Origin: Chthoniobacteraceae bacterium
Lineage (GTDB): Bacteria; Verrucomicrobiota; Verrucomicrobiia; Chthoniobacterales; Chthoniobacteraceae
NCBI GenBank assembly: GCA_031409655.1
Contig: JANNXQ010000105.1
Location: 10,387-74,386 of the forward strand
Length of the DNA: 64,000 bases
Direction: 5' to 3'
The notes beneath the pieces are model-generated. The model saw only the letters and a program-made list of their open reading frames with translations. It was not told the origin of the DNA and did not search any database. The position numbers and the translations under genes are program-made. Shown piece after piece: positions 1 to 64,000 of the stretch. Positions within the stretch are counted from its first letter, which is position 1, and each line of letters starts with the position of its first letter.

Positions 1-880
1 GGGGCAAGACCCGGAAAGCCTGGCTGAGGCCCTGGAGGTCGAGGCCGGATTGCAGATGAAGATCGAGCGCGCGGGTCTCCGTGCCGTAGTTCCCGGTCAC
101 GCTCAAAGCGCCGACCGCGTCCGCCGCGGTGAACTGTTTCAGCTCCACGAATCTGTCGCGGTAGCAGGCCGCGACGTTGAGCTGACGCAGCAGATAGTTC
201 CCCCGCCGGATGCGCTCGCCCCAGAGGGCCGCTTCCACGAAGATTTTCTCCGGCGTCGCGAGGTCCCCGCTGAAGGTGATGCTGAGCGCGGGCGCCGCGG
301 CCTCGAACTTCAGCGCCTTCAATTCATCGATGACGCGCGCGATCAAAGGCGACGCGCTCTTTTGCTCCTCGTCGGGCTTCTTCGGGAACGCCTGCGGATT
401 GATAAAACGGCCTGAGGCCGAGACGCGGATGCCGAATACTTCCGCCTCGGCGCGAGCGAGATAGACCTGTTGCGGTGGGAGGAAAAGGCGCGCATTGAGG
501 CGTGCGACTTCGATCCGCGGACTGCGGGCATCGGAGGGATCGACGGGGAGCGCGAGATTCGCCTCCCGGAGATCGAGCGCGTCGAGGAAAGGCTCGCCCC
601 GCGCGAGATTCGCGTAGTTCACCTGCAGGCTCATCTCGTCGATCTCCGCCAGCACCCGCCGCCGGTCACGCGCATCGAGCACCTTCACTCCGCTGGCCAC
701 CAGGCCGCGCATCGGGTCGAGGGAAAGTTTGCGCAGATAGACTTCCACGCCGCGCTTGCGGAATTCCTCGGTGACCCGGAGCCGCCACTGTTTCGTGAAG
801 CCACGATGGTACAGGTACCAGGCCGACCCGATGAAGGCGGCGAGGAAGATGGTGAACAAAGTGAGCAGCACGCGCCGCAT
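1..880 (-). CDS. AsmA-like/DUF748-type envelope protein, N-terminal part (runs off window start)
   Basis: Not in the ORF track. Manual translation from ATG at 880 gives MRRVLLTLFTIFLAAFIGSAWYLYHRGFTKQWRLRVTEEFRKRGVEVYLRKLSLDPMRG..., an N-terminal TM anchor followed by beta-rich sequence. Confidence 0.6.
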   Translation of the reverse strand, partial: MRRVLLTLFTIFLAAFIGSAWYLYHRGFTKQWRLRVTEEFRKRGVEVYLRKLSLDPMRGLVASGVKVLDARDRRRVLAEIDEMSLQVNYANLARGEPFLDALDLREANLALPVDPSDARSPRIEVARLNARLFLPPQQVYLARAEAEVFGIRVSASGRFINPQAFPKKPDEEQKSASPLIARVIDELKALKFEAAAPALSITFSGDLATPEKIFVEAALWGERIRRGNYLLRQLNVAACYRDRFVELKQFTAADAVGALSVTGNYGTETRALDLHLQSGLDLQGLSQAFRVLP

Positions 881-965
881 GCGGGCGAATCTGCAAGGCG
901 GCGCGCAGGGTGTCGAGGGGGTGGATTCAAAGCGCGGCAAACCTGACTGGGAGCCCGGAGCAGAT

Positions 966-1015
966 TCGTCCTCGAAAGCGCAACGATCGAGGACGAGGAC
1001 GAGAACGAGCACGAG
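966..1015. repeat. Short hexamer repeat (GACGAG-like) with small inverted copy
   Basis: tcgtcctcga ... tcgaggacgaggacgagaacgagcacgag, intergenic. Confidence 0.5.
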
Positions 1016-1064
1016 CCGCCGCCTCCTTCCAGCGCCGCCCCTCCCGGCCCCTTGAAAATCGCCG

Positions 1065-1080
1065 TGGCATACGCGATGCT
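1065..1080 (+). promoter_or_regulatory. Putative sigma54 (-24/-12) promoter
   Basis: TGGCATACGCGATGCT (GG-N10-GC), ending 20 nt before the ATG at 1100. Confidence 0.5.
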
Positions 1081-1099
1081 CCCCCTCGGAAACCCCGAG

Positions 1100-1798
1100 A
1101 TGATTAAAGCAAATTGTCGGGATCGGTTCACTGCTGCGGACTTCGATTTTGTCGTCAAGACACTGGCGAGGTCTGAAAACGAGTCTGTCTCCCTGGGAGA
1201 CCTGCTCACAGATGACGGGACGCGGGATGCAATTCTCGATGCTCCGAAGCTCGTGGAGGCCGTCCTCGACGGCCGCGCCCCACTGAGCATTTCGCCACAG
1301 CTCTACTTCTACGTTTTGCTCAGACGTGTCTTAAAAGATGCAGGACTGAACGATCGTTCGGTCAGCGATTACGTCGCCTCGTTGCTCGCGACTTTTTCCG
1401 ATAGCGCGCGGATGCGGTCGCCTGCGGATGGCGCGACGGGGCCGCTGCAATATGTGAGCGACATGCTCATCGCGCTCCAGGCGGCCTCGCCGACGCAGAG
1501 CTTTCTGATCCGCGCGCACGTTGGGAATTACGCGCTCTTCATCACCGGGATTTTCCACGAGTCCGTGCAAAGTCGCTCGCAGCGCGGCGCGCCGGACCTG
1601 GAGTTTTATGAAGATGTGGGGCGCGCGAACTTTAAGGCGGCAGCGAGTCATCGTGTCGCCCGGTCGGCGGCGCTGAGCGGGGTGTATGAGCAGCTCGCGG
1701 AGCAATTTCACGACGTGCGCCTCGCGCTCAATCGGCTTTCGGACTCGATCCTGCACCTTGACGATGCCCACCCGCCCTTGATCGGCTCCGACGCATGA
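1100..1798 (+). CDS. Conserved hypothetical helical protein
   Basis: MIKANCRDRFTAADFDFV...HVGNYALFITGIF...FYEDVGRANF; ATGA overlap with the next gene. Confidence 0.75.
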   Translation: MIKANCRDRFTAADFDFVVKTLARSENESVSLGDLLTDDGTRDAILDAPKLVEAVLDGRAPLSISPQLYFYVLLRRVLKDAGLNDRSVSDYVASLLATFSDSARMRSPADGATGPLQYVSDMLIALQAASPTQSFLIRAHVGNYALFITGIFHESVQSRSQRGAPDLEFYEDVGRANFKAAASHRVARSAALSGVYEQLAEQFHDVRLALNRLSDSILHLDDAHPPLIGSDA

Positions 1799-2490
1799 GC
1801 GCCACGCTTTTCAGTGAGATCCAGCGGCTCTTTGAGCGGACTTACGCGGCCGTCGGGATCAATCTGGAAGACTGTCTCATCGACCGCCAGCGTTGCGGCC
1901 AGCTCAGCCGGCTGGCCGGCGCGTCGGCGCGGGAGTTGAGCGAGCTGGCGCGCACCTTTCTCCGCAAAGCGGACGGCCGGCTGCACATCGGCATCTACTA
2001 TTCGCAATGGCTCATCGAGCAGCTCGAGCGGCATGATCCGCGCCGCGGCTTGAGCGACGAGAATATCCGGTCGCTCATTCCCTTCGTGGAAGAGATCAAT
2101 CACGCGTTGCACGCGGCGCTCCAGTTTCAGCGGGGCGTCGAGGAGATCCAAAGCGAAGACTACGCGCGCAATCTGGAGCTGCAGGCCCAAGTCGATACCT
2201 ACCTCGTCCTGCTGCTCTTCGTGGCCTTCTTTCGAAAGACCCAGCGCATCTCCCGCACCGATCGGCGCTGGCTGCGTTTCCACCTTTTCTCACGGAATGA
2301 TCCGAACGCCTACTCATCGCCGAATCTCCGTGGCCGCTATCTCGAAACCACCGAACTCGCCGCGGGCTACACCCGCTATCTCGACGGTCTGAACGGCGCG
2401 CGGCGGGTGGATGAGATCCGCCTTTTCCATGCCCTGGACTATGGGGCGAAGCAGCAGCGCATCCTCGCGCTGATGGATGTGTCGCGTTGA
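1795..2490 (+). CDS. Conserved hypothetical protein with zincin-like EExxH...ELQAxVD motif
   Basis: FVEEINHALH...LELQAQVDTY; translationally coupled to the upstream gene. Confidence 0.75.
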   Translation: MSATLFSEIQRLFERTYAAVGINLEDCLIDRQRCGQLSRLAGASARELSELARTFLRKADGRLHIGIYYSQWLIEQLERHDPRRGLSDENIRSLIPFVEEINHALHAALQFQRGVEEIQSEDYARNLELQAQVDTYLVLLLFVAFFRKTQRISRTDRRWLRFHLFSRNDPNAYSSPNLRGRYLETTELAAGYTRYLDGLNGARRVDEIRLFHALDYGAKQQRILALMDVSR

Positions 2491-2574
2491 GTAATCGGTG
2501 ACCGTGCCCAGAAGACTTGAAGATGGTGGACAATAGGATTGTTCCTGGTCCGGGGGCATCTAGTGTGCCGCGGC

Positions 2575-4515
2575 ATGAAGCGTTCGCAGATCATTCCAGT
2601 GCTGCTCATGTTACTTGTCGCCTTTTCGCTGCGCTGGTGGTTGTCGGAATTTCACGAGGTGACGGTCGGAAATCGTGGACCCGAGCAGCCGGAGGACGGC
2701 TCGGGAATGCGCGACCGCTCCGCGATTTTGGCGCTGTCCGCTGCGCCTGCGTCACGAATCGCCCCCGTTTTGTTTCCACCGGATTCTCCAGTGTCCTCTC
2801 ATCCGGTCGAGCGCGCGGCTGCTTCGGGTGTCGTCCTTGAGACCCGAGTGGAAGCGACGGAGCGCGTCGGTCGGTGGCTGCGCAGCCGGTTGCTGCAAAC
2901 GGAGATTCAGCCGCGCCCGGTGCGCGTGGTGGAGCATTGGGAAGTGGACGCGAGTGGCCACTCCTGGGTCTGTGTGGGGCGCAATATGTATCTTGCAGAT
3001 CAATTGATCGTGAAAGTGCGACCGGGCTTGAGTGAGGTGGCGCTGCGCGAGCGACTGGCGACCCTCGGGATGCAAATCGAGAGCCGACTCGCCAGGGAGG
3101 TGTTTTCCGTGCGCCTGCCGGAAGCGAAGCTGGACACGGTGCCCGAGGCCATCCGGTTGCTTTCCGCGCATCCGGAACTCGCGGAGTCCGCCGAGCCAGA
3201 TGGCGTGGGTTTTGGTGCTGGGCTGCCGAACGATTCGCGCTTCGGCGAGCAGTGGGGCCTCCACAACACCGGTCAATCCGGCGGGATCGCGGATGCCGAC
3301 GTCGATGCGCCGGAATTCTGGGATATCCTCGAAAGTGCTCCGGGAATCATGGTCGCGGTGCTCGACTCGGGCCTGAACTTCACGCATCCCGATTTGCAGG
3401 GCGTCGCCTGGGTGAATCCGGGCGAGATTCCAGGCGACGGTCTCGACAACGATGGCAGCGGGAAGGTGGACGACATCAATGGCTGGGATTTCGTGAACAA
3501 CGACAACAACCCCACCGACGATCACGGCCATGGCTCGAACGTCACTGGCATCACCGCGGCGAACCGGAACAATGCAACGGGCATCGCCGGCCTGGTCAGT
3601 GGAGTGCGGATCGTGGTCTGTAAGATTTTGAATTCCAGCAACAGCGGGACGACCTCGAATCTGATTGCCGCCACGACCTATGCCCGTCTCCGCGGAGTGC
3701 CGGTGATGAATCTTTCGCTCCAAAACTATCCCTTCAGCACGACGCTGAACACAGAGTTCACTGCCTGCCAGACGGCCGGCATCCTGCTCGCGATCTGCGC
3801 GGGCAATCAGGGTGTGAACAACGACACCACGCCGAACTACCCGAGCAGCTATCCGCACCCAAACATCATCGCCGTCGGCAATCACGATCGCACCGATGTC
3901 CGTTGGGCCGGATCTTTCAATCCCTCGAACTTTGGCCTGACCAGCGTGGACCTCTTCGCGCCTGGTCGCGAAATCCTCAGCCCGGTCCTCGGCACCTCTT
4001 ACTCCTCCTACACTGGGACGTCGCAGGCAGCGCCTTTTGTCACTGCCCTCGCCGCGGCGATTAAGTTCGTGCATCCCTCGTGGCAAGCGGCGGAGATCAA
4101 GGGCAGCATCCTCGCGGCGGGTGTTCCGGTTTCCAGCTACAGCGGCCTTTGTGTGACGGGCGCACGGCTCAATGCGGTGTCCGCTCTCGCGCAAGCTTTC
4201 CGCCAGTCGCCGTTCCGAGACAGCGATGGCGATGGGTTCTCCGACCTTTTCGAGTATCTCGCCGGTTCACGGGTGGATCAGGTGGCCAGTCAGCCCGTGG
4301 TTTTCACCAGCAGCGTGGGAGGGTTTTTCCGTGTCGGGGTTTCGCGCGTGGCGCGCTCTGACGCCCACCTGGCGGTGGAGACCTCGCCAGATCTGCTTTC
4401 GTGGACGACGACCGGCATCACCGATTTTAGTTCGATAGATACGCTGCTCGGGGGAATTTCGCTCTCCGGCGCGCCGCGTGGTTTTGTCCGAATCCAGGCG
4501 TTCCCCACGCCGTAG
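2575..4515 (+). CDS. Secreted subtilisin-like S8 serine peptidase
   Basis: N-terminal hydrophobic segment; triad motifs VAVLDSG, DHGHGSNVTG and GTSQAAP; AGN oxyanion motif. Confidence 0.92.
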   Translation: MKRSQIIPVLLMLLVAFSLRWWLSEFHEVTVGNRGPEQPEDGSGMRDRSAILALSAAPASRIAPVLFPPDSPVSSHPVERAAASGVVLETRVEATERVGRWLRSRLLQTEIQPRPVRVVEHWEVDASGHSWVCVGRNMYLADQLIVKVRPGLSEVALRERLATLGMQIESRLAREVFSVRLPEAKLDTVPEAIRLLSAHPELAESAEPDGVGFGAGLPNDSRFGEQWGLHNTGQSGGIADADVDAPEFWDILESAPGIMVAVLDSGLNFTHPDLQGVAWVNPGEIPGDGLDNDGSGKVDDINGWDFVNNDNNPTDDHGHGSNVTGITAANRNNATGIAGLVSGVRIVVCKILNSSNSGTTSNLIAATTYARLRGVPVMNLSLQNYPFSTTLNTEFTACQTAGILLAICAGNQGVNNDTTPNYPSSYPHPNIIAVGNHDRTDVRWAGSFNPSNFGLTSVDLFAPGREILSPVLGTSYSSYTGTSQAAPFVTALAAAIKFVHPSWQAAEIKGSILAAGVPVSSYSGLCVTGARLNAVSALAQAFRQSPFRDSDGDGFSDLFEYLAGSRVDQVASQPVVFTSSVGGFFRVGVSRVARSDAHLAVETSPDLLSWTTTGITDFSSIDTLLGGISLSGAPRGFVRIQAFPTP

Positions 4516-4571
4516 GGCGCAGGCGCACTCCTCGCTCGACTCACTGCTGCGTGCTGCCAAAGTGCGCCGCG

Positions 4572-5357
4572 ATGATCCACCTCACCATTCTCGGCAGCGG
4601 CAGCGCGGGCAATTGCGCGCTCGTCGAGGCGGGGCGGACACGACTGCTGATCGATGGCGGACTGAGTGCGCGGCAGATCGCGGTGCGGCTCGCGCAGTGC
4701 GGGATCAATCCCATCGAGATCGACGGCATCCTGCTCACCCACGAACACATCGATCACGCTGGCGGGCTCGATGTCTGGTGCAAACAGTCGGCGACGCCGA
4801 TCTACTGCAACCGACTGACCGCCGAGGTGCTCCAGACGCCGCGGACGGAGCTGCGCAAGGATTGGCGCTACTTTGTCACCGGGTCCGAGTTCACCGTCGG
4901 CGACATCACCATCGAGACTTTCCCGGTGCCGCACGACGCCGTCGAGCCGGTCGGCTTTCTTCTCCATCACGGCAATGTCGCGCTCGGTTTCCTGACCGAT
5001 CTGGGCACCGTGACGAAGCTCGTCCAGGAGCGCATCCGCCACGCGCACACCCTGGCGATCGAAACGAATCACGACGAGAAGTTGCTGCAAAATGACACGA
5101 AGCGTCCGTGGAGCGTGAAGCAGCGGATCATGTCGCGTCACGGTCATCTCTCGAACACCGCCGCCGCCAACGTCCTCGCGGAATGCGCTGGATCGAATCT
5201 CCGCCGTGCGGTGCTCGGGCATCTCAGCCGCGACTGCAACTCACCGGAACTGGCCGTCGGCACAGTGCGCGCGCGGCTGGCGGAATGTGGTGCCTCCGAG
5301 ATCGACGTCATCTGCGCTACGCAGCGCGAGATCACCGCACGCTTCGAGGTGGCGTAA
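4572..5357 (+). CDS. MBL-fold metallo-hydrolase (YycJ/WalJ-like)
   Basis: GSGSAGN, THEHIDH, PHDA, TDLG, ETNHD, GHLSN and HLS motifs. Confidence 0.9.
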   Translation: MIHLTILGSGSAGNCALVEAGRTRLLIDGGLSARQIAVRLAQCGINPIEIDGILLTHEHIDHAGGLDVWCKQSATPIYCNRLTAEVLQTPRTELRKDWRYFVTGSEFTVGDITIETFPVPHDAVEPVGFLLHHGNVALGFLTDLGTVTKLVQERIRHAHTLAIETNHDEKLLQNDTKRPWSVKQRIMSRHGHLSNTAAANVLAECAGSNLRRAVLGHLSRDCNSPELAVGTVRARLAECGASEIDVICATQREITARFEVA

Positions 5358-5360
5358 TTT

Positions 5361-5467
5361 TGGAGGGACACGCTCCGTCGTGTCCCTGATCTCCTCGGGC
5401 AGCGGCGGAGCGGAGCCCGCCACCTCCGCCCGCCAAAGTTTGGGACACGACGGAGCGTGTCCCTCCA
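5361..5467. repeat. REP-like doublet (perfect 26-bp inverted repeats, each internally palindromic); possible bidirectional terminator
   Basis: tggagggacacgctccgtcgtgtccc (5361-5386) and its exact reverse complement (5442-5467), between convergent genes. Confidence 0.85.
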
Positions 5468-5470
5468 GGA

Positions 5471-6268
5471 TCAATGCGCCTTCACTTCGTCCCAGAGCTT
5501 GTCGAGTTCGGCGAGCGGCAGACCTTCGAGGGTGATGCTGCGTTCGCGAGCCAGAGTTTCGACGGCGCGGAAACGGCCGCTGAATTTCTCCGTCGCGCGA
5601 TGCAGCGCGGGCTCGGCGTCGATCTTCAGTTTGCGCGCCAGATTCACCACCGAGAAAAGGACGTCGCCGATTTCATCCTCCAGCTTTGCGGGATCGCCGA
5701 GCACGGCCTCCACTTCCGCGAGTTCCTCCCGCACTTTGGCAAAGACCGGCGCCGCGTCCGCCCAATCGAACCCGACCTTCGCCGCCTTCTTCTGCACCTT
5801 TTGCGCCCGCATCAACGCCGGCAGTCCGACGGGCAAACCGTCGAGCACCGATTCCGGCGCATTCCCCTTTTCCGCGCGCTTGATTTCGTCCCACTTGAGC
5901 AAGACATCCGCCGCATCCACGCACTGATCATTCCCGAAGACATGCGGATGCCGCCGTACCAGTTTTGCCGAGACCTCGCGCGCCACGGCATCGAATTCGA
6001 AGCGTCCCTCGTCCCGCGCGATCTGCGCATGGAAGACCACCTGCAGGAGCAGATCGCCGAGTTCTTCGCGCAGATTCGCGTCGTCGCGCGCATCGATCGC
6101 CGCGGCAACTTCATACGCTTCCTCGATCAACCCAGCGCGCAGCGAACCGTGCGTCTGCTCCTGATCCCACGGACATCCGCCAGGCCCGCGCAGCTTCGCG
6201 ATGATGTCGAGGAGTTGGTCGATCCCAGGGGACTGCGTGTCGGGTGGTGAAAGTTTGGGCGTATCCAT
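5471..6268 (-). CDS. mazG: Nucleoside triphosphate pyrophosphohydrolase MazG
   Basis: LRGPGGCPWDQEQT, EEAYE, EELGDLL, KLVRRHPHVF, GFDW, DEIGD; two MazG domains. Confidence 0.95.
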   Translation of the reverse strand: MDTPKLSPPDTQSPGIDQLLDIIAKLRGPGGCPWDQEQTHGSLRAGLIEEAYEVAAAIDARDDANLREELGDLLLQVVFHAQIARDEGRFEFDAVAREVSAKLVRRHPHVFGNDQCVDAADVLLKWDEIKRAEKGNAPESVLDGLPVGLPALMRAQKVQKKAAKVGFDWADAAPVFAKVREELAEVEAVLGDPAKLEDEIGDVLFSVVNLARKLKIDAEPALHRATEKFSGRFRAVETLARERSITLEGLPLAELDKLWDEVKAH

Positions 6269-6352
6269 GAAGAAGAAAGTGAAAGGTGCCTCGGTGGCAT
6301 CGAGATCCGCAATCAAGATTGCGCCAAGAGCGTCCCCTCGTAAGCTCTCGTC

Positions 6353-6583
6353 ATGATTCAGAAGCTGCGTGAGTTACTGGACGCCAATCCGTTTCAGCCT
6401 TTCCATGTCAACCTCGCTGACGGTCGCAAATTCGCCATCGCTTCACCCGATATGATCTGGATGCCCGCGGAGGGCCGCGGCGGATTGCACATTTTCGTTC
6501 CGGAAGAGGACCGCATTGTGAGCGTGAATCTCCTCCTGCTGACCTCCGTGGACTGGGCAGCGCCGGCGGGAGCGCGCGAGTAG
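6353..6583 (+). CDS. Small hypothetical protein (PFxPF...DG type, common in PVC bacteria)
   Basis: MIQKLRELLDANPFQPFHVNLADGRKF; TTGCGC-16-TAAGCT promoter-like motif just upstream. Confidence 0.7.
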   Translation: MIQKLRELLDANPFQPFHVNLADGRKFAIASPDMIWMPAEGRGGLHIFVPEEDRIVSVNLLLLTSVDWAAPAGARE

Positions 6584-6596
6584 CGCCGACCCTGAG

Positions 6597-7280
6597 TCAG
6601 ATCCGCCAGAGCGAGCGGTGGGTGCCGAATTCGCTGATCTCGCCGCTCGATCGCCGACTCACGTAGATCGTGATCCCGACCACGGTGGCAAAGGTGGCGA
6701 CGACGATGAAGGCCACCAGCCAGCTCGGGATGGAAGTGCCGACGTGGAGCGCGGCGTAGAAAGACGCGAGGGAATCGATCTTCGGATCCGCGTGCAGGAA
6801 GATTTTCGTGATCCACGCGACGAGCACGATGATGAAGATGAAAATGTAGTTCCGTTTCAGGCGGCGTCCGAGCGCTTCGAGGCGGCTGATCTTGAAACTC
6901 GGCAGGAGCAAATCTTCGCAGACCAGTTTCTGCCATTCGCCCTGCAGCATGCCGGTATTTTGCGAGACGATCGGCACGAGGAAGTGGGCCTCGAGCATTC
7001 GCACTCGCGCGCGGAAGGCATCGTAGAACCGGTACCGGCGGGCCTCGATCCAGAGCAGCATCCAGACGACCGCGATATTGAAAAAGAAGATGAGGTGCGG
7101 CACGTCGCGGAACGAAAAGGCGATCGTGAAAATGGAGGAAGTGACCGTGATCGCCCAACTCGTCGTGACATCGAGCCGCTGCCGCCAGGACATGATCCGC
7201 CCGAGTTCACCCCGGTAAAAATGCGACATCGCCGTGATGTAGCTGGAGTCGAACTTTGGCGGAGAGGGTACGTCGGGCAT
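6597..7280 (-). CDS. DUF2270 family membrane protein
   Basis: HFYRGELGRIMSWRQRLDVTTSW, EARRYRFYD and RRLKRNY motifs; four TM segments. Confidence 0.88.
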   Translation of the reverse strand: MPDVPSPPKFDSSYITAMSHFYRGELGRIMSWRQRLDVTTSWAITVTSSIFTIAFSFRDVPHLIFFFNIAVVWMLLWIEARRYRFYDAFRARVRMLEAHFLVPIVSQNTGMLQGEWQKLVCEDLLLPSFKISRLEALGRRLKRNYIFIFIIVLVAWITKIFLHADPKIDSLASFYAALHVGTSIPSWLVAFIVVATFATVVGITIYVSRRSSGEISEFGTHRSLWRI

Positions 7281-7443
7281 GGACGGAGGATTTTGCCGTG
7301 GGAGGAAGTTCGCCGGATGCTGCGGCCGCATCCTCACCAGTGGCATCCGGAATCTGCCAGCCACGGTCGCTGCTCCAAAGGATTTTCTGCGACTGCGCTC
7401 GCCGCTTGGCACTGGAGCGTTCCCTTGGCACCTTCCCCGTCCC

Positions 7444-8898
7444 ATGGCCCACCCGCCGCGCTGGCAGCTTGCCGACCTCCTCGATTTTGAATCCCTGCTC
7501 GCGGCTGATGCTGCGGGCCCGGAGGAGATGGTGCGGGCGCGGGATCGCGAGATTTTTGCACGGGAGATCGCGTCCCGGGACGAAGCCGCAAAGCTGGATC
7601 GCCCGGCGGTTTTCCATCGCTGGCTGGAAGCGCGGCGCAAACAGGAAAGCGCCGGGTTGCCGGGTGAGGCCGTGCGCGCGGGCTGGGAGACGCTGCTCGT
7701 GCTGGCGGTGCTTGGCGGGCTGATGCTGGGCTCTGGGGTGGGCGCGGCGGTACTGCGGTATTCGGGGGGCGAGCCGGTGAATGTCGCGGTCTTCCTCGGG
7801 GCGTTGCTCGGGCCGCAGTTTCTTTTGCCGCTGGTTTTCGCGGCGCTGGGGCTGCTCCTGCGCTGGCGGGTGGGGCAGACGGCCTTCTCTCGCGCCTTGC
7901 TCTGGCTCGGGATGCAGTTGCGCCGGCTGCCAGGTGAGCAGCGGGTGCGCGTGCAGACGGCGCTGGCGGCGCTGGAGCGGCGGCGGGACATCTACGGCTC
8001 GCTGGGAAAGTGGCCGATGCTCATCGCCACCCAGGTCTTTGCGGTCGCTTTCAATGTCGGTGCGCTCGGGGCCCTGCTCGCGCATGTGCCGACGCGCGAA
8101 CTGCGCTTCGGCTGGCAGACGACCCTCGAAGTTTCCTCCGCCCAAGTCGCCCCGGTGGTCGCGTTCGCGGCGTTGCCGTGGAGCTGGGCGCCGGCCGCGC
8201 AGCCGACGATTGAGCAGATCGTCGCGACGCGCTTTGCGCCCGGGCAATCCCTCGCCACGCTGCCCGGTGCGGCGGCGCGCGCCTGGTGGCCTTTCCTCGC
8301 GTATGCGATCGGCTGCTACGGGCTGGTCCTCCGCGGGACCGTGCTGATCTTTGCGCTCTGGCGGCTGCGGGCGGCGTTGGGTGGGCTGCGCTTCGATCAC
8401 GCGGAGGCCAATGCCCTTTGGCGCCGGCTCACTGGGCCGCTGATGGCTGCGCCCGCCGAGACGGCAGCCCTGATGATTCCGGCGACGTCGGAAAGTGACA
8501 CGCTGAAGACCCACGCGGGTGGCGCGATCTGGTTGCTCGTGGCGAATGAGTGCGCGCCCTCGGATGCCGATCTCGTGGGTGCGGCTGGACGGGCGCACGG
8601 CTGGCAGGCGACACGGACCGAGCGGGTGAAGATCGACAGCCGCCACGCGGCAGCCGCGCTCGTCGCCGAACTGGCGGCGGCTCCGATGCGACCGACGGCG
8701 GTGGTCGTCGCCGTGCCGGCGGAACGCGACCCCATCGTGGCCATCGGGCTCTTTCTTCGCGAAGTGCAGCAGGCCGCGGCCAAAGCGGAAGTGCTCGTGT
8801 GGTTGGTGGGTGGGTCGCCAGAGCGGGGAAAATTCTGGCGCGACTTTCTCGCCATCCAGCGCCTCCCGATCGGCATCGAAGCCGCGCCCATCGTATGA
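7444..8898 (+). CDS. DUF2868-type membrane protein
   Basis: EPVNV, FGWQTTL, WWPFL..YGLVLR motifs; several TM segments; overlaps the start of the GTPase gene. Confidence 0.8.
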   Translation: MAHPPRWQLADLLDFESLLAADAAGPEEMVRARDREIFAREIASRDEAAKLDRPAVFHRWLEARRKQESAGLPGEAVRAGWETLLVLAVLGGLMLGSGVGAAVLRYSGGEPVNVAVFLGALLGPQFLLPLVFAALGLLLRWRVGQTAFSRALLWLGMQLRRLPGEQRVRVQTALAALERRRDIYGSLGKWPMLIATQVFAVAFNVGALGALLAHVPTRELRFGWQTTLEVSSAQVAPVVAFAALPWSWAPAAQPTIEQIVATRFAPGQSLATLPGAAARAWWPFLAYAIGCYGLVLRGTVLIFALWRLRAALGGLRFDHAEANALWRRLTGPLMAAPAETAALMIPATSESDTLKTHAGGAIWLLVANECAPSDADLVGAAGRAHGWQATRTERVKIDSRHAAAALVAELAAAPMRPTAVVVAVPAERDPIVAIGLFLREVQQAAAKAEVLVWLVGGSPERGKFWRDFLAIQRLPIGIEAAPIV

Positions 8899-10382
8899 TC
8901 GCCGGCGTTCCCTCTTTCGCGGTCGTCGGCGCGGTCAATCACGGCAAGTCGTCCGTAGTCTCGACGCTCGCGGAAGATGACCGGGTGCGGATCAGCGCGA
9001 TGCCAGGCGAGACCGTCCAGTGCGCGCGTTACTCGCTGCGCGACCTGTTCGTTTTCTTCGACACGCCGGGATTTCAAAACGCCTTCGAGGCGCTCGAGGA
9101 ATTGCGGCCCGCCGCCCAGGATCGCGAACCCCTCTCGGTCTTCCGCGCCTTTGTGGAGAAGCATCGCGGAGAGCCGGACTTCGACGCCGAGAGCCGGCTC
9201 TTTGCGCCCCTGATCGAAGGTGCGGGTGTGGTCTATGTCGTCGATGGCTCGCGGCCGTGGTCGGAGTTACACGGAGCGGAGATGGAGATCCTGCGCCTCA
9301 CGGGTCAGCCGCGGCTGGCGATCATCAATCGCACGAACGCCACGGATCACGTGGCGGATTGGAAACGCCGACTTGGCCTGCACTTCAATGCGGTGCGCGA
9401 ATTCAATGCGCACGCGGCCTCGTTCGCCGATCGCATCGAGCTGCTCGAGACGCTCGCGGGCATTGAGCAGACTTGGAAACCGAAACTCGCGTCGGCGGTG
9501 AAGCTCTTGCGCGAGGAGTGGGAGGCGCGCCTCGATGAATGCGCGGAGATCCTCGTCGCGCTCCTGAGCGATTGCCTCCGGCACCGCGAATCGGAGCCGC
9601 CGAAATCCGAACTTCCCGAGGCCCGCAAGCAACAGGCCGAAGCGCTGCGGGCGCGTTTCCTCACAGAACTCGGACGTCGGGAGGCGCGCGCACACGCGGA
9701 GATCATCCGCATCTTCTGCCACCATCTCGTGAAGGCGGGCGTGCCCGAGGTCAGCGCGGTGACGGCGGATCTTTTCGGCGACGAGACGTGGCGCCTGGCC
9801 GGGCTCAACGAAAAGCAACTCGTTGCCGCGGGTGCCATTATCGGCGGCGCCACGGGTGCCGGGATCGATGTTCTCACGGTGGGCCACACGCTCCTCGCCG
9901 GGACCATCGTTGGAAGCGCGGTGGGGGCGGGCGTCGCCTGGTTCACCGGGAAAAAAAGGCCCGAAATAAAGGTCCGAGTGCCGGGACTCGGCGCACGGCT
10001 GCGGGTTGGCGGCGTTGAGATGACCGTTGGGCCGCTCACGGCGGTCAATTTTCCCTGGATCCTCGTCGATCGGGCGCTCGGCGCGCTCGCTTACTCCGCG
10101 AATCGCGCCCATGCCCGGCGGGACGAGGTCGCCCTCGATGCCCGGCGACTGCAAGCGGTGCTCGAGGAACAGCGGATCGCGGCGAAAGACTGGCCGGAGG
10201 ACGTCCGCCGCGCGTGCGAAAAGCTCTTCGTGGAAATCCGTCGTGGCCGTCTCAAGCCAGAGCAGCGTGCGGAACTCAAGCGACTCCTCCGCGCCCGCCT
10301 CGCGCAGCTCTGCGAACAGCGGATCGAATTCGAGAGGTCCACTGCGGAAATGCCTCCTTGCCCGGGTCGCAAATCCCACTAA
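8895..10382 (+). CDS. P-loop GTPase with DUF3482 domain
   Basis: G1 GAVNHGKS, G3 DTPG, atypical G4 NRTN; Gly-rich hydrophobic hairpin; HARR motif. Confidence 0.85.
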   Translation: MIAGVPSFAVVGAVNHGKSSVVSTLAEDDRVRISAMPGETVQCARYSLRDLFVFFDTPGFQNAFEALEELRPAAQDREPLSVFRAFVEKHRGEPDFDAESRLFAPLIEGAGVVYVVDGSRPWSELHGAEMEILRLTGQPRLAIINRTNATDHVADWKRRLGLHFNAVREFNAHAASFADRIELLETLAGIEQTWKPKLASAVKLLREEWEARLDECAEILVALLSDCLRHRESEPPKSELPEARKQQAEALRARFLTELGRREARAHAEIIRIFCHHLVKAGVPEVSAVTADLFGDETWRLAGLNEKQLVAAGAIIGGATGAGIDVLTVGHTLLAGTIVGSAVGAGVAWFTGKKRPEIKVRVPGLGARLRVGGVEMTVGPLTAVNFPWILVDRALGALAYSANRAHARRDEVALDARRLQAVLEEQRIAAKDWPEDVRRACEKLFVEIRRGRLKPEQRAELKRLLRARLAQLCEQRIEFERSTAEMPPCPGRKSH

Positions 10383-10396
10383 ACCCGCACCCTGTC

Positions 10397-11398
10397 ATGT
10401 CTCCTTTCGGCGTCTATATCCTCTGCCATAAAGCAGATTTTCGGCTGACCCGAGGTTGTTGTGAGAGCATCCGTCGATTCGCCGGCGAAGTGCCGATCTG
10501 TTTGATTGTTGAGGGCAGCTTTTCCACGGAGGCCCTGGAGCGGCAGTACGGCTGTCAGACCCTGCGGCGCGAAGACATCAAAGACGAGAGCCTGCGCACG
10601 AAGAGCTTCGGCGGTTGGGGTTACTCAAAAATGGTCGCTTTCTGGGAGGGGCCGTTCGAGCGGTTTCTTTATCTCGACTCAGATACCATCATGCTCGGCA
10701 ACGTCTGCGCGATGGCCGACGAAATGCCCGTGGATATGATCATCCCGGAAGTCCCGGCGACGCTTTATCAGCCGGAGGCGATGAATGTGCATTGGCTGAA
10801 TCCGGAGTTTGTGGCGAGAAACTTCCCCAGTTATCGGATCTACGATCACCCTTACTTTACCACCGGAGTCTTCTTCGGTCGGAAGGGTCTGTTTGAGCTT
10901 GGCGAGTACCTCCGTCTTCTGGACCTTCAACGGGCCTATCCGAAGGATAGTTTCCGCCCAGTCTCGGGCGAACAGGGACTGCTTAATTTCCTCGTGTTCT
11001 CTGCTGCCGCTGCGGGCCGGCTGACTTATGCCGTGAAACCACTCCAGATTTGCCCGCTCTATATGGAGAAAGGCGAGGTCTCGGAGATCAATGAGGCGCT
11101 GCGCTCCGCGGATGGTGAATGGAAGGGGCCGCGGGCGGTGATTCACTATGTGGATGTCAAGCCGAGCTTGCTGCACGAGGGGTGGGCTCGGCGGAGCACT
11201 GCGGAAGTGAATGATGCCTGGACGCCTCCGCCAGGGTGGCCCTCGGCGATGAACAAGATGAGGCTGCAAAGTTATGCCGCGTGCGGCTACCCATATTTCG
11301 CCGCCATCGCCCGCGTTCTGGCTCAGGATCTCCGTTACCATGGTGAAGCTATGGGGAAACGCCTGCGTTCCCGCCTTAAGACAAATCATCTATGTTGA
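10397..11398 (+). CDS. GT-A fold glycosyltransferase (GT8-like)
   Basis: LYLDSD (DxD), FTTGVF, GEQGLLNF and VIHY motifs. Confidence 0.75.
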   Translation: MSPFGVYILCHKADFRLTRGCCESIRRFAGEVPICLIVEGSFSTEALERQYGCQTLRREDIKDESLRTKSFGGWGYSKMVAFWEGPFERFLYLDSDTIMLGNVCAMADEMPVDMIIPEVPATLYQPEAMNVHWLNPEFVARNFPSYRIYDHPYFTTGVFFGRKGLFELGEYLRLLDLQRAYPKDSFRPVSGEQGLLNFLVFSAAAAGRLTYAVKPLQICPLYMEKGEVSEINEALRSADGEWKGPRAVIHYVDVKPSLLHEGWARRSTAEVNDAWTPPPGWPSAMNKMRLQSYAACGYPYFAAIARVLAQDLRYHGEAMGKRLRSRLKTNHLC

Positions 11399-12114
11399 GA
11401 AGAATCAAACATTTGATCCGTGCTTACATTGAGGATAAATATCTGTTTCACGGGGGGCAAAGAGGTCTGGCCGGTCGGCAGAGCTTCTTATGCGATGCCT
11501 GGCAGGCACTGACGTTCAATGGGATCGCGGGCGACTACGCCGAGTTTGGGTGCCACGGGGGTAATACTTTTGGGTTTTCGTGGCGGGAATCGAGGCGGAT
11601 GAACGCCCGTCCGCATCTTTGGGCCTTCGATTCCTTTGCCGGTCTTCCGGCGCAGCGTGGAGGGAGGGATTTTCACCCGGCGTGGGTCCCGGGCACGATG
11701 GCAACGTCGCTCCCTGACTTCCACGCACAATGCCAGGCCGCCGGGATTCCGCGGAGCGAATACACGGCCGTGCCGGGATTTTATGATGTTACTTTGCCGG
11801 CGCTCGGAGAGTCCGGCGAACCGAAAGCCATCGCGCTGGCCTACGTTGACTGCGACCTCTACTCGAGCACGCAGTCGGTGTTGCAATTTCTCAAACATCG
11901 ATTGCAGCACGGCATGATCATCGGCTTCGACGACTATTACTGCTGGTCGGCGACGCAAATCTCCGGCAATCGGCTCGCGATGCTCGAAGCATTCACCGGA
12001 GACATGCCCTGGCGACTGATCCCCTATCTCCCGATCGGGTGGCACGGTCAGTCTTTCTATGTGGAAGATCAGCGGCTCCGAATCGGGGGTAGCGGCGCGG
12101 AGGCCCGCAAATAG
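11392..12114 (+). CDS. TylF/MycF/NovP-family O-methyltransferase
   Basis: GDYAEFGCHGG, FDSFAGLP, VDCDLYSS and FDDY motifs. Confidence 0.9.
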   Translation: MLRRIKHLIRAYIEDKYLFHGGQRGLAGRQSFLCDAWQALTFNGIAGDYAEFGCHGGNTFGFSWRESRRMNARPHLWAFDSFAGLPAQRGGRDFHPAWVPGTMATSLPDFHAQCQAAGIPRSEYTAVPGFYDVTLPALGESGEPKAIALAYVDCDLYSSTQSVLQFLKHRLQHGMIIGFDDYYCWSATQISGNRLAMLEAFTGDMPWRLIPYLPIGWHGQSFYVEDQRLRIGGSGAEARK

Positions 12115-12156
12115 CGGTTGCCATCGCGGGGAGGGCTCGCCAAGACTTACGAAACT

Positions 12157-12654
12157 ATGAAAGACATCCGCATCATCATGAAAACCAGCCGGGGCGACAT
12201 TGAGGCGACCTTCTTTGCGTCGAAAGTCCCGGTGACTTGCGCCAATTTTCTCAACCTCGCCAAGCGGGGCTATTACGACGGCTTGAAGTTTCACCGCGTG
12301 ATCAAGGATTTTATGATCCAGGGCGGCGATCCCACGGGCACCGGGATGGGCGGGCCCGGATACAAGTTTGCCGATGAGATCGACAAGTCGCTGAAGCACA
12401 CCAAACCCGGGATTTTCTCGATGGCGAATGCGGGGCCGAACTCGAATGGCAGCCAGTTTTTCGTCACGCATGTCCCCTGCGCCTGGCTCGATGGGAAACA
12501 TGCGGTCTTTGCGGAGGTGACGAAGGGTCAGGACGTCGTGAATGCGGTGCAGCAGGGTGACAAGATCACGACGATCGACATCCTCGATCCTACAGACGAC
12601 CTCTTCGCCGCGCAGAAGGCGAATCTCGATAAGTGGAACTCGACCCTCGGGTAA
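12157..12654 (+). CDS. Cyclophilin-type peptidyl-prolyl cis-trans isomerase
   Basis: [39 protein letters not shown]. Confidence 0.96.
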
Positions 12655-12787
12655 GTGCCGCTGGGAGCGCTGCCGTCCCGTGCGGCCTCGGGGTGCTCGC
12701 GGGGCGCTCGCTTTGGGCGTCGGTGAAGAGAGAGTTTGCGCTTTGCGTTTTGGGAGGGTGCCGTGCAGGGGCGGCAGCACTCCCGGG

Positions 12788-13651
12788 CTAGCCGCTGGCC
12801 CGCTTGCGGCTCGTCGCCGCTTTCAAAGCTGGAACTGGCGGTGGCACGTCCAGCGCGGACTCGACGTAGAGCCCCACCTGATCCTTGACGTCGCCGACGA
12901 GGAGGTCGGCTTGCTCCAGTTCCTTTTCGCCGATGTGCAGCGCGCCCATGAAAAAGCCGCCTTTTTCGAAGTTCACGGAGCGCGCATAAATCGTTCCGGC
13001 GAAGACGCCACCCTTATTGATCGTGACGCAACCGTCGCAATGGATGATGGCGGCCACGGTGCCATCGATCTCCACCGCTTTCGCCCGCACTGGACGCGCA
13101 AATTCCAACTCGGATTTCTTGTCGATGATCAACTTCGCCGTCTCGATGGTACCGAGGAAGGTGCCCTTCATTTTTACATGCACATCACCGGAGCAGATCA
13201 GCCGGCCGCGCACCTTGCCTTCGATGTAGGCCGCCGCGCAGGCGACCCGCACGCTGGCGAGGTCGCCTTTGGAGGTGACCGTGACGGTGCCCTGCGTCTG
13301 GATGGTGCGCGCGTACGGCCCGGCCACCTTGAGGTCGCGCAGATCCAGGTAGCTCGCGCAGGACGGGCAAAGGCTCGACTGCGCGGAGCTACTGACGACC
13401 TGCCGATGGCCGCAGGAGTGGCAGCAGATGGTGCGCTCTTTCTCGCCGGAGACCGCCTTGGTCAGCCGCGCGAAAAAGCCCGGCTCCTTGAGGCTCGTGG
13501 CCTCCTTGGAGAGCACGCGCTCGATCGAGTAATGCTGGCCGCATTTGCGGCAGAATGTCGTCTTGGCGTGCGAAGACTCGAGCTGGCTGTAGCCGCAATG
13601 CGGACAGTCAGCGCTGATCTTGTCGAGCTGCGCTGGGACTTCGTTGGCCAC
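12788..13651 (-). CDS. Bactofilin (polymer-forming cytoskeletal protein) with two N-terminal zinc ribbons
   Basis: CPHC/CRKC and CHSC/CPSC pairs followed by beta-helix repeats (IEGKVRGRL, IDGTVAAII, FEKGGFFMG). Confidence 0.82.
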   Translation of the reverse strand: MANEVPAQLDKISADCPHCGYSQLESSHAKTTFCRKCGQHYSIERVLSKEATSLKEPGFFARLTKAVSGEKERTICCHSCGHRQVVSSSAQSSLCPSCASYLDLRDLKVAGPYARTIQTQGTVTVTSKGDLASVRVACAAAYIEGKVRGRLICSGDVHVKMKGTFLGTIETAKLIIDKKSELEFARPVRAKAVEIDGTVAAIIHCDGCVTINKGGVFAGTIYARSVNFEKGGFFMGALHIGEKELEQADLLVGDVKDQVGLYVESALDVPPPVPALKAATSRKRASG

Positions 13652-13664
13652 TGTGGGCCTTTGG

Positions 13665-14159
13665 TTACGGGCGTCCGCCGCCGCTGGCCGCCTTCGGATC
13701 GGCGCTCCGGACCACTTCCGGCTGCTTCATCGCGATCTTGTTCGGCGTGACTTCGGATTTTCCGACGAAGGTGGCGCCGTCTTCGATGACGAGGCGCGCG
13801 GCCTTGAGGTCGCCATGGAGTACGGCGCGGCTCTTCAGTTCGCACTTCTCTTCGACGGTGATATTGCCGGTCACTTTGCCGAGCACGCTCACGGAACGGG
13901 TCTTGATCTCGCCGCGGATCTCGGCGTTTTCGCCGATCGTCAGAGTGCCTGCGGAGTTGATCTCGCCTTCGACCTTGCCGTCGATGGTGAGGTCGTTGGT
14001 GAATTTGATGGATCCTTTGATCTCGACGTCAGCCGAGAGAAGATTTTTTTGGGCGGTTGGGTCAGCCATAGGAGTGCGGGTGGTAGTTTTTGTTTCGTTG
14101 CGGGTGAGTGGAAGCTGCCCCGTTTCGGGCTCTGCATTGGTGGAATCGAAGAGGCCCAT
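13665..14159 (-). CDS. Bactofilin (CcmA/BacA-like)
   Basis: IKGSIKF..LTIDGKVEGEI..IGENAEIRGEI..LVIEDGATFVG. Confidence 0.93.
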   Translation of the reverse strand: MGLFDSTNAEPETGQLPLTRNETKTTTRTPMADPTAQKNLLSADVEIKGSIKFTNDLTIDGKVEGEINSAGTLTIGENAEIRGEIKTRSVSVLGKVTGNITVEEKCELKSRAVLHGDLKAARLVIEDGATFVGKSEVTPNKIAMKQPEVVRSADPKAASGGGRP

Positions 14160-14176
14160 AGCGGTGCGGGGACGCG

Positions 14177-14205
14177 ATCATGCGGCCCTCCAAAATCGCT
14201 GTCAA
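14177..14205 (-). promoter_or_regulatory. Putative sigma70 promoter of the bactofilin operon
   Basis: TTGACA-17 nt-CATGAT on the minus strand, 18 nt upstream of the ATG. Confidence 0.65.
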
Positions 14206-14310
14206 CGACGAGCACGGTGTCGCGCTAAAAAAGCGCGAAATGACACACCTCGGCGGCGAAAATTCCTGGTTCGTGAAGCCGGACCGATACCGCGAAAGAC
14301 CACCGTGGGG

Positions 14311-14440
14311 ATTTTGAAAACGCAGAGACGCGGAGGCGCAGAGGACGCGGAGGGAAAAGCGGGCGTTATTCCTGAGGCACTGGTGGGTGAAAAGCGGGTG
14401 GATTCATCGCTGCGTCCTCTGATCTCTGCGTTTTCAAAAT
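14311..14440. repeat. Intergenic element with 18-bp terminal inverted repeats and internal CGCAGAG/CGCGGAG units
   Basis: attttgaaaacgcagaga (14311-14328) and tctctgcgttttcaaaat (14423-14440). Confidence 0.8.
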
Positions 14441-14478
14441 GCCCTCCGCCTGCCTCGTTCCGACGCAGGCACTCGTGC

Positions 14479-15180
14479 CTACTCCGATTTCTCCAGCGCG
14501 GGCGCGGGCTTGCCGGTCACCGCGGTGAAGACGGCCTGCGCGATGCGGCCGCTGCCCTCGGCATTGGGATGCACCCGGTCGGGGAAAAGGTCGAGGTTCT
14601 GCTCGAGCGCGGCGTGCAGGTCGATGAGGGGGATTTTTTCCTCCTCCGCCACCTGCCGCAGCGGAGGGCGCACGACCCTCGCGAGGACTTCCTCGGTGAT
14701 CCCGAATTTTCCTGGAACCGCCGGCGTCGGGAGGCAGAGGAAAAACTTCACCTTGGGATTCGCCTCGCGAAAGGCGGCGAGCAGGGTGCGACAATCGGTG
14801 GCGAGATGTTCCGGGTGCGCGGCGTTTTGCGGTTTGCTGTCGTTGGTTCCGAGCTTGATGACGACGACATCGGGCTGGAAGGCGAGCGCGTCGGTGAAGG
14901 CTTTCTGCATCCGGTAAGGCTTGTCAGCGCTCTCGAGCATGGTCGCGCCGCTCACCCCGAAGTTCTGCACCTTCCAGCCGTCGCCGAGCATCCGCTGGAG
15001 CTGCAGCGGATAGGTGAAGGCCTTGTTTTTCAGCACGGTTCCTGCCGTGATGCTGTCGCCCACACACGCGAGCTTCGTGGCATCTGGGCGCGGCGTGATC
15101 ACGGGCGGCACGATCGGCTCGGTGCCGAACGCGAGACGGGCAAAGGTGACGACCGCGGCGAAGAGGGGCTTGGGACTCAT
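14479..15180 (-). CDS. Secreted SGNH/GDSL esterase
   Basis: GDSIT, GVSG, GTND and DRVHP blocks; signal peptide. Confidence 0.92.
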   Translation of the reverse strand: MSPKPLFAAVVTFARLAFGTEPIVPPVITPRPDATKLACVGDSITAGTVLKNKAFTYPLQLQRMLGDGWKVQNFGVSGATMLESADKPYRMQKAFTDALAFQPDVVVIKLGTNDSKPQNAAHPEHLATDCRTLLAAFREANPKVKFFLCLPTPAVPGKFGITEEVLARVVRPPLRQVAEEEKIPLIDLHAALEQNLDLFPDRVHPNAEGSGRIAQAVFTAVTGKPAPALEKSE

Positions 15181-15265
15181 GGGTGCGCCGGAGGATCCAC
15201 GTTCACTCTGCCGGCGTCGAATCTTCTGCAGCCACGGAACGGGCTGCCCAGCGCTCCGGGGCGCG

Positions 15266-15967
15266 CTACTTCGCGGCGGGCTTGGCCGCCACCTTCGGCA
15301 CGGGAGCCGGCTTGATGGTCAGCTTCGTCTTCTCCCAATCCTGCTTCGGCACCGCGTCCCAGACTCGGAGATTGCGGAAGGAGGTGGACTGGCCCGCGAC
15401 GGTGAAGCCGAGGTTCGCCTTCTTCGTGGCGAGCAATGGATCCGAACCAAACGTCGCGTGGGCGCCGTCCACGGTGGCGAGCATGGTGTCTCCGACAATC
15501 TCGAGGACCACGGTGTGCCATTCGCCGGTCTTGAGCGGAATGTTTTGGCGACCGAAGATCACGGCCTTGTCCGGACCGTCATGATCATGATCGTCCTTTT
15601 GCACGGTGAAGCCGGTTGGGTTGAGCAAGACGCGGCAAACGTGCTCCTTCGCGTCGCTGATGCTCAGCGTGGTCATCTTCGCGCCGTCGAGTTTCACTTC
15701 GTATTGGATGACGGCATTTTCAAAAGCGAGCGCGTGGCGCATGACCGCGCCGTGCTTGTCTTCGGGCTTCTCCGCGCCGGAGAGGATGCCGTCCATCACT
15801 TCCCATTTTCCCTTCGCGGCTTTCCATTCCTTGCCGTCGGGAGCGGTCTTGAGGTCGTCGCTCAGGAGTTGCTTGCCGGGTTCGGCGAGGAGCGTCTTCG
15901 GCGCGTCGGCAGCGAAGCTGGCGCAAAGTGGGAGGCTGAGCAGGGTGAGGGCGGACTGGAGTTTCAT
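15266..15967 (-). CDS. Secreted ConA-like (DUF1080-like) domain protein
   Basis: Signal peptide; GKWEVMDG, GEWHTV and FRNLRVW beta-sandwich motifs. Confidence 0.75.
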   Translation of the reverse strand: MKLQSALTLLSLPLCASFAADAPKTLLAEPGKQLLSDDLKTAPDGKEWKAAKGKWEVMDGILSGAEKPEDKHGAVMRHALAFENAVIQYEVKLDGAKMTTLSISDAKEHVCRVLLNPTGFTVQKDDHDHDGPDKAVIFGRQNIPLKTGEWHTVVLEIVGDTMLATVDGAHATFGSDPLLATKKANLGFTVAGQSTSFRNLRVWDAVPKQDWEKTKLTIKPAPVPKVAAKPAAK

Positions 15968-16032
15968 GGTGAGGATGTGGGAGAGCGATTGCGTGGGGCT
16001 CGCGGTGGATAATGAATCCGCGAGACGCCGTT

Positions 16033-16803
16033 TTATTTGGGAGGAGCGGAGAGCAATGCCGCCAGCTCGGGTGCGGATTTCCGAAGTTCGGCGACGACCA
16101 GTGGCGCGACCATTTCGCCGCCGCGCTGTGTGAGATGGGTGTGATCCATGGTCCCGGGCGTCTTGCCTTCGGGCTCCAACGCGGAGAGGTCGGCGGGGCT
16201 GAGCTTTTCCACCAGTTCGATGCTGCGCGCATTCAAATCCACGAGCGGGACACTCTTTTCCACCGCCACACGTTTCGCTGCGGCGACATAGCCGACGAGG
16301 AGGTCAGGCACGAGTTTGCCCTCGCGAAAGGTGCGGCGGGTGAGCGAGGTCACGAGCACCGGCTTGGCGCCGAGGGCGCGGGCTTCGTCCACGTAGCGGG
16401 CGAGATTTTCGGGAAAGGTCGTGGCAGGATCGGTCTCGCGCGCCGGACCTTTGCCGGGTTGATCGTTGTGTCCGAATTGAATGAGCAGCCAGTCCGGTTT
16501 GTGGCTGAGCGCGGTCTTCCAGTAGCCGCCGTCGCGGAAGCTCTTCGTGCTGGCCCCACCCTTCGCGTCATTGAAGCACTCCGCGCTGTCTCCGAGCAGT
16601 TTTCCAAAGGCATCGCCCCACCCGCTCTTGCTCGCCACGGTCGAGTCGCCGATCAGCACGACGCGGATCTTTGCCGGCTCCGCACCGTGAAGGAAAGAGG
16701 CGCACGCCAGCATCGCGAGCAACGCCAAGGAGCTGGGGCGCCTTCGCCCCGTTTTTGAGACTCGGGGCGAGGGCGCCCCTGCTCCTTGAGCCATCGCGCT
16801 CAT
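16033..16803 (-). CDS. Rhamnogalacturonan acetylesterase-like SGNH hydrolase (CE12-like)
   Basis: IGDSTV, GWG, GGASTKSF, QFGHND and DHTH motifs; ATGA overlap with the ferredoxin gene; start uncertain. Confidence 0.88.
   Translation of the reverse strand: MSAMAQGAGAPSPRVSKTGRRRPSSLALLAMLACASFLHGAEPAKIRVVLIGDSTVASKSGWGDAFGKLLGDSAECFNDAKGGASTKSFRDGGYWKTALSHKPDWLLIQFGHNDQPGKGPARETDPATTFPENLARYVDEARALGAKPVLVTSLTRRTFREGKLVPDLLVGYVAAAKRVAVEKSVPLVDLNARSIELVEKLSPADLSALEPEGKTPGTMDHTHLTQRGGEMVAPLVVAELRKSAPELAALLSAPPK
16726..16788. repeat. REP-like palindrome, copy 1, inside the 5' end of the esterase ORF
   Basis: caaggagctggggcgccttcgcccc-13 nt-ggggcgagggcgcccctgctccttg; related copy at 53726-53787. 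Confidence 0.85.
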
Positions 16804-17639
16804 GCCTGCGCGGCGAGCGCGGCCTTGGCCTTCGCGGCGGCTTCCTCCGCACGCCGCGTGATCTCTTCCGGCGACGGCAGCGACATCAGCACTTCCGGCG
16901 GGATGTCGCCCATCTGCGCGAGTTTCACGAGACACTTCTGCCGCTCCGCGAGCGCCTTGTCCGAGTCGCGCTCCTTGCTGAAGCGGCTCTTTGCCTTCTC
17001 GCTCCGCAGCCGCAGCATCTCGTACACATCGCCGCCGAGCAGCGCGCTGATATCGACCTTCATCTTCTCCTTCTGCAAATCGGACTCGCTCACGATGTCG
17101 CCATTGATCGGACCCGCTTTGTATTTCGGAAACATGATCGCGGCTTCCGGACAGACGCGCGAGCAGGCGGGGCAGTTCGTTTTGCAGTTGTCGTTGTTCT
17201 GCACCTGGATGCGCTTCTCGGTGTCCACGCCATAGACGCCGAAGAGGCAGAAGCTCAGGCACTGCATGCAATTCGTGCAGCGGTCGTAATCGATCACCGG
17301 GAACCACGGCTTCCACTCGCCATGCTTCGCCGCGCCGGTCTCGCTGCGCGTCGTCTCGACCACATCGCCGAGCTGCGCGGGAGCGAGTCCGGTGATGTCG
17401 TGAAAGCGCAGCGGAACATCACTCTCTGCGACCTCGGGCGGCTGTCCACCGAACCGCCCGAGCACCAGCAGCGGCGAGCGATCCGCCGGCGACACCGGAC
17501 GATCCGTGGCGCCGCGGGTGACGGCGTAGCCTTTCTCCAAGAGCGCAGACATCGCCGAGTAACGATCGGCAGATTCCAGCGGCTGAGCGCCCGAACCTTC
17601 ATAAAGGACAACGCGGAGAGAGGGAGTGGAGAGACTCAT
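16800..17639 (-). CDS. 2x[4Fe-4S] ferredoxin-domain protein
   Basis: WFPVIDYDRCTNCMQCLSFC and CKTNCPACSRVCPEAAI. Confidence 0.88.
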   Translation of the reverse strand: MSLSTPSLRVVLYEGSGAQPLESADRYSAMSALLEKGYAVTRGATDRPVSPADRSPLLVLGRFGGQPPEVAESDVPLRFHDITGLAPAQLGDVVETTRSETGAAKHGEWKPWFPVIDYDRCTNCMQCLSFCLFGVYGVDTEKRIQVQNNDNCKTNCPACSRVCPEAAIMFPKYKAGPINGDIVSESDLQKEKMKVDISALLGGDVYEMLRLRSEKAKSRFSKERDSDKALAERQKCLVKLAQMGDIPPEVLMSLPSPEEITRRAEEAAAKAKAALAAQA

Positions 17640-18034
17640 ACGGCGGCAGGTTGAGGTTTGTCGGCAGTGGTTACTTTACCGGCGGGGAGATTCGGATTCA
17701 GCTCGGAGGAAAAGAGCGCAGTGGCGACTTCGTCCGCGGATTGCACGCGCATGTTCAGCACTTCGGCCGCGGTGATCTGGAGCGGCGCGCCTGCTTGATG
17801 AAAAAGCCACTTCACCGCACGGGGAAAACACGCCGCGATCTTTACCGTCCCCTCCGCCGCGAGCCGCTGCAACGCGGGATCACGCCGGGCGGACATCTCG
17901 CAAAGATCCGCCACGGCCTCGAACGCCACCCCGGAGTCGCACAGCTTGCGCAGTACCGCGTCCTTCACTTCTTTGGGCACCACCTGCGCGTATTGGCAAT
18001 GGCAGTACAGGATGCGGGGCTGCGGGTCAGTCAT
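17636..18034 (-). CDS. Small Cys-motif protein resembling the HdrA N-terminal Fe-S domain
   Basis: RILYCHC...DLC...IAACFPR...VLNMR; coupled to the ferredoxin gene. Confidence 0.72.
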   Translation of the reverse strand: MTDPQPRILYCHCQYAQVVPKEVKDAVLRKLCDSGVAFEAVADLCEMSARRDPALQRLAAEGTVKIAACFPRAVKWLFHQAGAPLQITAAEVLNMRVQSADEVATALFSSELNPNLPAGKVTTADKPQPAAV

Positions 18035-18155
18035 GGGAGGCGGCACGGTATCCACAACCGGACGGAGCGGAAATCCTTTGTCGGCCTGCGCGAGCAGCCC
18101 ATTTTTGGAAACCAACACTTGCTCCACGCCAGGCCCTCCGATAGCCCAATGAGAG

Positions 18156-19290
18156 ATGCTCCCCCTGCGTCTGAGGATTCGCTTCGTTCCCCTGGCCATC
18201 GTCGCGTGCTACATCCAGTCCGCGTCTTCTGATTTGACTGCACAAGCGCCCGCGCCTGCCGCTCGCTCCTGAACGGACACCACCACGGGCCGCGCGATTC
18301 AGGCGACGTTTGTTTCGAGCGATGGCACGAAGGTCGTCCTGCGCATCGAAGGTCGCGAGTATGCGACACCGCTGAATCGTTTCTCAAAGGCCGATCAAGA
18401 CTGGGTGCGAAATCAGATCTCCCCCGTCCCGTCCGCCCCGGTCGCACCTGCTGCACCAGCAGCCCCCGCCGTTCCTGCTCCATCCGCGCCGGCAGCACCA
18501 CCCGCTGCGGGTGCCATGACGCTCGGAGGACAGCCCGTGGAGTCTGGCGGAAAGGTGGAGTTCACCGCGCCAATCCCGGACGCCGTGCTTAAAAAAGGCC
18601 GCCAAGCTCACGCGCGGGTCGGACTACGACAAGGACGTGGTGCTGAGAGACGCCCTCGTCTCCGTGGCCTTTCCGCCCAAGTTCGATCCCGCAAAGTCCT
18701 GGCCGATCCTCATCGTCAGCGTGACCATCTCCGGGAAGGACAAGGGCAAGGAGCCATCGAGCATCAAGGCGATGAACGGCTTTGTGGATGCCGCCCGCGA
18801 GCAGGGCTGGATCGTCCTGGCCGCCGATTTGCCGGGACAGATCGTGCCCGGCATGTCCGCCAATCGCTGCGCGCTCGCTCACGCCGGGCTCGACGCCCTG
18901 GCGCGCCAGTGGCCGGCGTCTAAAGATTGGCCGATCGCGACCGGTGGATTCTCCGGCGGCGCGAAGTACTCCGGCTGGCTCGGCGGCTGGTTTGCCGCCG
19001 AAGGGCGGAAAGTGCTCGGCATGTTTATGGGCGGCTGCAACGAAGACGCGGCCTCCACGGCTCTGAAGGAATACAAGCCGCCGCGGAAAGAATTCCTCGC
19101 CGCGAAAGTCTTTCTCAGCACCGGCAAAGACGACCGCATCGCCGGGCCTTCCTTCGGCCAGACGGTGCAGGCGTCGCTGAAAAAATCCGGCTTCGATCAA
19201 GTGAAGCTCGAACTCTTCGACGGCCCGCATCAACTCCACCGCGAACACATCGCCCCCGCGCTGCAGTGGTTTGCGGAGAGCGCGAAGTAG
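18156..19290 (+). pseudogene. Disrupted secreted SHD1-domain plus alpha/beta-hydrolase gene
   Basis: Signal peptide, in-frame TGA at 18270-18272 (RS*TD where W is expected), SHD1-like domain, Pro/Ala linker, frameshift at A6 (18591-18596), then a hydrolase with GFSGG, GKDD and GPH. Confidence 0.8.
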
Positions 19291-19308
19291 AGGGCGGCAG
19301 CGCAGCTC

Positions 19309-20715
19309 CTACGCGAAGATCTCCTTCACCACGCGGCCATGCACGTCGGTCAGGCGGAAGTCGCGGCCGGCGTAGCGATAAGTGAGCTTTTCGTGATCGA
19401 GGCCGAGCAGGCCGAGGATCGTGGCGTGCAGGTCGTGGACGTGGACGGGATTTTCCACGGCCTTCGCCCCGTAGTCATCGGTCGCGCCGTAGCTCAGGCC
19501 GCCGCGCACGCCGCCGCCGGCCATCCACATGGTGTAGCCTTTCGCATTGTGATCGCGTCCGTCGGCACGCTTGCCATCGGGGGTGCGTCCGAATTCTCCG
19601 CCCCAGAGCACCAGCGTGTCGTCGAGCAGGCCGCGTTGTTTGAGGTCGGTGAGGAGCGCGCCGATTGGCTGATCGGTCGCGCCGCAATTCTTCGTCAGCG
19701 CGCTCTTCAAGTTCTGATGCTGATCCCAGCCGCCGTGGCAGACCTCGATGTGGCGCACGCCGGCTTCGGCGAGGCGACGGGCCATGAGGCACTGGCGGCC
19801 AAAATTATCCGACTGCCCGCGACCGATGCCGTACATCTCGAGCGTGGCTTTGGATTCCGTGGTGAGGTCCATCACGCGCGGCACTTCGGTCTGCATGCGG
19901 AAGGCGAGTTCGTAGCTCTGGATCACGCCTTCGACTTCGGCGTTGCCGTTGCTCGCGGTGAGGAAGTCGCGATTCATCGCCTGCACCAGATCGAGTTGCT
20001 TGCGCTGTTCGCCGCCCTGCATGTCGGGGTTGCGAATATTCTCGATGCTCGCGGTGCCGCCGCCGTCCTTCTGCGCGCCAAGCCGCGTGCCTTGATAGAT
20101 GGCGGGGAGAAAGGCGCTGCCGTAATTCTGCGCGCCGAACTGAATCGGCGGCGCGATGGTCACGAAGCCGGGCAGGTTTTCATTCTCCGTGCCGAGCCCG
20201 TACAGCGTCCACGCGCCGAGGCTGGGCCGCACGAATTGCGCGCTGCCGGTGTGCAGTTGCACGAAGGCCTGCGGATGATTCGGGATGTCCGTGTTCATCC
20301 CGCGCAGCAGGCACAGGCTGTCGGCGTGCTTGGCGACATTCGGGAAAAGCTCCGAGATCCACAGCCCGCTCTGGCCGTGCTGCGCAAAGGTGAAGGGCGA
20401 GCCTTGGAGTTTCGCGCCGCCGCCCTTCGAGGGGCCGGGCTTGCCGTCGTCTTCAGTGAGCTTCGGCTTGTAGTCGAAGGTGTCCTGATGCGCCGGGCCA
20501 CCTTGCATGCAGAGGAAGATAACGCGTTTCGCCCGCGGCGGGAAATGCGGAGCGCGCGGTGCGAGCGGGCTCTTGCTCTCGGCGGCGGCGAGTTCAGTCG
20601 AGAGGGCCTTGAAAGCGAGCCAGCCGAAGCCGGCGGAAACCGTGCGGAGTAGATCGCGGCGGGTGAGGGCGCTGGCGGTCACGCCGGAGCATTCGTAGGG
20701 AAGGATCGAGTTCAT
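19309..20715 (-). CDS. DUF1501 domain protein (sulfatase-like fold, Tat-like signal)
   Basis: LTRRDLL, AKRVIFLCMQGGP, ARRLAEAGVR, WDQH, GEFGRTP, GRDH. Confidence 0.93.
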   Translation of the reverse strand: MNSILPYECSGVTASALTRRDLLRTVSAGFGWLAFKALSTELAAAESKSPLAPRAPHFPPRAKRVIFLCMQGGPAHQDTFDYKPKLTEDDGKPGPSKGGGAKLQGSPFTFAQHGQSGLWISELFPNVAKHADSLCLLRGMNTDIPNHPQAFVQLHTGSAQFVRPSLGAWTLYGLGTENENLPGFVTIAPPIQFGAQNYGSAFLPAIYQGTRLGAQKDGGGTASIENIRNPDMQGGEQRKQLDLVQAMNRDFLTASNGNAEVEGVIQSYELAFRMQTEVPRVMDLTTESKATLEMYGIGRGQSDNFGRQCLMARRLAEAGVRHIEVCHGGWDQHQNLKSALTKNCGATDQPIGALLTDLKQRGLLDDTLVLWGGEFGRTPDGKRADGRDHNAKGYTMWMAGGGVRGGLSYGATDDYGAKAVENPVHVHDLHATILGLLGLDHEKLTYRYAGRDFRLTDVHGRVVKEIFA

Positions 20716-20743
20716 GGTGATGGCAGATGGCAAATGGCAGAGG

Positions 20744-23452
20744 TCAGCGCAGGTAGCGGAATTCGGCGCAGGCGAAGAAGGCCTGGCAGAAGGTGGCCCA
20801 GGTTTGTTCGTTGGCAGCGGAAGGGTTCGCGGCGCGGATCAAACCTTCGCCGTCGGCGTTCAGGTATTTTTCGGCGCGGGTGCGCTCGGCGGCGGTGGCC
20901 GGGCGGCCAAGGGCAAGCAGGTGGGCGTAGTCGATGCGCTTGGCCTCGGCGATCGGCGCGGTGAGCACGCGCTTCGCCATCGCGGTGGCCTGGGTGCGGA
21001 CGAAGGAATTGTTCATCAGGTAGAGTGCTTGCGATGGGACGTTCGTCACGTCGCGTTCGGCGACGACGAGGCTGGGCTCGGCGAAGTCGAAGATATCCAG
21101 GACTTCGGGCACGAAGTCGCGAATGACGGGCAGATAAACGCTGCGCTTGGTGGTCTCGTAGTTGGTGAAGGACTCGGGACGGATGCCGCGACCGATGTAG
21201 CCGTCGCCGATCGCCGCGACCGCCGAAGCCTTCGCGGGCACGAGATCGAGATTGCCGCTCACGGCGAGGATCGAGTCGCGAATGGCCTCCGCGTCGAGCC
21301 TTCGCGGAGCGGCGCGCCAGAGCAGGCGATTGTCGGGATCGGTCTCCATCGCCGTGCGATCCACAGCGCTGCTGAGCTGGTAGGTGCGGCTGAGGACGAG
21401 CGAGCGGACGAGCTTCTTCACGCTCCAGTCTTCGCGCATGAATTGCAGCGCGAGCGCGTCGAGCAATTCGGGATGGCTCGGCTTCTCGCCCGTTGCGCCG
21501 AAATTATCCGGCGTCCGCACGAGGCCGTCGCCGAAGAGTTGCATCCAGAGGCGATTTACGGCGACGCGCGCGGTCAGCGGATTCGAGGGCGACGTGAGCC
21601 ACTGCGCGAGTTCGAGCCGTCCGCTGGCGTTGGCGGGAATGCCTGGGGCCGCACCGTGAACCATCACTTGCACAAAGCCGCGCGCCACCGTCTCCGCGGG
21701 CTGCTCGAGCTCGCCGCGCACCAGCACGCGGGCATCGCTGGGCTGGCCGTCGCGCACGCCCATGGCCTGCGGGACGCCCGGTGCAGGCGCTTCGGTTTTC
21801 GCCTGCTCACCGCGCTTCTTTCCCTTCTTATCCGGCGCGCCGCCGGTGCCGAAACGCTCGGCGAGCTTCGCATAAGCCTCCGCCCTTTTACCCTCGGGAA
21901 GATTCTTGAGTTGCGCCGCTTTCTTCGGATCGCGCTCGGCGAGTCGCTTGAGCAATTGCTCGTAGTCTGGACGCGCGGCAGGCGCAGCCGGAGAGGCCAC
22001 GGGCTCCTGACCTTTCCCGGCATACCGCGCGGCAAGGGCCTGCTTTTGCGAGTCCGACAAGTTCTTGAGCCGCTCGGCCACCTTCGGATCGCGGGCGGCC
22101 ATGCGCTTCAGCATGTCGTTCGCATTCGCGGACTGCTCCGCCGCCGCGGGAGGCTGCGGGGTGGCCGCTGCCGGCTGATCCTTCGTCACGAGTGGGAGCA
22201 GCGACGTGCCATTCTTGTTCTTGTTCGCGGCCTTGCCGAAAGTCGTGCCACCCGTGCCGAAGAGCGTGTCGGTGCTGCGGAAGATGCCGGCGACGGCGTA
22301 GTAATCCTTCTGCGGGATGGGATCGAACTTGTGATCGTGGCAACGCGCACACGCCACCGTGACGCCGAGCACCGCGCGGGTCGTGGTGTCGATCTGCTCG
22401 TCGATCACATCCATGCGGAATTGCTCGCGATTCTTTTCATTGAGCCCCTTCGGCCCGACCGCGAGGAAACCGGTGGCGACGATGTGCTCGTTGCGTTCCG
22501 TGTCGTCCTTGTGCGGCAGAAGATCGCCCGCCACCTGCTCGCGGATGAATTGGTCGTAAGGCTTGTCCGCATTCACCGCCGCGATCACGTAATCGCGATA
22601 CCGCCACGCTTCCGGCATGGTGAAGTTCCGCTCCCGCCCGGTGCTCTCCGCGTAGCGCGCGACATCCAGCCAGTGCCGGCCCCAACGCTCGCCGAATTGC
22701 GGCGAGGCGAGCAGCCGATCCACGACTTTCGCCAGCGCGCCGGGCGAGCGATCCGCGAGGAAACTCTCGATCTGCTCCGGCGTCGGCGGCAGCCCAATGA
22801 GATCGAAATACACGCGCCGAATGAGCGCCCGCGGATCGGCATCGGCCACTGGCTTGAGTCCCTTCGCCTCCTGCGCCGCGCGGATGTGCTTATCCACCTC
22901 GGTGCGCGGCCACGCGGTGTCTTTCACCTTCGGAGTCGGCGCAGCTTTCGGTGCCTGGAAGGCCCAAAATTCCTTCCCCTTCTCAATGTCCCATTCCTTC
23001 TTCGTCACCTTCGCCGCCTTGCCGTCGCGCGGATCGGGCGCGCCCATCTGCACCCACTTTTCAAAGTTCGCGATGACTTCGTCCGAGAGCTTCCCGCCAT
23101 CCTTCTCTGGCGGCATCCGCAAGTCCTTGTCCTCCCACTTCAGCGCCGCGATGAGCAGGCTCTCCTTGAGATCGCCCGGCACCACCGCGTGCCCCGATTC
23201 GCCGCCCTCGCGGATGCCCTCGCGCGTGTCGAGCAACAGCCCGCCCTTCACCTTCTCCGAATCCGCCGAGTGACACTTGTAGCACTTCTCCGCGAGCACC
23301 GGCCTGATGTGCTTTTCGAAAAATTCCGCCTGTGCGGCAGTCAGCGCCGTCGCGGGTTTCACGGAGGTGTCCGCGCTGATCGCCGCCAAGGCGAGCGGCA
23401 CTCCTGGCAGGGCGAGGGCCAATCCGAAACTGAGAGCAAGAGAGGGGCGCAT
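20744..23452 (-). CDS. Planctomycete cytochrome c / DUF1549 / DUF1553 (PSD1) protein
   Basis: CYKCH, WLDVARYAES, CARCHDHKFD, ARVAVNRLW, HPELLD. Confidence 0.94.
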   Translation of the reverse strand: MRPSLALSFGLALALPGVPLALAAISADTSVKPATALTAAQAEFFEKHIRPVLAEKCYKCHSADSEKVKGGLLLDTREGIREGGESGHAVVPGDLKESLLIAALKWEDKDLRMPPEKDGGKLSDEVIANFEKWVQMGAPDPRDGKAAKVTKKEWDIEKGKEFWAFQAPKAAPTPKVKDTAWPRTEVDKHIRAAQEAKGLKPVADADPRALIRRVYFDLIGLPPTPEQIESFLADRSPGALAKVVDRLLASPQFGERWGRHWLDVARYAESTGRERNFTMPEAWRYRDYVIAAVNADKPYDQFIREQVAGDLLPHKDDTERNEHIVATGFLAVGPKGLNEKNREQFRMDVIDEQIDTTTRAVLGVTVACARCHDHKFDPIPQKDYYAVAGIFRSTDTLFGTGGTTFGKAANKNKNGTSLLPLVTKDQPAAATPQPPAAAEQSANANDMLKRMAARDPKVAERLKNLSDSQKQALAARYAGKGQEPVASPAAPAARPDYEQLLKRLAERDPKKAAQLKNLPEGKRAEAYAKLAERFGTGGAPDKKGKKRGEQAKTEAPAPGVPQAMGVRDGQPSDARVLVRGELEQPAETVARGFVQVMVHGAAPGIPANASGRLELAQWLTSPSNPLTARVAVNRLWMQLFGDGLVRTPDNFGATGEKPSHPELLDALALQFMREDWSVKKLVRSLVLSRTYQLSSAVDRTAMETDPDNRLLWRAAPRRLDAEAIRDSILAVSGNLDLVPAKASAVAAIGDGYIGRGIRPESFTNYETTKRSVYLPVIRDFVPEVLDIFDFAEPSLVVAERDVTNVPSQALYLMNNSFVRTQATAMAKRVLTAPIAEAKRIDYAHLLALGRPATAAERTRAEKYLNADGEGLIRAANPSAANEQTWATFCQAFFACAEFRYLR

Positions 23453-23656
23453 GGGGTGAAATAGAATTAGTTGTTAAACAGCGGGGGCGGCGGCGATTGG
23501 GACAACCCGCTTCGCGCGGAATAGTTTCGGTGGACTTGTCCTAAATCCGCGGGGCGTCGCTATAAGAATAATGAAGAAATTCCCGGCCGCTGCGCGGATG
23601 ATTGCCTGTGCAAAGCTGGATCCCAAACCACCGCAATCGACAACAAAACCCAAGCA

Positions 23657-23959
23657 ATGATCCGTAAATCCACCCTCCTCCTCACGCTCGCAGCCTGCGC
23701 GCTCGCGCTTCCCACCGTTTCCTTTGCCGCCAAGGGCGATAAGAAAAAGGGCGACAAGGGCGCCATGATGGCCGCCAAGGGCTATGACGCGAACGCCAAT
23801 GGCAAAATCGACGGCGACGAACGCGCTGCGGTGCAAAAGGCCTTTGATGCCGACAAAGGCGGTGCCCTGAAGGCCTTTGACACCAATACCGACGGCAAGC
23901 TCGACGATGCCGAACTCGACGCCATCAAGGCCGGCGGCAAGAAGAAGAAAAATAAGTAA
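23657..23959 (+). CDS. Small secreted EF-hand protein
   Basis: Signal peptide; DANANGKIDGDE and DTNTDGKLDDAE loops. Confidence 0.85.
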   Translation: MIRKSTLLLTLAACALALPTVSFAAKGDKKKGDKGAMMAAKGYDANANGKIDGDERAAVQKAFDADKGGALKAFDTNTDGKLDDAELDAIKAGGKKKKNK

Positions 23960-24057
23960 CCAGACGGTGCTGCTGGGTACTGGCCGGGCCGAAAGTGCGA
24001 GCCGCCAGTATCCAGCATCGCGTTGGTTGGAAAGGAGCGTATCCTTTCACCCGTCCC

Positions 24058-24609
24058 ATGAGTCCCGAGCCAGATCCCGCACTCGACCGCCAGAAACAAC
24101 TGATGCTGCTCATGACGCAGCATCAGCGGCGCGTCTTCTCGTATATCTACACGCTCGTGCCGGATCGGCATGATGCGGAAGATATCCTCCAGGAGACGTG
24201 CCTCGTCGTCTGCGAAAAGTTCGACAGCTTTCGGCTCGGGACGGACTTTGCGGCGTGGGCTTGCCAGATCGCTTACTGGCAGGTGCGCGCAGCGCGAACG
24301 AAGTATGCGCGCTCGAAGGTGATCTTTAATCAAGAGGTGCTCGATGCGGTAGCGCATACCGCGGCGTCGCTGGGGAATGAAGTGAGCGCGCGCCACGAAG
24401 CCCTGGCGCGCTGTCTGCAAAAGCTGGCGCCCCGAGATCGGGAGTTGGTGCTCACGCGCTACGAACAGGGGCGTGGGGTCGAGGAGGCGGCGCGTTGCTC
24501 GGGAAGGTCGCTGGAGGCGGCTTACAAGGCGCTCTCGCGGATTCGCAAGCTGCTCTTTGATTGCGTAACGCATCAGCTTGAACCAGATGCCGCTGCCGGA
24601 CGGAACTGA
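24058..24609 (+). CDS. ECF sigma-70 factor (Rhodopirellula/Verrucomicrobium type)
   Basis: DAEDILQE, FAAWACQIA, CLQKL, LSRIRKLLFDC. Confidence 0.92.
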   Translation: MSPEPDPALDRQKQLMLLMTQHQRRVFSYIYTLVPDRHDAEDILQETCLVVCEKFDSFRLGTDFAAWACQIAYWQVRAARTKYARSKVIFNQEVLDAVAHTAASLGNEVSARHEALARCLQKLAPRDRELVLTRYEQGRGVEEAARCSGRSLEAAYKALSRIRKLLFDCVTHQLEPDAAAGRN

Positions 24610-24628
24610 GCGGGCAAACTGTAAGATA

Positions 24629-26245
24629 ATGATGAATCTGACGGATAACGAAGTGCTGGAACTCAGTGCGCTCTGTCACGCGCTGGTGGATGGAAACATC
24701 AATGACCCAGATCGCGTGCGGCTCGAAAGATGGCTGGCAGAATCCGAGGAGGCGCGAGCTTACTACGTGCGCATGATGGGCCTCTCGGCCAGCCTGTGCA
24801 GCTACGCCAGCGAGGTGCAGTCCGAGGCCCCGGCGCCGGTCTTGAAGAGTAAGATCGTGCGTCCGGCGGCGTGGCGCTGGGCCATCGGCACGCTCGCTGC
24901 GGCGGCCGCCGTGGTGCTTGCCTTCCGCCTGGGAGGGGTGAGTGAGCGGCTCTTCTCGCCGCCCGTGGTCCTCGCGGAAGGGGAGAGTGAAGACACCGTG
25001 GCGCGACTTTCCGGGGCCAAGGATTGTGAGTGGATCGGCGAGGCGCCGAAGATGGGCGATGAACTGCGGCGCGCGCAGCGGGTGCAACTCGCCGCGGGTT
25101 TGGCCGAGATTACTTTTGATAGCGGAGCGCGGATCACGGTTGAGGGGCCGGCCTCGCTCGATCTGACTTCGGCATGGGAGGCCGCGCTCCATCACGGCTC
25201 GCTGCGGGCGAGTGTGCCCGCGGAGGCGATCGGCTTCCGCATCTCGAATCCCGAAGTCGATGTGGTCGATCTTGGGACGGAATTTACCATGGTGGCCGAT
25301 GCCGCCGGCGGCACAGAGGTCTATGTGGTGGAAGGGGCCGTGGAAGTCGCGGCGCGGACGGGCGGCGAGCAGGCGCGGGATCCGGTGGTGCTGCGGGAAA
25401 AGCAGGCGCGGCGCTTTGCCAAGCACGGCGGTTCCGAGGCCAGTGATCGTCCGCAGAAGATCGATGGGCGGGTGCGGAAAGTGGCGCTCGACCGACTCAC
25501 GCGTCCGGCCACCTATCTGCACTGGAGCTTCGATGAAACGAGCGGTGCGGTCGCCCAGGGGCGCTCCGCCAGCGCAGGCCTGGAGACATTTGATGCCCAT
25601 CTCGTCGGTGGCGAAGGTGGTTCGCTCGACGCAGTGTGGACGGACGGGCGGTGGCAGGGAGCGCTGTCCTTCGATGGGAAGGTGCAGGCCAGGGCGGTGC
25701 TGCCGATCGGGAGTCCAAAGGGTGGACGGACGATCGCCTTTTGGGTGCGCACTTCGGAGGAGGGGAAATTTCCCGAAGTCGGCTCGCTGCTCTCATGGCC
25801 GCTCGGGGGCAAGGAACCCCGCGTCGCGGAACTCGCGTGGAATCGGAATCCGAATCACGGCCCACTCGGGGCGTTGCGGACGCGGGTCGGACGCGGGAAC
25901 TTCGTCGGTTCGACACCGGTGCGCGACGGGCGCTGGCATCACGTTGCCGTCGTCTTTGTGCCGAAGGCGAAGCCCGACGGGACGCAACAGATCAAGCACT
26001 ACATCGACGGTCGGCTCGACGTCCTCGCTTCGAAGCACCATGGCAAGCGCCATAGTGTGGAGGATGACGCCGCCATCGCCGCCCCCGGCGATGCGCTCTG
26101 GATTGGTGCCGGTGCGCCCGCGGATCGCTTCCGTGGCCAGTTCGATGAGCTTTTCATCGCCGACCGCCCACTCACGCCCTATGAGATCCGCCACCTGATC
26201 GCCCACAATACGCCGGCGATGACGGAGATGCTCGCGGCCGAATAG
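24629..26245 (+). CDS. Anti-sigma factor with FecR and LamG-like domains
   Basis: N-terminal anti-sigma helix, TM segment, VVDLGTEF (FecR), WSFDE, DGRWHHVAV, FRGQFDE. Confidence 0.88.
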   Translation: MMNLTDNEVLELSALCHALVDGNINDPDRVRLERWLAESEEARAYYVRMMGLSASLCSYASEVQSEAPAPVLKSKIVRPAAWRWAIGTLAAAAAVVLAFRLGGVSERLFSPPVVLAEGESEDTVARLSGAKDCEWIGEAPKMGDELRRAQRVQLAAGLAEITFDSGARITVEGPASLDLTSAWEAALHHGSLRASVPAEAIGFRISNPEVDVVDLGTEFTMVADAAGGTEVYVVEGAVEVAARTGGEQARDPVVLREKQARRFAKHGGSEASDRPQKIDGRVRKVALDRLTRPATYLHWSFDETSGAVAQGRSASAGLETFDAHLVGGEGGSLDAVWTDGRWQGALSFDGKVQARAVLPIGSPKGGRTIAFWVRTSEEGKFPEVGSLLSWPLGGKEPRVAELAWNRNPNHGPLGALRTRVGRGNFVGSTPVRDGRWHHVAVVFVPKAKPDGTQQIKHYIDGRLDVLASKHHGKRHSVEDDAAIAAPGDALWIGAGAPADRFRGQFDELFIADRPLTPYEIRHLIAHNTPAMTEMLAAE

Positions 26246-26270
26246 CGGCCGGTCTGCGGCGTGGGGAAAA

Positions 26271-26346
26271 TGGGGTGACCGACGGGACTCGAACCCGCAA
26301 CAGCCAGGACCACAACCTGGAGCTCTACCATTGAGCTACGGCCACC
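26271..26346 (-). tRNA. tRNA-His (GTG)
   Basis: Reverse complement GGTGGCCGTAGCTCAATGGTAGAGCTCCAGGTTGTGGTCCTGGCTGTTGCGGGTTCGAGTCCCGTCGGTCACCCCA; anticodon arm CCAGG-TTGTGGT-CCTGG, G-1 and encoded CCA. Confidence 0.97.
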
Positions 26347-26481
26347 ATTTTCGATGGGCGAAGATAACAAATTGCCCCGAGGTGCCAACGGATATTTTTG
26401 CCCCGCGCGGTGCCGCTGCGAAAACGTGAGCGGCGCGACCTTGACCATGCCGCACGGACAGGCATCTAATGTCCGCTACGG

Positions 26482-26766
26482 ATGAGCACCAAAAAACTCC
26501 CCTCGAAAGAAGATAAATCCGGCGGCTGCTGCGATTGGAAAACGCGCGTCGATGAACTGAAGACGCGCGCCACCAAGATGACCCGCGAAGAGCCCGCCAA
26601 AGCGATCGGCGTGGCCTTCGCGGCAGGACTGCTTTTCACCATCCTGCCCGTCGGGCGCGTGATTAGCGTCCTCGTGCGGTTGGCCCTGGCCCTCATCCCG
26701 CCGGGACTGTTCGTGCTCGGCGGAATCAAGCTTTGGGAAGAGTTCGAAAAACGGGCTGACAAGTAG
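26482..26766 (+). CDS. Small membrane protein (ElaB/DUF883-like)
   Basis: REEPAKAIGVAFAAGLL motif plus a second hydrophobic segment. Confidence 0.65.
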   Translation: MSTKKLPSKEDKSGGCCDWKTRVDELKTRATKMTREEPAKAIGVAFAAGLLFTILPVGRVISVLVRLALALIPPGLFVLGGIKLWEEFEKRADK

Positions 26767-26789
26767 GCCATCCGAGGTCTCATTCCTTC

Positions 26790-27128
26790 ATGGACACAAA
26801 ACCGGCCACTGAACGTGCGGAGGAATATCTCCGCGAAACTGGGAACTACGTGCGGGAAAACCCCGTCCCGCTTTTGCTCGGGGCCATCGCCGTCGGCTTT
26901 TTCCTCGGCCTCGCCGCGCGCCACCTCGAGCGCGAGCGCAAACATGAACCCCTCCACGACGCGCTGGATGAGATCCGCGGCTTCCTCAAGCCCCTCGCCA
27001 AGAAAGCCCGCCTCGCCGCGGAGCATTCCGCCGAGATCGTCCGCGATGCAACCGGTCGGGTGCGCGGTCTGGATGTGGAAGATTACGCGGCACCGGTCAG
27101 TGGCTGGTGGCGGAAGCTCTGGGGTTAG
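26790..27128 (+). CDS. Small membrane protein (ElaB/DUF883-like)
   Basis: YVRENPVPLLLGAIAVGFFLG; C-terminal GWWRKLWG. Confidence 0.7.
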   Translation: MDTKPATERAEEYLRETGNYVRENPVPLLLGAIAVGFFLGLAARHLERERKHEPLHDALDEIRGFLKPLAKKARLAAEHSAEIVRDATGRVRGLDVEDYAAPVSGWWRKLWG

Positions 27129-27142
27129 TCAGTGCCGCCGAG

Positions 27143-27625
27143 TTAGGCGTCCTTGCGCTGGAAGAGGGCCTGCACGTCGGTGGCGTCCATGTCGCTGAGG
27201 TCGAGGCCAAGGGCGCCAGTGCGCGCGGCGGCGATTTGGATGCGGTCGTGCAAGGTCCGGGCGGCGGGGGTGGCGAAGTATTTCAGCGAGCCCACCGTGA
27301 CGTGCGTGGGGAAGACGAGGACGAGGAGCGAGTTCTCATCCACGTTGATCATCAGCGTGGAGAAGTTTTCTCCCTGTTGATACATGCTGGTGAAGTTCGA
27401 TTCGTTGACCAGGGAGGCCATAAACTGCACGGCGTTGTAAGCGTTTGAGCCGAGGGTGGCGAAGGTGGTGGTATCGACCTGCGACGTGTCGCCGGCCTGC
27501 TGGATCAGATAGCCGGCCTTCTCCACGAGGAGCGCGAGGCTGGCTTCGCTGCGCTCGAGGAGTTCCCGGAGCACGGTATCGACGTGATCCACGTCTTCCT
27601 GAGTAAGTTGAGGAAACTGGCCCAT
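27143..27625 (-). CDS. mglB: MglB-like roadblock/LC7 protein (putative GAP)
   Basis: ALLVEKAGYLI, FTSMYQQGE, LVLVF...GSLK; adjacent to mglA. Confidence 0.88.
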   Translation of the reverse strand: MGQFPQLTQEDVDHVDTVLRELLERSEASLALLVEKAGYLIQQAGDTSQVDTTTFATLGSNAYNAVQFMASLVNESNFTSMYQQGENFSTLMINVDENSLLVLVFPTHVTVGSLKYFATPAARTLHDRIQIAAARTGALGLDLSDMDATDVQALFQRKDA

Positions 27626-27637
27626 GGAGGGTCTGGG

Positions 27638-28249
27638 TTACTTCCGAACGCCGTCGTTGAGAAATTTGTTGAGCAGCATGCGGGTGATCATATTGAGCGA
27701 CTCAAAGACCCCCTCCGTTTTACTGGCGGATGCCTCGAAGGAGGGCATCTGCACTTCCCGGTTATTGAGGACGAAGTCAAGATACTCGACGGGTGCTGCA
27801 TCCGGCAGATCCCGTTTGTTATACTGCATGACGCACGGGATGTCTTCGATACTGAGGTTCAGCGTCTTGAGGTTATCCTCGAGATGCTTAAAGGTCTCGA
27901 TGTTCTCTTCCATCTTGTCGTATTGGCTGTCCGCCACGAAGACGATGCCATCGACGCCGCGAAGCACGATCTGGCGGGTGGCATTGTAGATGACCTGCCC
28001 GGGCACGGTGAAGAGCGCGAACTTGGTCTTAAAGCCTTTGATGGCGACGGCCTCGAGCGGGAAGAAGTCGAAGAAAAGAGTGCGGTCGCTCGAGGTGGCG
28101 AGGGACGTGAGCTTCCCTTTGGCATCCTGGTTGGGCACTTGCACATTGGCATGGATTTGCTCCAGGTTGGTGGTCTTGCCACTCTTCGCGGGACCGTAAT
28201 AGACGATCTTAACCTGAAGTTCCTTCGTTGCTTGGTTGATAATTGCCAT
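27638..28249 (-). CDS. mglA: MglA small Ras-like GTPase
   Basis: KIVYYGPAKSGKTTNL, DRTLFFDF, TVPGQV.Y, LRGVDGIVFVADSQ, QYNKRDL. Confidence 0.96.
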   Translation of the reverse strand: MAIINQATKELQVKIVYYGPAKSGKTTNLEQIHANVQVPNQDAKGKLTSLATSSDRTLFFDFFPLEAVAIKGFKTKFALFTVPGQVIYNATRQIVLRGVDGIVFVADSQYDKMEENIETFKHLEDNLKTLNLSIEDIPCVMQYNKRDLPDAAPVEYLDFVLNNREVQMPSFEASASKTEGVFESLNMITRMLLNKFLNDGVRK

Positions 28250-28267
28250 GGGCGTGGGCGGGTTCGG

Positions 28268-29947
28268 TTACTTTTGGACTTGGCGGGAAAGTTCGGCGGC
28301 GACGAGTCGCAGCTCATTCCACGGGAGAGAGGCGCCGGGCTTTCCGAGCACGGCGAAATAGACGGTGCCGAGCCTGTAAATGAGGCAATGCGCGCCGCGG
28401 GTGGTGAAAAGAAGGTCATCGACTTCGCCGAGTTTCATCTCGCCGGCGTATTGATTGAGGCGGCCGAAGATCTGCGGGAGGAAGGCGGAGATGGTCTCGG
28501 CATTCACGCCGTCGGGGAGCTGGTGCGCGACCTGGAAGCCTTCCTGCAAGGCGACGACGGCACCGGCGACTCCGGGGAGACCGACGACGCGGGCAATGAG
28601 TTCGGCTGGCGTCCAGGAATCCTTGTCTGGCTCGCCAAAGGCAGCGCCGACAGCGGACTTCGGAGGCGCGGCGGGAGTTTCGGAAACTGGGGCTTCTGCC
28701 ACGGGATCGGAGGCCGGTTCGGGGAGGGCTGCTTCTTCCGCTGGGGTCTCTGCGGGAGCCTCGATCACTGGCGCAAGCGCGAGCGGAGCTTCGGCAGCGG
28801 GTGCTTCTACGACCGCCGCTTCAGGAGCTTCAGGAGTTGCGGGTGCGAGAGGTGCGACTGGCTCAGGCTCGGACTTTCGAGCGTTGAAGAGCGCCGGAAT
28901 GCTTTCGTCAACGAGCGCGGACTTGCGGCCCGTCGTGGGGCGCTTCGTCTGCGCCAGGAACGCGGGGGCGATGACTTTCAGCGGCAGGACGATTTCCGTT
29001 GTTGGATCGACGGCGGACGTTCCCGCGATGGCCGGCGTGAGCCACGCCCGGATTTGTCCCCAGGTGAAAGCGATCTTCCCGCGAGCCATCCCACCATTGA
29101 GTTCGGACGTGGGGAGAGACACCGTGGTTTGCGGATCGAGATCTTTGAGTTCGGCGACGATGGCTTCCGGCCATTTCGCGGAGACCGTGTTCACCGGGAG
29201 AACGAGTGCGGTGCCCGGTGCGACAGGCGCGGTGGGTGCGACGACTTCCGCGGGCTTGCTCTCGGGTGCGGGGGCTGGGGTGGCCTTCGCGATCGCGGGC
29301 TTCTGGGGTTCCCGCTTGGCGGCGGACTGCTTGAAGTCAGTCGGCGGCGCGACGATCCGCATCGCCGAGGGCGCAGCCTCGGGCTGCTCCAGCGGTGCCA
29401 TATCGGCTGTGGGGTCGATCTCCAAAACCTCGGCGGGCTTCGGCTTCTGGGCGGCGTTGGGAGTCGAAGGTGGCGGTGCGTTGCGGGAATTAAAGACGGC
29501 GAGATCTTCGGGCGGTGTCTCCACAGAGCGTTGATCAGTGCGACGCTTGAAGGACTTTGGCTTGACGTGTTTGAAAACTTCCGCGAGCGGCACCTCGACC
29601 ATCCGCTTATCCCCGGTGGGGAGCGGCTTGAACATCCCAGCGGGCGCCTGGCGATGCAGTGAGGCGAGCGACATCCGCACGACGCCGTTGGCGAGTTGCT
29701 TGACGATCGTCTGGATCGGCAGCACCACCGTCGCCGAGGGAGCGGGCTCCTTGAGGATGAGGGCCCGAAGATCCTCGGGAAGTCGCGCCACGATGGCTGG
29801 CAGCGAGAGTTTCGCGACTTCGACTTTGTTCATCTGGATCGCGGACTCGTACTGAGCCTGCGGGATCGGGGGCGGCTCGACTGCGGCCAGTGCGTTGTCT
29901 TTCTTGGGAGGTGCCTTGCCGAAGAGTTTCTTAAAGATGGTGAGCAT
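28268..29947 (-). CDS. Multidomain protein: duplicated unknown domain, Pro/Ala linkers, C-terminal roadblock/LC7
   Basis: C-terminal LPGVAGAVVALQEGFQVAHQLP...MKLGEV...FAVLG; first gene of the mgl operon. Confidence 0.82.
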   Translation of the reverse strand: MLTIFKKLFGKAPPKKDNALAAVEPPPIPQAQYESAIQMNKVEVAKLSLPAIVARLPEDLRALILKEPAPSATVVLPIQTIVKQLANGVVRMSLASLHRQAPAGMFKPLPTGDKRMVEVPLAEVFKHVKPKSFKRRTDQRSVETPPEDLAVFNSRNAPPPSTPNAAQKPKPAEVLEIDPTADMAPLEQPEAAPSAMRIVAPPTDFKQSAAKREPQKPAIAKATPAPAPESKPAEVVAPTAPVAPGTALVLPVNTVSAKWPEAIVAELKDLDPQTTVSLPTSELNGGMARGKIAFTWGQIRAWLTPAIAGTSAVDPTTEIVLPLKVIAPAFLAQTKRPTTGRKSALVDESIPALFNARKSEPEPVAPLAPATPEAPEAAVVEAPAAEAPLALAPVIEAPAETPAEEAALPEPASDPVAEAPVSETPAAPPKSAVGAAFGEPDKDSWTPAELIARVVGLPGVAGAVVALQEGFQVAHQLPDGVNAETISAFLPQIFGRLNQYAGEMKLGEVDDLLFTTRGAHCLIYRLGTVYFAVLGKPGASLPWNELRLVAAELSRQVQK

Positions 29948-29973
29948 GCGATCGCGGTTTCAGCGTTGTCGCT

Positions 29974-29989
29974 AGCAGGGTCAGTGCCA
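29974..29989 (-). promoter_or_regulatory. Putative sigma54 promoter of the mgl operon
   Basis: Minus strand TGGCACTGACCCTGCT (GG-N10-GC), 27 nt upstream of the ATG. Confidence 0.55.
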
Positions 29990-30029
29990 CTCCTGCTTCC
30001 GTGGAAAAACTCCCGGCACTCAGCAGACG

Positions 30030-30045
30030 TGGCGTGTCTTGTGCT
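30030..30045 (+). promoter_or_regulatory. Putative sigma54 promoter of the response-regulator operon
   Basis: TGGCGTGTCTTGTGCT (GG-N10-GC). Confidence 0.4.
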
Positions 30046-30123
30046 AATCTCACTGGCCCGCAAGGGGCCGCCGCAAAACGCGCCACCGCCCGCAAAGCCT
30101 TTCAGAATCAAGAATCACAGCCC

Positions 30124-31179
30124 ATGCCAGCCCGCCACAAGATCCTGATCCTCGACGATGAACATGACATCCTCGAGATCTATCAAGAGATCCTCGCCCG
30201 CATTCCGAGCCAGCCGGAGATTCACACGGCGGACTCCGGGCCGCGGGCGCTGGCGCTCCTCGAAAGTGAGACTTTCAATCTGCTCCTCGTCGATCTGCGC
30301 ATGCCGACGATGGATGGCTTCCAAGTGCTGACCATCGTGCGCCGCCGCTTCCCGACGCTGCGGGTGGTGGTGATGACCTCGGCGCAGGATGAGCAATTCC
30401 GGGCCCGCGCTTATGCCATGGGCATCGACCTCTATCTGGAGAAGCCGAAGACCGGAAAGGAGATCATCAACTTTGTCGATTGCATCGAGTCGATGCTCGA
30501 GCGCGAAGATGGGGGTGGCTTCCGCGGGGTGCAAAGCAAGACCCTCATGGACATCATCCAGCTTGAGTGTCTCACGCAGAGTTCCTCGATCTTGCGGATC
30601 GCGAGCGGTCCTGGGGAAGGGCGCATCTGGCTGACCAAGGGTGAGATCATCGACGCGGCGACGGGTGAGTTACTTGGGCGCGAAGCTTTCCTCGAGATGT
30701 TGCGTTGGAAGTCGGGGAGCTTTGAAATTCTGCCGAGTGATTCGCCGCGCCCGCGGACGATCTTTGTGAGTTACGAGAGTCTGCTCATGGAGACAGCGCA
30801 GACGATCGACGAGACGAAGGTTGACGAGGTCGCGGTTGCGGATGTGGACCCCAGCTCGCTCGCGAATCTCTCCCGCTACAAGGGCGTGCAGTTCGTCGTC
30901 GCGGTGCAGGGCGGCGAACCCATGAAATTTGACCACTGGGCGGCGGAGAATCCGGAACGGATGGCCGCCTGGATTCAGCAAACGACGCGCGCCTTTCAGA
31001 CCCTCGGGGATCGCCTGGAAGCGGGCCAGCTCGAAACCCTCGAAGCGCTCGGCGCGCAGCGTCATGTGGCGCTCGTCTGCGCCGATGAAAATGCGCTCGG
31101 CGTCGGCTTTACCCGCTCCGCCAGCCTCACCCACATCCGTGAAACCATGAAGCAGATCGAAGCCAAATGGGCGTGTTAA
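30124..31179 (+). CDS. Response regulator: REC + DUF4388 (PATAN-like) + roadblock-like C-terminus
   Basis: ILILDDE, VDLRMPTMDG, MTS, KP; then GFRG..LMDIIQL..GRIWLTKGEIIDA..W.SGSF..ESLLME. Confidence 0.9.
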   Translation: MPARHKILILDDEHDILEIYQEILARIPSQPEIHTADSGPRALALLESETFNLLLVDLRMPTMDGFQVLTIVRRRFPTLRVVVMTSAQDEQFRARAYAMGIDLYLEKPKTGKEIINFVDCIESMLEREDGGGFRGVQSKTLMDIIQLECLTQSSSILRIASGPGEGRIWLTKGEIIDAATGELLGREAFLEMLRWKSGSFEILPSDSPRPRTIFVSYESLLMETAQTIDETKVDEVAVADVDPSSLANLSRYKGVQFVVAVQGGEPMKFDHWAAENPERMAAWIQQTTRAFQTLGDRLEAGQLETLEALGAQRHVALVCADENALGVGFTRSASLTHIRETMKQIEAKWAC

Positions 31180-31883
31180 AACCTCTCGCCCGCACTGTCA
31201 AACCGCACCGGATCGAGCGTCTGCCGAGCGGCTGTTTTACGCTGCATCGTGGCGGGATCATCGTGGCCTCCACGCTGCCTTCCACTTTTCCGCAACAGAA
31301 GATGCTGGAGATCGGGCGCGCCGTGCTCGCCGCGTTTAAGAGCGCGGAGGAGATCGAACTGCCGCTCACCGATCTGCACATTCACTTCAGCGGGATGCTC
31401 GTCACGGCGCGGGAGTTACGCGGCGGCACCCTCATTTTCATTCAGCCCGTCACGCTCCAGCTCCCATCCAGCCTCACTCCGCCCGCCATGCATCATAAGA
31501 ACCTCGACGAATTCGTCCTGCACCTCGAAAACTACATTGAGTGCTGGAAGCAGTTTAATCACTACGTGGGCCTGGCCCGGGAAAAGAAACATACCAAGGA
31601 CGACGAGGCCCAATTTCTCGAAGTGAAGAGCATCATCGCGCAGGGGCTGGAGGCGATCTGCGCCTCGGTGGAAAAAGGCGGACCGCGCAAAGAGGAAGTG
31701 CATTCGCTCTTTGGCAATGCTCCTAGCTTGCGCCATCTCGCGGAGGTCGAGGAAGCCATGACGACCGTCGAGGGACAGTGGCACAAGGTCTATCTGACGC
31801 TGCAATCCTTGCTCGGCCAACTCAAGGTCCAGCAGAATAAGAACGAACGCGGGATCGGCTGGAGCTTATTCGGGAAGCGTTAG
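31167..31883 (+). CDS. Hypothetical protein: roadblock-like N-terminus fused to a helical domain
   Basis: GCFTLHRGGIIVASTLP...ARELRGGTLIF, then MHHKNLDEF...LENYIECWKQF...WSLFGKR; possible internal start at 31488. Confidence 0.7.
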   Translation: MGVLKPLARTVKPHRIERLPSGCFTLHRGGIIVASTLPSTFPQQKMLEIGRAVLAAFKSAEEIELPLTDLHIHFSGMLVTARELRGGTLIFIQPVTLQLPSSLTPPAMHHKNLDEFVLHLENYIECWKQFNHYVGLAREKKHTKDDEAQFLEVKSIIAQGLEAICASVEKGGPRKEEVHSLFGNAPSLRHLAEVEEAMTTVEGQWHKVYLTLQSLLGQLKVQQNKNERGIGWSLFGKR

Positions 31884-31908
31884 CGACGGAGGCCGCGCTC
31901 CAGGGCAC

Positions 31909-32148
31909 TCAGTGGCAGCCGCAGCCGGTGCCGCAGGAGCCACCGCTGCTTTTCATCTGTCGCTGCATGTCGGCGTGCTTCGGCGGATGGCCTTTGCCCA
32001 TGTAGCCGAGGCCGCCGGTGATCACGCGCCGGATGGGTTCGCCGGTTTCCGGATGTTTTGTGAGAGCCGCGTCTTTCATGCTCTGCCGGAACTCAAAGCT
32101 GCGCTTGGGCTTCTTGGCGTCGGTGGTTTCGTAGAGGTAGGTGGCCAT
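31909..32148 (-). CDS. FmdB-family zinc-ribbon-like protein (Cys-less ribbon variant)
   Basis: MATYLYE...FEFRQSMKDAALTKHPETGEPIRRVI; C-terminal CGTGCGCH. Confidence 0.8.
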   Translation of the reverse strand: MATYLYETTDAKKPKRSFEFRQSMKDAALTKHPETGEPIRRVITGGLGYMGKGHPPKHADMQRQMKSSGGSCGTGCGCH

Positions 32149-32234
32149 GGGATCAGGGATGAGAAAGGGGGGCGAAAGGTGGATGCAAATTAGTAATGCC
32201 CACGGAACTCTCAACGCTCAACTTTTCGCACCCG

Positions 32235-32263
32235 TTGACACCCCGTCCGCTCGCGGCTAGCTC
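32235..32263 (+). promoter_or_regulatory. Putative sigma70 promoter
   Basis: TTGACA-17 nt-TAGCTC, 10 nt before the ATG at 32273. Confidence 0.45.
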
Positions 32264-32272
32264 AGGATTTCT

Positions 32273-33475
32273 ATGAATGCTCCGTCCCGCTGTGCCGCCC
32301 TCGTCCTCCTCGCACTTTCCACGGCCTCCGCTGCGGACTGGCCGCACTATCGCGGGCCTTCGCTCAATGGCGTCACGGCAGAGAAACTCCCTGCCTCGAT
32401 CCCTGCCGAGCCGAAGCAGCTCTGGAAGCAGTCGCTCGGCACCGGCGTCTCCGCGGCGACGGTCGTCGGGGAGCGCGTCTATACGATGGGCAATGTGCGG
32501 GACAAGGACGTCATCTATTGTCTCGAAGCAGCGACCGGGAAGGAGATCTGGAAGCACACTTTCGCGCTGCCGGTGGATGCGAAAAACTTTGAGGGCGGCC
32601 CCCGCTCCACGCCGACGGTGGACGCCGGGAAGGTCTATACTTTGAGCCACTCCGGCGATGTCTGGTGCCTGGACGCGGGCTCGGGGAGAGCGCTCTGGAA
32701 CAAGCACCTGATGCAGGATTTCAAGGGCCGCCGACCGAGTTGGGGCTACGCCGGTTCACCGACGATCGAGGGCGGGCTCGTGCTTTTCGACGCGGGCGGG
32801 AGCGGCGGCTCGACGATCGCCCTGAACAAAGCCACCGGCGCGCTCGCCTGGCAATCTGGCGGGCAGGAGGGCGGCTACGGCAGCGTGGTCGTCGGGATGC
32901 TGGATGGCCGCCGGACGGCTGTCGTCTTCAAGGCGCAGGAGACCGTGGGCCTCGATGTGAAGGACGGCCGCGGGCTCTGGTCCGCGCCCTGGAAGACTTC
33001 CTACGACGTGAACGCCAGCACCCCGCTGATCCTCGGTCAGCAGGTCCTCGTGACTTCCGGCTACGGCACTGGCGCGACGCTCCTGGAGATCTCCGGCGGG
33101 AAAGTGACGACGAAGTGGAAGACGAAGAATCTGCGCGGGCAGTTCAATAGCCCGGTGGTCTGGCAGGGCCACGTCTTCGGGATCGACGGCAACGACGGCC
33201 CGCGCGGAGCCCTCGTCTGTCTGGAGCTTTCCTCCGGCGACTTAAAGTGGAAGGAGCCAATCGGCGGCGGCGCGCTGATCTGTGCGGACGGGAAGCTCAT
33301 CGTCTTGAACGAAAAAGGGGAGGTGATCGTCGCTGCGGCCGCGGCCTCCGGCTACCGACAAATCGCCCGCTGGCAGGCGCTGGGTGGGCATTGCTGGGTG
33401 CAGCCAGTCTTCGCGGGTGGCCGACTTTACTGCCGGAATAATGCCGGGGACATGGTCTGCTTTGAGATGAAGTGA
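32273..33475 (+). CDS. Secreted PQQ-like (BamB-type) beta-propeller protein
   Basis: Signal peptide, DWPHYRGP, repeated C/ALDxxTGxxxW and STP/SP motifs. Confidence 0.9.
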   Translation: MNAPSRCAALVLLALSTASAADWPHYRGPSLNGVTAEKLPASIPAEPKQLWKQSLGTGVSAATVVGERVYTMGNVRDKDVIYCLEAATGKEIWKHTFALPVDAKNFEGGPRSTPTVDAGKVYTLSHSGDVWCLDAGSGRALWNKHLMQDFKGRRPSWGYAGSPTIEGGLVLFDAGGSGGSTIALNKATGALAWQSGGQEGGYGSVVVGMLDGRRTAVVFKAQETVGLDVKDGRGLWSAPWKTSYDVNASTPLILGQQVLVTSGYGTGATLLEISGGKVTTKWKTKNLRGQFNSPVVWQGHVFGIDGNDGPRGALVCLELSSGDLKWKEPIGGGALICADGKLIVLNEKGEVIVAAAAASGYRQIARWQALGGHCWVQPVFAGGRLYCRNNAGDMVCFEMK

Positions 33476-33683
33476 CCGAGCGGGGCGGGTTGCTGGTCTT
33501 CGTTTCGCACTCCGGGTGCGATTCCCGGCCAAGACACTGCCGGTGTCCTGTGCGATGGTTGCGATGGTTTAGCAGCCGTCCTTCCCCAGGCGGTCGCATC
33601 CAAGCCCCTCCGGAATCGAGCATCGGAAACGACGTTCGCGACGGCGGGGCCGTCTGCCGAAATCGCCCGAAAATCCCCACTTC

Positions 33684-36600
33684 ATGCCTCGCAAGTTCAC
33701 GCTCTTCGCCGCCGTTCTGGCCATTTCGACGCTCGCGGTGCTGCTCCAGCCAAAGCGGACGCCGAGCGCGCCGGCGCATCCGCTCCCCGAAGGCGCGCCG
33801 CTCGCGGTCGCTGCTCCCGAGCCCGTCCGCGTGGTGCCAGCCGCCGCGTCTCGGATCGCGGCCCAATTCCCGGTGGCGGTTCCCGCGAAAGCGGAGCCCT
33901 TCACCGAATGGACCGCGCGTTTTCTCACCACTCCAGCGCAGGATCGCCCGGCGCTCGTCGCCGAGGGCGTGCAGCGCGCGGCGGCCCGGCGCCCCGTCTT
34001 TAAGAAGCTCATCCAGGAAGATCCGCGCCGTGCGCTCGCCGAGGCCGTGCCGATGGTCGTGCGGCAGCAGCTTCCGGCGGAAATCCTCACGCAGCTCGAG
34101 CAGCGCGTGAATGGCGTCGGGGCCCTGCGGGTCTATCAAGGCGTGCCGGCGGAAGCGGCACCGACTCCAACGAAATCGCTGACCGTCCGCAAAGTGGAGA
34201 TGCGTGATGGTGCGACGTATCAGGCGCACGTCTATGGGCGGCGCGCGGAGACGGTCCTCTGGACGCCGGGCGCGTCGCTCAATGGCGTGGCGATCGATAC
34301 GGAGTTTGCGGTCAATGAGGATCCCTTCCGTCAGCTGGAAGTCGGCGAAAAGCCAGATGCTGCGAAGCCGATCGCCTCGCTGTGTCCGGTCTCGGGAAAG
34401 AATGCCGTGGACGCGGAGCACGCGAGCGAGCCGGTGGCGGAGACCACCCCGGCGATCGAGACCGCCACGGAGACGCTCTTTTTCTGCGATGGGTCGCACA
34501 TCACTTTGTATAAAGGGACGCTGATCATGGCGGAGGGCGGCAGTGGCGGGGCTTTTGGGTACACGGGTATCCTGCCGGCGGTGCCGACGCCATCCATTGG
34601 CGTGGTGCGGGTGCTTTTCCTGCCCGTCACCTATCTCGACCAAAACGCAGTCCCTTGCACCGAGGCCAAGGGGTATCAACTCCTGCGCGACGTCAGTGAT
34701 TTTTATGCGAAGTCCTCCTTCGGCAAGCTGACCCTCGTGCCGGTGGTGACGCCGCCGATCAAGCTCCCCCACACCGAGGCCTGGTACATCCAGCGCGACA
34801 CCAGCAATGGCGGCGACATCGACGGCGAGGGCACGTCCCACAACCACGCGCGCACCGAGGCCCGGCGGATGGGCTTTGACGACGCCAACTACGATTGCGT
34901 GGTCATGCGGCACGAAGGTGGCCCCGGCGCGTATGGCGGACTCGGCGGTGGGAGCAGCGTCTGGGTGCGGGGCGACAGCGTGGCCACGCTGGCCCACGAG
35001 ATCGGCCACTGCTTCGGTCTCGCGCACGCCAATTTCTGGGACACCGCGGGCACCAGCGCGATCGGCAATGGCACGAATGGCGAATACGGCGACCCCTACG
35101 ACAACATGGGCAGCGGCGGCTTCCCCGCGGCGCAGTACAATGCTCAGGCCAAGAACCAAACCAAGTGGTTGCCAGACGCCTTCATTCAGCGCGTCACGCA
35201 GTCCGGCATGTATCGCATCTACGCCTTTGATCAGACCTCGCTCGATCCCTCGAACCGCTACGCGCTGACCATCGTGAAAGACGCGCAGCGCACCTACTGG
35301 GGCGAAGTGCGCTCGCTTTTCACCACGAACCCGTGGACGGAAAAGGGCCTGATCCTCGGCTGGCGCTTCCCGAGCGGCGGCGGCAACAACATCCAGCTCA
35401 TCGACACCACGCCCGGCACCCCGGCAGGCAATAGCAGCAAGGAAGACGCGCCCATTTCCCTCGGCAGCACCTTCTCGGATTTCGAGAGCGGCATCCACAT
35501 CACCACGGTGAATGTGAACGCGTCCCCGCGCTACGTGGAGGTCGTGGTTAATGTCGGAGATTTCCCCACGAACCAAGCGCCCACGCTGGCTCTCGCAGCT
35601 TCGACGGATGTCGTGCCTGTCGGCGGCACCGTGACTTTCACCGCCACGGCCAGCGATCCGGACAGCGATCCGCTGGCCTACGGCTGGCAGCATTTCGGGG
35701 ATACGAATTACAAAGTCGTCGAGGCCAGCGGCCCGGTCATCACCCGCACCTTCACCGCCGCCGGAACCTATGTCGTCACTTGCACCGCCAGCGATATGAA
35801 GGGCGGCACCGCCACGCGTTCGCGGCTCATCACGGTGGGCAGTGGGAACGGGCGTTTCACCATCAGCGGGCGCATCACGCAGCTCGGCCAGGGTCTGGCG
35901 GGCGTGACCGTGAAGGCGAACGGCGCCAACGGCGTCGTCACCGATAGCGACGGCTACTACGCGGTCCCGAATCTCACCGCGAATACCTACGTGCTGTCGC
36001 CGCTGCTTTACGGCTACGCGTTTGGCGAACTTTTTGAAAACAACGTGTCCGTCGGACCGAGCTTCACCGGCGCGAATTTTGTCGCCGCGGAGGACTCCGC
36101 GGTGACGATCGCCGCGTCCCTGCCGACGGCGAACGAACTCGCGCCCGTGACCGCGGGTCGCTTCACCTTCACCCGCACCGGCGACATCTCGCAGACGCTC
36201 TTGGTGAATGTGAACACCGTGCAAGGCAGCGCGACGAAGACGACCGACTACACGCTCACGCCGGATTACGTCACGGCCAGTCAGGGCTTCAGCAGCTTCA
36301 TGATTCCCGCGGACTCCGCGACGCTCGATGTGGTCGTGACGCCGGTCGTGGACACCGCAGCGGAAGGCCCCGAGACCGTGACGCTCCAGGTCGGCCCCGG
36401 CATCGGCTACGTGATCGGCGGTCAAGCCAGCGCGACCGTCACGATCGCGGATGACGACACCACTCTGCCCAAGGTCTCCGTCTCCTTCGCGCCCAGTTCC
36501 ATCGGGGAAAACTCCGGTTCACTGGCGGTCCTCACTTTCAGCGCCGCCGCGCCCGTCGCCGCGAATCTCACGATCAACTACACGGTCACCGGCACCGCGA

Positions 36601-39600
36601 GTTCCGGCACGGATTTCACCCCGCTGCCCGGCACCGCGACCATCCTCGCGAGCGCCTCGTCCACGACGGTGAATCTCGCGCCAGTGAATGACGCGTTCTC
36701 CGAGCCGCTCGAGACGGCGAAGGTGACGATCACGGGTAATGCGGCCTATATCATCAGTCCGCAGGCGTCGAATGTGACGCTGAACATCGTCGATGACGAT
36801 GTGCAGGTGGTGAATGTCACGGCGAGCGATCCGACGGCCACCGAGGTGGATCTCACCGTGCCCGGCGCGGCGGCCGACACCGGCACTTTCCTCGTCACGC
36901 GCAGCGGCGACATCGCGCAGCCGCTCACTGTTTACTACGCCGTCTCGGGCACGAATGGCTCGGGCAATGCCGCGCTCCACGGCGTGGACTACGAGGCGCT
37001 GCCCGGCGTGCTGCTCATCCCGGCTGGCCAGGCCAGCGCGAGCGTCACGATCCTGCCGCGCTTCGATGGGATCGGCGAAGGGAATGAAAACGTGGTCCTG
37101 CAACTCGGCGCGGGGCCGACGAACTACGTCCTGGGCGCGAGCGCGAGTGCCGCACTGACCATGGCGGATGCGGCGGGCGACAAACCCTCGGTGGAAGTGA
37201 TCCCGCTGACCAGCGCGACGGAAGGCGGGAGCAACGGCACCTTCCGCATCTCCGCGCGTGGCGCCGGCACTGGCACGCTCGTCGTGCCCTTTTCCCTCTC
37301 CGGCTCGGCCACCGCCGTCACGGACTTCACCGTGACCACGGGCGCCACGATCGCCTTTAACTCCGGCACCCTCACCGGCACCGCGACTTTCACCCTCGCC
37401 AATGGCAATCCGGTGACGATCGACATCCCGATCGTCGCGGTGAACGACGCCGTGGCCGAGCCACTCGAGACTGTGGTGCTCAGCCTCCCGCCTGATCCGG
37501 CCTTCCAAACCTACGCCCCCACCGCGAGTGCCAGCATGTGGCTGCGGGATAACGACCAGCCGACGATCTACGTGGACACGCAGGTCGGCACGAACGCCGC
37601 GACGATCAACACTTTCACCGAAGGCGCGACGACCTGGCCGGTGAAATTTTACCTTTCGCGCACCGGTGGCACCGTGGCGGACGTCGTGGTGAACTACACC
37701 CTCGGCGGCACCGCGACGAGCGGCCTGGATTACACCGCACTCTCCGGCACGGTGACGATTCCGGCCGGTTCTCTCGGCGTGGATGTGCCGCTCGCGATCA
37801 TCAATGATACGGATTTCGAAGGCACGGAGACCATCGAGTTCACGCTCGCGCCAGGGAGCTACGCGGCGGGCAACTCCGCGACGATGTACCTCGCGGACAA
37901 TGAAACGAGCACGCAGACCGTGGCCTTCACCGCGAATAGTAGCCGCGCGCTGGAGAATGCAGGCACGGCGGCGGTCTCGGTGAGGCTGGCCTCGATCGCG
38001 ACCGCGCCGGCTTCCGTGGAATACATCGTGGACACCGGCACCCGCGCCGCGACCACGGCCACCTACAACACGCTCCTGAATCCGCAGTGGGTGCGGCTAA
38101 AACGGACGGGGAGTTCGTTTGCCTTTGATTACTCGATGGATGGCGTGACGTGGACTTCGCGGCGCGGGGCCGTGACCATCGGGATGAGTAGTGCCTCTTA
38201 CCTCGTGGGCCTCGCCGTCGGCTCGACCACGAGCGGCACCCCGGCCACGGCGACGATCGACAATGTGAGCATCAGCGGCCTGAGCGCAGGCGGGAGCATG
38301 GGCGCAGTCGTCTCGGCAAACATCGGCGCGCCGAGTCCCGCAGGCAGCAGCGCGGAAGCCGCCGGCATCTATACCGTCACCGGCGGCGGCACCGGCATCT
38401 CAGAGACCACCGCCACGGACGCATTTCGGTACGTTTACTTCCCGATCTCAAATTCCGCGAACTGCACCTTGGTCGCCCGGATTTCTTCCGTCACGAGCAC
38501 GGATGCGAACGCCGTCGGCGGAATCATGGTCCGCGAAACGACCGCGGCGAATACGCGCCACGCCTTCCTCGGCGCGCGGCCTGTTGGCACCAGCGAATAC
38601 ATCTACCGCAGCGCCGCCGCGGCGAATGCGACGAGCGCCACTTCCACCGCGCTCATCCTGCCCTACTGGACGCGCGTCGAGCGTGCCGGGAGTACCTTCA
38701 AAGCATGGCGCTCGCAGAACGGCACGACCTGGACGCAACTTGGCGCCACGCAGACGATGGCCATGTCCGCGGAATTGCTCGCCGGGCTCGCAGTCTCGTC
38801 CCGCGCCGATGGCACACTTTCCACCGCCGTCTTTGACAATGTCACCTTCTCCACGCCCCCGGTTGGTCCGCTGGAAGGTCGCACGGTCGGCTTTGTGAAC
38901 GAGCAGGGCAGCGACAGCGTCGCGGGCGGCGTTTACACGGTGCTCGGTTCGGGAGCTGGCTTGAACAGCGGGAGCCAGGACGAGTGTCATTTCGTGGCCG
39001 CGCCGGTGGTGGGGGATTTCACCCTCACCGCACGCGTGGTCTCGCAGAGCGGCGGCGCGGCGACGCAGGAGGCCGGCGTGATGATCCGCGAAAACGCGAG
39101 CTACCGCAGCCGCATGATCCACTCCGGCGCGCAGGGCACCTCGGGTCTGGAGATGGTGGCGCGCACTTCGACGTTCACCAATGCCTTCGGCGCTGGCGTG
39201 GATCACACCCTCACTACCGGCGTGCTCAATTTCGCGATCGGCGAGCAGACCAGGGACATCACCTTCGAGATCGTCGATGATAACATCAACGAACCCAACG
39301 AGGACCTCGCCATCGTCCTGCGCAATCCCAATGGCGCGCAACTCGTCGGCACGACGCAGCACATTTTCACGATCGAAGACGACGATCTCCCACCAGCGAA
39401 TCCGTTCGTCGCCTTCGCCGCGCCGACCTCAAGCATGAGTGAAAGCGCGGGCTCGGGCAGCATCCTCGTGAGCCTCACCGCACCGGCCGGGGCAGCGGTC
39501 ACGGTGGACTACGCGGTCGTCGGCGGCACCGCGGCAACGCCCGCCGACTTCACACTCGCGAGTGGCACGCTCAGCTTTGCGCCCGGCGAAAGTGTGAAAG

Positions 39601-42479
39601 AGATCCCGCTGACGATCGTGGACGATGCGACGATCGAAAGCGGCGAAACCGTGGTCGTGGATTTGACGAACCCGACCGGCGCGCAATTGGGTAGCGGCGC
39701 GAGCCACACGCTGACGATCACCGATAACGACCGGCCCGTGATCACCATCGCCGCGAGCGATCCGACCGCGAGCGAGGCGGGCGATCCCGGAGAATTCACC
39801 GTCACCCGCACTGGCCCCCCAGTCGGCGCGCTCAGCGTGAATTTCGCCCGCACCGGCACGGCCACCTCGGTCACGGACTTTGCGGCCATCGGCACGAGCG
39901 TCGTCATCCCGGATACGCAAGCCAGCGTCACCATCCCGGTGACGCCGATCCAGGACACGACGAACGAAGGCAGTGAAACGGTGATCGTCACCGTCTCCGC
40001 GAATGCGGCTTACACCGTCGGCACGCCCAATGCCGCGACGGTCACGATCCTCGACGACGATCGGAGCACCGTGACGGTCGTGGCGAACGATCCCACGGCC
40101 AGCGAGACGGCGGGCAATACCGGGCAATTCACGATCGCGCGCACCGCGCCGACGACCGGCGCGCTCACGGTGAATCTCACCGTCACCGGCAACGCCACGA
40201 ACGGCACCGACTACCCGAGCATCGCCGCGACCGTCGCCTTCACCTCGGGACAAGCGAGCCGCACGGTGAACGTCACGCCGACGAATGACTCGATCACCGA
40301 AGGCCCCGAAGTGGTGACGCTGCAAATCGCCAGCGGCACCTACGACATCGGCGCGCAGAGTTACGACGACGTCACCATCGTGGACAATGACAGCCCGCCC
40401 GCGCTCTTCATCGCGAGCCCGAGCGCCCAGGGGCCGCTGGTCGCGAGCACGAATGGACTCATCGTCTCCGCGACCGTGACGGATGACGGCGCACCTTTCC
40501 CCGTGACTCTCCTTTGGACGCAAGTCAGTGGGCCGGGCGTCGCGATCTTTGAGTCGCCGGCGAGTGCCACGAGCGCGGTCACTTTCTCCGCCGCTGGCAT
40601 CTACGTCCTGCGGGTGACCGCAGATGACGGGCAATTCACGGTGAGCGATCAGGTCAGCGTGAATATCGGCGCGGCGATCTCGGCTACCTCGTGGATCAGC
40701 CAGGATTTGAATCCGTCCTCCTCGCGCCGCGGGCAGAGCGGCGAGGTCGGGGGCGTCTTCACCGTGAGTGGTACCGGCGTGGGCTACGGCGGCTCGGCGG
40801 ACGGCGCGCACGTCATGGTGAAGCCGGTGGACAGTGGCGATTCCTCGATCGTCGCGCGCCTTACTGCGCTCACCGGCCCGGGCACGCCGCTCGCCGGCCT
40901 CACCATCCGCGACAATCTGTGGCAGGGTGCCGCGCGCGCCGTGCTCGGCTACGAGCCCGTCAATGGAGTGCGCTTCCGCACCCGCACCTCCGCCAATGCG
41001 GCCGACACGACCACGCCGCCGGTCGCCGCGACGCTCCCGCTTTGGTTGAAACTTGAGCGCAACGCCACGACGGACGTCTTCACGGCGTCGTTTGCGCCCG
41101 ATGTCGCCGGTGCGCCCGGGGTGTGGACGCCGGTCGGAACTCCGACGGCGCTGACCAACTTCGACGCCAGCGCCCGCCTCGGTCTCACGACGACGAGCAA
41201 CGCCACCAGCGCCACGGCCACGGCGACCTTCGACAACGTCGCGATCACTCCAGCGGCGGGCCCGCCGTCTGTCCTGAGCGAAGATGAAAACTCCACCGTC
41301 TCCGCGACGCTGCCGGGCTCCGCGAGCTTCAGTGCCGGCACGTACACCGTCACCGGCGGACCGGGCACTGGCTACTTCTACGGCTGGCAATATCACGGCG
41401 ATCTCATGATCACCGCGAAGCACGCGGGTGCCACGAGCGGCGCGGGCTCCGCACGCAGCGGCATCATCATCCGCGAGAGTTCGCAGAGCGGTGCGAATGC
41501 CTACATGGGTCGCATCCCGGTCGGTTCCTACAACGGCTTCTCGTGGACCGCCGTGGCCGGCGGGAGCGGCGGTGGCGTGCCGACTTTCACCGGCACTGTG
41601 CGCTGGATTCGCCTGATCCGGCGCGGCAATAACGTCACCGCCTTCCATGCCGCCGACTCCGGGGGCAATCCCGGCACCTGGGCGCAAGTCGGCCAGCCGC
41701 AGACCGTGATCATGACGCCGAATGTGCTCGTCGGCTTCTCCGTGAACAACAATTCCGGCGTCGGCTACAACACCGTCACCTTCACGAACCTGAGCATCGT
41801 CGCGCTGAACAAAGCGCCGCTCGTGGAGGCTGGCACCGCGCTCTCCGGCGTGATCGGCCCAGTGACTCTGGATGGCACGGTGAGCGACGACAGCTTCCCC
41901 GCGCCGCCGGCGCTGCTCTCGCAGTGGAGCAAACGCAGCGGTCCGGGCACGGTCGCCTTTGGCAATGGGGCGCTCGTGGATACCACCGCGACCGTCGCCC
42001 TCGGCGGCGCCTACACGCTGCGCCTGCAAGTGGATGACGGCAGCGCGGAGACCTTCGACGACGTCAGCTTCACGGGAGCGACCACGCCTTTTGAGCAATG
42101 GCAGGCGCAGAAATGGGCGGCCGGTGCTTCCGATCCGAATGCTGCGGCGCTGGCCAATCCCGACGCCGACGCGTGGTCGAATCTCTTCGAGTACGCCACC
42201 GGCACCGACCCGCGTTCCGCCGCCCACGCGAACCCCGTGCTTTTCGACATCGAGACCATCGGCAGCAACCGCTACCTGCGCCTCACGGTCACGAAAAACG
42301 CGAGCGCCACGGATGTCGTCACCGAGGTGCAGGCCACGAGCGATCTCAGCAACGTCGGGAGCTGGAGCAGCGCCGGTCTCGTGACCGAAGCGAACACCAC
42401 CACGCTCCTCCGCGTCCGCGACAACGTCCCGCTCGGCAGCGGCCCCACCCGCTATCTCCGCGTGAAAGTGACGCACTGA
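33684..42479 (+). CDS. Giant (2931 aa) secreted metzincin-type metallopeptidase with PKD, multiple Calx-beta and ConA/DUF1349-like domains
   Basis: HEIGHCFGLAH and EYGDPYDNMG (M11/M6-like); PKD-like FTAAGTYVV; many DxxxEGxETV...TIxDDD Calx-beta repeats; WxRLxRxG lectin modules. Confidence 0.9.
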   Translation: MPRKFTLFAAVLAISTLAVLLQPKRTPSAPAHPLPEGAPLAVAAPEPVRVVPAAASRIAAQFPVAVPAKAEPFTEWTARFLTTPAQDRPALVAEGVQRAAARRPVFKKLIQEDPRRALAEAVPMVVRQQLPAEILTQLEQRVNGVGALRVYQGVPAEAAPTPTKSLTVRKVEMRDGATYQAHVYGRRAETVLWTPGASLNGVAIDTEFAVNEDPFRQLEVGEKPDAAKPIASLCPVSGKNAVDAEHASEPVAETTPAIETATETLFFCDGSHITLYKGTLIMAEGGSGGAFGYTGILPAVPTPSIGVVRVLFLPVTYLDQNAVPCTEAKGYQLLRDVSDFYAKSSFGKLTLVPVVTPPIKLPHTEAWYIQRDTSNGGDIDGEGTSHNHARTEARRMGFDDANYDCVVMRHEGGPGAYGGLGGGSSVWVRGDSVATLAHEIGHCFGLAHANFWDTAGTSAIGNGTNGEYGDPYDNMGSGGFPAAQYNAQAKNQTKWLPDAFIQRVTQSGMYRIYAFDQTSLDPSNRYALTIVKDAQRTYWGEVRSLFTTNPWTEKGLILGWRFPSGGGNNIQLIDTTPGTPAGNSSKEDAPISLGSTFSDFESGIHITTVNVNASPRYVEVVVNVGDFPTNQAPTLALAASTDVVPVGGTVTFTATASDPDSDPLAYGWQHFGDTNYKVVEASGPVITRTFTAAGTYVVTCTASDMKGGTATRSRLITVGSGNGRFTISGRITQLGQGLAGVTVKANGANGVVTDSDGYYAVPNLTANTYVLSPLLYGYAFGELFENNVSVGPSFTGANFVAAEDSAVTIAASLPTANELAPVTAGRFTFTRTGDISQTLLVNVNTVQGSATKTTDYTLTPDYVTASQGFSSFMIPADSATLDVVVTPVVDTAAEGPETVTLQVGPGIGYVIGGQASATVTIADDDTTLPKVSVSFAPSSIGENSGSLAVLTFSAAAPVAANLTINYTVTGTASSGTDFTPLPGTATILASASSTTVNLAPVNDAFSEPLETAKVTITGNAAYIISPQASNVTLNIVDDDVQVVNVTASDPTATEVDLTVPGAAADTGTFLVTRSGDIAQPLTVYYAVSGTNGSGNAALHGVDYEALPGVLLIPAGQASASVTILPRFDGIGEGNENVVLQLGAGPTNYVLGASASAALTMADAAGDKPSVEVIPLTSATEGGSNGTFRISARGAGTGTLVVPFSLSGSATAVTDFTVTTGATIAFNSGTLTGTATFTLANGNPVTIDIPIVAVNDAVAEPLETVVLSLPPDPAFQTYAPTASASMWLRDNDQPTIYVDTQVGTNAATINTFTEGATTWPVKFYLSRTGGTVADVVVNYTLGGTATSGLDYTALSGTVTIPAGSLGVDVPLAIINDTDFEGTETIEFTLAPGSYAAGNSATMYLADNETSTQTVAFTANSSRALENAGTAAVSVRLASIATAPASVEYIVDTGTRAATTATYNTLLNPQWVRLKRTGSSFAFDYSMDGVTWTSRRGAVTIGMSSASYLVGLAVGSTTSGTPATATIDNVSISGLSAGGSMGAVVSANIGAPSPAGSSAEAAGIYTVTGGGTGISETTATDAFRYVYFPISNSANCTLVARISSVTSTDANAVGGIMVRETTAANTRHAFLGARPVGTSEYIYRSAAAANATSATSTALILPYWTRVERAGSTFKAWRSQNGTTWTQLGATQTMAMSAELLAGLAVSSRADGTLSTAVFDNVTFSTPPVGPLEGRTVGFVNEQGSDSVAGGVYTVLGSGAGLNSGSQDECHFVAAPVVGDFTLTARVVSQSGGAATQEAGVMIRENASYRSRMIHSGAQGTSGLEMVARTSTFTNAFGAGVDHTLTTGVLNFAIGEQTRDITFEIVDDNINEPNEDLAIVLRNPNGAQLVGTTQHIFTIEDDDLPPANPFVAFAAPTSSMSESAGSGSILVSLTAPAGAAVTVDYAVVGGTAATPADFTLASGTLSFAPGESVKEIPLTIVDDATIESGETVVVDLTNPTGAQLGSGASHTLTITDNDRPVITIAASDPTASEAGDPGEFTVTRTGPPVGALSVNFARTGTATSVTDFAAIGTSVVIPDTQASVTIPVTPIQDTTNEGSETVIVTVSANAAYTVGTPNAATVTILDDDRSTVTVVANDPTASETAGNTGQFTIARTAPTTGALTVNLTVTGNATNGTDYPSIAATVAFTSGQASRTVNVTPTNDSITEGPEVVTLQIASGTYDIGAQSYDDVTIVDNDSPPALFIASPSAQGPLVASTNGLIVSATVTDDGAPFPVTLLWTQVSGPGVAIFESPASATSAVTFSAAGIYVLRVTADDGQFTVSDQVSVNIGAAISATSWISQDLNPSSSRRGQSGEVGGVFTVSGTGVGYGGSADGAHVMVKPVDSGDSSIVARLTALTGPGTPLAGLTIRDNLWQGAARAVLGYEPVNGVRFRTRTSANAADTTTPPVAATLPLWLKLERNATTDVFTASFAPDVAGAPGVWTPVGTPTALTNFDASARLGLTTTSNATSATATATFDNVAITPAAGPPSVLSEDENSTVSATLPGSASFSAGTYTVTGGPGTGYFYGWQYHGDLMITAKHAGATSGAGSARSGIIIRESSQSGANAYMGRIPVGSYNGFSWTAVAGGSGGGVPTFTGTVRWIRLIRRGNNVTAFHAADSGGNPGTWAQVGQPQTVIMTPNVLVGFSVNNNSGVGYNTVTFTNLSIVALNKAPLVEAGTALSGVIGPVTLDGTVSDDSFPAPPALLSQWSKRSGPGTVAFGNGALVDTTATVALGGAYTLRLQVDDGSAETFDDVSFTGATTPFEQWQAQKWAAGASDPNAAALANPDADAWSNLFEYATGTDPRSAAHANPVLFDIETIGSNRYLRLTVTKNASATDVVTEVQATSDLSNVGSWSSAGLVTEANTTTLLRVRDNVPLGSGPTRYLRVKVTH

Positions 42480-42516
42480 CCTCCGCTCCGCGGACGCGTA
42501 TGACGGAGAGAGAGCG

Positions 42517-42594
42517 ACCACGGATTGCACAGATTACCCAGACGAAGACTGGAGAGGCGCTGCGTTCCTTCCTCCCATCTGTGAAATCTGTGGT
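42517..42594. repeat. Intergenic inverted element of ~9-bp units (CACGGAT/CACAGAT)
   Basis: accacggattgcacagatt ... atctgtgaaatctgtggt. Confidence 0.65.
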
Positions 42595-42714
42595 CCTCCC
42601 CATCCTCCGCATCCAAGCAAGGTGCAGATCGAGGGCGGTCGCGACGTTTCAGGTCAAAGGTCCCGCTTCTGCATTGATTCCATAGAGACTCCTTCCGCAT
42701 ATCTCATCGCACTC

Positions 42715-44031
42715 ATGACTCTCTCCCCACTCCGCCTCGCCGCCGTTACCCTCGCGTTCACCTTCACCGCCAGCGCCGAAAACTGGCCGCAGTGGCGCGG
42801 CCCGAATCTCGATGGCACTTCGCCGGAAAAAAATCTGCCCGTGGAGTGGAGCGTGGAGAAAGGGGTGAAGTGGAAGACGCCGCTGCCGGGCTTCAGCGGC
42901 GCGACGCCGGCGATCTGGGGCGACTCGATCTTTGTCAGTTCGCCCGACGAGAACAAAAACCTCCTCCTGCTTTGCCTGAACAAGAAAGACGGGACGGTTC
43001 GCTGGAAAGTGCAGCTCGGGGAGGGCGACATCAACAAAGGCAAAGGCAACATGGCGTCCCCTTCGCCAGTGACCGACGGCAAGACCGTCTGGGCGCTCTT
43101 CGGCACCGGCGATCTCGCGGCGCTCGATTTTCAAGGGAAGATTTTGTGGAAGCGTAATCTCGGCACCGACTACGGGAAGTTTGCCATCATGTGGCTCTAC
43201 GGCTCCTCGCCGCTGCTCTTCGATGGCCGCCTGTATGTCCAGGTCCTCCAGCGTTCTCCTGCCCCGGCGGATTATCCCGGCCTCGCTGGCTCCGCCGGCG
43301 ATCGCGAGAGCTATCTCCTCGCGCTCGATCCGCAGACGGGCAAGACCCAGTGGAAGCACGTCCGCACGACCACCGCGACCATCGAAGCGATGGAGAGCTA
43401 CGCCACGCCCGTGCCGCACAAAGTCGGCGGCAAGATGCAGCTCCTCGTCGTTGGCGGCGATTGCCTGACCGGCCACAATCCCGCCACGGGCCAAGAACTC
43501 TGGCGCGGCTACGGCCTCAATCCCAAGCAGGGAGCCTTCATGCGCGTCGTGCCGAGTCCCGTGAGCGCCGGAAATCTGGCCATCGCCTGCGGCCCGAAAA
43601 AGGAACCGCTGCTCGCCTTCCACACCGACCGCACCGGCGACATCTCGGAGACCGGCGTGGCTTGGAAGTTGGACGAAGACAAGACGCCCGACGTCTGCAC
43701 TCCGGTCTATTCGAACGGGAAACTTTACGCGCTCGATGGCGACAAGTCGCACACCCTCACCTGCTTCAATGCGAAGACCGGAGAAAAACTCTGGGAGGGT
43801 CAGGTGCCCGAGAGCGGCACCGTCATCCGCTCCTCGCCCACGCTGGCCGATGGGAAGCTCTACATCGTCAATGAAAAGGGCACGACCTACGTCATCGACG
43901 CCACGGCCAGCGAGTTCAAGCTCCTCGCGACGAATGTGCTGCCCGACGAAAACGTGCGCGGCACGATCGCCGTGAGCGACGGGCAGCTCTTCATCCGCGG
44001 CACGCAGTTCCTCTACTGCATCGGGAAGTAA
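42715..44031 (+). CDS. Secreted PQQ-like beta-propeller protein
   Basis: Signal peptide, ENWPQWRGP, ASPSPVTDG, YGSSP. Confidence 0.9.
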   Translation: MTLSPLRLAAVTLAFTFTASAENWPQWRGPNLDGTSPEKNLPVEWSVEKGVKWKTPLPGFSGATPAIWGDSIFVSSPDENKNLLLLCLNKKDGTVRWKVQLGEGDINKGKGNMASPSPVTDGKTVWALFGTGDLAALDFQGKILWKRNLGTDYGKFAIMWLYGSSPLLFDGRLYVQVLQRSPAPADYPGLAGSAGDRESYLLALDPQTGKTQWKHVRTTTATIEAMESYATPVPHKVGGKMQLLVVGGDCLTGHNPATGQELWRGYGLNPKQGAFMRVVPSPVSAGNLAIACGPKKEPLLAFHTDRTGDISETGVAWKLDEDKTPDVCTPVYSNGKLYALDGDKSHTLTCFNAKTGEKLWEGQVPESGTVIRSSPTLADGKLYIVNEKGTTYVIDATASEFKLLATNVLPDENVRGTIAVSDGQLFIRGTQFLYCIGK

Positions 44032-44042
44032 GCGCTCACGGA

Positions 44043-44471
44043 CTACTGGCCGCGCAAATGCGGCCAGCGGTCCTGCCATTCTGCCGGGGGACGCACGGGT
44101 TTTCCCGCGGGCATCTGGACGACGGCGAGCATCTGCCGGCACGTCACGATGAGCGCGGCATCCGCCGGGCGGCGGATTTCAAAGGCCATCCAGAAGCGCG
44201 AACGCTCGAGCCGATCGAGCCAGCCGTGGATCGCGAGCTGGTCGCCGAGCACCGCGGGTCTGCGATAGTCGATCTCCGTGCGCACGACCACGGGATAAAG
44301 CTGCGTCTTCGCCATCGCCACGAGTCCCATGCCAAGCTGTTCGGCGAGCAGCGTGCGGTTCGTCTCGATAAAGCGGAGATACGCGATGTTATGCACCACG
44401 GCGGCGCAATCGGTGTCGAAGAACATCACCTGCACGGAGGTTTCGAGGCGCGGGGCAGTCGATTCGGTCAT
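44043..44471 (-). CDS. Acyl-CoA thioesterase (YbgC/4HBT hot-dog fold)
   Basis: FFDTDCAAVVHNIAYLRFIE, IDYRRPAVLGD. Confidence 0.9.
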   Translation of the reverse strand: MTESTAPRLETSVQVMFFDTDCAAVVHNIAYLRFIETNRTLLAEQLGMGLVAMAKTQLYPVVVRTEIDYRRPAVLGDQLAIHGWLDRLERSRFWMAFEIRRPADAALIVTCRQMLAVVQMPAGKPVRPPAEWQDRWPHLRGQ

Positions 44472-44562
44472 CCGCGCAATATGCAGAGCGCGGCGGCAAA
44501 CTCGAAATGAAAGACCGCCCGCCTTGCGCACCGCACCCTGCTCCGCAGTATGCTCGCCGCGC

Positions 44563-45675
44563 ATGAAGACCACCCGCATCGACGTCGATCTCGGCCCGCG
44601 CAGTTATCCCATCCTCATCGGCGGCGGGCTGCTGGAGACGCTTGGCACGATCCTGCGCGCGCACGGGCTGCCGCAGAAAAACGCCTTCGTCGTCACCAAC
44701 CCGCAGGTCGGCGGAATCTATTTTGCGAGGCTCGCCGCCGCGCTTACCGCAGCCGGATTCAGCCGCGTGGTCCGGCACGAGATCCCGCCCAGCGAGGAAG
44801 GGAAAAGCTGGGACGAATTTTCGAAGACCTGCGCCGCGCTGCTGGAAAATTTCCCCGACACCGGCGCCATCCCGCTGGTCCTGCTGCTCGGCGGCGGGGT
44901 CGTCGGCGATCTCGGCGGATTCGCCGCCGGCGTCTTTCGGCGCGGCGTGCCTTTCGTGCAATTGCCGACCACCCTGCTCGCGGCCGTGGATTCCAGCGTC
45001 GGCGGCAAAGTCGCGGTGAATTTCGGCGGCGTGAAAAACATCATGGGCATCTTCAATCAGCCGCGGCTCGTGGTCTGCGATCTCGAGCTGCTCCGCACGC
45101 TCGATCCCCGCGAAGTCCGCAGCGGCACGAGTGAGATCATCAAGTATGGCGCGGTCTGCTCGCGTTCGCTTTTCGAGCAGCTCGAAGGTGGCGAGATCGA
45201 GCGGCTGCTGGCGCTCGATCCCGCGGTGCTCGCCGACATCGTCGCGCAGTGCGTGGCGCTGAAGGCGCGGGTGGTCGAGCAGGATGAGTTCGACAAAAAG
45301 GGCATCCGCAACGTGCTCAACTTTGGCCACACCATCGGCCACGCTCTGGAACTCAGCGCTGACTACGCGCTCACCCACGGTGAAGCCATCTCCATTGGCA
45401 TGCTCGCCGCCACCCGCCTGGCGGTGCAGCTCGGCACTTGTCCGCAGGATTTCCACTCCCGCCTCCAGGCGCTCTTCGAACGCGCCGGCTTGCCGCAGTT
45501 TTTCCCCGACGCCGAAGGGCTCTTCGACCGCATCGTGCGCGCCCTCCAGATGGACAAAAAGTTCCGCGACGGGAAAAATCTCTTCGTGCTGCCCACGGGA
45601 GTCGGAGCTTGGAAGCAGCAGCAGGACATCGACTGGAAGCTTGTGAATGAAGCCGTGCGCGGCTGCTTGCAGTAG
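44563..45675 (+). CDS. aroB: 3-dehydroquinate synthase
   Basis: GGGVVGDLGGF, PTTLLAAVDSSVGGK, LNFGHTIGHALE, HGEAI, DKK. Confidence 0.92.
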   Translation: MKTTRIDVDLGPRSYPILIGGGLLETLGTILRAHGLPQKNAFVVTNPQVGGIYFARLAAALTAAGFSRVVRHEIPPSEEGKSWDEFSKTCAALLENFPDTGAIPLVLLLGGGVVGDLGGFAAGVFRRGVPFVQLPTTLLAAVDSSVGGKVAVNFGGVKNIMGIFNQPRLVVCDLELLRTLDPREVRSGTSEIIKYGAVCSRSLFEQLEGGEIERLLALDPAVLADIVAQCVALKARVVEQDEFDKKGIRNVLNFGHTIGHALELSADYALTHGEAISIGMLAATRLAVQLGTCPQDFHSRLQALFERAGLPQFFPDAEGLFDRIVRALQMDKKFRDGKNLFVLPTGVGAWKQQQDIDWKLVNEAVRGCLQ

Positions 45676-45688
45676 TGCGTCGAAGAAG

Positions 45689-45784
45689 CGCCAAACTTCA
45701 AACTTCAAACGCTAAACGCCAAACGCCCCCGCTTTCACGCCAGTCTTCCTTTGGCGTTTAGCGTTTGGCGTTTGAAGTTTGGCG
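45689..45784. repeat. Inverted arrays of 7-bp units (CGCCAAA/CTTCAAA); long hairpin, possible terminator
   Basis: cgccaaa cttcaaa cttcaaa cgctaaa cgccaaa ... tttggcg tttagcg tttggcg tttgaag tttggcg. Confidence 0.85.
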
Positions 45785-45864
45785 TTTTTCCCCGCTGCAA
45801 ACCCCCGCTTTCCCTCCCTTGCGCCGGAGCGTTGCGACGGCAATGATGCAGCACTCTTTTTGCA

Positions 45865-46686
45865 ATGACCGGCAACGAATACTCCGACGATCAACGGCCG
45901 ATAACCTACCTCGGTGGACTGCCAGTCTATGCGACCACGCTGCTCATCCTGATCTACGTCGTCTCGATGATCGCCTGCACCATCCTGCTCGGTGCGCGCG
46001 CCGGCGGCCTGCTCGAGTCACTCGCTTATTCCAGCGACGACGTGCTCCGGCAGGGCAAGGTCTGGCAGTTCGTCACCTACGTTTTCGTCAATCCGCCCTC
46101 GATCTCCTTTGCCATCGATATGCTGATGCTCTGGTGGTTCGGCCGGCCGCTGGAGCAATTTTTCGGGCGGCGCGTCTTCCTGCGCTTCTACCTGATGCTG
46201 GTGCTCTTCATCCCCACGGTCTTCACCGTCATCGGCCTCTTCGCGCCGATGAATATCTTCGGAGTCGCAGGCCAGCTCGCGATGTTCGTCGCCTTCGCCA
46301 CGCTCTACCCCAATGCCGCGCTGCTCTTCAACCTACTCGCGAAATGGATGGCCGCGGCGATCGTCGCGCTGCAATCCATGATCCACCTCGCGGCCAACGA
46401 CTGGCCGCGCCTCCTCGCCCTGTGGCTCACCTGCGGGTTCGCCTTTTTCTTTGTCCGCCATGCGCGCGGTCTGCTCACGCTGCCGTCCTTTTCGGTCTGG
46501 CGGCGGCCCAAGTTGCGGGTGGTGCCGAAGCCAGTCGCCCGCGGCGTGGAGGAAGTTTCGGATGCCTCGAGCGAGATGGATGAGTTGCTCGATAAGATCG
46601 CGAAAACCGGTCTGGCGAGCCTGACGACGAAGGAGCGCAGCCGGCTCGATCGCGCGCGGGAAGCCATGCTGAAGAAGGACCGGTGA
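45865..46686 (+). CDS. Rhomboid-like membrane protein with C-terminal DxLLDKI domain (probably catalytically inactive)
   Basis: WQFVTY.F, ML.LWWFG..LE..FG; C-terminal DELLDKIAKTGLASLT; no GxSG or AHxxG motif. Confidence 0.8.
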   Translation: MTGNEYSDDQRPITYLGGLPVYATTLLILIYVVSMIACTILLGARAGGLLESLAYSSDDVLRQGKVWQFVTYVFVNPPSISFAIDMLMLWWFGRPLEQFFGRRVFLRFYLMLVLFIPTVFTVIGLFAPMNIFGVAGQLAMFVAFATLYPNAALLFNLLAKWMAAAIVALQSMIHLAANDWPRLLALWLTCGFAFFFVRHARGLLTLPSFSVWRRPKLRVVPKPVARGVEEVSDASSEMDELLDKIAKTGLASLTTKERSRLDRAREAMLKKDR

Positions 46687-47381
46687 GCCCTCGGCTGAGC
46701 GTCATCGTGCCGTGTTGGAATGACGCGGAGGCCTTGCAAGGCTTGCTGGCAAAGGTGCGGACGCTCGAGGGCGTCGATGAGGTGATCGTGGCGGACGCGT
46801 CTTCCGACGACAAGGCGCAGGGGATGGCGGCGGCCGCTGGAGCGAAGGTCGCACGCTGCGCGCGGCCAAATCGCGGTGCGCAGATGAATGCTGGCGCGGG
46901 CCTGGCGAGCGGCGACACCTTCCTCTTTCACCACGCCGATACCGAACTCACCCAGCCCCACGTCTCCGCGCTCCGCGCCGTGGATGCGCAGACGATCGGC
47001 GGCGCCTTTCATCGCAAGTACGACAATCGGCACCATGGGTTCGGTTGGATCGAGCCCATCGCTCGTGCCTGGAATGTGCGGGTCGGCACGCTCTACGGGG
47101 ATCAATCCGTCTTCGTTCGGCGGACGACTTTCGAGCGCCTCGGTGGCTTCGCGGAGATCCCGCTCATGGAGGATGTGGAATTTTCCCGGCGCCTGCGCCG
47201 CACCGGTCGCACGGTCTTGCTCGATCCGCCGATCGCCACGTCCGCGCGTCATCATCAGCGCCGCGGAGCCTGGCGCACGACCGCGCGCAATGCCGCGATG
47301 CTGGCGCTCTACCGACTCGGCTTTTCGCCCGAGACCCTGCACCGCTGGTACTACCGCGACTTTGCCGGGACTCAGCGCTGA
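46683..47381 (+). CDS. GT2 glycosyltransferase (TIGR04283-like)
   Basis: SVIVP, RGAQMNAGA, HAD, YGDQS, PLMED, TSAR. Confidence 0.88.
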   Translation: MSPRLSVIVPCWNDAEALQGLLAKVRTLEGVDEVIVADASSDDKAQGMAAAAGAKVARCARPNRGAQMNAGAGLASGDTFLFHHADTELTQPHVSALRAVDAQTIGGAFHRKYDNRHHGFGWIEPIARAWNVRVGTLYGDQSVFVRRTTFERLGGFAEIPLMEDVEFSRRLRRTGRTVLLDPPIATSARHHQRRGAWRTTARNAAMLALYRLGFSPETLHRWYYRDFAGTQR

Positions 47382-48502
47382 AAAAGCTTCGGTGCGAACT
47401 CCACGAGGTAGCGCCGCCAGACGGGCCACGAGTGATCGCCCTCGGTGAGTTGCCACTCGTGCTGGATGCCGCTCGCCTTGAGCGCGCCGACGAGGGAGTT
47501 GTTGCGCTCGAGGAGAAAGTCGTCCTTGCCGCAGGCGATCCAGAGCAGCTTGAGCTTGGAGTTGGTGCCCGCGGCATCGGCCAGCGGCGCAGCGAGTGTG
47601 GCCTCCTCCGCCGCGCCACTGAAGGAGCCGATCCAGGCGAAGCGGTCGAGGTTGTTCAGTCCGACACTCAGTGCTTGCCACCCGCCCATGCTCAGTCCGG
47701 CGATGGCGCGCTGCTCACGCTCCTTCATCACGCGATAGCGGGCCTCCACGAGCGGCAGCGCGTCGTCGAAAAGCTCGCGCTGAAAGGCGGCGAGCGACGT
47801 CGCGCGTTTCTCCGCATCTTCCCGCGGCACCTGGCCCTGGGGATGCCCATCGATCATCAGCACGACCATGGGCCGCGCTTTTCCCGCGGCGATGAGACTG
47901 TCGAGAATCCAAGGCGCCTTGCCGTGCTCGACCCACGTCCGGTGATTGTCTCCCGAGCCGTGCTGGAGGACGAGGAGGGGATACTGCGCCGTGGTGTCGG
48001 TCTCGTAACCCGGCGGAGTATAGACGCGCAATTCCCGGGCCCGCCCGAGTGCCTTCGAGAGGTAGGAATGCTGATGCACCGCGCCATGCGGCACATCCTG
48101 AAAGTCCCACGGATTCGGCGGCGTTCCGGCGAGGTGCAGGATGCTCTTCCCCGGCTCGCGCTGCGGCTTCAGCGCAGGATTCGCGGGGTCCAGCACATTC
48201 AAACCATCGACTGCGAAGGAATACTCCCACACGCCCGCCGCGATGGGATCTGTCGTCACGGACCACACCCCATCCTCGCCGCGCGCGAGCGGCAGCGGCG
48301 GCTTCGTCCACTGTCCGCGGAGCGCGACCTCCTGCGCCTTCGGCGCGCGGAGCCGGAAGGTCACGCTCCGATCATCGCGGATTTCCGGCGAGACGATGGC
48401 TGCCTGGCGCGCCGGGAGGGGGCGGGTTGCCGGGGCCTGGGCGTGAAGGCCGCTGACGAGTCCGAAGACGAGCGGGAGTAGTGCAAAGGGGGGAGCTTTC
48501 AT
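47372..48502 (-). CDS. Secreted esterase (CBM48-like N-domain plus CE1-like alpha/beta hydrolase)
   Basis: VTFRLRAP, VYTPPGY, HGSG, AGLSMGG, GKDD, GDHSWPVWR. Confidence 0.9.
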   Translation of the reverse strand: MKAPPFALLPLVFGLVSGLHAQAPATRPLPARQAAIVSPEIRDDRSVTFRLRAPKAQEVALRGQWTKPPLPLARGEDGVWSVTTDPIAAGVWEYSFAVDGLNVLDPANPALKPQREPGKSILHLAGTPPNPWDFQDVPHGAVHQHSYLSKALGRARELRVYTPPGYETDTTAQYPLLVLQHGSGDNHRTWVEHGKAPWILDSLIAAGKARPMVVLMIDGHPQGQVPREDAEKRATSLAAFQRELFDDALPLVEARYRVMKEREQRAIAGLSMGGWQALSVGLNNLDRFAWIGSFSGAAEEATLAAPLADAAGTNSKLKLLWIACGKDDFLLERNNSLVGALKASGIQHEWQLTEGDHSWPVWRRYLVEFAPKLFQR

Positions 48503-48606
48503 GGGGCGGAAACTTTGCTGCTTACCGCCATCATCTGCGAGCAAATGCTCCGAGTTCTACCGACCCTTGGATTTTGGCTCCTGGAGGATTATCTGTCCGC
48601 ACCGCC

Positions 48607-50070
48607 ATGACTCCCCAGCAAGCCCGCGCCGCCCATCTCACTCGCGGGCAATTTTTCTCGAAGAGCGCGGTCGGTATCGGCACGGCGGCGCTGGCTTCGC
48701 TGCTCGAGCGGGATGCGCTCGGGGCGCCCGCTCCGGGGCCGCGCATCGGTGGGCTCGATGGGCTCCCGCATTTTGCGCCGAAGGCGAAGCGCGTGATCTA
48801 CCTGCTGCAAAATGGCGCGCCGCCGCACCTCGACACGTTCGATTGGAAGCCGGAGATGGAAAAATGGCGGGGGCAGGAAATCCCGGAATCGATCCTCGGC
48901 GGCAAACGTTTCTCGACGATGACCCAGGGGCAAAAGGCGAAGCTGGTGCTGCCGCCGTTCACGGGTTTCAAGCAATACGGCAAGTCCGGCGCGTGGGTCG
49001 GTGACTTCCTGCCGCACACCGCGGGCGTCGTGGATGACCTATGTTTCATCAAGTCGATGCACACCGAGGCGGTGAACCACGCGCCGGCGATTTCCTTTTT
49101 CCTCACCGGCGGCGAGCAACCCGGACGGCCGAGCATGGGCGCGTGGGCGACCTACGGGCTCGGCACGGAGAGCCAGGAGTTGCCCGGGTTCGTCGTCATG
49201 ACTTCACGCGACAAGGAGGCTTCCTGCGGACAGATCTTCTACGACTTCTACTGGGGCTCGGGTTTTCTGCCGTCGAAGTTTCAAGGCGTGCGTTTCCGCG
49301 GTAGCGGTGATCCGGTGCTCTATCTCTCGAATCCCGATGGCATGTCGCGCGAGGTCCGGCGCGGGCTGCTCGATGATCTCGCGAAGCTCAATGAGGAGCA
49401 CTTCCGCGAATACGCTGACCCCGAGATCGCCACGCGTATCGCGCAGTACGAGATGGCGTACAAGATGCAGGCCAGCGTGCCGGAGCTCACGGATTTCTCC
49501 ACCGAGTCCGCCGAGACGCTCGCGATGTATGGGCCCGATGTGCAGCGCCAGGGCTCGTTCGCTTACAACTGCCTCATGGCCCGTCGGCTCGCGGAGCGCG
49601 GCGTGCGCTTCGTGCAATGCTTCCACGCCGGCTGGGATCATCACCGCAATCTCACCACGCAATTCGAGATCCAGTGCCGCGATACCGATCAGCCCAGCGC
49701 CGCCCTGGTGAAGGATCTGAAGCAGCGCGGCCTCCTCGACGACACGCTGGTCATCTGGGGCGGTGAGTTCGGGCGCACGCCGTTCCTGCAAGGCGACATC
49801 GCCGATCGCAAACAATGGGGCCGCGATCATCACCCGTATGCCTTCACGCTCTGGATGGCCGGCGCGGGGGTGAAGCCGGGGATGAGCTTCGGCGAAAGTG
49901 ACGAATTCGGCTTCAACGTGGTGAATGATCCCGTCCACGTGCATGACTTCCAGGCCACCGTCCTGCACCTGCTCGGCATCGACCACGAGCGGCTTACCTT
50001 CCGCTTCCAAGGCCGCCAGTTCCGCCTCACGGATGTGCATGGCAGTGTGGTGAAGCCGATCCTGGTGTAA
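48607..50070 (+). CDS. DUF1501 domain protein
   Basis: AKRVIYL, NHAPA, ARRLAERGVRFVQ, WDHH, GEFGRTP, GRDHHP. Confidence 0.93.
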   Translation: MTPQQARAAHLTRGQFFSKSAVGIGTAALASLLERDALGAPAPGPRIGGLDGLPHFAPKAKRVIYLLQNGAPPHLDTFDWKPEMEKWRGQEIPESILGGKRFSTMTQGQKAKLVLPPFTGFKQYGKSGAWVGDFLPHTAGVVDDLCFIKSMHTEAVNHAPAISFFLTGGEQPGRPSMGAWATYGLGTESQELPGFVVMTSRDKEASCGQIFYDFYWGSGFLPSKFQGVRFRGSGDPVLYLSNPDGMSREVRRGLLDDLAKLNEEHFREYADPEIATRIAQYEMAYKMQASVPELTDFSTESAETLAMYGPDVQRQGSFAYNCLMARRLAERGVRFVQCFHAGWDHHRNLTTQFEIQCRDTDQPSAALVKDLKQRGLLDDTLVIWGGEFGRTPFLQGDIADRKQWGRDHHPYAFTLWMAGAGVKPGMSFGESDEFGFNVVNDPVHVHDFQATVLHLLGIDHERLTFRFQGRQFRLTDVHGSVVKPILV

Positions 50071-50362
50071 TTCGCTGAAAAATAGGTTGCGGGCTGGCTG
50101 GAGTCGCCGCTCGAACCTTGCGGAAAGTTGAGGGCGCCAGTGGCTGGAAAGATTCGACGCTTGGCAACGGCGCTGTTACTCACCTACGCGTGAATTCCGC
50201 AATGTGTCAAAAACGCTCCCGGCACCTCGAGGCGAGGTCCGGCACGTCAACAGTCTCGAGGGGTTGTCGGCGTTGCAGTAGTCGGGCGGGGCAGCAGCCA
50301 GTGGGAAATCGCGGGCAATGCGCTGGAGGGAAGCCTTTGGTGTGTGGAGCAAAGCGGGAGTG

Positions 50363-52384
50363 ATGGATCTCCTCCTCGCGCTGGATGGATCCCAGGTCGT
50401 GTATTGGACCATTTGCGGAGCGCTCTACGCGTTCATGGCGGTCCTGGCGATACTCCCGGCGCTCGCACTGCCGCGTCCGGCAGGCGCTGAAAAGGTCTTC
50501 ACGAAGTGGCTGCGAAGTGACGGGCTTTTCCTGGCGGTGCTCGCCGCGATGCTGCTCGCTTTCCGGTGGCCGCTGTTTTTCGTCCCCTACGCGCTCAATC
50601 TGGATGAAGCCGGACATCTCAGCCAGGCGCTGACGCTGCGTCACGATCCGGTGTTCTGGCGATCGATCTCGGCCGGCACCTCAGGGCCTCTAAATATCTA
50701 CCCGCAGTACCTCCTGCACCTGCTGGGTTTTCCGGCGTCTTATGCGACGTCGCGAGCGTTGGCGCTGGCCGTCGTCTTCGGCTCTCTGGTGTGCCTGTTT
50801 GCAACGTTTCGACGGTTCTCATTTCCGGCATTGGCGCGACTGGGCACCATGCTGCCGGCCACATTCTTCGCTGCGACGGTGAACCGGGATTTCACGCATT
50901 GCAGCAGCGAGCATGTGCCGATGCTTTTGCTCATGCTGGGGACTGCACTCGCCTTGAGACTGCGCGAACCGCTGCGCAGGCCAGGGCGTGTCGCCTTTCT
51001 CGCAGGCTTGGTTTTGGGCGCGGTGCCCTTTGCAAAATTGCAGGGGGGGGTGATTGCCATCGTGGTGGCGCTATTTTCCTACATCTTTCTGATCGAGCGC
51101 GACGACCCTCGGAAAGTGCGCCTCAGACTTTGCGTTTGCCTGACCTTGGGAGGTCTGGCGGTTCCTTTTGCAATCGTGGGGATGGCGACGGTCTTCGGCG
51201 CCTTCGGGCATTTCTGGCAATCCTACGTGCTGGCAAATGTCGCGTATGCGGGAAGCGGGTGGTCGTTCGCAGACATTGCCGGGATGCTCCCGCTCCTTTC
51301 TTTAGAGATGACCGATTTTGTCGCTTACGCCCAGGGCGCGTTGGTTGCCGGCGCGGTTGGTGGCGTGCTCATGTGCGTCCCGTGGTGCTGGCGGGATTTG
51401 AGTCGAGCGCAGGGGTGGTTACTCGCCTTCGCCTGCGCGCTCTTGGCGATTTCTACCTATGCGGCGTTCGCTCCAGGACGCCCCTTTCCGCATTACTTTC
51501 TATTCTGCGTCTTTCCGCTCGTAGTGTGCGCATTCCTTTCTTTGGCGGTTTGGCTCCAGATCTCTGTCCGTCGCGGCGTGCCGCGAGAGGCCCAGTTGGT
51601 TGCGATCGCTTTTTGGAGTGCGACCGGGCTTGCGGTTCAAATTGCGGATTTCCTGCTTGCGGACCCTTCCTTCCCGATCCGAGGCAGGCTCCGCGAGGTC
51701 GTGGATCTGCCAAAGAGCGACGTTGCGCTGGCGATTCTGAAGCACGCTTCCCCAGGTGAACCGTTGCTCGTGTGGGGGTGGATGAGTGAATATCATGTGC
51801 AGACCGGGATGTGGTGCGCAAACAGCGACCTCGTTCTCGAATACCTCTGGGCTACGAAGCAACGGCTGCGTCCTGGAGAAAGCTATCTCGATTTGATCCC
51901 TGATTACTTTAAGGATCGGTGTCTCGCGGATTTTCGGAGAGCGAACCCGCCCGTCTTTGTGGATGCGGTCGCGCCGGAATCTTTCTGGTTCGAAGACCGG
52001 AGTATGTTTGGTTACGAGACATTCCCTCGGTTGGCGGCGTTGGTGGCGGAAAATTACGTATTGCTGTACGAGATGAGAGGGGTGCGAATCTTCGTCCGAA
52101 AAGATCGTCTAAAAGGCCGGCCACCATTGGCGCTGCTTCCCCGGGCCTTCCCTTGTGGAGCCGGCCAGCGCCATGATTTTCTGGGATGCCCTGGGCGGAT
52201 GGCGGAATCGAAGCAGGCAAAGCTACTCGCCAGGCAGAGTGACGATCTTCCGGTCTGGCGACGCTCGTCCGCGTCCTTATCCTCTCCCACCGCCGCCGCT
52301 CGCACGCGTCCGTCAAAGGTCTGCGAGAGGGTTGGTCAGATCGCCAGGCAAGATGGCCGCCTCCTGCCGGGTCAGCCCGCATGA
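50363..52384 (+). CDS. Polytopic membrane protein, probable GT-C/ArnT-like glycosyltransferase
   Basis: About 11-13 TM segments, NLDE, SGP, SSE, KLQ and FPHY motifs; ATGA overlap with the GT4 gene. Confidence 0.7.
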   Translation: MDLLLALDGSQVVYWTICGALYAFMAVLAILPALALPRPAGAEKVFTKWLRSDGLFLAVLAAMLLAFRWPLFFVPYALNLDEAGHLSQALTLRHDPVFWRSISAGTSGPLNIYPQYLLHLLGFPASYATSRALALAVVFGSLVCLFATFRRFSFPALARLGTMLPATFFAATVNRDFTHCSSEHVPMLLLMLGTALALRLREPLRRPGRVAFLAGLVLGAVPFAKLQGGVIAIVVALFSYIFLIERDDPRKVRLRLCVCLTLGGLAVPFAIVGMATVFGAFGHFWQSYVLANVAYAGSGWSFADIAGMLPLLSLEMTDFVAYAQGALVAGAVGGVLMCVPWCWRDLSRAQGWLLAFACALLAISTYAAFAPGRPFPHYFLFCVFPLVVCAFLSLAVWLQISVRRGVPREAQLVAIAFWSATGLAVQIADFLLADPSFPIRGRLREVVDLPKSDVALAILKHASPGEPLLVWGWMSEYHVQTGMWCANSDLVLEYLWATKQRLRPGESYLDLIPDYFKDRCLADFRRANPPVFVDAVAPESFWFEDRSMFGYETFPRLAALVAENYVLLYEMRGVRIFVRKDRLKGRPPLALLPRAFPCGAGQRHDFLGCPGRMAESKQAKLLARQSDDLPVWRRSSASLSSPTAAARTRPSKVCERVGQIARQDGRLLPGQPA

Positions 52385-53715
52385 AGCTCCTTTTCGTGAT
52401 CCCCGAGTATCTGCCGGACTGCGGCGGTGGGATCATTACCTTTTACAAATTTATCCTGCCGCAACTCGTCCGGCAGGGGCATGGGGTGCAGGTCATCGTG
52501 GCGGATGCCCGGCATGTCGGCGCGGCGGAGCGGGTGATCGATGGGGTGACGGTGAGTTACCTGCGGCGCGAGGTGCATGGGCGCTGGCTCGCGGCGTTTG
52601 CGCGCTACGAAGTAATCTTTCCCTGGCTGCACCAGAATCTCGCGCTGGCCTGGTCGGCTTGGGAGGTGGCGCAGGGCGGCGACGGCTACGAACATGTGGA
52701 GACGACGGAGTGGCCGTTGCTTTTCGTGCCGTGGGTGGTGAATCGGCAGCGCGCGCCCTGCACGGTGCAGCTTCACGGGAGCCACGGGCAAATCATGGAT
52801 CGCGGTGCGGGCGGCACGAGCGAGATTTGCGACGGCTTCGTACGCATGATCGAAGCGGCCCTGATGAAAGAGGCAGTGGCCGTGCAAACGAACAGCCAGC
52901 TCAATGCACGCGTGTGGGCGGAGCGGCTCGGACGAACGGTGTCGGTGGAAAATCCTTCCTTCCAACTCGATCCCAGGGGCGCTGTGGCTGCGGCGACTCT
53001 TGGGCGTCCGTTGCGCGGTTTGGTCTTCGGGCGGCTGTATCCGGGGAAGGGCGCAGTCGCACTCGCCGAAGCACTGGCCGGACCGGCCAGCGGGATGACG
53101 ACCATCGAGTGGTACGGGAACGACATGACGTGCGGTGGCGGACTGACCTCCAACGTGCTGCGCGCGCGATTCCCGGCAGTGCTGGATCGCGCGCTGCGGC
53201 ACTTTCCGCAGATCACCCACGACGAAGTGCTGGCGAAGATGACGGGCGGCGCGTTCGTGCTCATCCCGTCGCTGTCGGATGTTTTCAATCTCACCGTCGC
53301 GGAGGCGATGGCGATGCGGGCGATCGTGGTCTGCTCGGTGTACGCCGGAGCGATCGAATTGATCGAGCACGGAGTGAACGGATTCCGCTACGACCCGCTT
53401 GACGCGAAAAGCCTCGCGAGCGTGCTGGCAGAAATGTCTGCGCTGACTGCTGACCAAGTAACGGCGATGGCCGAGCGCGCTGCGCAGACGGTGGCGAATC
53501 GGCTCGATCCAGCGCGCAGTGCGGAGCGGCGCGCGAAATTTTACGCCGAAGTGGCCGCGCTGCCTCTGCCAGCGCCGATTCCCGACTGGCTCACGGAAGC
53601 CGTCTCCGGCTCCGCCATTGCACCGGATATGCGCGAGGTGCTCGATCGCTGCGGTGCCTCGGAGCTGTCCGCCGCCCTGCTCCGCCGTGCGCCTCGCTTC
53701 CTCTCGAAGTCGTGA
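52381..53715 (+). CDS. Glycosyltransferase family 4 (GT-B)
   Basis: GGGI.TF, GHGV.V, GRLYPGKG, PSLSDVFNLTVAEAMA. Confidence 0.9.
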   Translation: MKLLFVIPEYLPDCGGGIITFYKFILPQLVRQGHGVQVIVADARHVGAAERVIDGVTVSYLRREVHGRWLAAFARYEVIFPWLHQNLALAWSAWEVAQGGDGYEHVETTEWPLLFVPWVVNRQRAPCTVQLHGSHGQIMDRGAGGTSEICDGFVRMIEAALMKEAVAVQTNSQLNARVWAERLGRTVSVENPSFQLDPRGAVAAATLGRPLRGLVFGRLYPGKGAVALAEALAGPASGMTTIEWYGNDMTCGGGLTSNVLRARFPAVLDRALRHFPQITHDEVLAKMTGGAFVLIPSLSDVFNLTVAEAMAMRAIVVCSVYAGAIELIEHGVNGFRYDPLDAKSLASVLAEMSALTADQVTAMAERAAQTVANRLDPARSAERRAKFYAEVAALPLPAPIPDWLTEAVSGSAIAPDMREVLDRCGASELSAALLRRAPRFLSKS

Positions 53716-53725
53716 GGGTGCGCTG

Positions 53726-53787
53726 CAAGGAGTAGGGGCGCCCTCGCCCCCAGGAGCAACACGGGGTGAGGGCGCCCCTACTCCTTG
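53726..53787. repeat. REP-like palindrome, copy 2, between convergent genes; possible terminator
   Basis: caaggagtaggggcgccctcgcccc ... ggggtgagggcgcccctactccttg. Confidence 0.85.
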
Positions 53788-53792
53788 GGTGG

Positions 53793-55028
53793 CTACTCCC
53801 TGGTAAATTTCGCCGCGAAGGCGCCGTCGATGGCGTCGGTGAAAGGCAGGGTGCGGCGGCTTTCCAAAAAGTGCAGGCCGGGGATCTCGGCGAGGGCGCG
53901 CTCGACGAGGAGGTCGTTTTCCTCGGGCTCCAGGCTGCACGTGCCATAGACGAGTGTGCCGCCGGGACGGAGCAGGGCGGCGGCGCGGCGCACGAGGGCG
54001 AGCTGCTGGGCGGGCATGCGCAGGAAATCCTCGTCGGTGAGCCGCCAGCGGACATCGACGCGGCGACGGATGACGCCGGTGTTGCTGCACGGCGCATCGA
54101 CAAGGATGCGGTCGAATCCAGTGAGACCCGCGGGCGGCTCGGCGGTCATGCAATCGTGGGTGAGGGTGCGGGCGTTGCGGACGCCAAGGCGGTGGAGATT
54201 TTCCCGGAGGCGTGCGACGCGGCTCTCGTAGAGATCGCAGGCGACGAGGCGTCCTTCATTGGCCATGAGCTGCGCGATATAGGTGGTCTTGCCGCCGGGC
54301 GCGGCGCAGGTGTCGAGGACGAGTTCGCCGGGCTGCGGCGCGAGGAGATCGACGGCGAGGAGCGTGCTCGGATCCTGTACGTAGCAGAGGCCGCCGCTGA
54401 TCCAGGAGGCGGGAAGGTGCTGCGTTTTTAAGACCAGCGGATGCGCGGGCCAGGGCTCGGCGAGCGGAGAAGAGCGGGCCAGTTCGCCGGCGGTGACCTT
54501 CAGGGTATTGGCGCGGACGAAGACTTCGGCGGGCGAGTTGTTCCACTCCAGAAGACGCAGGGTGTCCTCGCGTCCGAACTGCGCCTCCCAGCGCGCGACG
54601 AGAAAATTGGGATGCGAGAGCGCGGTCGCGGGTCCGGCACTGGCGAGCTTTGCGGCCAGGGCGGGCTGCTCGCGGAGGGCACGGCGGAGGATGGCGTTCA
54701 CGAGGCCGCGGGCGCGGTCGGCGAGATTGACGGTTTCATTCACCGCGGCGTGCGCGGCGGTGCGCATCTGGAAGATCTGGTAGAGGCCGAGGCGCAGGAT
54801 CTGGCGCGTCTGCAAGTCGATGTGCCCTTCGCGGAGTTCGCCGATGAGAAAGTCGAGCGCACTCAGATTCCGCAGCACGCCGAAGAAGGTCTCCATGAAG
54901 AAGCCGCGATCAAGGGTGGAGAAAGAATCGCGGGCGAGCGCCGTGTGCAGGATCTCATCGGAGAAGGTGCGTCCTTTCTCCCATTCGAGGAGGGCGGCAA
55001 TGCAGGAGCGGCGGGGATTGGCGGGCAT
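53793..55028 (-). CDS. rsmB: 16S rRNA m5C967 methyltransferase RsmB
   Basis: NusB-like N-domain (AAVNETV..VNAILR), VQD, DTCAAPGGKT, DAPCSNTG, TCS. Confidence 0.93.
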   Translation of the reverse strand: MPANPRRSCIAALLEWEKGRTFSDEILHTALARDSFSTLDRGFFMETFFGVLRNLSALDFLIGELREGHIDLQTRQILRLGLYQIFQMRTAAHAAVNETVNLADRARGLVNAILRRALREQPALAAKLASAGPATALSHPNFLVARWEAQFGREDTLRLLEWNNSPAEVFVRANTLKVTAGELARSSPLAEPWPAHPLVLKTQHLPASWISGGLCYVQDPSTLLAVDLLAPQPGELVLDTCAAPGGKTTYIAQLMANEGRLVACDLYESRVARLRENLHRLGVRNARTLTHDCMTAEPPAGLTGFDRILVDAPCSNTGVIRRRVDVRWRLTDEDFLRMPAQQLALVRRAAALLRPGGTLVYGTCSLEPEENDLLVERALAEIPGLHFLESRRTLPFTDAIDGAFAAKFTRE

Positions 55029-55029
55029 G

Positions 55030-55152
55030 AGCGGGTTTGTGCGGGCGGGTGGGGCGTTTCTCTATGATCGCGAGGGGCGCGAGTATCTCGATTTCCTGAG
55101 CGCCTCCAGCGTCTTTAATATCGGGCGCAATCATCCCGCGGTGCGGCAGGCG
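55030..55152 (+). pseudogene. Remnant (~40 codons) of a class-III PLP aminotransferase N-terminus
   Basis: FVRAGGAFLYDREGREYLDFLSASSVFNIGRNHPAVRQA, after which similarity is lost. Confidence 0.7.
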
Positions 55153-55166
55153 TCAGGCCGAGCCGT

Positions 55167-55583
55167 TCACCACTGCCGCGGATCGAGTTCCTGCGTAGGG
55201 CCTCCGCGGGATCGGCGCTTGGCCTCGGCGCGCTTAAATTCCTTCATCACCGAGCGGGCGTGCGTCTGGCCCCGCTTGTTCGACTTTGACCAGACGAAGA
55301 GCAGCGCACAGATGATCAGGAGGAGCACCGGGCCGGCGACGATCAGGATGTTGAGGACGGTGCTGTTGCGCTTGGCGCGCTTCTTCGCTTCGAGGCGGGT
55401 CTTGGTGTTCGATTCGACGGTCCGCGCATCGGCGTCTTCGCTAAACTTGCTGTAGTCCACGTCCGAACTCTGGGCCGGGGCTTCCGTCACGCTGATCGCG
55501 GCCTGGGTCGTAAAATTCGCGCAAAGCACCAATCCAGCGACGAGCGCGAGACGAAAATACCGAGAGATCTGGGGCGGCCTCAT
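55167..55583 (-). CDS. Small exported/membrane hypothetical protein
   Basis: Signal peptide, second TM (VLNILIVAGPVLLLIICALLFVW), basic tail. Confidence 0.65.
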   Translation of the reverse strand: MRPPQISRYFRLALVAGLVLCANFTTQAAISVTEAPAQSSDVDYSKFSEDADARTVESNTKTRLEAKKRAKRNSTVLNILIVAGPVLLLIICALLFVWSKSNKRGQTHARSVMKEFKRAEAKRRSRGGPTQELDPRQW

Positions 55584-55650
55584 GGGCGAAACGATGGAGC
55601 CGGGCAGCCGGACTGGCAAGGCGTGAAGCGGGCCCCGAAGGCCCGCGCAT

Positions 55651-56463
55651 TTACGGCCGCGCGCGCCGCCGGCGGCCGGACGCGCACACGGCCACGAGGG
55701 CCAGACCAAAGACGATCGACGCGGGCTCCGGGATGGGAGTGGGAGGGAGGACTTCGCCCGAGCGCACTTGGTAGAGATAGCGACCATTGGTGCCCCCTCT
55801 GGTGTTGTAAATCAGGCCGGTCGCAGAGTTCGCGTCGAGGAAGGAGCCGCCGGCCCCCGAGCCACCCAACTGGAACACCGAATCACCGTCCGGAAAGGCA
55901 AACCCGATGCTCGCCGTCGTTCCGCCGAGACCGCTCGCACCGCGACTCGCGTCGCCCGCTTCCCACTGGATTTTGTCGTAGTTAAACTCGAAGTCGAAAT
56001 TCCCCGAGCCAGTGTCCGGGCGATCGATGAGCACCAGTTGGAAGCTATTCAGCTTATCCGACTTTTTATTGTAGTAGCCCACGTCCTTCCAGGTGACGCC
56101 GAACGCGGCATGGCCATCGACCGCTCCCGTGCCGTAAGTGGTGACGCCCGAAGCGGCATGGCGCGTATCCACGTCCGCGAAGAACGGCGCGATCACCGCG
56201 CGGTTCAGGGAGGCCAGGCCGAAGGGAGTGAAGGCGGAGAGCGGGCTGGTGAAAGTGACGTTGCCGTTGTTGTTCACGTAGAGCTCGGTGAAGCTCGTCC
56301 CGCCGAAATTGATCGCGCTGGAAAACTCGAGCGAGCGGGCGATCGATGAACTGTCGTCATTGCGGCCCAGCGAAGCGCTCTCGAAGCCGGAGCGCACCAC
56401 ACCGGCGGACAACTCGGACATCAGGCTAGTCGCGGCGAGGACCGCAAGGAGGGGAAGTTTCAT
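55651..56463 (-). CDS. NIDO (nidogen-like) domain protein with PEP-CTERM sorting signal
   Basis: NDD, YVNNNGNVTF, IAPFFADVDTR, NSFQLVL; C-terminal IPEPASIVFGLALVAVCASGRRRR. Confidence 0.92.
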   Translation of the reverse strand: MKLPLLAVLAATSLMSELSAGVVRSGFESASLGRNDDSSSIARSLEFSSAINFGGTSFTELYVNNNGNVTFTSPLSAFTPFGLASLNRAVIAPFFADVDTRHAASGVTTYGTGAVDGHAAFGVTWKDVGYYNKKSDKLNSFQLVLIDRPDTGSGNFDFEFNYDKIQWEAGDASRGASGLGGTTASIGFAFPDGDSVFQLGGSGAGGSFLDANSATGLIYNTRGGTNGRYLYQVRSGEVLPPTPIPEPASIVFGLALVAVCASGRRRRARP

Positions 56464-56760
56464 GGTGAGAATTCCGGCGAGTTGTGAGCGGGTGAGGAAG
56501 ACGATGTCTTTACTAAACTGACTGCGGAAATCTGGCAAGCGAACGGCGGCGCCCACAGGTTGGCCGTCTAATTCTCAAAATCTTATGAGATTTCCCCGCC
56601 GCTCACCTAGTGGGCGGTCTCTGATTCGCTTGTAGGACGGACTCCCTCTCCAGCGAGCTGGCTGGCGGACGAGTGGCGGTCGGTCGATGAAAAAAATTCG
56701 TGTCCATCGGGGAGCTTTCATGATTTTGAATGCGGCATCGAAACGCCCCAGCACCCACCC

Positions 56761-57894
56761 ATGCGGATCTTCGTTCCGGTCGAGACCGAGGCCACGGAAA
56801 ACCGTGTCGCGCTGGTCCCGGCGGCGGTGGCGAAGCTCGTGAAGCTGGGCGCGGGGATCGAGATCGAGCCAGGGCTCGGGCGGAAAGCGCAGATCGCGGA
56901 TGCTGACTACGTCGCGGCGGGCGCCACGGTCTGCACCGGACGTCTCCAGGCGCTGGCCGCGGCGGACACCGTCTTGCGCGTTCGCCCGCCGCAGGTTGCG
57001 GATATCGGTTACCTCCGGCGGGGCTGTCTGCACATCAGCCACCTCGATCCTTTCCGCGAGACTGGTCTCGTCCGCGCGCTCGCGGAGGCGGGGGTGAGTG
57101 CCGTCTCCATGGAGATGGTCCCGCGCTCGACGGTGGCGCAGAAGATGGACGCTCTCAGCTCGCAGGCGAATCTCGCGGGCTACGTCGCGGTGATCCTCGC
57201 GGCGGATCGGCTCGATCGCATTTTCCCGATGATGACCACGCCGTCCGGGACCATCCCGCCGGCGAAAGTATTTGTGATCGGCGCGGGGGTCGCCGGGTTG
57301 CAGGCCATCGCCACGGCGCGGCGGCTCGGGGCCACGGTTGAGGCCTTTGACACGCGGCCGGTGGTGGAAGAGCAGGTGAAATCGCTCGGGGCGAAATTCG
57401 TGAAAGTGGATCTCGGCGAGATCGGGCAGACGGCGCAGGGCTATGCGCGGGAGCTGACGCCGGAGCAGATCGCCCGGCAGCGCGACGCCATGGCGCGGAG
57501 TTGTGCGCAGGCCGACGTGGTCATCACCACGGCGCAGCTTTTCGGAAAGAAAGCGCCGCTCATCGTGACGCGGGCGATGCTCGAAGCGATGAAGCCGGGC
57601 AGCGTGGTCGTGGACCTCGCGGTCGAGAGCGGGGGGAATGTGGAAGGCTCGCGCGTGCATGAAGAAGTCGCCGTGAACGGCGTGCGCATCCTCGGCCACG
57701 CCAATCTCCCGGGCCGCGTGCCGCGCGTGGCCAGCGAGATGTATGCAAACAATCTCGTGAACTTCATCGCCCACTTCTGGGATGCGGAGAAGAAGCGCTT
57801 CCGGCTCGATCCGGAAGCCGCGCTGCTCAAGGACTGCCTCATCACCCACGACGGCGCCGTCGTCCACGAGACCATCAAATCCCTCCTCGCATGA
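56761..57894 (+). CDS. pntA: NAD(P) transhydrogenase subunit alpha, part 1 (domain I)
   Basis: ENRVALVP, AQKMDALSSQANLAGY, GAGVAGLQAI, DLAVESGGN. Confidence 0.95.
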   Translation: MRIFVPVETEATENRVALVPAAVAKLVKLGAGIEIEPGLGRKAQIADADYVAAGATVCTGRLQALAAADTVLRVRPPQVADIGYLRRGCLHISHLDPFRETGLVRALAEAGVSAVSMEMVPRSTVAQKMDALSSQANLAGYVAVILAADRLDRIFPMMTTPSGTIPPAKVFVIGAGVAGLQAIATARRLGATVEAFDTRPVVEEQVKSLGAKFVKVDLGEIGQTAQGYARELTPEQIARQRDAMARSCAQADVVITTAQLFGKKAPLIVTRAMLEAMKPGSVVVDLAVESGGNVEGSRVHEEVAVNGVRILGHANLPGRVPRVASEMYANNLVNFIAHFWDAEKKRFRLDPEAALLKDCLITHDGAVVHETIKSLLA

Positions 57895-58202
57895 CCTCCG
57901 AAACGATCCTCCCCGCCCTCTACGTTTTCGCCCTCGCCGGCTTCCTCGGCTACCTCGTCATCTCGCGCGTGCCGCCGCTCCTGCACACGCCGCTGATGTC
58001 TGCGACAAACGCCATCTCCGGCATCTCGCTGGTCGGCTCGATCGTCACCGCGGGCGCGCAGCACGGCGCGCTCAGCACCTTCCTCGGCTTCGTCGCCGTG
58101 ACTTGTGCGACGATCAATGTCGTCGGCGGATTCTGGATCACGGAGCGCATGCTGAAATTCTTCCGCAAACGCGAAACGCCGCCGCCGCGCGGCCAGGAGT
58201 AA
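57891..58202 (+). CDS. pntA: NAD(P) transhydrogenase subunit alpha, part 2 (membrane)
   Basis: VPPLLHTPLMSATNAISG, INVVGGF.ITERML. Confidence 0.95.
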   Translation: MTSETILPALYVFALAGFLGYLVISRVPPLLHTPLMSATNAISGISLVGSIVTAGAQHGALSTFLGFVAVTCATINVVGGFWITERMLKFFRKRETPPPRGQE

Positions 58203-58210
58203 GCGCGAAA

Positions 58211-59584
58211 ATGGGCCGCCACTTCGTCGAGTTCAGCTACCTGCTGGCCTCCATCCTTTTCATCCTCGGGCTCAAAGGGCTGAGCCATCCGGACACGGCG
58301 CGGCGCGGGATGCATCTCGCGGAGTTCGGCATGCTCATGGCCATCATCGGCACGCTGCTGCACCACGAGATCGTGAGCTACACGTGGATCATTGCCGGGC
58401 TCCTGCTCGGCGGTGCGATCGGCGGCTTCATGTCGGTGCGCGTGCCGATGACAGGGCTGCCGCAGTGGACGGCGCTCTCGCACGCTTTCGGCGCGCTCGC
58501 CGCGGCGCTCGTCGGCATCGCGGAATATCACCGCCACGGTGCGGAGGTCGGGCATTTCAAAGTGACCGCACTCGGGCTCGAAGTCCTGCTCGGCACGCTG
58601 ACGACGACCGGGAGCGTCGTGGCTGCGGCGAAATTGCATGAACTGCTGCCGGGTGCGCCGCTCACCTTCCGCAGCCAAAAGGCCTTCAACTTCACCCTGC
58701 TCGCCACGACCCTCGGCACCTTTGTCTGGCTGCTCTTCGTGCCTTCGGCGGCGGGCGCGTTTTATCTCATGACGCTGCTCTCGTGTGTCGTCGGCGTCAT
58801 GCTCGTCCTGCCGATCGGCACCGCCGACATGCCGGTCGTCATGTCGCTGCTGAATTCCTACGCCGGCCTCGCCGCGACGGCCACCGGCTTTGCCCTCGGG
58901 AACTACGTCCTGATCATCGCCGGTACGCTCAATGGCTTCTCCGGCTTCATCCTCTCCGTGCTGATGTGCCGGGCCATGAACCGCTCGATCTGGAACGTCC
59001 TCTTCGGCGCTTTCGGCAATGCCACCGTGACCAGTGCGAGCGCCCACGACGGCGAAATGCGCGAGGTCCATGTGGACGATGTCGCGATGCAACTGGCCTA
59101 CGCCCGCCAGGTCGTGATCGTCCCCGGCTACGGCATGGCCACCGCCCAGGCGCAGCATGTGGTGCGGGAACTCGCGGACACTCTGGAAGAGCGCGGCGTG
59201 ACGGTGAAATATGCGATCCATCCCGTGGCCGGTCGGATGCCCGGGCACATGAATGTCCTCCTCGCCGAAGCCAACGTGCCCTACGGCCAGCTCTACGAAC
59301 TCGAGCAGATCAACCCCGATTTCCCGAACACCGACGTCGCCGTGGTCATCGGTGCGAATGACGTGGTGAACCCCGACGCGCGCGACAATCCGCAGAGTGC
59401 CATCGCCGGGATGCCCATCCTGGAAGTCGATCGCGCCAAGCTCGCCGTCGTCCTCAAGCGCGGGAAAGGCCGCGGTTTTTCCGGCCTCGAAAACCCGCTC
59501 TTTTTCAAACCGAACACCGGTATGCTCTACGGCGACGCGAAAGATTCGCTCGCGAAACTGGTGCAAGCCGTGCGCGAGGCTTAG
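58211..59584 (+). CDS. pntB: NAD(P) transhydrogenase subunit beta
   Basis: ADMPVVMSLLNSY, VPGYGMA.AQAQ, HPVAGRMPGHMNVLLAEA, GANDVVNP. Confidence 0.96.
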   Translation: MGRHFVEFSYLLASILFILGLKGLSHPDTARRGMHLAEFGMLMAIIGTLLHHEIVSYTWIIAGLLLGGAIGGFMSVRVPMTGLPQWTALSHAFGALAAALVGIAEYHRHGAEVGHFKVTALGLEVLLGTLTTTGSVVAAAKLHELLPGAPLTFRSQKAFNFTLLATTLGTFVWLLFVPSAAGAFYLMTLLSCVVGVMLVLPIGTADMPVVMSLLNSYAGLAATATGFALGNYVLIIAGTLNGFSGFILSVLMCRAMNRSIWNVLFGAFGNATVTSASAHDGEMREVHVDDVAMQLAYARQVVIVPGYGMATAQAQHVVRELADTLEERGVTVKYAIHPVAGRMPGHMNVLLAEANVPYGQLYELEQINPDFPNTDVAVVIGANDVVNPDARDNPQSAIAGMPILEVDRAKLAVVLKRGKGRGFSGLENPLFFKPNTGMLYGDAKDSLAKLVQAVREA

Positions 59585-61044
59585 CGCACGTCTTCGAGCC
59601 AGCTTGCAACTTCGTACCGGGTCGGCGGGCCGATGGTCAGGTCGGCCAGCGATTCGTCGTAGTGGTAGCCAGTGCCATTGAGCGTCGCACTGCGGCCGAG
59701 GGCCGCGCCGATGAAGTCCGAACTCCCCGACATGGTGATATCGAAAGCGGGCGCATTGATGACCCCGATGAAAGGCTGCGAGGCGGCCACGGTCATGGTG
59801 CTGGTGGCGCCGGCAGCGGGGTTGACGCCGAAGACCTGCAGGTTCTTTGCGAGCCCTGTCTGGTTGCGGATTCCACCGCCGGAGAAGTTGATCGCCCCTT
59901 CGCTGTAGATCGTGACATGCACGCCCGGCTGCTGCTCGATGTAACCTGTCGCGGTGACCTTCGTGGTGCCGGTGACCCAGATATTCACGTAGCTCTCCTG
60001 CCCAGGGGTGTGGGGGACGAGGATCAGTGGGTTGCTCACATTTTTGATATCGAGTTTTGAGACCTTGTAATTCTGCGGCGATCCCGACGGTCCGCCGACG
60101 AGCGTCATGCCGCCTGCGGGGTTGTCGATCGTGCTGGGGGTGACATTGATCACTCCCCACACGGGCGTCGTCACCGGCGGGATGCTGGTCGAGAAATTGT
60201 CGAAGAGCGGCCCAATCACCCCGCTCGCATCCTGGATCGAGCCTCCGTTGCAAAAGGCGCTGCCGCGGACTTCGTTGCTGTTCAGATCCGAGAGGCTGCC
60301 GATGGAATTGGTGGCCACATCGGCATGGTCCTGGCGCTTCGTGACATCGTAGGCGCCGCTCGTCGATTTGGTGGGATCGGTCGGGTCGAAACTGTCGATC
60401 GACGCGCCACCCGACATCGTGATCGCATTCTGCACCGCAAGCGCGCGACTGAGGAGCCGGGTGCGGACAGACCCGGCCATCACCTCCACGGTGCGCGCCA
60501 CCTGCGGCAGGTGCAGCGCGCCGGAGGTGACGTCGGTGGAAAAGCGTGCCTTGCGCAGGACGCTGCGGTGATTTTTCAGACCGTTCACATCCAGCACCGC
60601 GGGCTCCAAGCCGCTCCGACCGGTGCCTACGAGTTCCGTGACTCCCGTCGAGCGGATGCGCAGCCATTTCTCTCCACTGACGTCGGTGATCGCGTTGTCC
60701 ACCACCACCTGGGCATGCACCTTGACGTTCCCTTCGCCGAGATGCGGCGGCAGCGTGGGCGTCCAGGTCTTGGGGAAAGTGGTGGCGTCCGCGGGTGACC
60801 AATCGACCCAGGCGGTGCTGGGATTGGAGATGGAGTCGTTCATGGCCCCCAGCGCCACATCCGCGCCGACTTCGGCGGAGGTCAGCGCTTCATTCCAGCT
60901 CTGCGAGTGAAAGGAGACGGCGTGCCGGTTGCCCACCTGATCGAGCGCGGCGGTGGCGATCAGGGCGAGCACGGTCATGGCGATCAAGGCCACGACGAGG
61001 ATGCCGCCGGACTGGGTTGCGCGGGCTTGCTGCATGGTCTGCAT
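59581..61044 (-). CDS. PilX-like minor pilin with large beta-rich C-terminal domain
   Basis: SGGILVVALIAMTVLALIA, A...AEVG, IRSTG, IDSFD, HYDESL, SW.E; start uncertain. Confidence 0.75.
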   Translation of the reverse strand: MQTMQQARATQSGGILVVALIAMTVLALIATAALDQVGNRHAVSFHSQSWNEALTSAEVGADVALGAMNDSISNPSTAWVDWSPADATTFPKTWTPTLPPHLGEGNVKVHAQVVVDNAITDVSGEKWLRIRSTGVTELVGTGRSGLEPAVLDVNGLKNHRSVLRKARFSTDVTSGALHLPQVARTVEVMAGSVRTRLLSRALAVQNAITMSGGASIDSFDPTDPTKSTSGAYDVTKRQDHADVATNSIGSLSDLNSNEVRGSAFCNGGSIQDASGVIGPLFDNFSTSIPPVTTPVWGVINVTPSTIDNPAGGMTLVGGPSGSPQNYKVSKLDIKNVSNPLILVPHTPGQESYVNIWVTGTTKVTATGYIEQQPGVHVTIYSEGAINFSGGGIRNQTGLAKNLQVFGVNPAAGATSTMTVAASQPFIGVINAPAFDITMSGSSDFIGAALGRSATLNGTGYHYDESLADLTIGPPTRYEVASWLEDVR

Positions 61045-61045
61045 T

Positions 61046-61681
61046 TTAGGGAATTCCGCTGTCCTCATATTTCATTCTCATGGGCCGGGCGGCGACGGTG
61101 GCGGACATCGCGGTGCGATCTTCACTCGCCTGATCCCCGCGCAGGCGCGGTCGGAAAGTGACCGTCGTCCGCACGAGATTGCCGCCGCCGACGAGTTCTG
61201 AGCGGAAGGAGCGAATGCCGGACGCCACCACCAGTTCGGTACTCACGCCAGAAGCGGAGACGGACTGCGACCGCATGAGCGTCTCTCCATTCAAGTAGTA
61301 AACGACGTAGATCGGCAAAGCGGGGTCGCCGTATTCGGGGTTTCCGCGGACGATGACGGGGTTGCGCAACGCGCTCGTCGGATTGCCCTGGGCGTCGTAA
61401 CTCGTGTAGGTGTCCGGGATCTCCAGGCTGATCCATTGGTCGGTGGTGGTGACGCTGACGGCGCGCGAGCGGCGGACATCGCGGGTCACAAAATCCAGCG
61501 CCCGCAATTGCGCATTGCTCTGCTCGGAGTAGTTCGCGCTCCAGAGGAAGCTGCGCTGCAGGGCCACGCTCGAGGCGACGATGCTGGCCATGAGCACCCC
61601 GGAGGCTCCCATGCCGACGAGGAGTTCCAGGAGGGTGAAGCCGGCGCTGGCCGCGCGGGAATGGCGGGAACGTCCTTTCAT
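61046..61681 (-). CDS. Prepilin-type N-methylation protein (PilW-like)
   Basis: AG|FTLLELLVGM class III signal; LDFVTRDVR. Confidence 0.85.
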   Translation of the reverse strand: MKGRSRHSRAASAGFTLLELLVGMGASGVLMASIVASSVALQRSFLWSANYSEQSNAQLRALDFVTRDVRRSRAVSVTTTDQWISLEIPDTYTSYDAQGNPTSALRNPVIVRGNPEYGDPALPIYVVYYLNGETLMRSQSVSASGVSTELVVASGIRSFRSELVGGGNLVRTTVTFRPRLRGDQASEDRTAMSATVAARPMRMKYEDSGIP

Positions 61682-62196
61682 CGCCGGCCACTGATCCCGC
61701 CTTCGCCAAAAAAGAGACTCAACTGCCGCATCTTCTGCCGCCCTCCTCGCGCGATCCAGGAGGCCGTGAGATCGACGCGCAACGAGGGCTCCACGGCGAG
61801 TTGCGAACTGCCGGCGGAGGTCGTGGAGACCGTCCCCGCGGAGTCGCGCTCCACGGTGATCGGCGGGATGGTGCTCGGCGGCGCGAGGTGCGCCGTGACA
61901 CTGATCGTCTCGGTGAGACCCGCGAGCCCGGTCGCATAGTCTGGAGGCACGGAAAGGACGGAGCCCGAGTGGTAGGAGGCCGTGGTGATCTGCGACCACG
62001 TCGAAGCGCGCAGATGCTCGGCGCGGTCATTGAGCACCCGCATGCTGGCCGTCGATTCGAGGCTGCCGCGGAGCAGGCTCAGCACCCGCGAATTCATGAG
62101 AAAGACGCCGCTCAGAAAAAGCACGACCACGCCCATGGAGACGACGATCTCCAGAGTCGTCGTCCCACGGTTTCCGTGGCGCTGATGATGTTTCAT
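61678..62196 (-). CDS. Prepilin-like protein (PilV-like)
   Basis: RG|TTTLEIVVSMGVVVLFL with E5; coupled to the next gene. Confidence 0.78.
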   Translation of the reverse strand: MKHHQRHGNRGTTTLEIVVSMGVVVLFLSGVFLMNSRVLSLLRGSLESTASMRVLNDRAEHLRASTWSQITTASYHSGSVLSVPPDYATGLAGLTETISVTAHLAPPSTIPPITVERDSAGTVSTTSAGSSQLAVEPSLRVDLTASWIARGGRQKMRQLSLFFGEGGISGRR

Positions 62197-62356
62197 TCGG
62201 ATTTTCGGCGCTTCCGCGGCTGCGCTGGGTGCAGATGGCAAAAGCGCTTTCCCCGCGTATTCAGCAGTATGCATTCCCGATCCTGCCCGGCGTCGGGGCT
62301 TGGGCTCCGCCGAAGCGCCGGCTAAGTTTTTCCGCCCGCCCTGAGTTACCACGCCC

Positions 62357-63889
62357 ATGCTGTCCTCCAGATTCCTCTCCTCTGCCGCGGCCGGCCTCGC
62401 GCTCGCTGCCGTCGCCGTCGCCGCGCCGCCGAAAAAGCAGGAGGTCGAAGACCCGAACGCCCCGGTGAGCTACTACAAAAAGATCCGCCCGATCTTCCAA
62501 GCGTCCTGCCAGGGCTGCCACCAGCCGGCCAAGGCAAAAGGCGACTACGTGATGACGGACCACGCGAAGCTCCTCGCGGGCGGCGAGAGCGCGCAGGACG
62601 GCCTCCACGCCATCGTCCCGAAGGACCCCGAGAAGTCCCTGCTCCTCAAGCAGATCACCCCGGAAAATGGGGTCGCTGAGATGCCGCCGAAAAAGGCCCC
62701 GCTCTTCGACTGGGAGATCGCCCTCATCCGCCGCTGGATCGCCGAGGGCGCCGCGGACGATACGCCGCCCAATGCCCGCCAGCGCTACGACGCGCAGCAT
62801 CCGCCCGTTTACCAGCGCCCGCCCGTCATCACGTCGCTGGACTTTTCGCCCGATGGCTCGCTCCTCGCCGTGGCCGGCTTTCACGAGGTGCTGCTCTGGA
62901 AAAGCGACGGCTCCGAGCTGCTCGCGCGGCTCGTGGGTCTCAGCGAACGCATCCAGACCGTGCGCTTTTCCCCCGATGGGAAAAAGCTCGCCGCCGCCGG
63001 AGGCCGTCCCGCGCAGATGGGTGAGATCCAGATCTGGGACGTGGCGAAACGCGCCCTCACCCTCAGCGCCCCCATCGGCTACGACACCCTGTACGGCGTG
63101 AATTGGTCGCCCGACGGGAAGCTCCTCTCCTTCGGCTGCCCGGACAATGCCGTGCGCGCCATCGAAGCCGCGACCGGCAAGCAAGTCCTCCTCCAGATCT
63201 CCCACAGCGACTGGGTGCTCGACACCATCTTCACCCACCAAGGCGACCAGCTCGTGAGCGTCGGTCGCGACATGAGCGCCAAGCTCACCGAAGTCGCGAC
63301 GCAGCGTTTCATCGACAATATTTCCAGCATCACGCCCGGTGCCCTCCGCGGCGGCCTGCAAGCCGTGGCCCGCCACCCGGAGCGCGAGGAATTCCTCGTC
63401 GGCGGCGCGGATGGCGTGCCGCAGGCCTACCGCATCGTCCGCAAGGTCCAGCGTCGCATCGGCGACAATGCCCTCTGCATCCGCAAATTCCCCGCCATGG
63501 AAGGCCGCATCTACGCCGTGGCCTTTTCGCCGGATGGCAAAAAGCTCGCTGCCGCGAGTTCGCTCGATGGCAAAGGCGCCGTGAATTTTTACAACTACGA
63601 CTTCAGCACTGAGATGCCGCCCGAGATCCTCGCCATCGAAAACAAAGCCGCCACCGGGCGCAGCGAGGCGGAAAAGAAACAGGTGGAAGACCACTACACC
63701 AGCGACGTGAAGCTGCTCGCCAGCGCCGCGCTCGACGCCGGCATTTACAGCGTCAGCTTTGCCCGCGACGGCGCCACCGTCGCCGCCGCCGGCGAGGACG
63801 GGAAGGTCCGCTTCATCAATGTTGCGGATGGCAAGGTGCTCCGCGATTTCATCCCCGTCCCACTCACCGTCGCCAGCGCCGCGCGGTAG
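62357..63889 (+). CDS. Planctomycete cytochrome c domain plus WD40 repeat protein
   Basis: Signal peptide, CQGCH...MPP...WIAEGA, repeated FSPDG and WD motifs. Confidence 0.88.
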   Translation: MLSSRFLSSAAAGLALAAVAVAAPPKKQEVEDPNAPVSYYKKIRPIFQASCQGCHQPAKAKGDYVMTDHAKLLAGGESAQDGLHAIVPKDPEKSLLLKQITPENGVAEMPPKKAPLFDWEIALIRRWIAEGAADDTPPNARQRYDAQHPPVYQRPPVITSLDFSPDGSLLAVAGFHEVLLWKSDGSELLARLVGLSERIQTVRFSPDGKKLAAAGGRPAQMGEIQIWDVAKRALTLSAPIGYDTLYGVNWSPDGKLLSFGCPDNAVRAIEAATGKQVLLQISHSDWVLDTIFTHQGDQLVSVGRDMSAKLTEVATQRFIDNISSITPGALRGGLQAVARHPEREEFLVGGADGVPQAYRIVRKVQRRIGDNALCIRKFPAMEGRIYAVAFSPDGKKLAAASSLDGKGAVNFYNYDFSTEMPPEILAIENKAATGRSEAEKKQVEDHYTSDVKLLASAALDAGIYSVSFARDGATVAAAGEDGKVRFINVADGKVLRDFIPVPLTVASAAR

Positions 63890-64000
63890 CCTGGGAGCGG
63901 CGCCCGCGCGGGGGGCGGCGGGGCCCGCCCCGCGCCCCCCGCATGGCAAGAAGCCCCCCCGGGCCGCGGGGCGCCCCGCGCCGCCCGGTCCCCCCCCGCC
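63890..64000. other. Low-complexity G/C tract, probably low-quality contig end
   Basis: Almost only G/C homopolymer runs, unlike the rest of the window. Confidence 0.55.

Follow-up and report, generated by a model that had tools for sequence, protein, structure and literature searches.

A five-gene MglA GTPase locus of Chthoniobacteraceae with four roadblock-type domains and a REC-PATAN regulator

Judged from its sequence, the locus described here is an MglA switch whose helpers differ from those known so far and are gathered in one place, and it is present in a cultured strain too. Most work on Group 1 MglA switches has been done in Myxococcus, Bdellovibrio and Thermus. Our window, a stretch of 64,000 nt from a Chthoniobacteraceae bacterium, carries five open reading frames in two groups lying back to back at a distance of 176 bp: scaffold, mglA and mglB on the minus strand, regulator and gene 5 on the plus strand. 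An earlier note on this DNA had described five ORFs in two divergent operons, and all coordinates and strands were reproduced. Its four roadblock-type domains (MglB, the C-termini of scaffold and regulator, the N-terminus of gene 5) also hold up, two of them passing Pfam and two being backed by profiles and models; by sequence, that of the regulator is the weakest of the four. Regulator and gene 5 are predicted to pair through these domains.

The mglA gene (27638..28249, minus strand) encodes a single-domain, 203 aa Ras-like GTPase without a roadblock domain of its own. The best PDB matches are Thermus MglA (E 8.5e-60) and Myxococcus MglA (E 6.7e-57). Its motifs GPAKSGKTT, DRTLFFDF (R56, T57), TVPGQ and NKRD are invariant in 58/58 homologues, R56-T57 included; both the intrinsic Arg-Thr and the PGQ Gln pointed out earlier are thus present. 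Group 1 is defined by an intrinsic Arg beside the G2 Thr (PMC4316618), which is found here together with the G1 (GxxxxGKT), G3 (TVPGQ) and G4 (NKxD) signatures and an mglB homologue within four genes, here adjoining mglA with a gap of 12 bp. The enzyme is predicted to be catalytically intact. It is single copy in the host genome. An actinobacterial conservon (Group 2 MglA), which would include a histidine kinase, was ruled out by the lack of HATPase_c domains on the contig and by TVPGQ and R56 in place of GTPGQ without Arg finger.

The mglB gene (27143..27625, minus strand) encodes a 160 aa roadblock protein (Pfam Robl_LC7, 35 bits vs. a cut-off of 23) that aligns with M. xanthus MglB (PDB 6izw_B, E 1.2e-12) without gaps in the core and shares its C-terminal tail. 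The top eight PDB matches are all MglB. For the Thermus-specific NCBIfam equivalog the score stays below the cut-off (53 vs. 200 bits). In M. xanthus MglB the small residues A64/G68 matter for GAP activity (PMC3199381). Their positions are occupied by N64/F68, hence the Myxococcus/Thermus-type GAP surface is not matched at these two residues. Among 36 homologues position 64 is A in 16, N in 14, C in five and S in one, and position 68 is F in 18, A in 13, E in four and T in one. The product is an MglB homologue with putative GAP activity. The order mglA before mglB, previously taken as a departure from Myxococcus, is true for this locus but not unique (Minf_2415).

The scaffold (28268..29947, minus strand; 559 aa) starts with an amphipathic segment, carries a new domain twice along with linkers rich in Pro and Ala, and ends in a roadblock. 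The basic amphipathic segment (aa 1-11, 29915..29947, minus strand) is a candidate membrane anchor with a pattern conserved in homologues: a strict filter on the hydrophobic moment retains 68/88, and by eye the majority of the remaining 20 show the same pattern. Amphipathic termini may bind the membrane. The repeat domain is ~110 residues long. Copy 1 (aa 39-155, 29483..29833, minus strand; AlphaFold pLDDT 86.7) is built of four beta-alpha units in two homologous halves, which align to each other with a probability of 95.7% (E 1e-8). Copy 2 (aa 244-355, 28883..29218, minus strand) was located by alignment, with a profile E of 3.8e-33 for a profile that includes this very sequence. Among 48,161 PDB chains the best fold match has a Z of 2.3, Foldseek gave no match at E<=0.001, no Pfam family is common to the 83 members and no identity was obtained from the Atlas. 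We regard the repeat domain as a candidate for a new fold. The scaffold roadblock (aa 449-534, 28346..28603, minus strand) passes Pfam Robl_LC7 with 27.4 bits (cut-off 23), and its family profile matches roadblock 7f8f at E 1.2e-10.

The regulator (30124..31179, plus strand; 351 aa) combines a REC domain (aa 7-117, 83.8 bits), DUF4388 (aa 140-231, 62.5 bits), both over their Pfam cut-offs, and a roadblock-type domain (aa ~244-351). D57 is the phospho-acceptor, and D11, D12, D57 and K107 are invariant in 58/58 homologues; the phospho-site is thus intact as far as can be read from the residues. The claim that the window holds no kinase stands, with no HATPase_c domain on its contig and 72 matches elsewhere in the host genome. 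RomR-type regulators are REC proteins without PATAN or roadblock. That no RomR is recognisable at the locus was correctly noted before, its regulator being REC-DUF4388-roadblock. DUF4388 is the PATAN domain, which in Synechocystis binds PilB1 and PilC (10.1101/2021.06.11.447907). The C-terminal domain has no Pfam match, and its profile retrieves roadblock 7f8f as sole PDB match at E<=10, weakly (E 0.029). By hhalign it matches the scaffold roadblock at E 3e-4 (probability 40%) and MglB at E 0.053. These profile matches are weak but specific.

Gene 5 (31167..31883, plus strand; 238 aa) overlaps the end of the regulator by 13 bp and joins a truncated roadblock protein to a four-helix protein in one fused product. 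The roadblock core (aa 16-97, 31212..31457, plus strand) has no Pfam match; its profile finds roadblock 7yh1 as sole PDB match (E 8.9e-5). The AlphaFold model (pLDDT 82.8) shows a beta-beta-alpha-beta-beta-beta order, i.e. the roadblock core of five strands and one helix with the first and last helices missing. Foldseek ranks mainly roadblocks and LAMTOR at the top (best E 1.5e-3), and structural comparison yields VIA Z 11.2 with 9y6s_9g (rmsd 3.4, 81 aligned) and VIA Z 9.4 with 7f8f (rmsd 3.5, 73 aligned). The four-helix domain (aa 108-238, 31488..31880, plus strand) ends in W-S-L-F-G-K-R and belongs to an uncharacterised family of 5,047 homologues, the named ones being hypothetical proteins of Verrucomicrobiota. 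No identity was found in PDB, Pfam or Atlas, and structure searches match only generic helical bundles (Z<=12.2). The count of five genes applies to the ORFs here, while the two parts of gene 5 are separate genes in 20/71 loci, one of the 20 being a probable frameshift in a set that includes duplicates. The Met that starts the four-helix domain is present in 51/51 fused loci.

Roadblock heterodimerisation had been proposed for this locus, and the model of the regulator/gene 5 pair supports it with a score of 0.87, against 0.00 for the best of three controls. The score mark is reached by 116/157 solved pairs and 2/215 mismatched pairs, and applies only roughly here, as own alignments were used and GTP was included in the model. 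At least 69% of contacts are common to the runs, with partner pLDDT of at least 70. In the model, regulator residues 246-351 contact gene 5 residues 1-77 strand to strand (beta3-to-beta3) in the canonical roadblock interface. As roadblock dimers are already among the solved structures, the pass may reflect likeness to them. In the complex model no MglA residue enters the confident interface with gene 5 and the score is 0.00 with the regulator replaced, a result that lends no support to direct binding of MglA by gene 5 but does not count against it either. The pair might act on MglA as GAP or GEF.

Could the genes be chance neighbours, or the additional domains not be roadblocks at all? We regard this as highly improbable and largely refuted. 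It draws on the weak regulator C-terminus (see the E values above) and on the N-terminal profile of gene 5, which hhalign places out of register against MglB. The latter test is insensitive since the Pfam-positive scaffold roadblock fails it as well (E 0.43), and the fold matches and the canonical interface of the complex model speak against a different fold. Chance neighbourhood is contradicted by synteny, which had been named beforehand as a condition. From 80 loci of close relatives we retained the 64 with at least 4.3 kb upstream; 55 show the full five-gene layout, cultured Chthoniobacter flavus included, and in nine the regulator operon is not adjacent.

Linkage of the gene set was also visible at the genome level. 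Among 121 genomes, 70 hold both the helical domain and the MglA clade of the host, and three and three hold one only. The parts are thus co-retained in 70 of the 76 genomes with either marker, including unlinked cases such as G366 (regulator operon 40 kb off) and G012 (other contig). The clade (25 rows, SH-aLRT 98) contains every locus with the regulator operon in a quick tree, whose long branches are unreliable and which had no root test. The regulator operon is seemingly restricted, with the four-helix domain in only two of 301 genomes (host genome included) of a high-quality, phylum-wide sample that under-represents the relevant families. An MglA match occurs in 132/301 genomes, and the switch is spread through a major soil and freshwater class.

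By sequence, scaffold-mglA-mglB is the core across the class. Scaffold and mglA stand together, with the scaffold upstream, in 60 of 65 mglA loci chosen class-wide. In 17/65 the core directly follows, on the same strand, a TPR-MshEN gene (MshEN was detected in it) and a PilB-like ATPase with 630-672 bits for TIGR02538, just below the cut-off of 675.65. In 7/65 a PATAN gene, with a C-terminus that looks FHA-like by eye, faces the core. Within Chthoniobacteraceae the pilB-linked copy is decayed or gone: three such copies no longer have the RT and PGQ motifs or mglB, and in the host genome, where the HMM scan was run with filters, mglA is gone from this copy while TPR-MshEN, pilB and a remnant of the scaffold persist. 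We do not claim the direction of replacement or a transfer as shown, given only a quick tree without root test.

Between the operons two sigma-54-type -24/-12 motifs lie back to back. One precedes the scaffold start codon by 26 bp (29974..29989, minus strand), the other that of the regulator by 78 bp (30030..30045, plus strand). Among 65 distinct intergenic regions the scaffold-side motif occurs in 51 (missing in 14; 0.9 expected in shuffles) and the regulator-side motif in 32 (missing in 33; 0.9 expected). A scan for sigma-70 promoters and terminators gave chance level only. In the host genome the sigma-54-type motif also lies upstream of two pilin genes, a pilC-like gene and a second REC-PATAN gene (labels by eye), upstream of rpoN, and ahead of many unrelated and some flagellar-looking genes; the scan gave 479 matches with 99 upstream-like sites, many of them probably chance. 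The earlier note mentions neither the promoters nor the link to pilB, and it lacks the repeat domain and the identity of DUF4388 with PATAN.

Our best explanation, to which we give about an even chance, is a phosphorylation-gated Group 1 MglA/MglB switch for where or when type IV pili assemble. Sigma-54 would transcribe both operons together with the pilin and pilC genes. The amphipathic N-terminus of the scaffold would hold MglA at a membrane site, and MglB would turn it off. A kinase encoded elsewhere would phosphorylate D57 of the regulator and thereby alter the way in which the heterodimer interacts with the unit of MglA, MglB and scaffold, whereupon the PATAN domain or MglA-GTP would act on the PilB motor. 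Cell polarity with polar localisation may be the output. In favour of this reading are the adjacency to pilB in other lineages, the binding of PilB1 and PilC by PATAN, the promoter motifs at pilin and pilC-like genes, and the TPR-MshEN gene, present in 70/73 genomes with host-type MglA vs. 25/48 without, counts taken from kin and thus not independent. Against it count the motif-free intergenic regions, the many unrelated genes behind the same motif, the loci with a non-adjacent regulator operon, N64/F68 in MglB and the lack of pilus genes around the closest loci. Pili do not seem to depend on the module, as PilT is found in 118/121 family genomes, module present or absent, and genus g9 has the TPR-MshEN gene in 10/10 genomes while mglA was not found.

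The switch and regulator operon might be real and serve another output, e.g. the placement of a type II-like secretion system or adhesin, asymmetric growth or division, or the flagellum, which we consider rather doubtful. In line with this, none of the 80 closest loci has a pilB, pilT, pilC or pilin gene in its flanks (up to 7 kb), the score of the PilB-like ATPase for GspE is almost as good (626 vs. a cut-off of 630), and outputs other than motility are on record for actinobacterial and other groups of MglA (PMC4316618). The pilB adjacency in the class-wide loci and the recurring PATAN partner argue against it. Flagellin and FlhA genes and matching promoter motifs do exist in the host genome; a flagellum as main output is disfavoured by FlhA being rarer with host-type MglA (16/73) than without (25/48), again among kin that are not independent. 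It is also conceivable, but in our view unlikely, that the two operons are co-regulated and run in parallel, scaffold-MglA-MglB being the switch and regulator/gene 5 an independent PATAN output, controlled by phosphorylation and without any contact with MglA. Each operon having its own promoter motif, the core triad without regulator operon in other lineages and the unlinked regulator operons fit such a scheme, whereas co-retention even of unlinked genes, the confinement of the regulator operon to one MglA clade and the common service of roadblock domains to GTPases (PMC9481161) speak against it.

The pilus switch could be extended to a Ragulator-like platform, a speculative proposal with a low probability: a membrane-anchored new-fold scaffold would present regulator/gene 5 and scaffold/MglB heterodimers to MglA, phosphorylation would directly flip GAP/GEF activity, the four-helix protein would be a new MglA effector, and the unit would have replaced the ancestral pilB-linked switch in Chthoniobacteraceae.

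Compared with the polarity module of Myxococcus xanthus (MglA, MglB, MglC, RomR, RomX, RomY, SgmX), the locus shares the intrinsic Arg of a Group 1 MglA, the C-terminal tail of MglB, the presence of additional roadblock proteins, an input through a receiver domain and, likely, the type IV pilus output. It differs in the order mglA-mglB, the roadblock-tipped scaffold with its new repeat domain, the REC-PATAN-roadblock regulator and the collection of all parts in one locus. The predicted heterodimer contrasts with the homodimeric MglB and MglC (PMC10329633). RomX, RomY and MglC are not among the PDB matches returned for the locus profiles and models, which does not exclude them. Also unlike M. 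xanthus the host genome has no CheW, hence a Frz-like input was not found.

Whether the system is "undescribed", as suggested before, has to be answered in two parts. Our literature search, with subscription papers outside its coverage, found no published account of the locus. Its kind is already tabulated: for Chlorobi and Chloroflexi the supplement of PMC4316618 lists loci where MglA of Group 1 stands beside two MglB-like genes and PATAN genes, a PATAN:MglB fusion among them. Judged by the tabulated domains, these loci have the Group 1 MglA, multiple roadblocks, PATAN and a PATAN-roadblock fusion in common with ours. Ours differs in four roadblocks, two protein families without annotation and the phylum, since for Verrucomicrobia the survey gives only a Group 5 MglA.

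Cyanobacterial PatA-type regulators (PixE, PixG, LsiR) likewise join DUF4388/PATAN to REC, and in those systems PATAN binds PilB1 and PilC (10.1101/2021.06.11.447907). A PatA-type assignment was rejected: their order of N-terminal PATAN and C-terminal REC is reversed here, a roadblock is appended, and the link is to a GTPase instead of a chemosensory array.

Ragulator (LAMTOR1-5) comprises four roadblocks, heterodimers, truncated roadblocks without the last helix and, in the service of a small GTPase, an extended scaffold anchored to the membrane (PMC10933270). The four roadblocks, the predicted heterodimer, the truncated roadblocks and the scaffold for a small GTPase recur in our locus as an analogy of design; orthology is not claimed. 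Of the two heterodimers of Ragulator-Rag one has a predicted counterpart, the regulator/gene 5 pair, and in contrast to the GTPase there MglA lacks a C-terminal roadblock domain of its own. Solved prokaryotic roadblocks are homodimers and heterodimers are typical of eukaryotic GTPase platforms, as far as PMC10933270 and PMC10329633 cover them. If true, the coupling of a bacterial heterodimer to a receiver domain would bear on the origin of these platforms, in a system small enough to be rebuilt from purified proteins.

The five-gene module is real. All five ORFs placed by the earlier note were confirmed in position and strand: mglB (27143-27625), mglA (27638-28249) and the scaffold gene (28268-29947; 559 aa) form an operon on the minus strand, the regulator gene (30124-31179; 351 aa) and gene 5 (31167-31883; 238 aa) a divergent one on the plus strand. 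Each occurs once in the window's genome (G000), leaving aside receiver domains that are unrelated and three additional DUF4388 matches. A small zinc-ribbon-like ORF lies beside the locus (31909-32148, minus strand; Pfam Zn_ribbon_8, E 0.0015, below cut-off). A secreted-looking repeat protein of 2,931 aa at 33684-42479 (plus strand) is, judged by eye, probably an adhesin or surface peptidase. The gene cluster at 19309-26245 presumably resembles the PVC-typical set of a cytochrome c domain protein, a sulfatase-like partner, an ECF sigma factor and a FecR-like anti-sigma factor.

The solved MglA of Thermus and Myxococcus match window MglA at E 1e-57 to 1e-60. Group 1 MglA is defined by intrinsic Arg-Thr, TVPGQ and NKRD-type motifs (PMC4316618). 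Window MglA retains intrinsic Arg-Thr, TVPGQ and NKRD, so that the Arg-Thr and PGQ Gln claimed before are present and the Group 1 set is complete. In that survey, based on genomes from 2012, the Verrucomicrobia entry holds Group 5 MglA only, already in the order mglA-mglB. Window MglB can be aligned to M. xanthus MglB, C-terminal tail included, and carries N64/F68 in place of A64/G68, which matter for GAP activity in M. xanthus (PMC3199381). Since both positions vary among 36 homologues, window MglB is probably a GAP despite the exchange. At loci L043, L044 and L045 pilB-linked mglA copies lack RT, PGQ and mglB with the scaffold still adjoining; L044 and L045 border pilin, pilC, pilB and pilT genes. 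Their mglA products are possibly pseudo-GTPases.

Four roadblock-like domains had been proposed. MglB and the scaffold C-terminus pass the Pfam cut-off, and the gene 5 N-terminus is backed by fold matches; the regulator C-terminus has the weakest sequence support of the four. The gene 5 model is a roadblock core lacking the first helix and the last. In Foldseek most of its top rows were Asgard roadblocks, dynein LC7 and LAMTOR, some were longin-type adaptin subunits, and no row reached E<=0.001; VIA structural comparison gave Z 9.4-11.2.

A complex was modelled from MglA, the regulator and GTP with gene 5 as partner. The regulator/gene 5 pair scored 0.87 vs 0.00 for the best control. Of 157 solved pairs 116 attain the score mark, as do 2 of 215 mismatched ones; these figures apply only roughly here. 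Between runs at least 69% of contacts agree, and partner pLDDT is at least 70. The confident interface comprises regulator residues 246-351 and gene 5 residues 1-77, with the tightest predicted contacts between strands 301-309 and 67-75, respectively. Such strand-to-strand pairing is the usual roadblock dimer geometry, hence the model may owe its pass partly to likeness to solved dimers. With this reservation the suggested roadblock heterodimerisation is predicted for regulator and gene 5, and the 13 bp overlap of their ORFs is consistent with a 1:1 complex. As gene 5 residues 1-15 lie within the predicted interface, a membrane-anchor role is not required for them. Membrane binding by the amphipathic termini is putative and rests on conservation and on analogy with MinD-type membrane anchors.

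A domain of ~110 aa, itself made up of two homologous halves, occurs twice in the scaffold. This repeat domain was modelled at pLDDT 86.7; Foldseek returned no match, and the best Z across 48,161 PDB chains was 2.3. It is a candidate new fold on the basis of the model, absence of a match being no proof. At the 50% identity level it is found in 1,732 proteins; among five scanned, a roadblock C-terminus was over cut-off in two and weak in one. One repeat-domain protein (P0099; 1,465 aa) has 10 matched stretches and no Pfam family. A G000 protein (G000:C25:4954-12057, minus strand; 2,367 aa) combines an amphipathic N-terminus and a weak repeat-domain match (E 0.0018) with a very long coiled-coil-like region following it, a candidate polar landmark. 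The four-helix domain of gene 5 has 5,047 homologues, those named being hypothetical proteins of Verrucomicrobiota. Gene 5 is a fusion at 51 of 71 loci (duplicates included); at the other 20 it is split, in one case probably by a frameshift. All 51 fusions retain the second gene's Met, so separate production of the helical protein may persist. Locus L161 (G548:C2) carries the domain three times within one ORF of ~400 aa.

The 176 bp spacer between the operons holds two outward TGGC-N8-TGC motifs matching the sigma-54 consensus as given in PMC12316311. They occur in 51/65 and 32/65 distinct spacers vs 0.9 expected in shuffles, and G000 encodes rpoN and 10 enhancer-binding proteins. Labelled by eye, the motif is also found upstream of two pilins, a pilC-like gene, another REC-PATAN gene and rpoN, as well as some flagellar-looking and many unrelated genes in G000. 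One more such motif lies at ~1065-1080 (plus strand), at the gene near 1076. Regulator D57 and its partner residues are invariant among homologues. The reported absence of a kinase from the window holds for the whole contig, and no CheW was found in G000 (94.9% complete). Two further DUF4388 proteins with a receiver-like N-terminal region are encoded at G000:C89:10133-10855, with a sigma-54-type motif, and G000:C188:11513-11800, adjoining a pilM-like gene.

We surveyed 38 mglA regions spanning the identity range, 27 earlier ones and 2 around unlinked regulator operons. The scaffold directly precedes mglA in 60 of 65 mglA regions. In 17 of the 65 the core lies downstream of pilB and TPR-MshEN, the pilB operon marker; in 7 it faces a PATAN gene whose tail looks FHA-like by eye. 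Window-type loci, facing the regulator operon, represent a third architecture. In a quick unrooted tree window-type MglA forms one group (25 rows, SH-aLRT 98), and three pilB-linked copies from Chthoniobacteraceae, without RT, PGQ and mglB, have long branches. G000:C47:31890-36310 (minus strand) encodes TPR-MshEN, a PilB-like ATPase and a scaffold paralogue of 586 aa, which has repeat domains but lacks a roadblock and is not followed by mglA. This region is a remnant of a pilB-linked Mgl operon. The window-type module presumably replaced the pilB-linked copy in Chthoniobacteraceae, with the reservation that the tree is unrooted. At L109 and L112 the usual regulator operon does not adjoin mglA, and ~3 kb downstream of mglA another type of REC-PATAN protein is encoded whose tail, by eye, resembles a roadblock.

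Synteny in relatives, for which a survey had been proposed, is complete in 55 of 64 loci with sufficient upstream DNA (80 fetched), and Chthoniobacter flavus Ellin428 carries the full layout; a chance neighbourhood is highly improbable. Among 121 family genomes the window MglA clade (at least 65% identity; 6 more genomes with divergent copies only left out) and the helical domain each occur in 73 and both in 70; class-wide, an MglA match, in a few cases weak, was obtained for 132 of 301 genomes. That the two operons work in parallel appears unlikely. We see about an even chance that the module controls type IV pili through an MglA switch gated by phosphorylation. This reading is favoured because the core adjoins pilB in other lineages, PATAN partners recur, and PATAN binds PilB1 and PilC in Synechocystis (10.1101/2021.06.11.447907). 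Moreover, the module co-occurs with TPR-MshEN (70/73 genomes with the clade vs 25/48 without) and not with FlhA (16/73 vs 25/48). Against it count the absence of pilus genes near the 80 closest loci, the almost universal presence of PilT in the family and one genus that keeps the pilB-operon marker without mglA. A different polar output of the switch is somewhat doubtful. Twitching is predicted from one Chthoniobacteraceae genome (PMC11596606), and Limisphaera swims by one flagellum (PMC13608581). G000 has three flagellin genes, FlhA genes and 14 PilB/PilT-family ATPase matches. In genus g16 mglA, helical domain and TPR-MshEN are each found in 0/17 genomes and FlhA in 15/17; several best PilT matches lie inside open frames of ~750-800 aa.

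The earlier note had called the switch undescribed. Our literature search found no paper on the five-gene locus, though preprint supplements could hold such loci. The kind of system, Group 1 MglA with extra roadblocks and PATAN neighbours, is already known: PMC4316618 lists Group 1 MglA accompanied by two roadblocks and by PATAN genes nearby, and it also documents a fusion of PATAN to MglB as well as fusions of REC to roadblock. That roadblock regulators can be heteromeric is well recognised (PMC9481161), and the roles of RomRX are under debate (PMC13408092). In Methylacidiphilum a globin is fused to a roadblock, and an mglA/mglB pair is present but uncharacterised (PMC4476040); Snodgrassella has three mglB genes linked to pili (PMC11112851). 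New are the heterodimer model, the repeat-domain fold search, the promoter pair and the map of three architectures.
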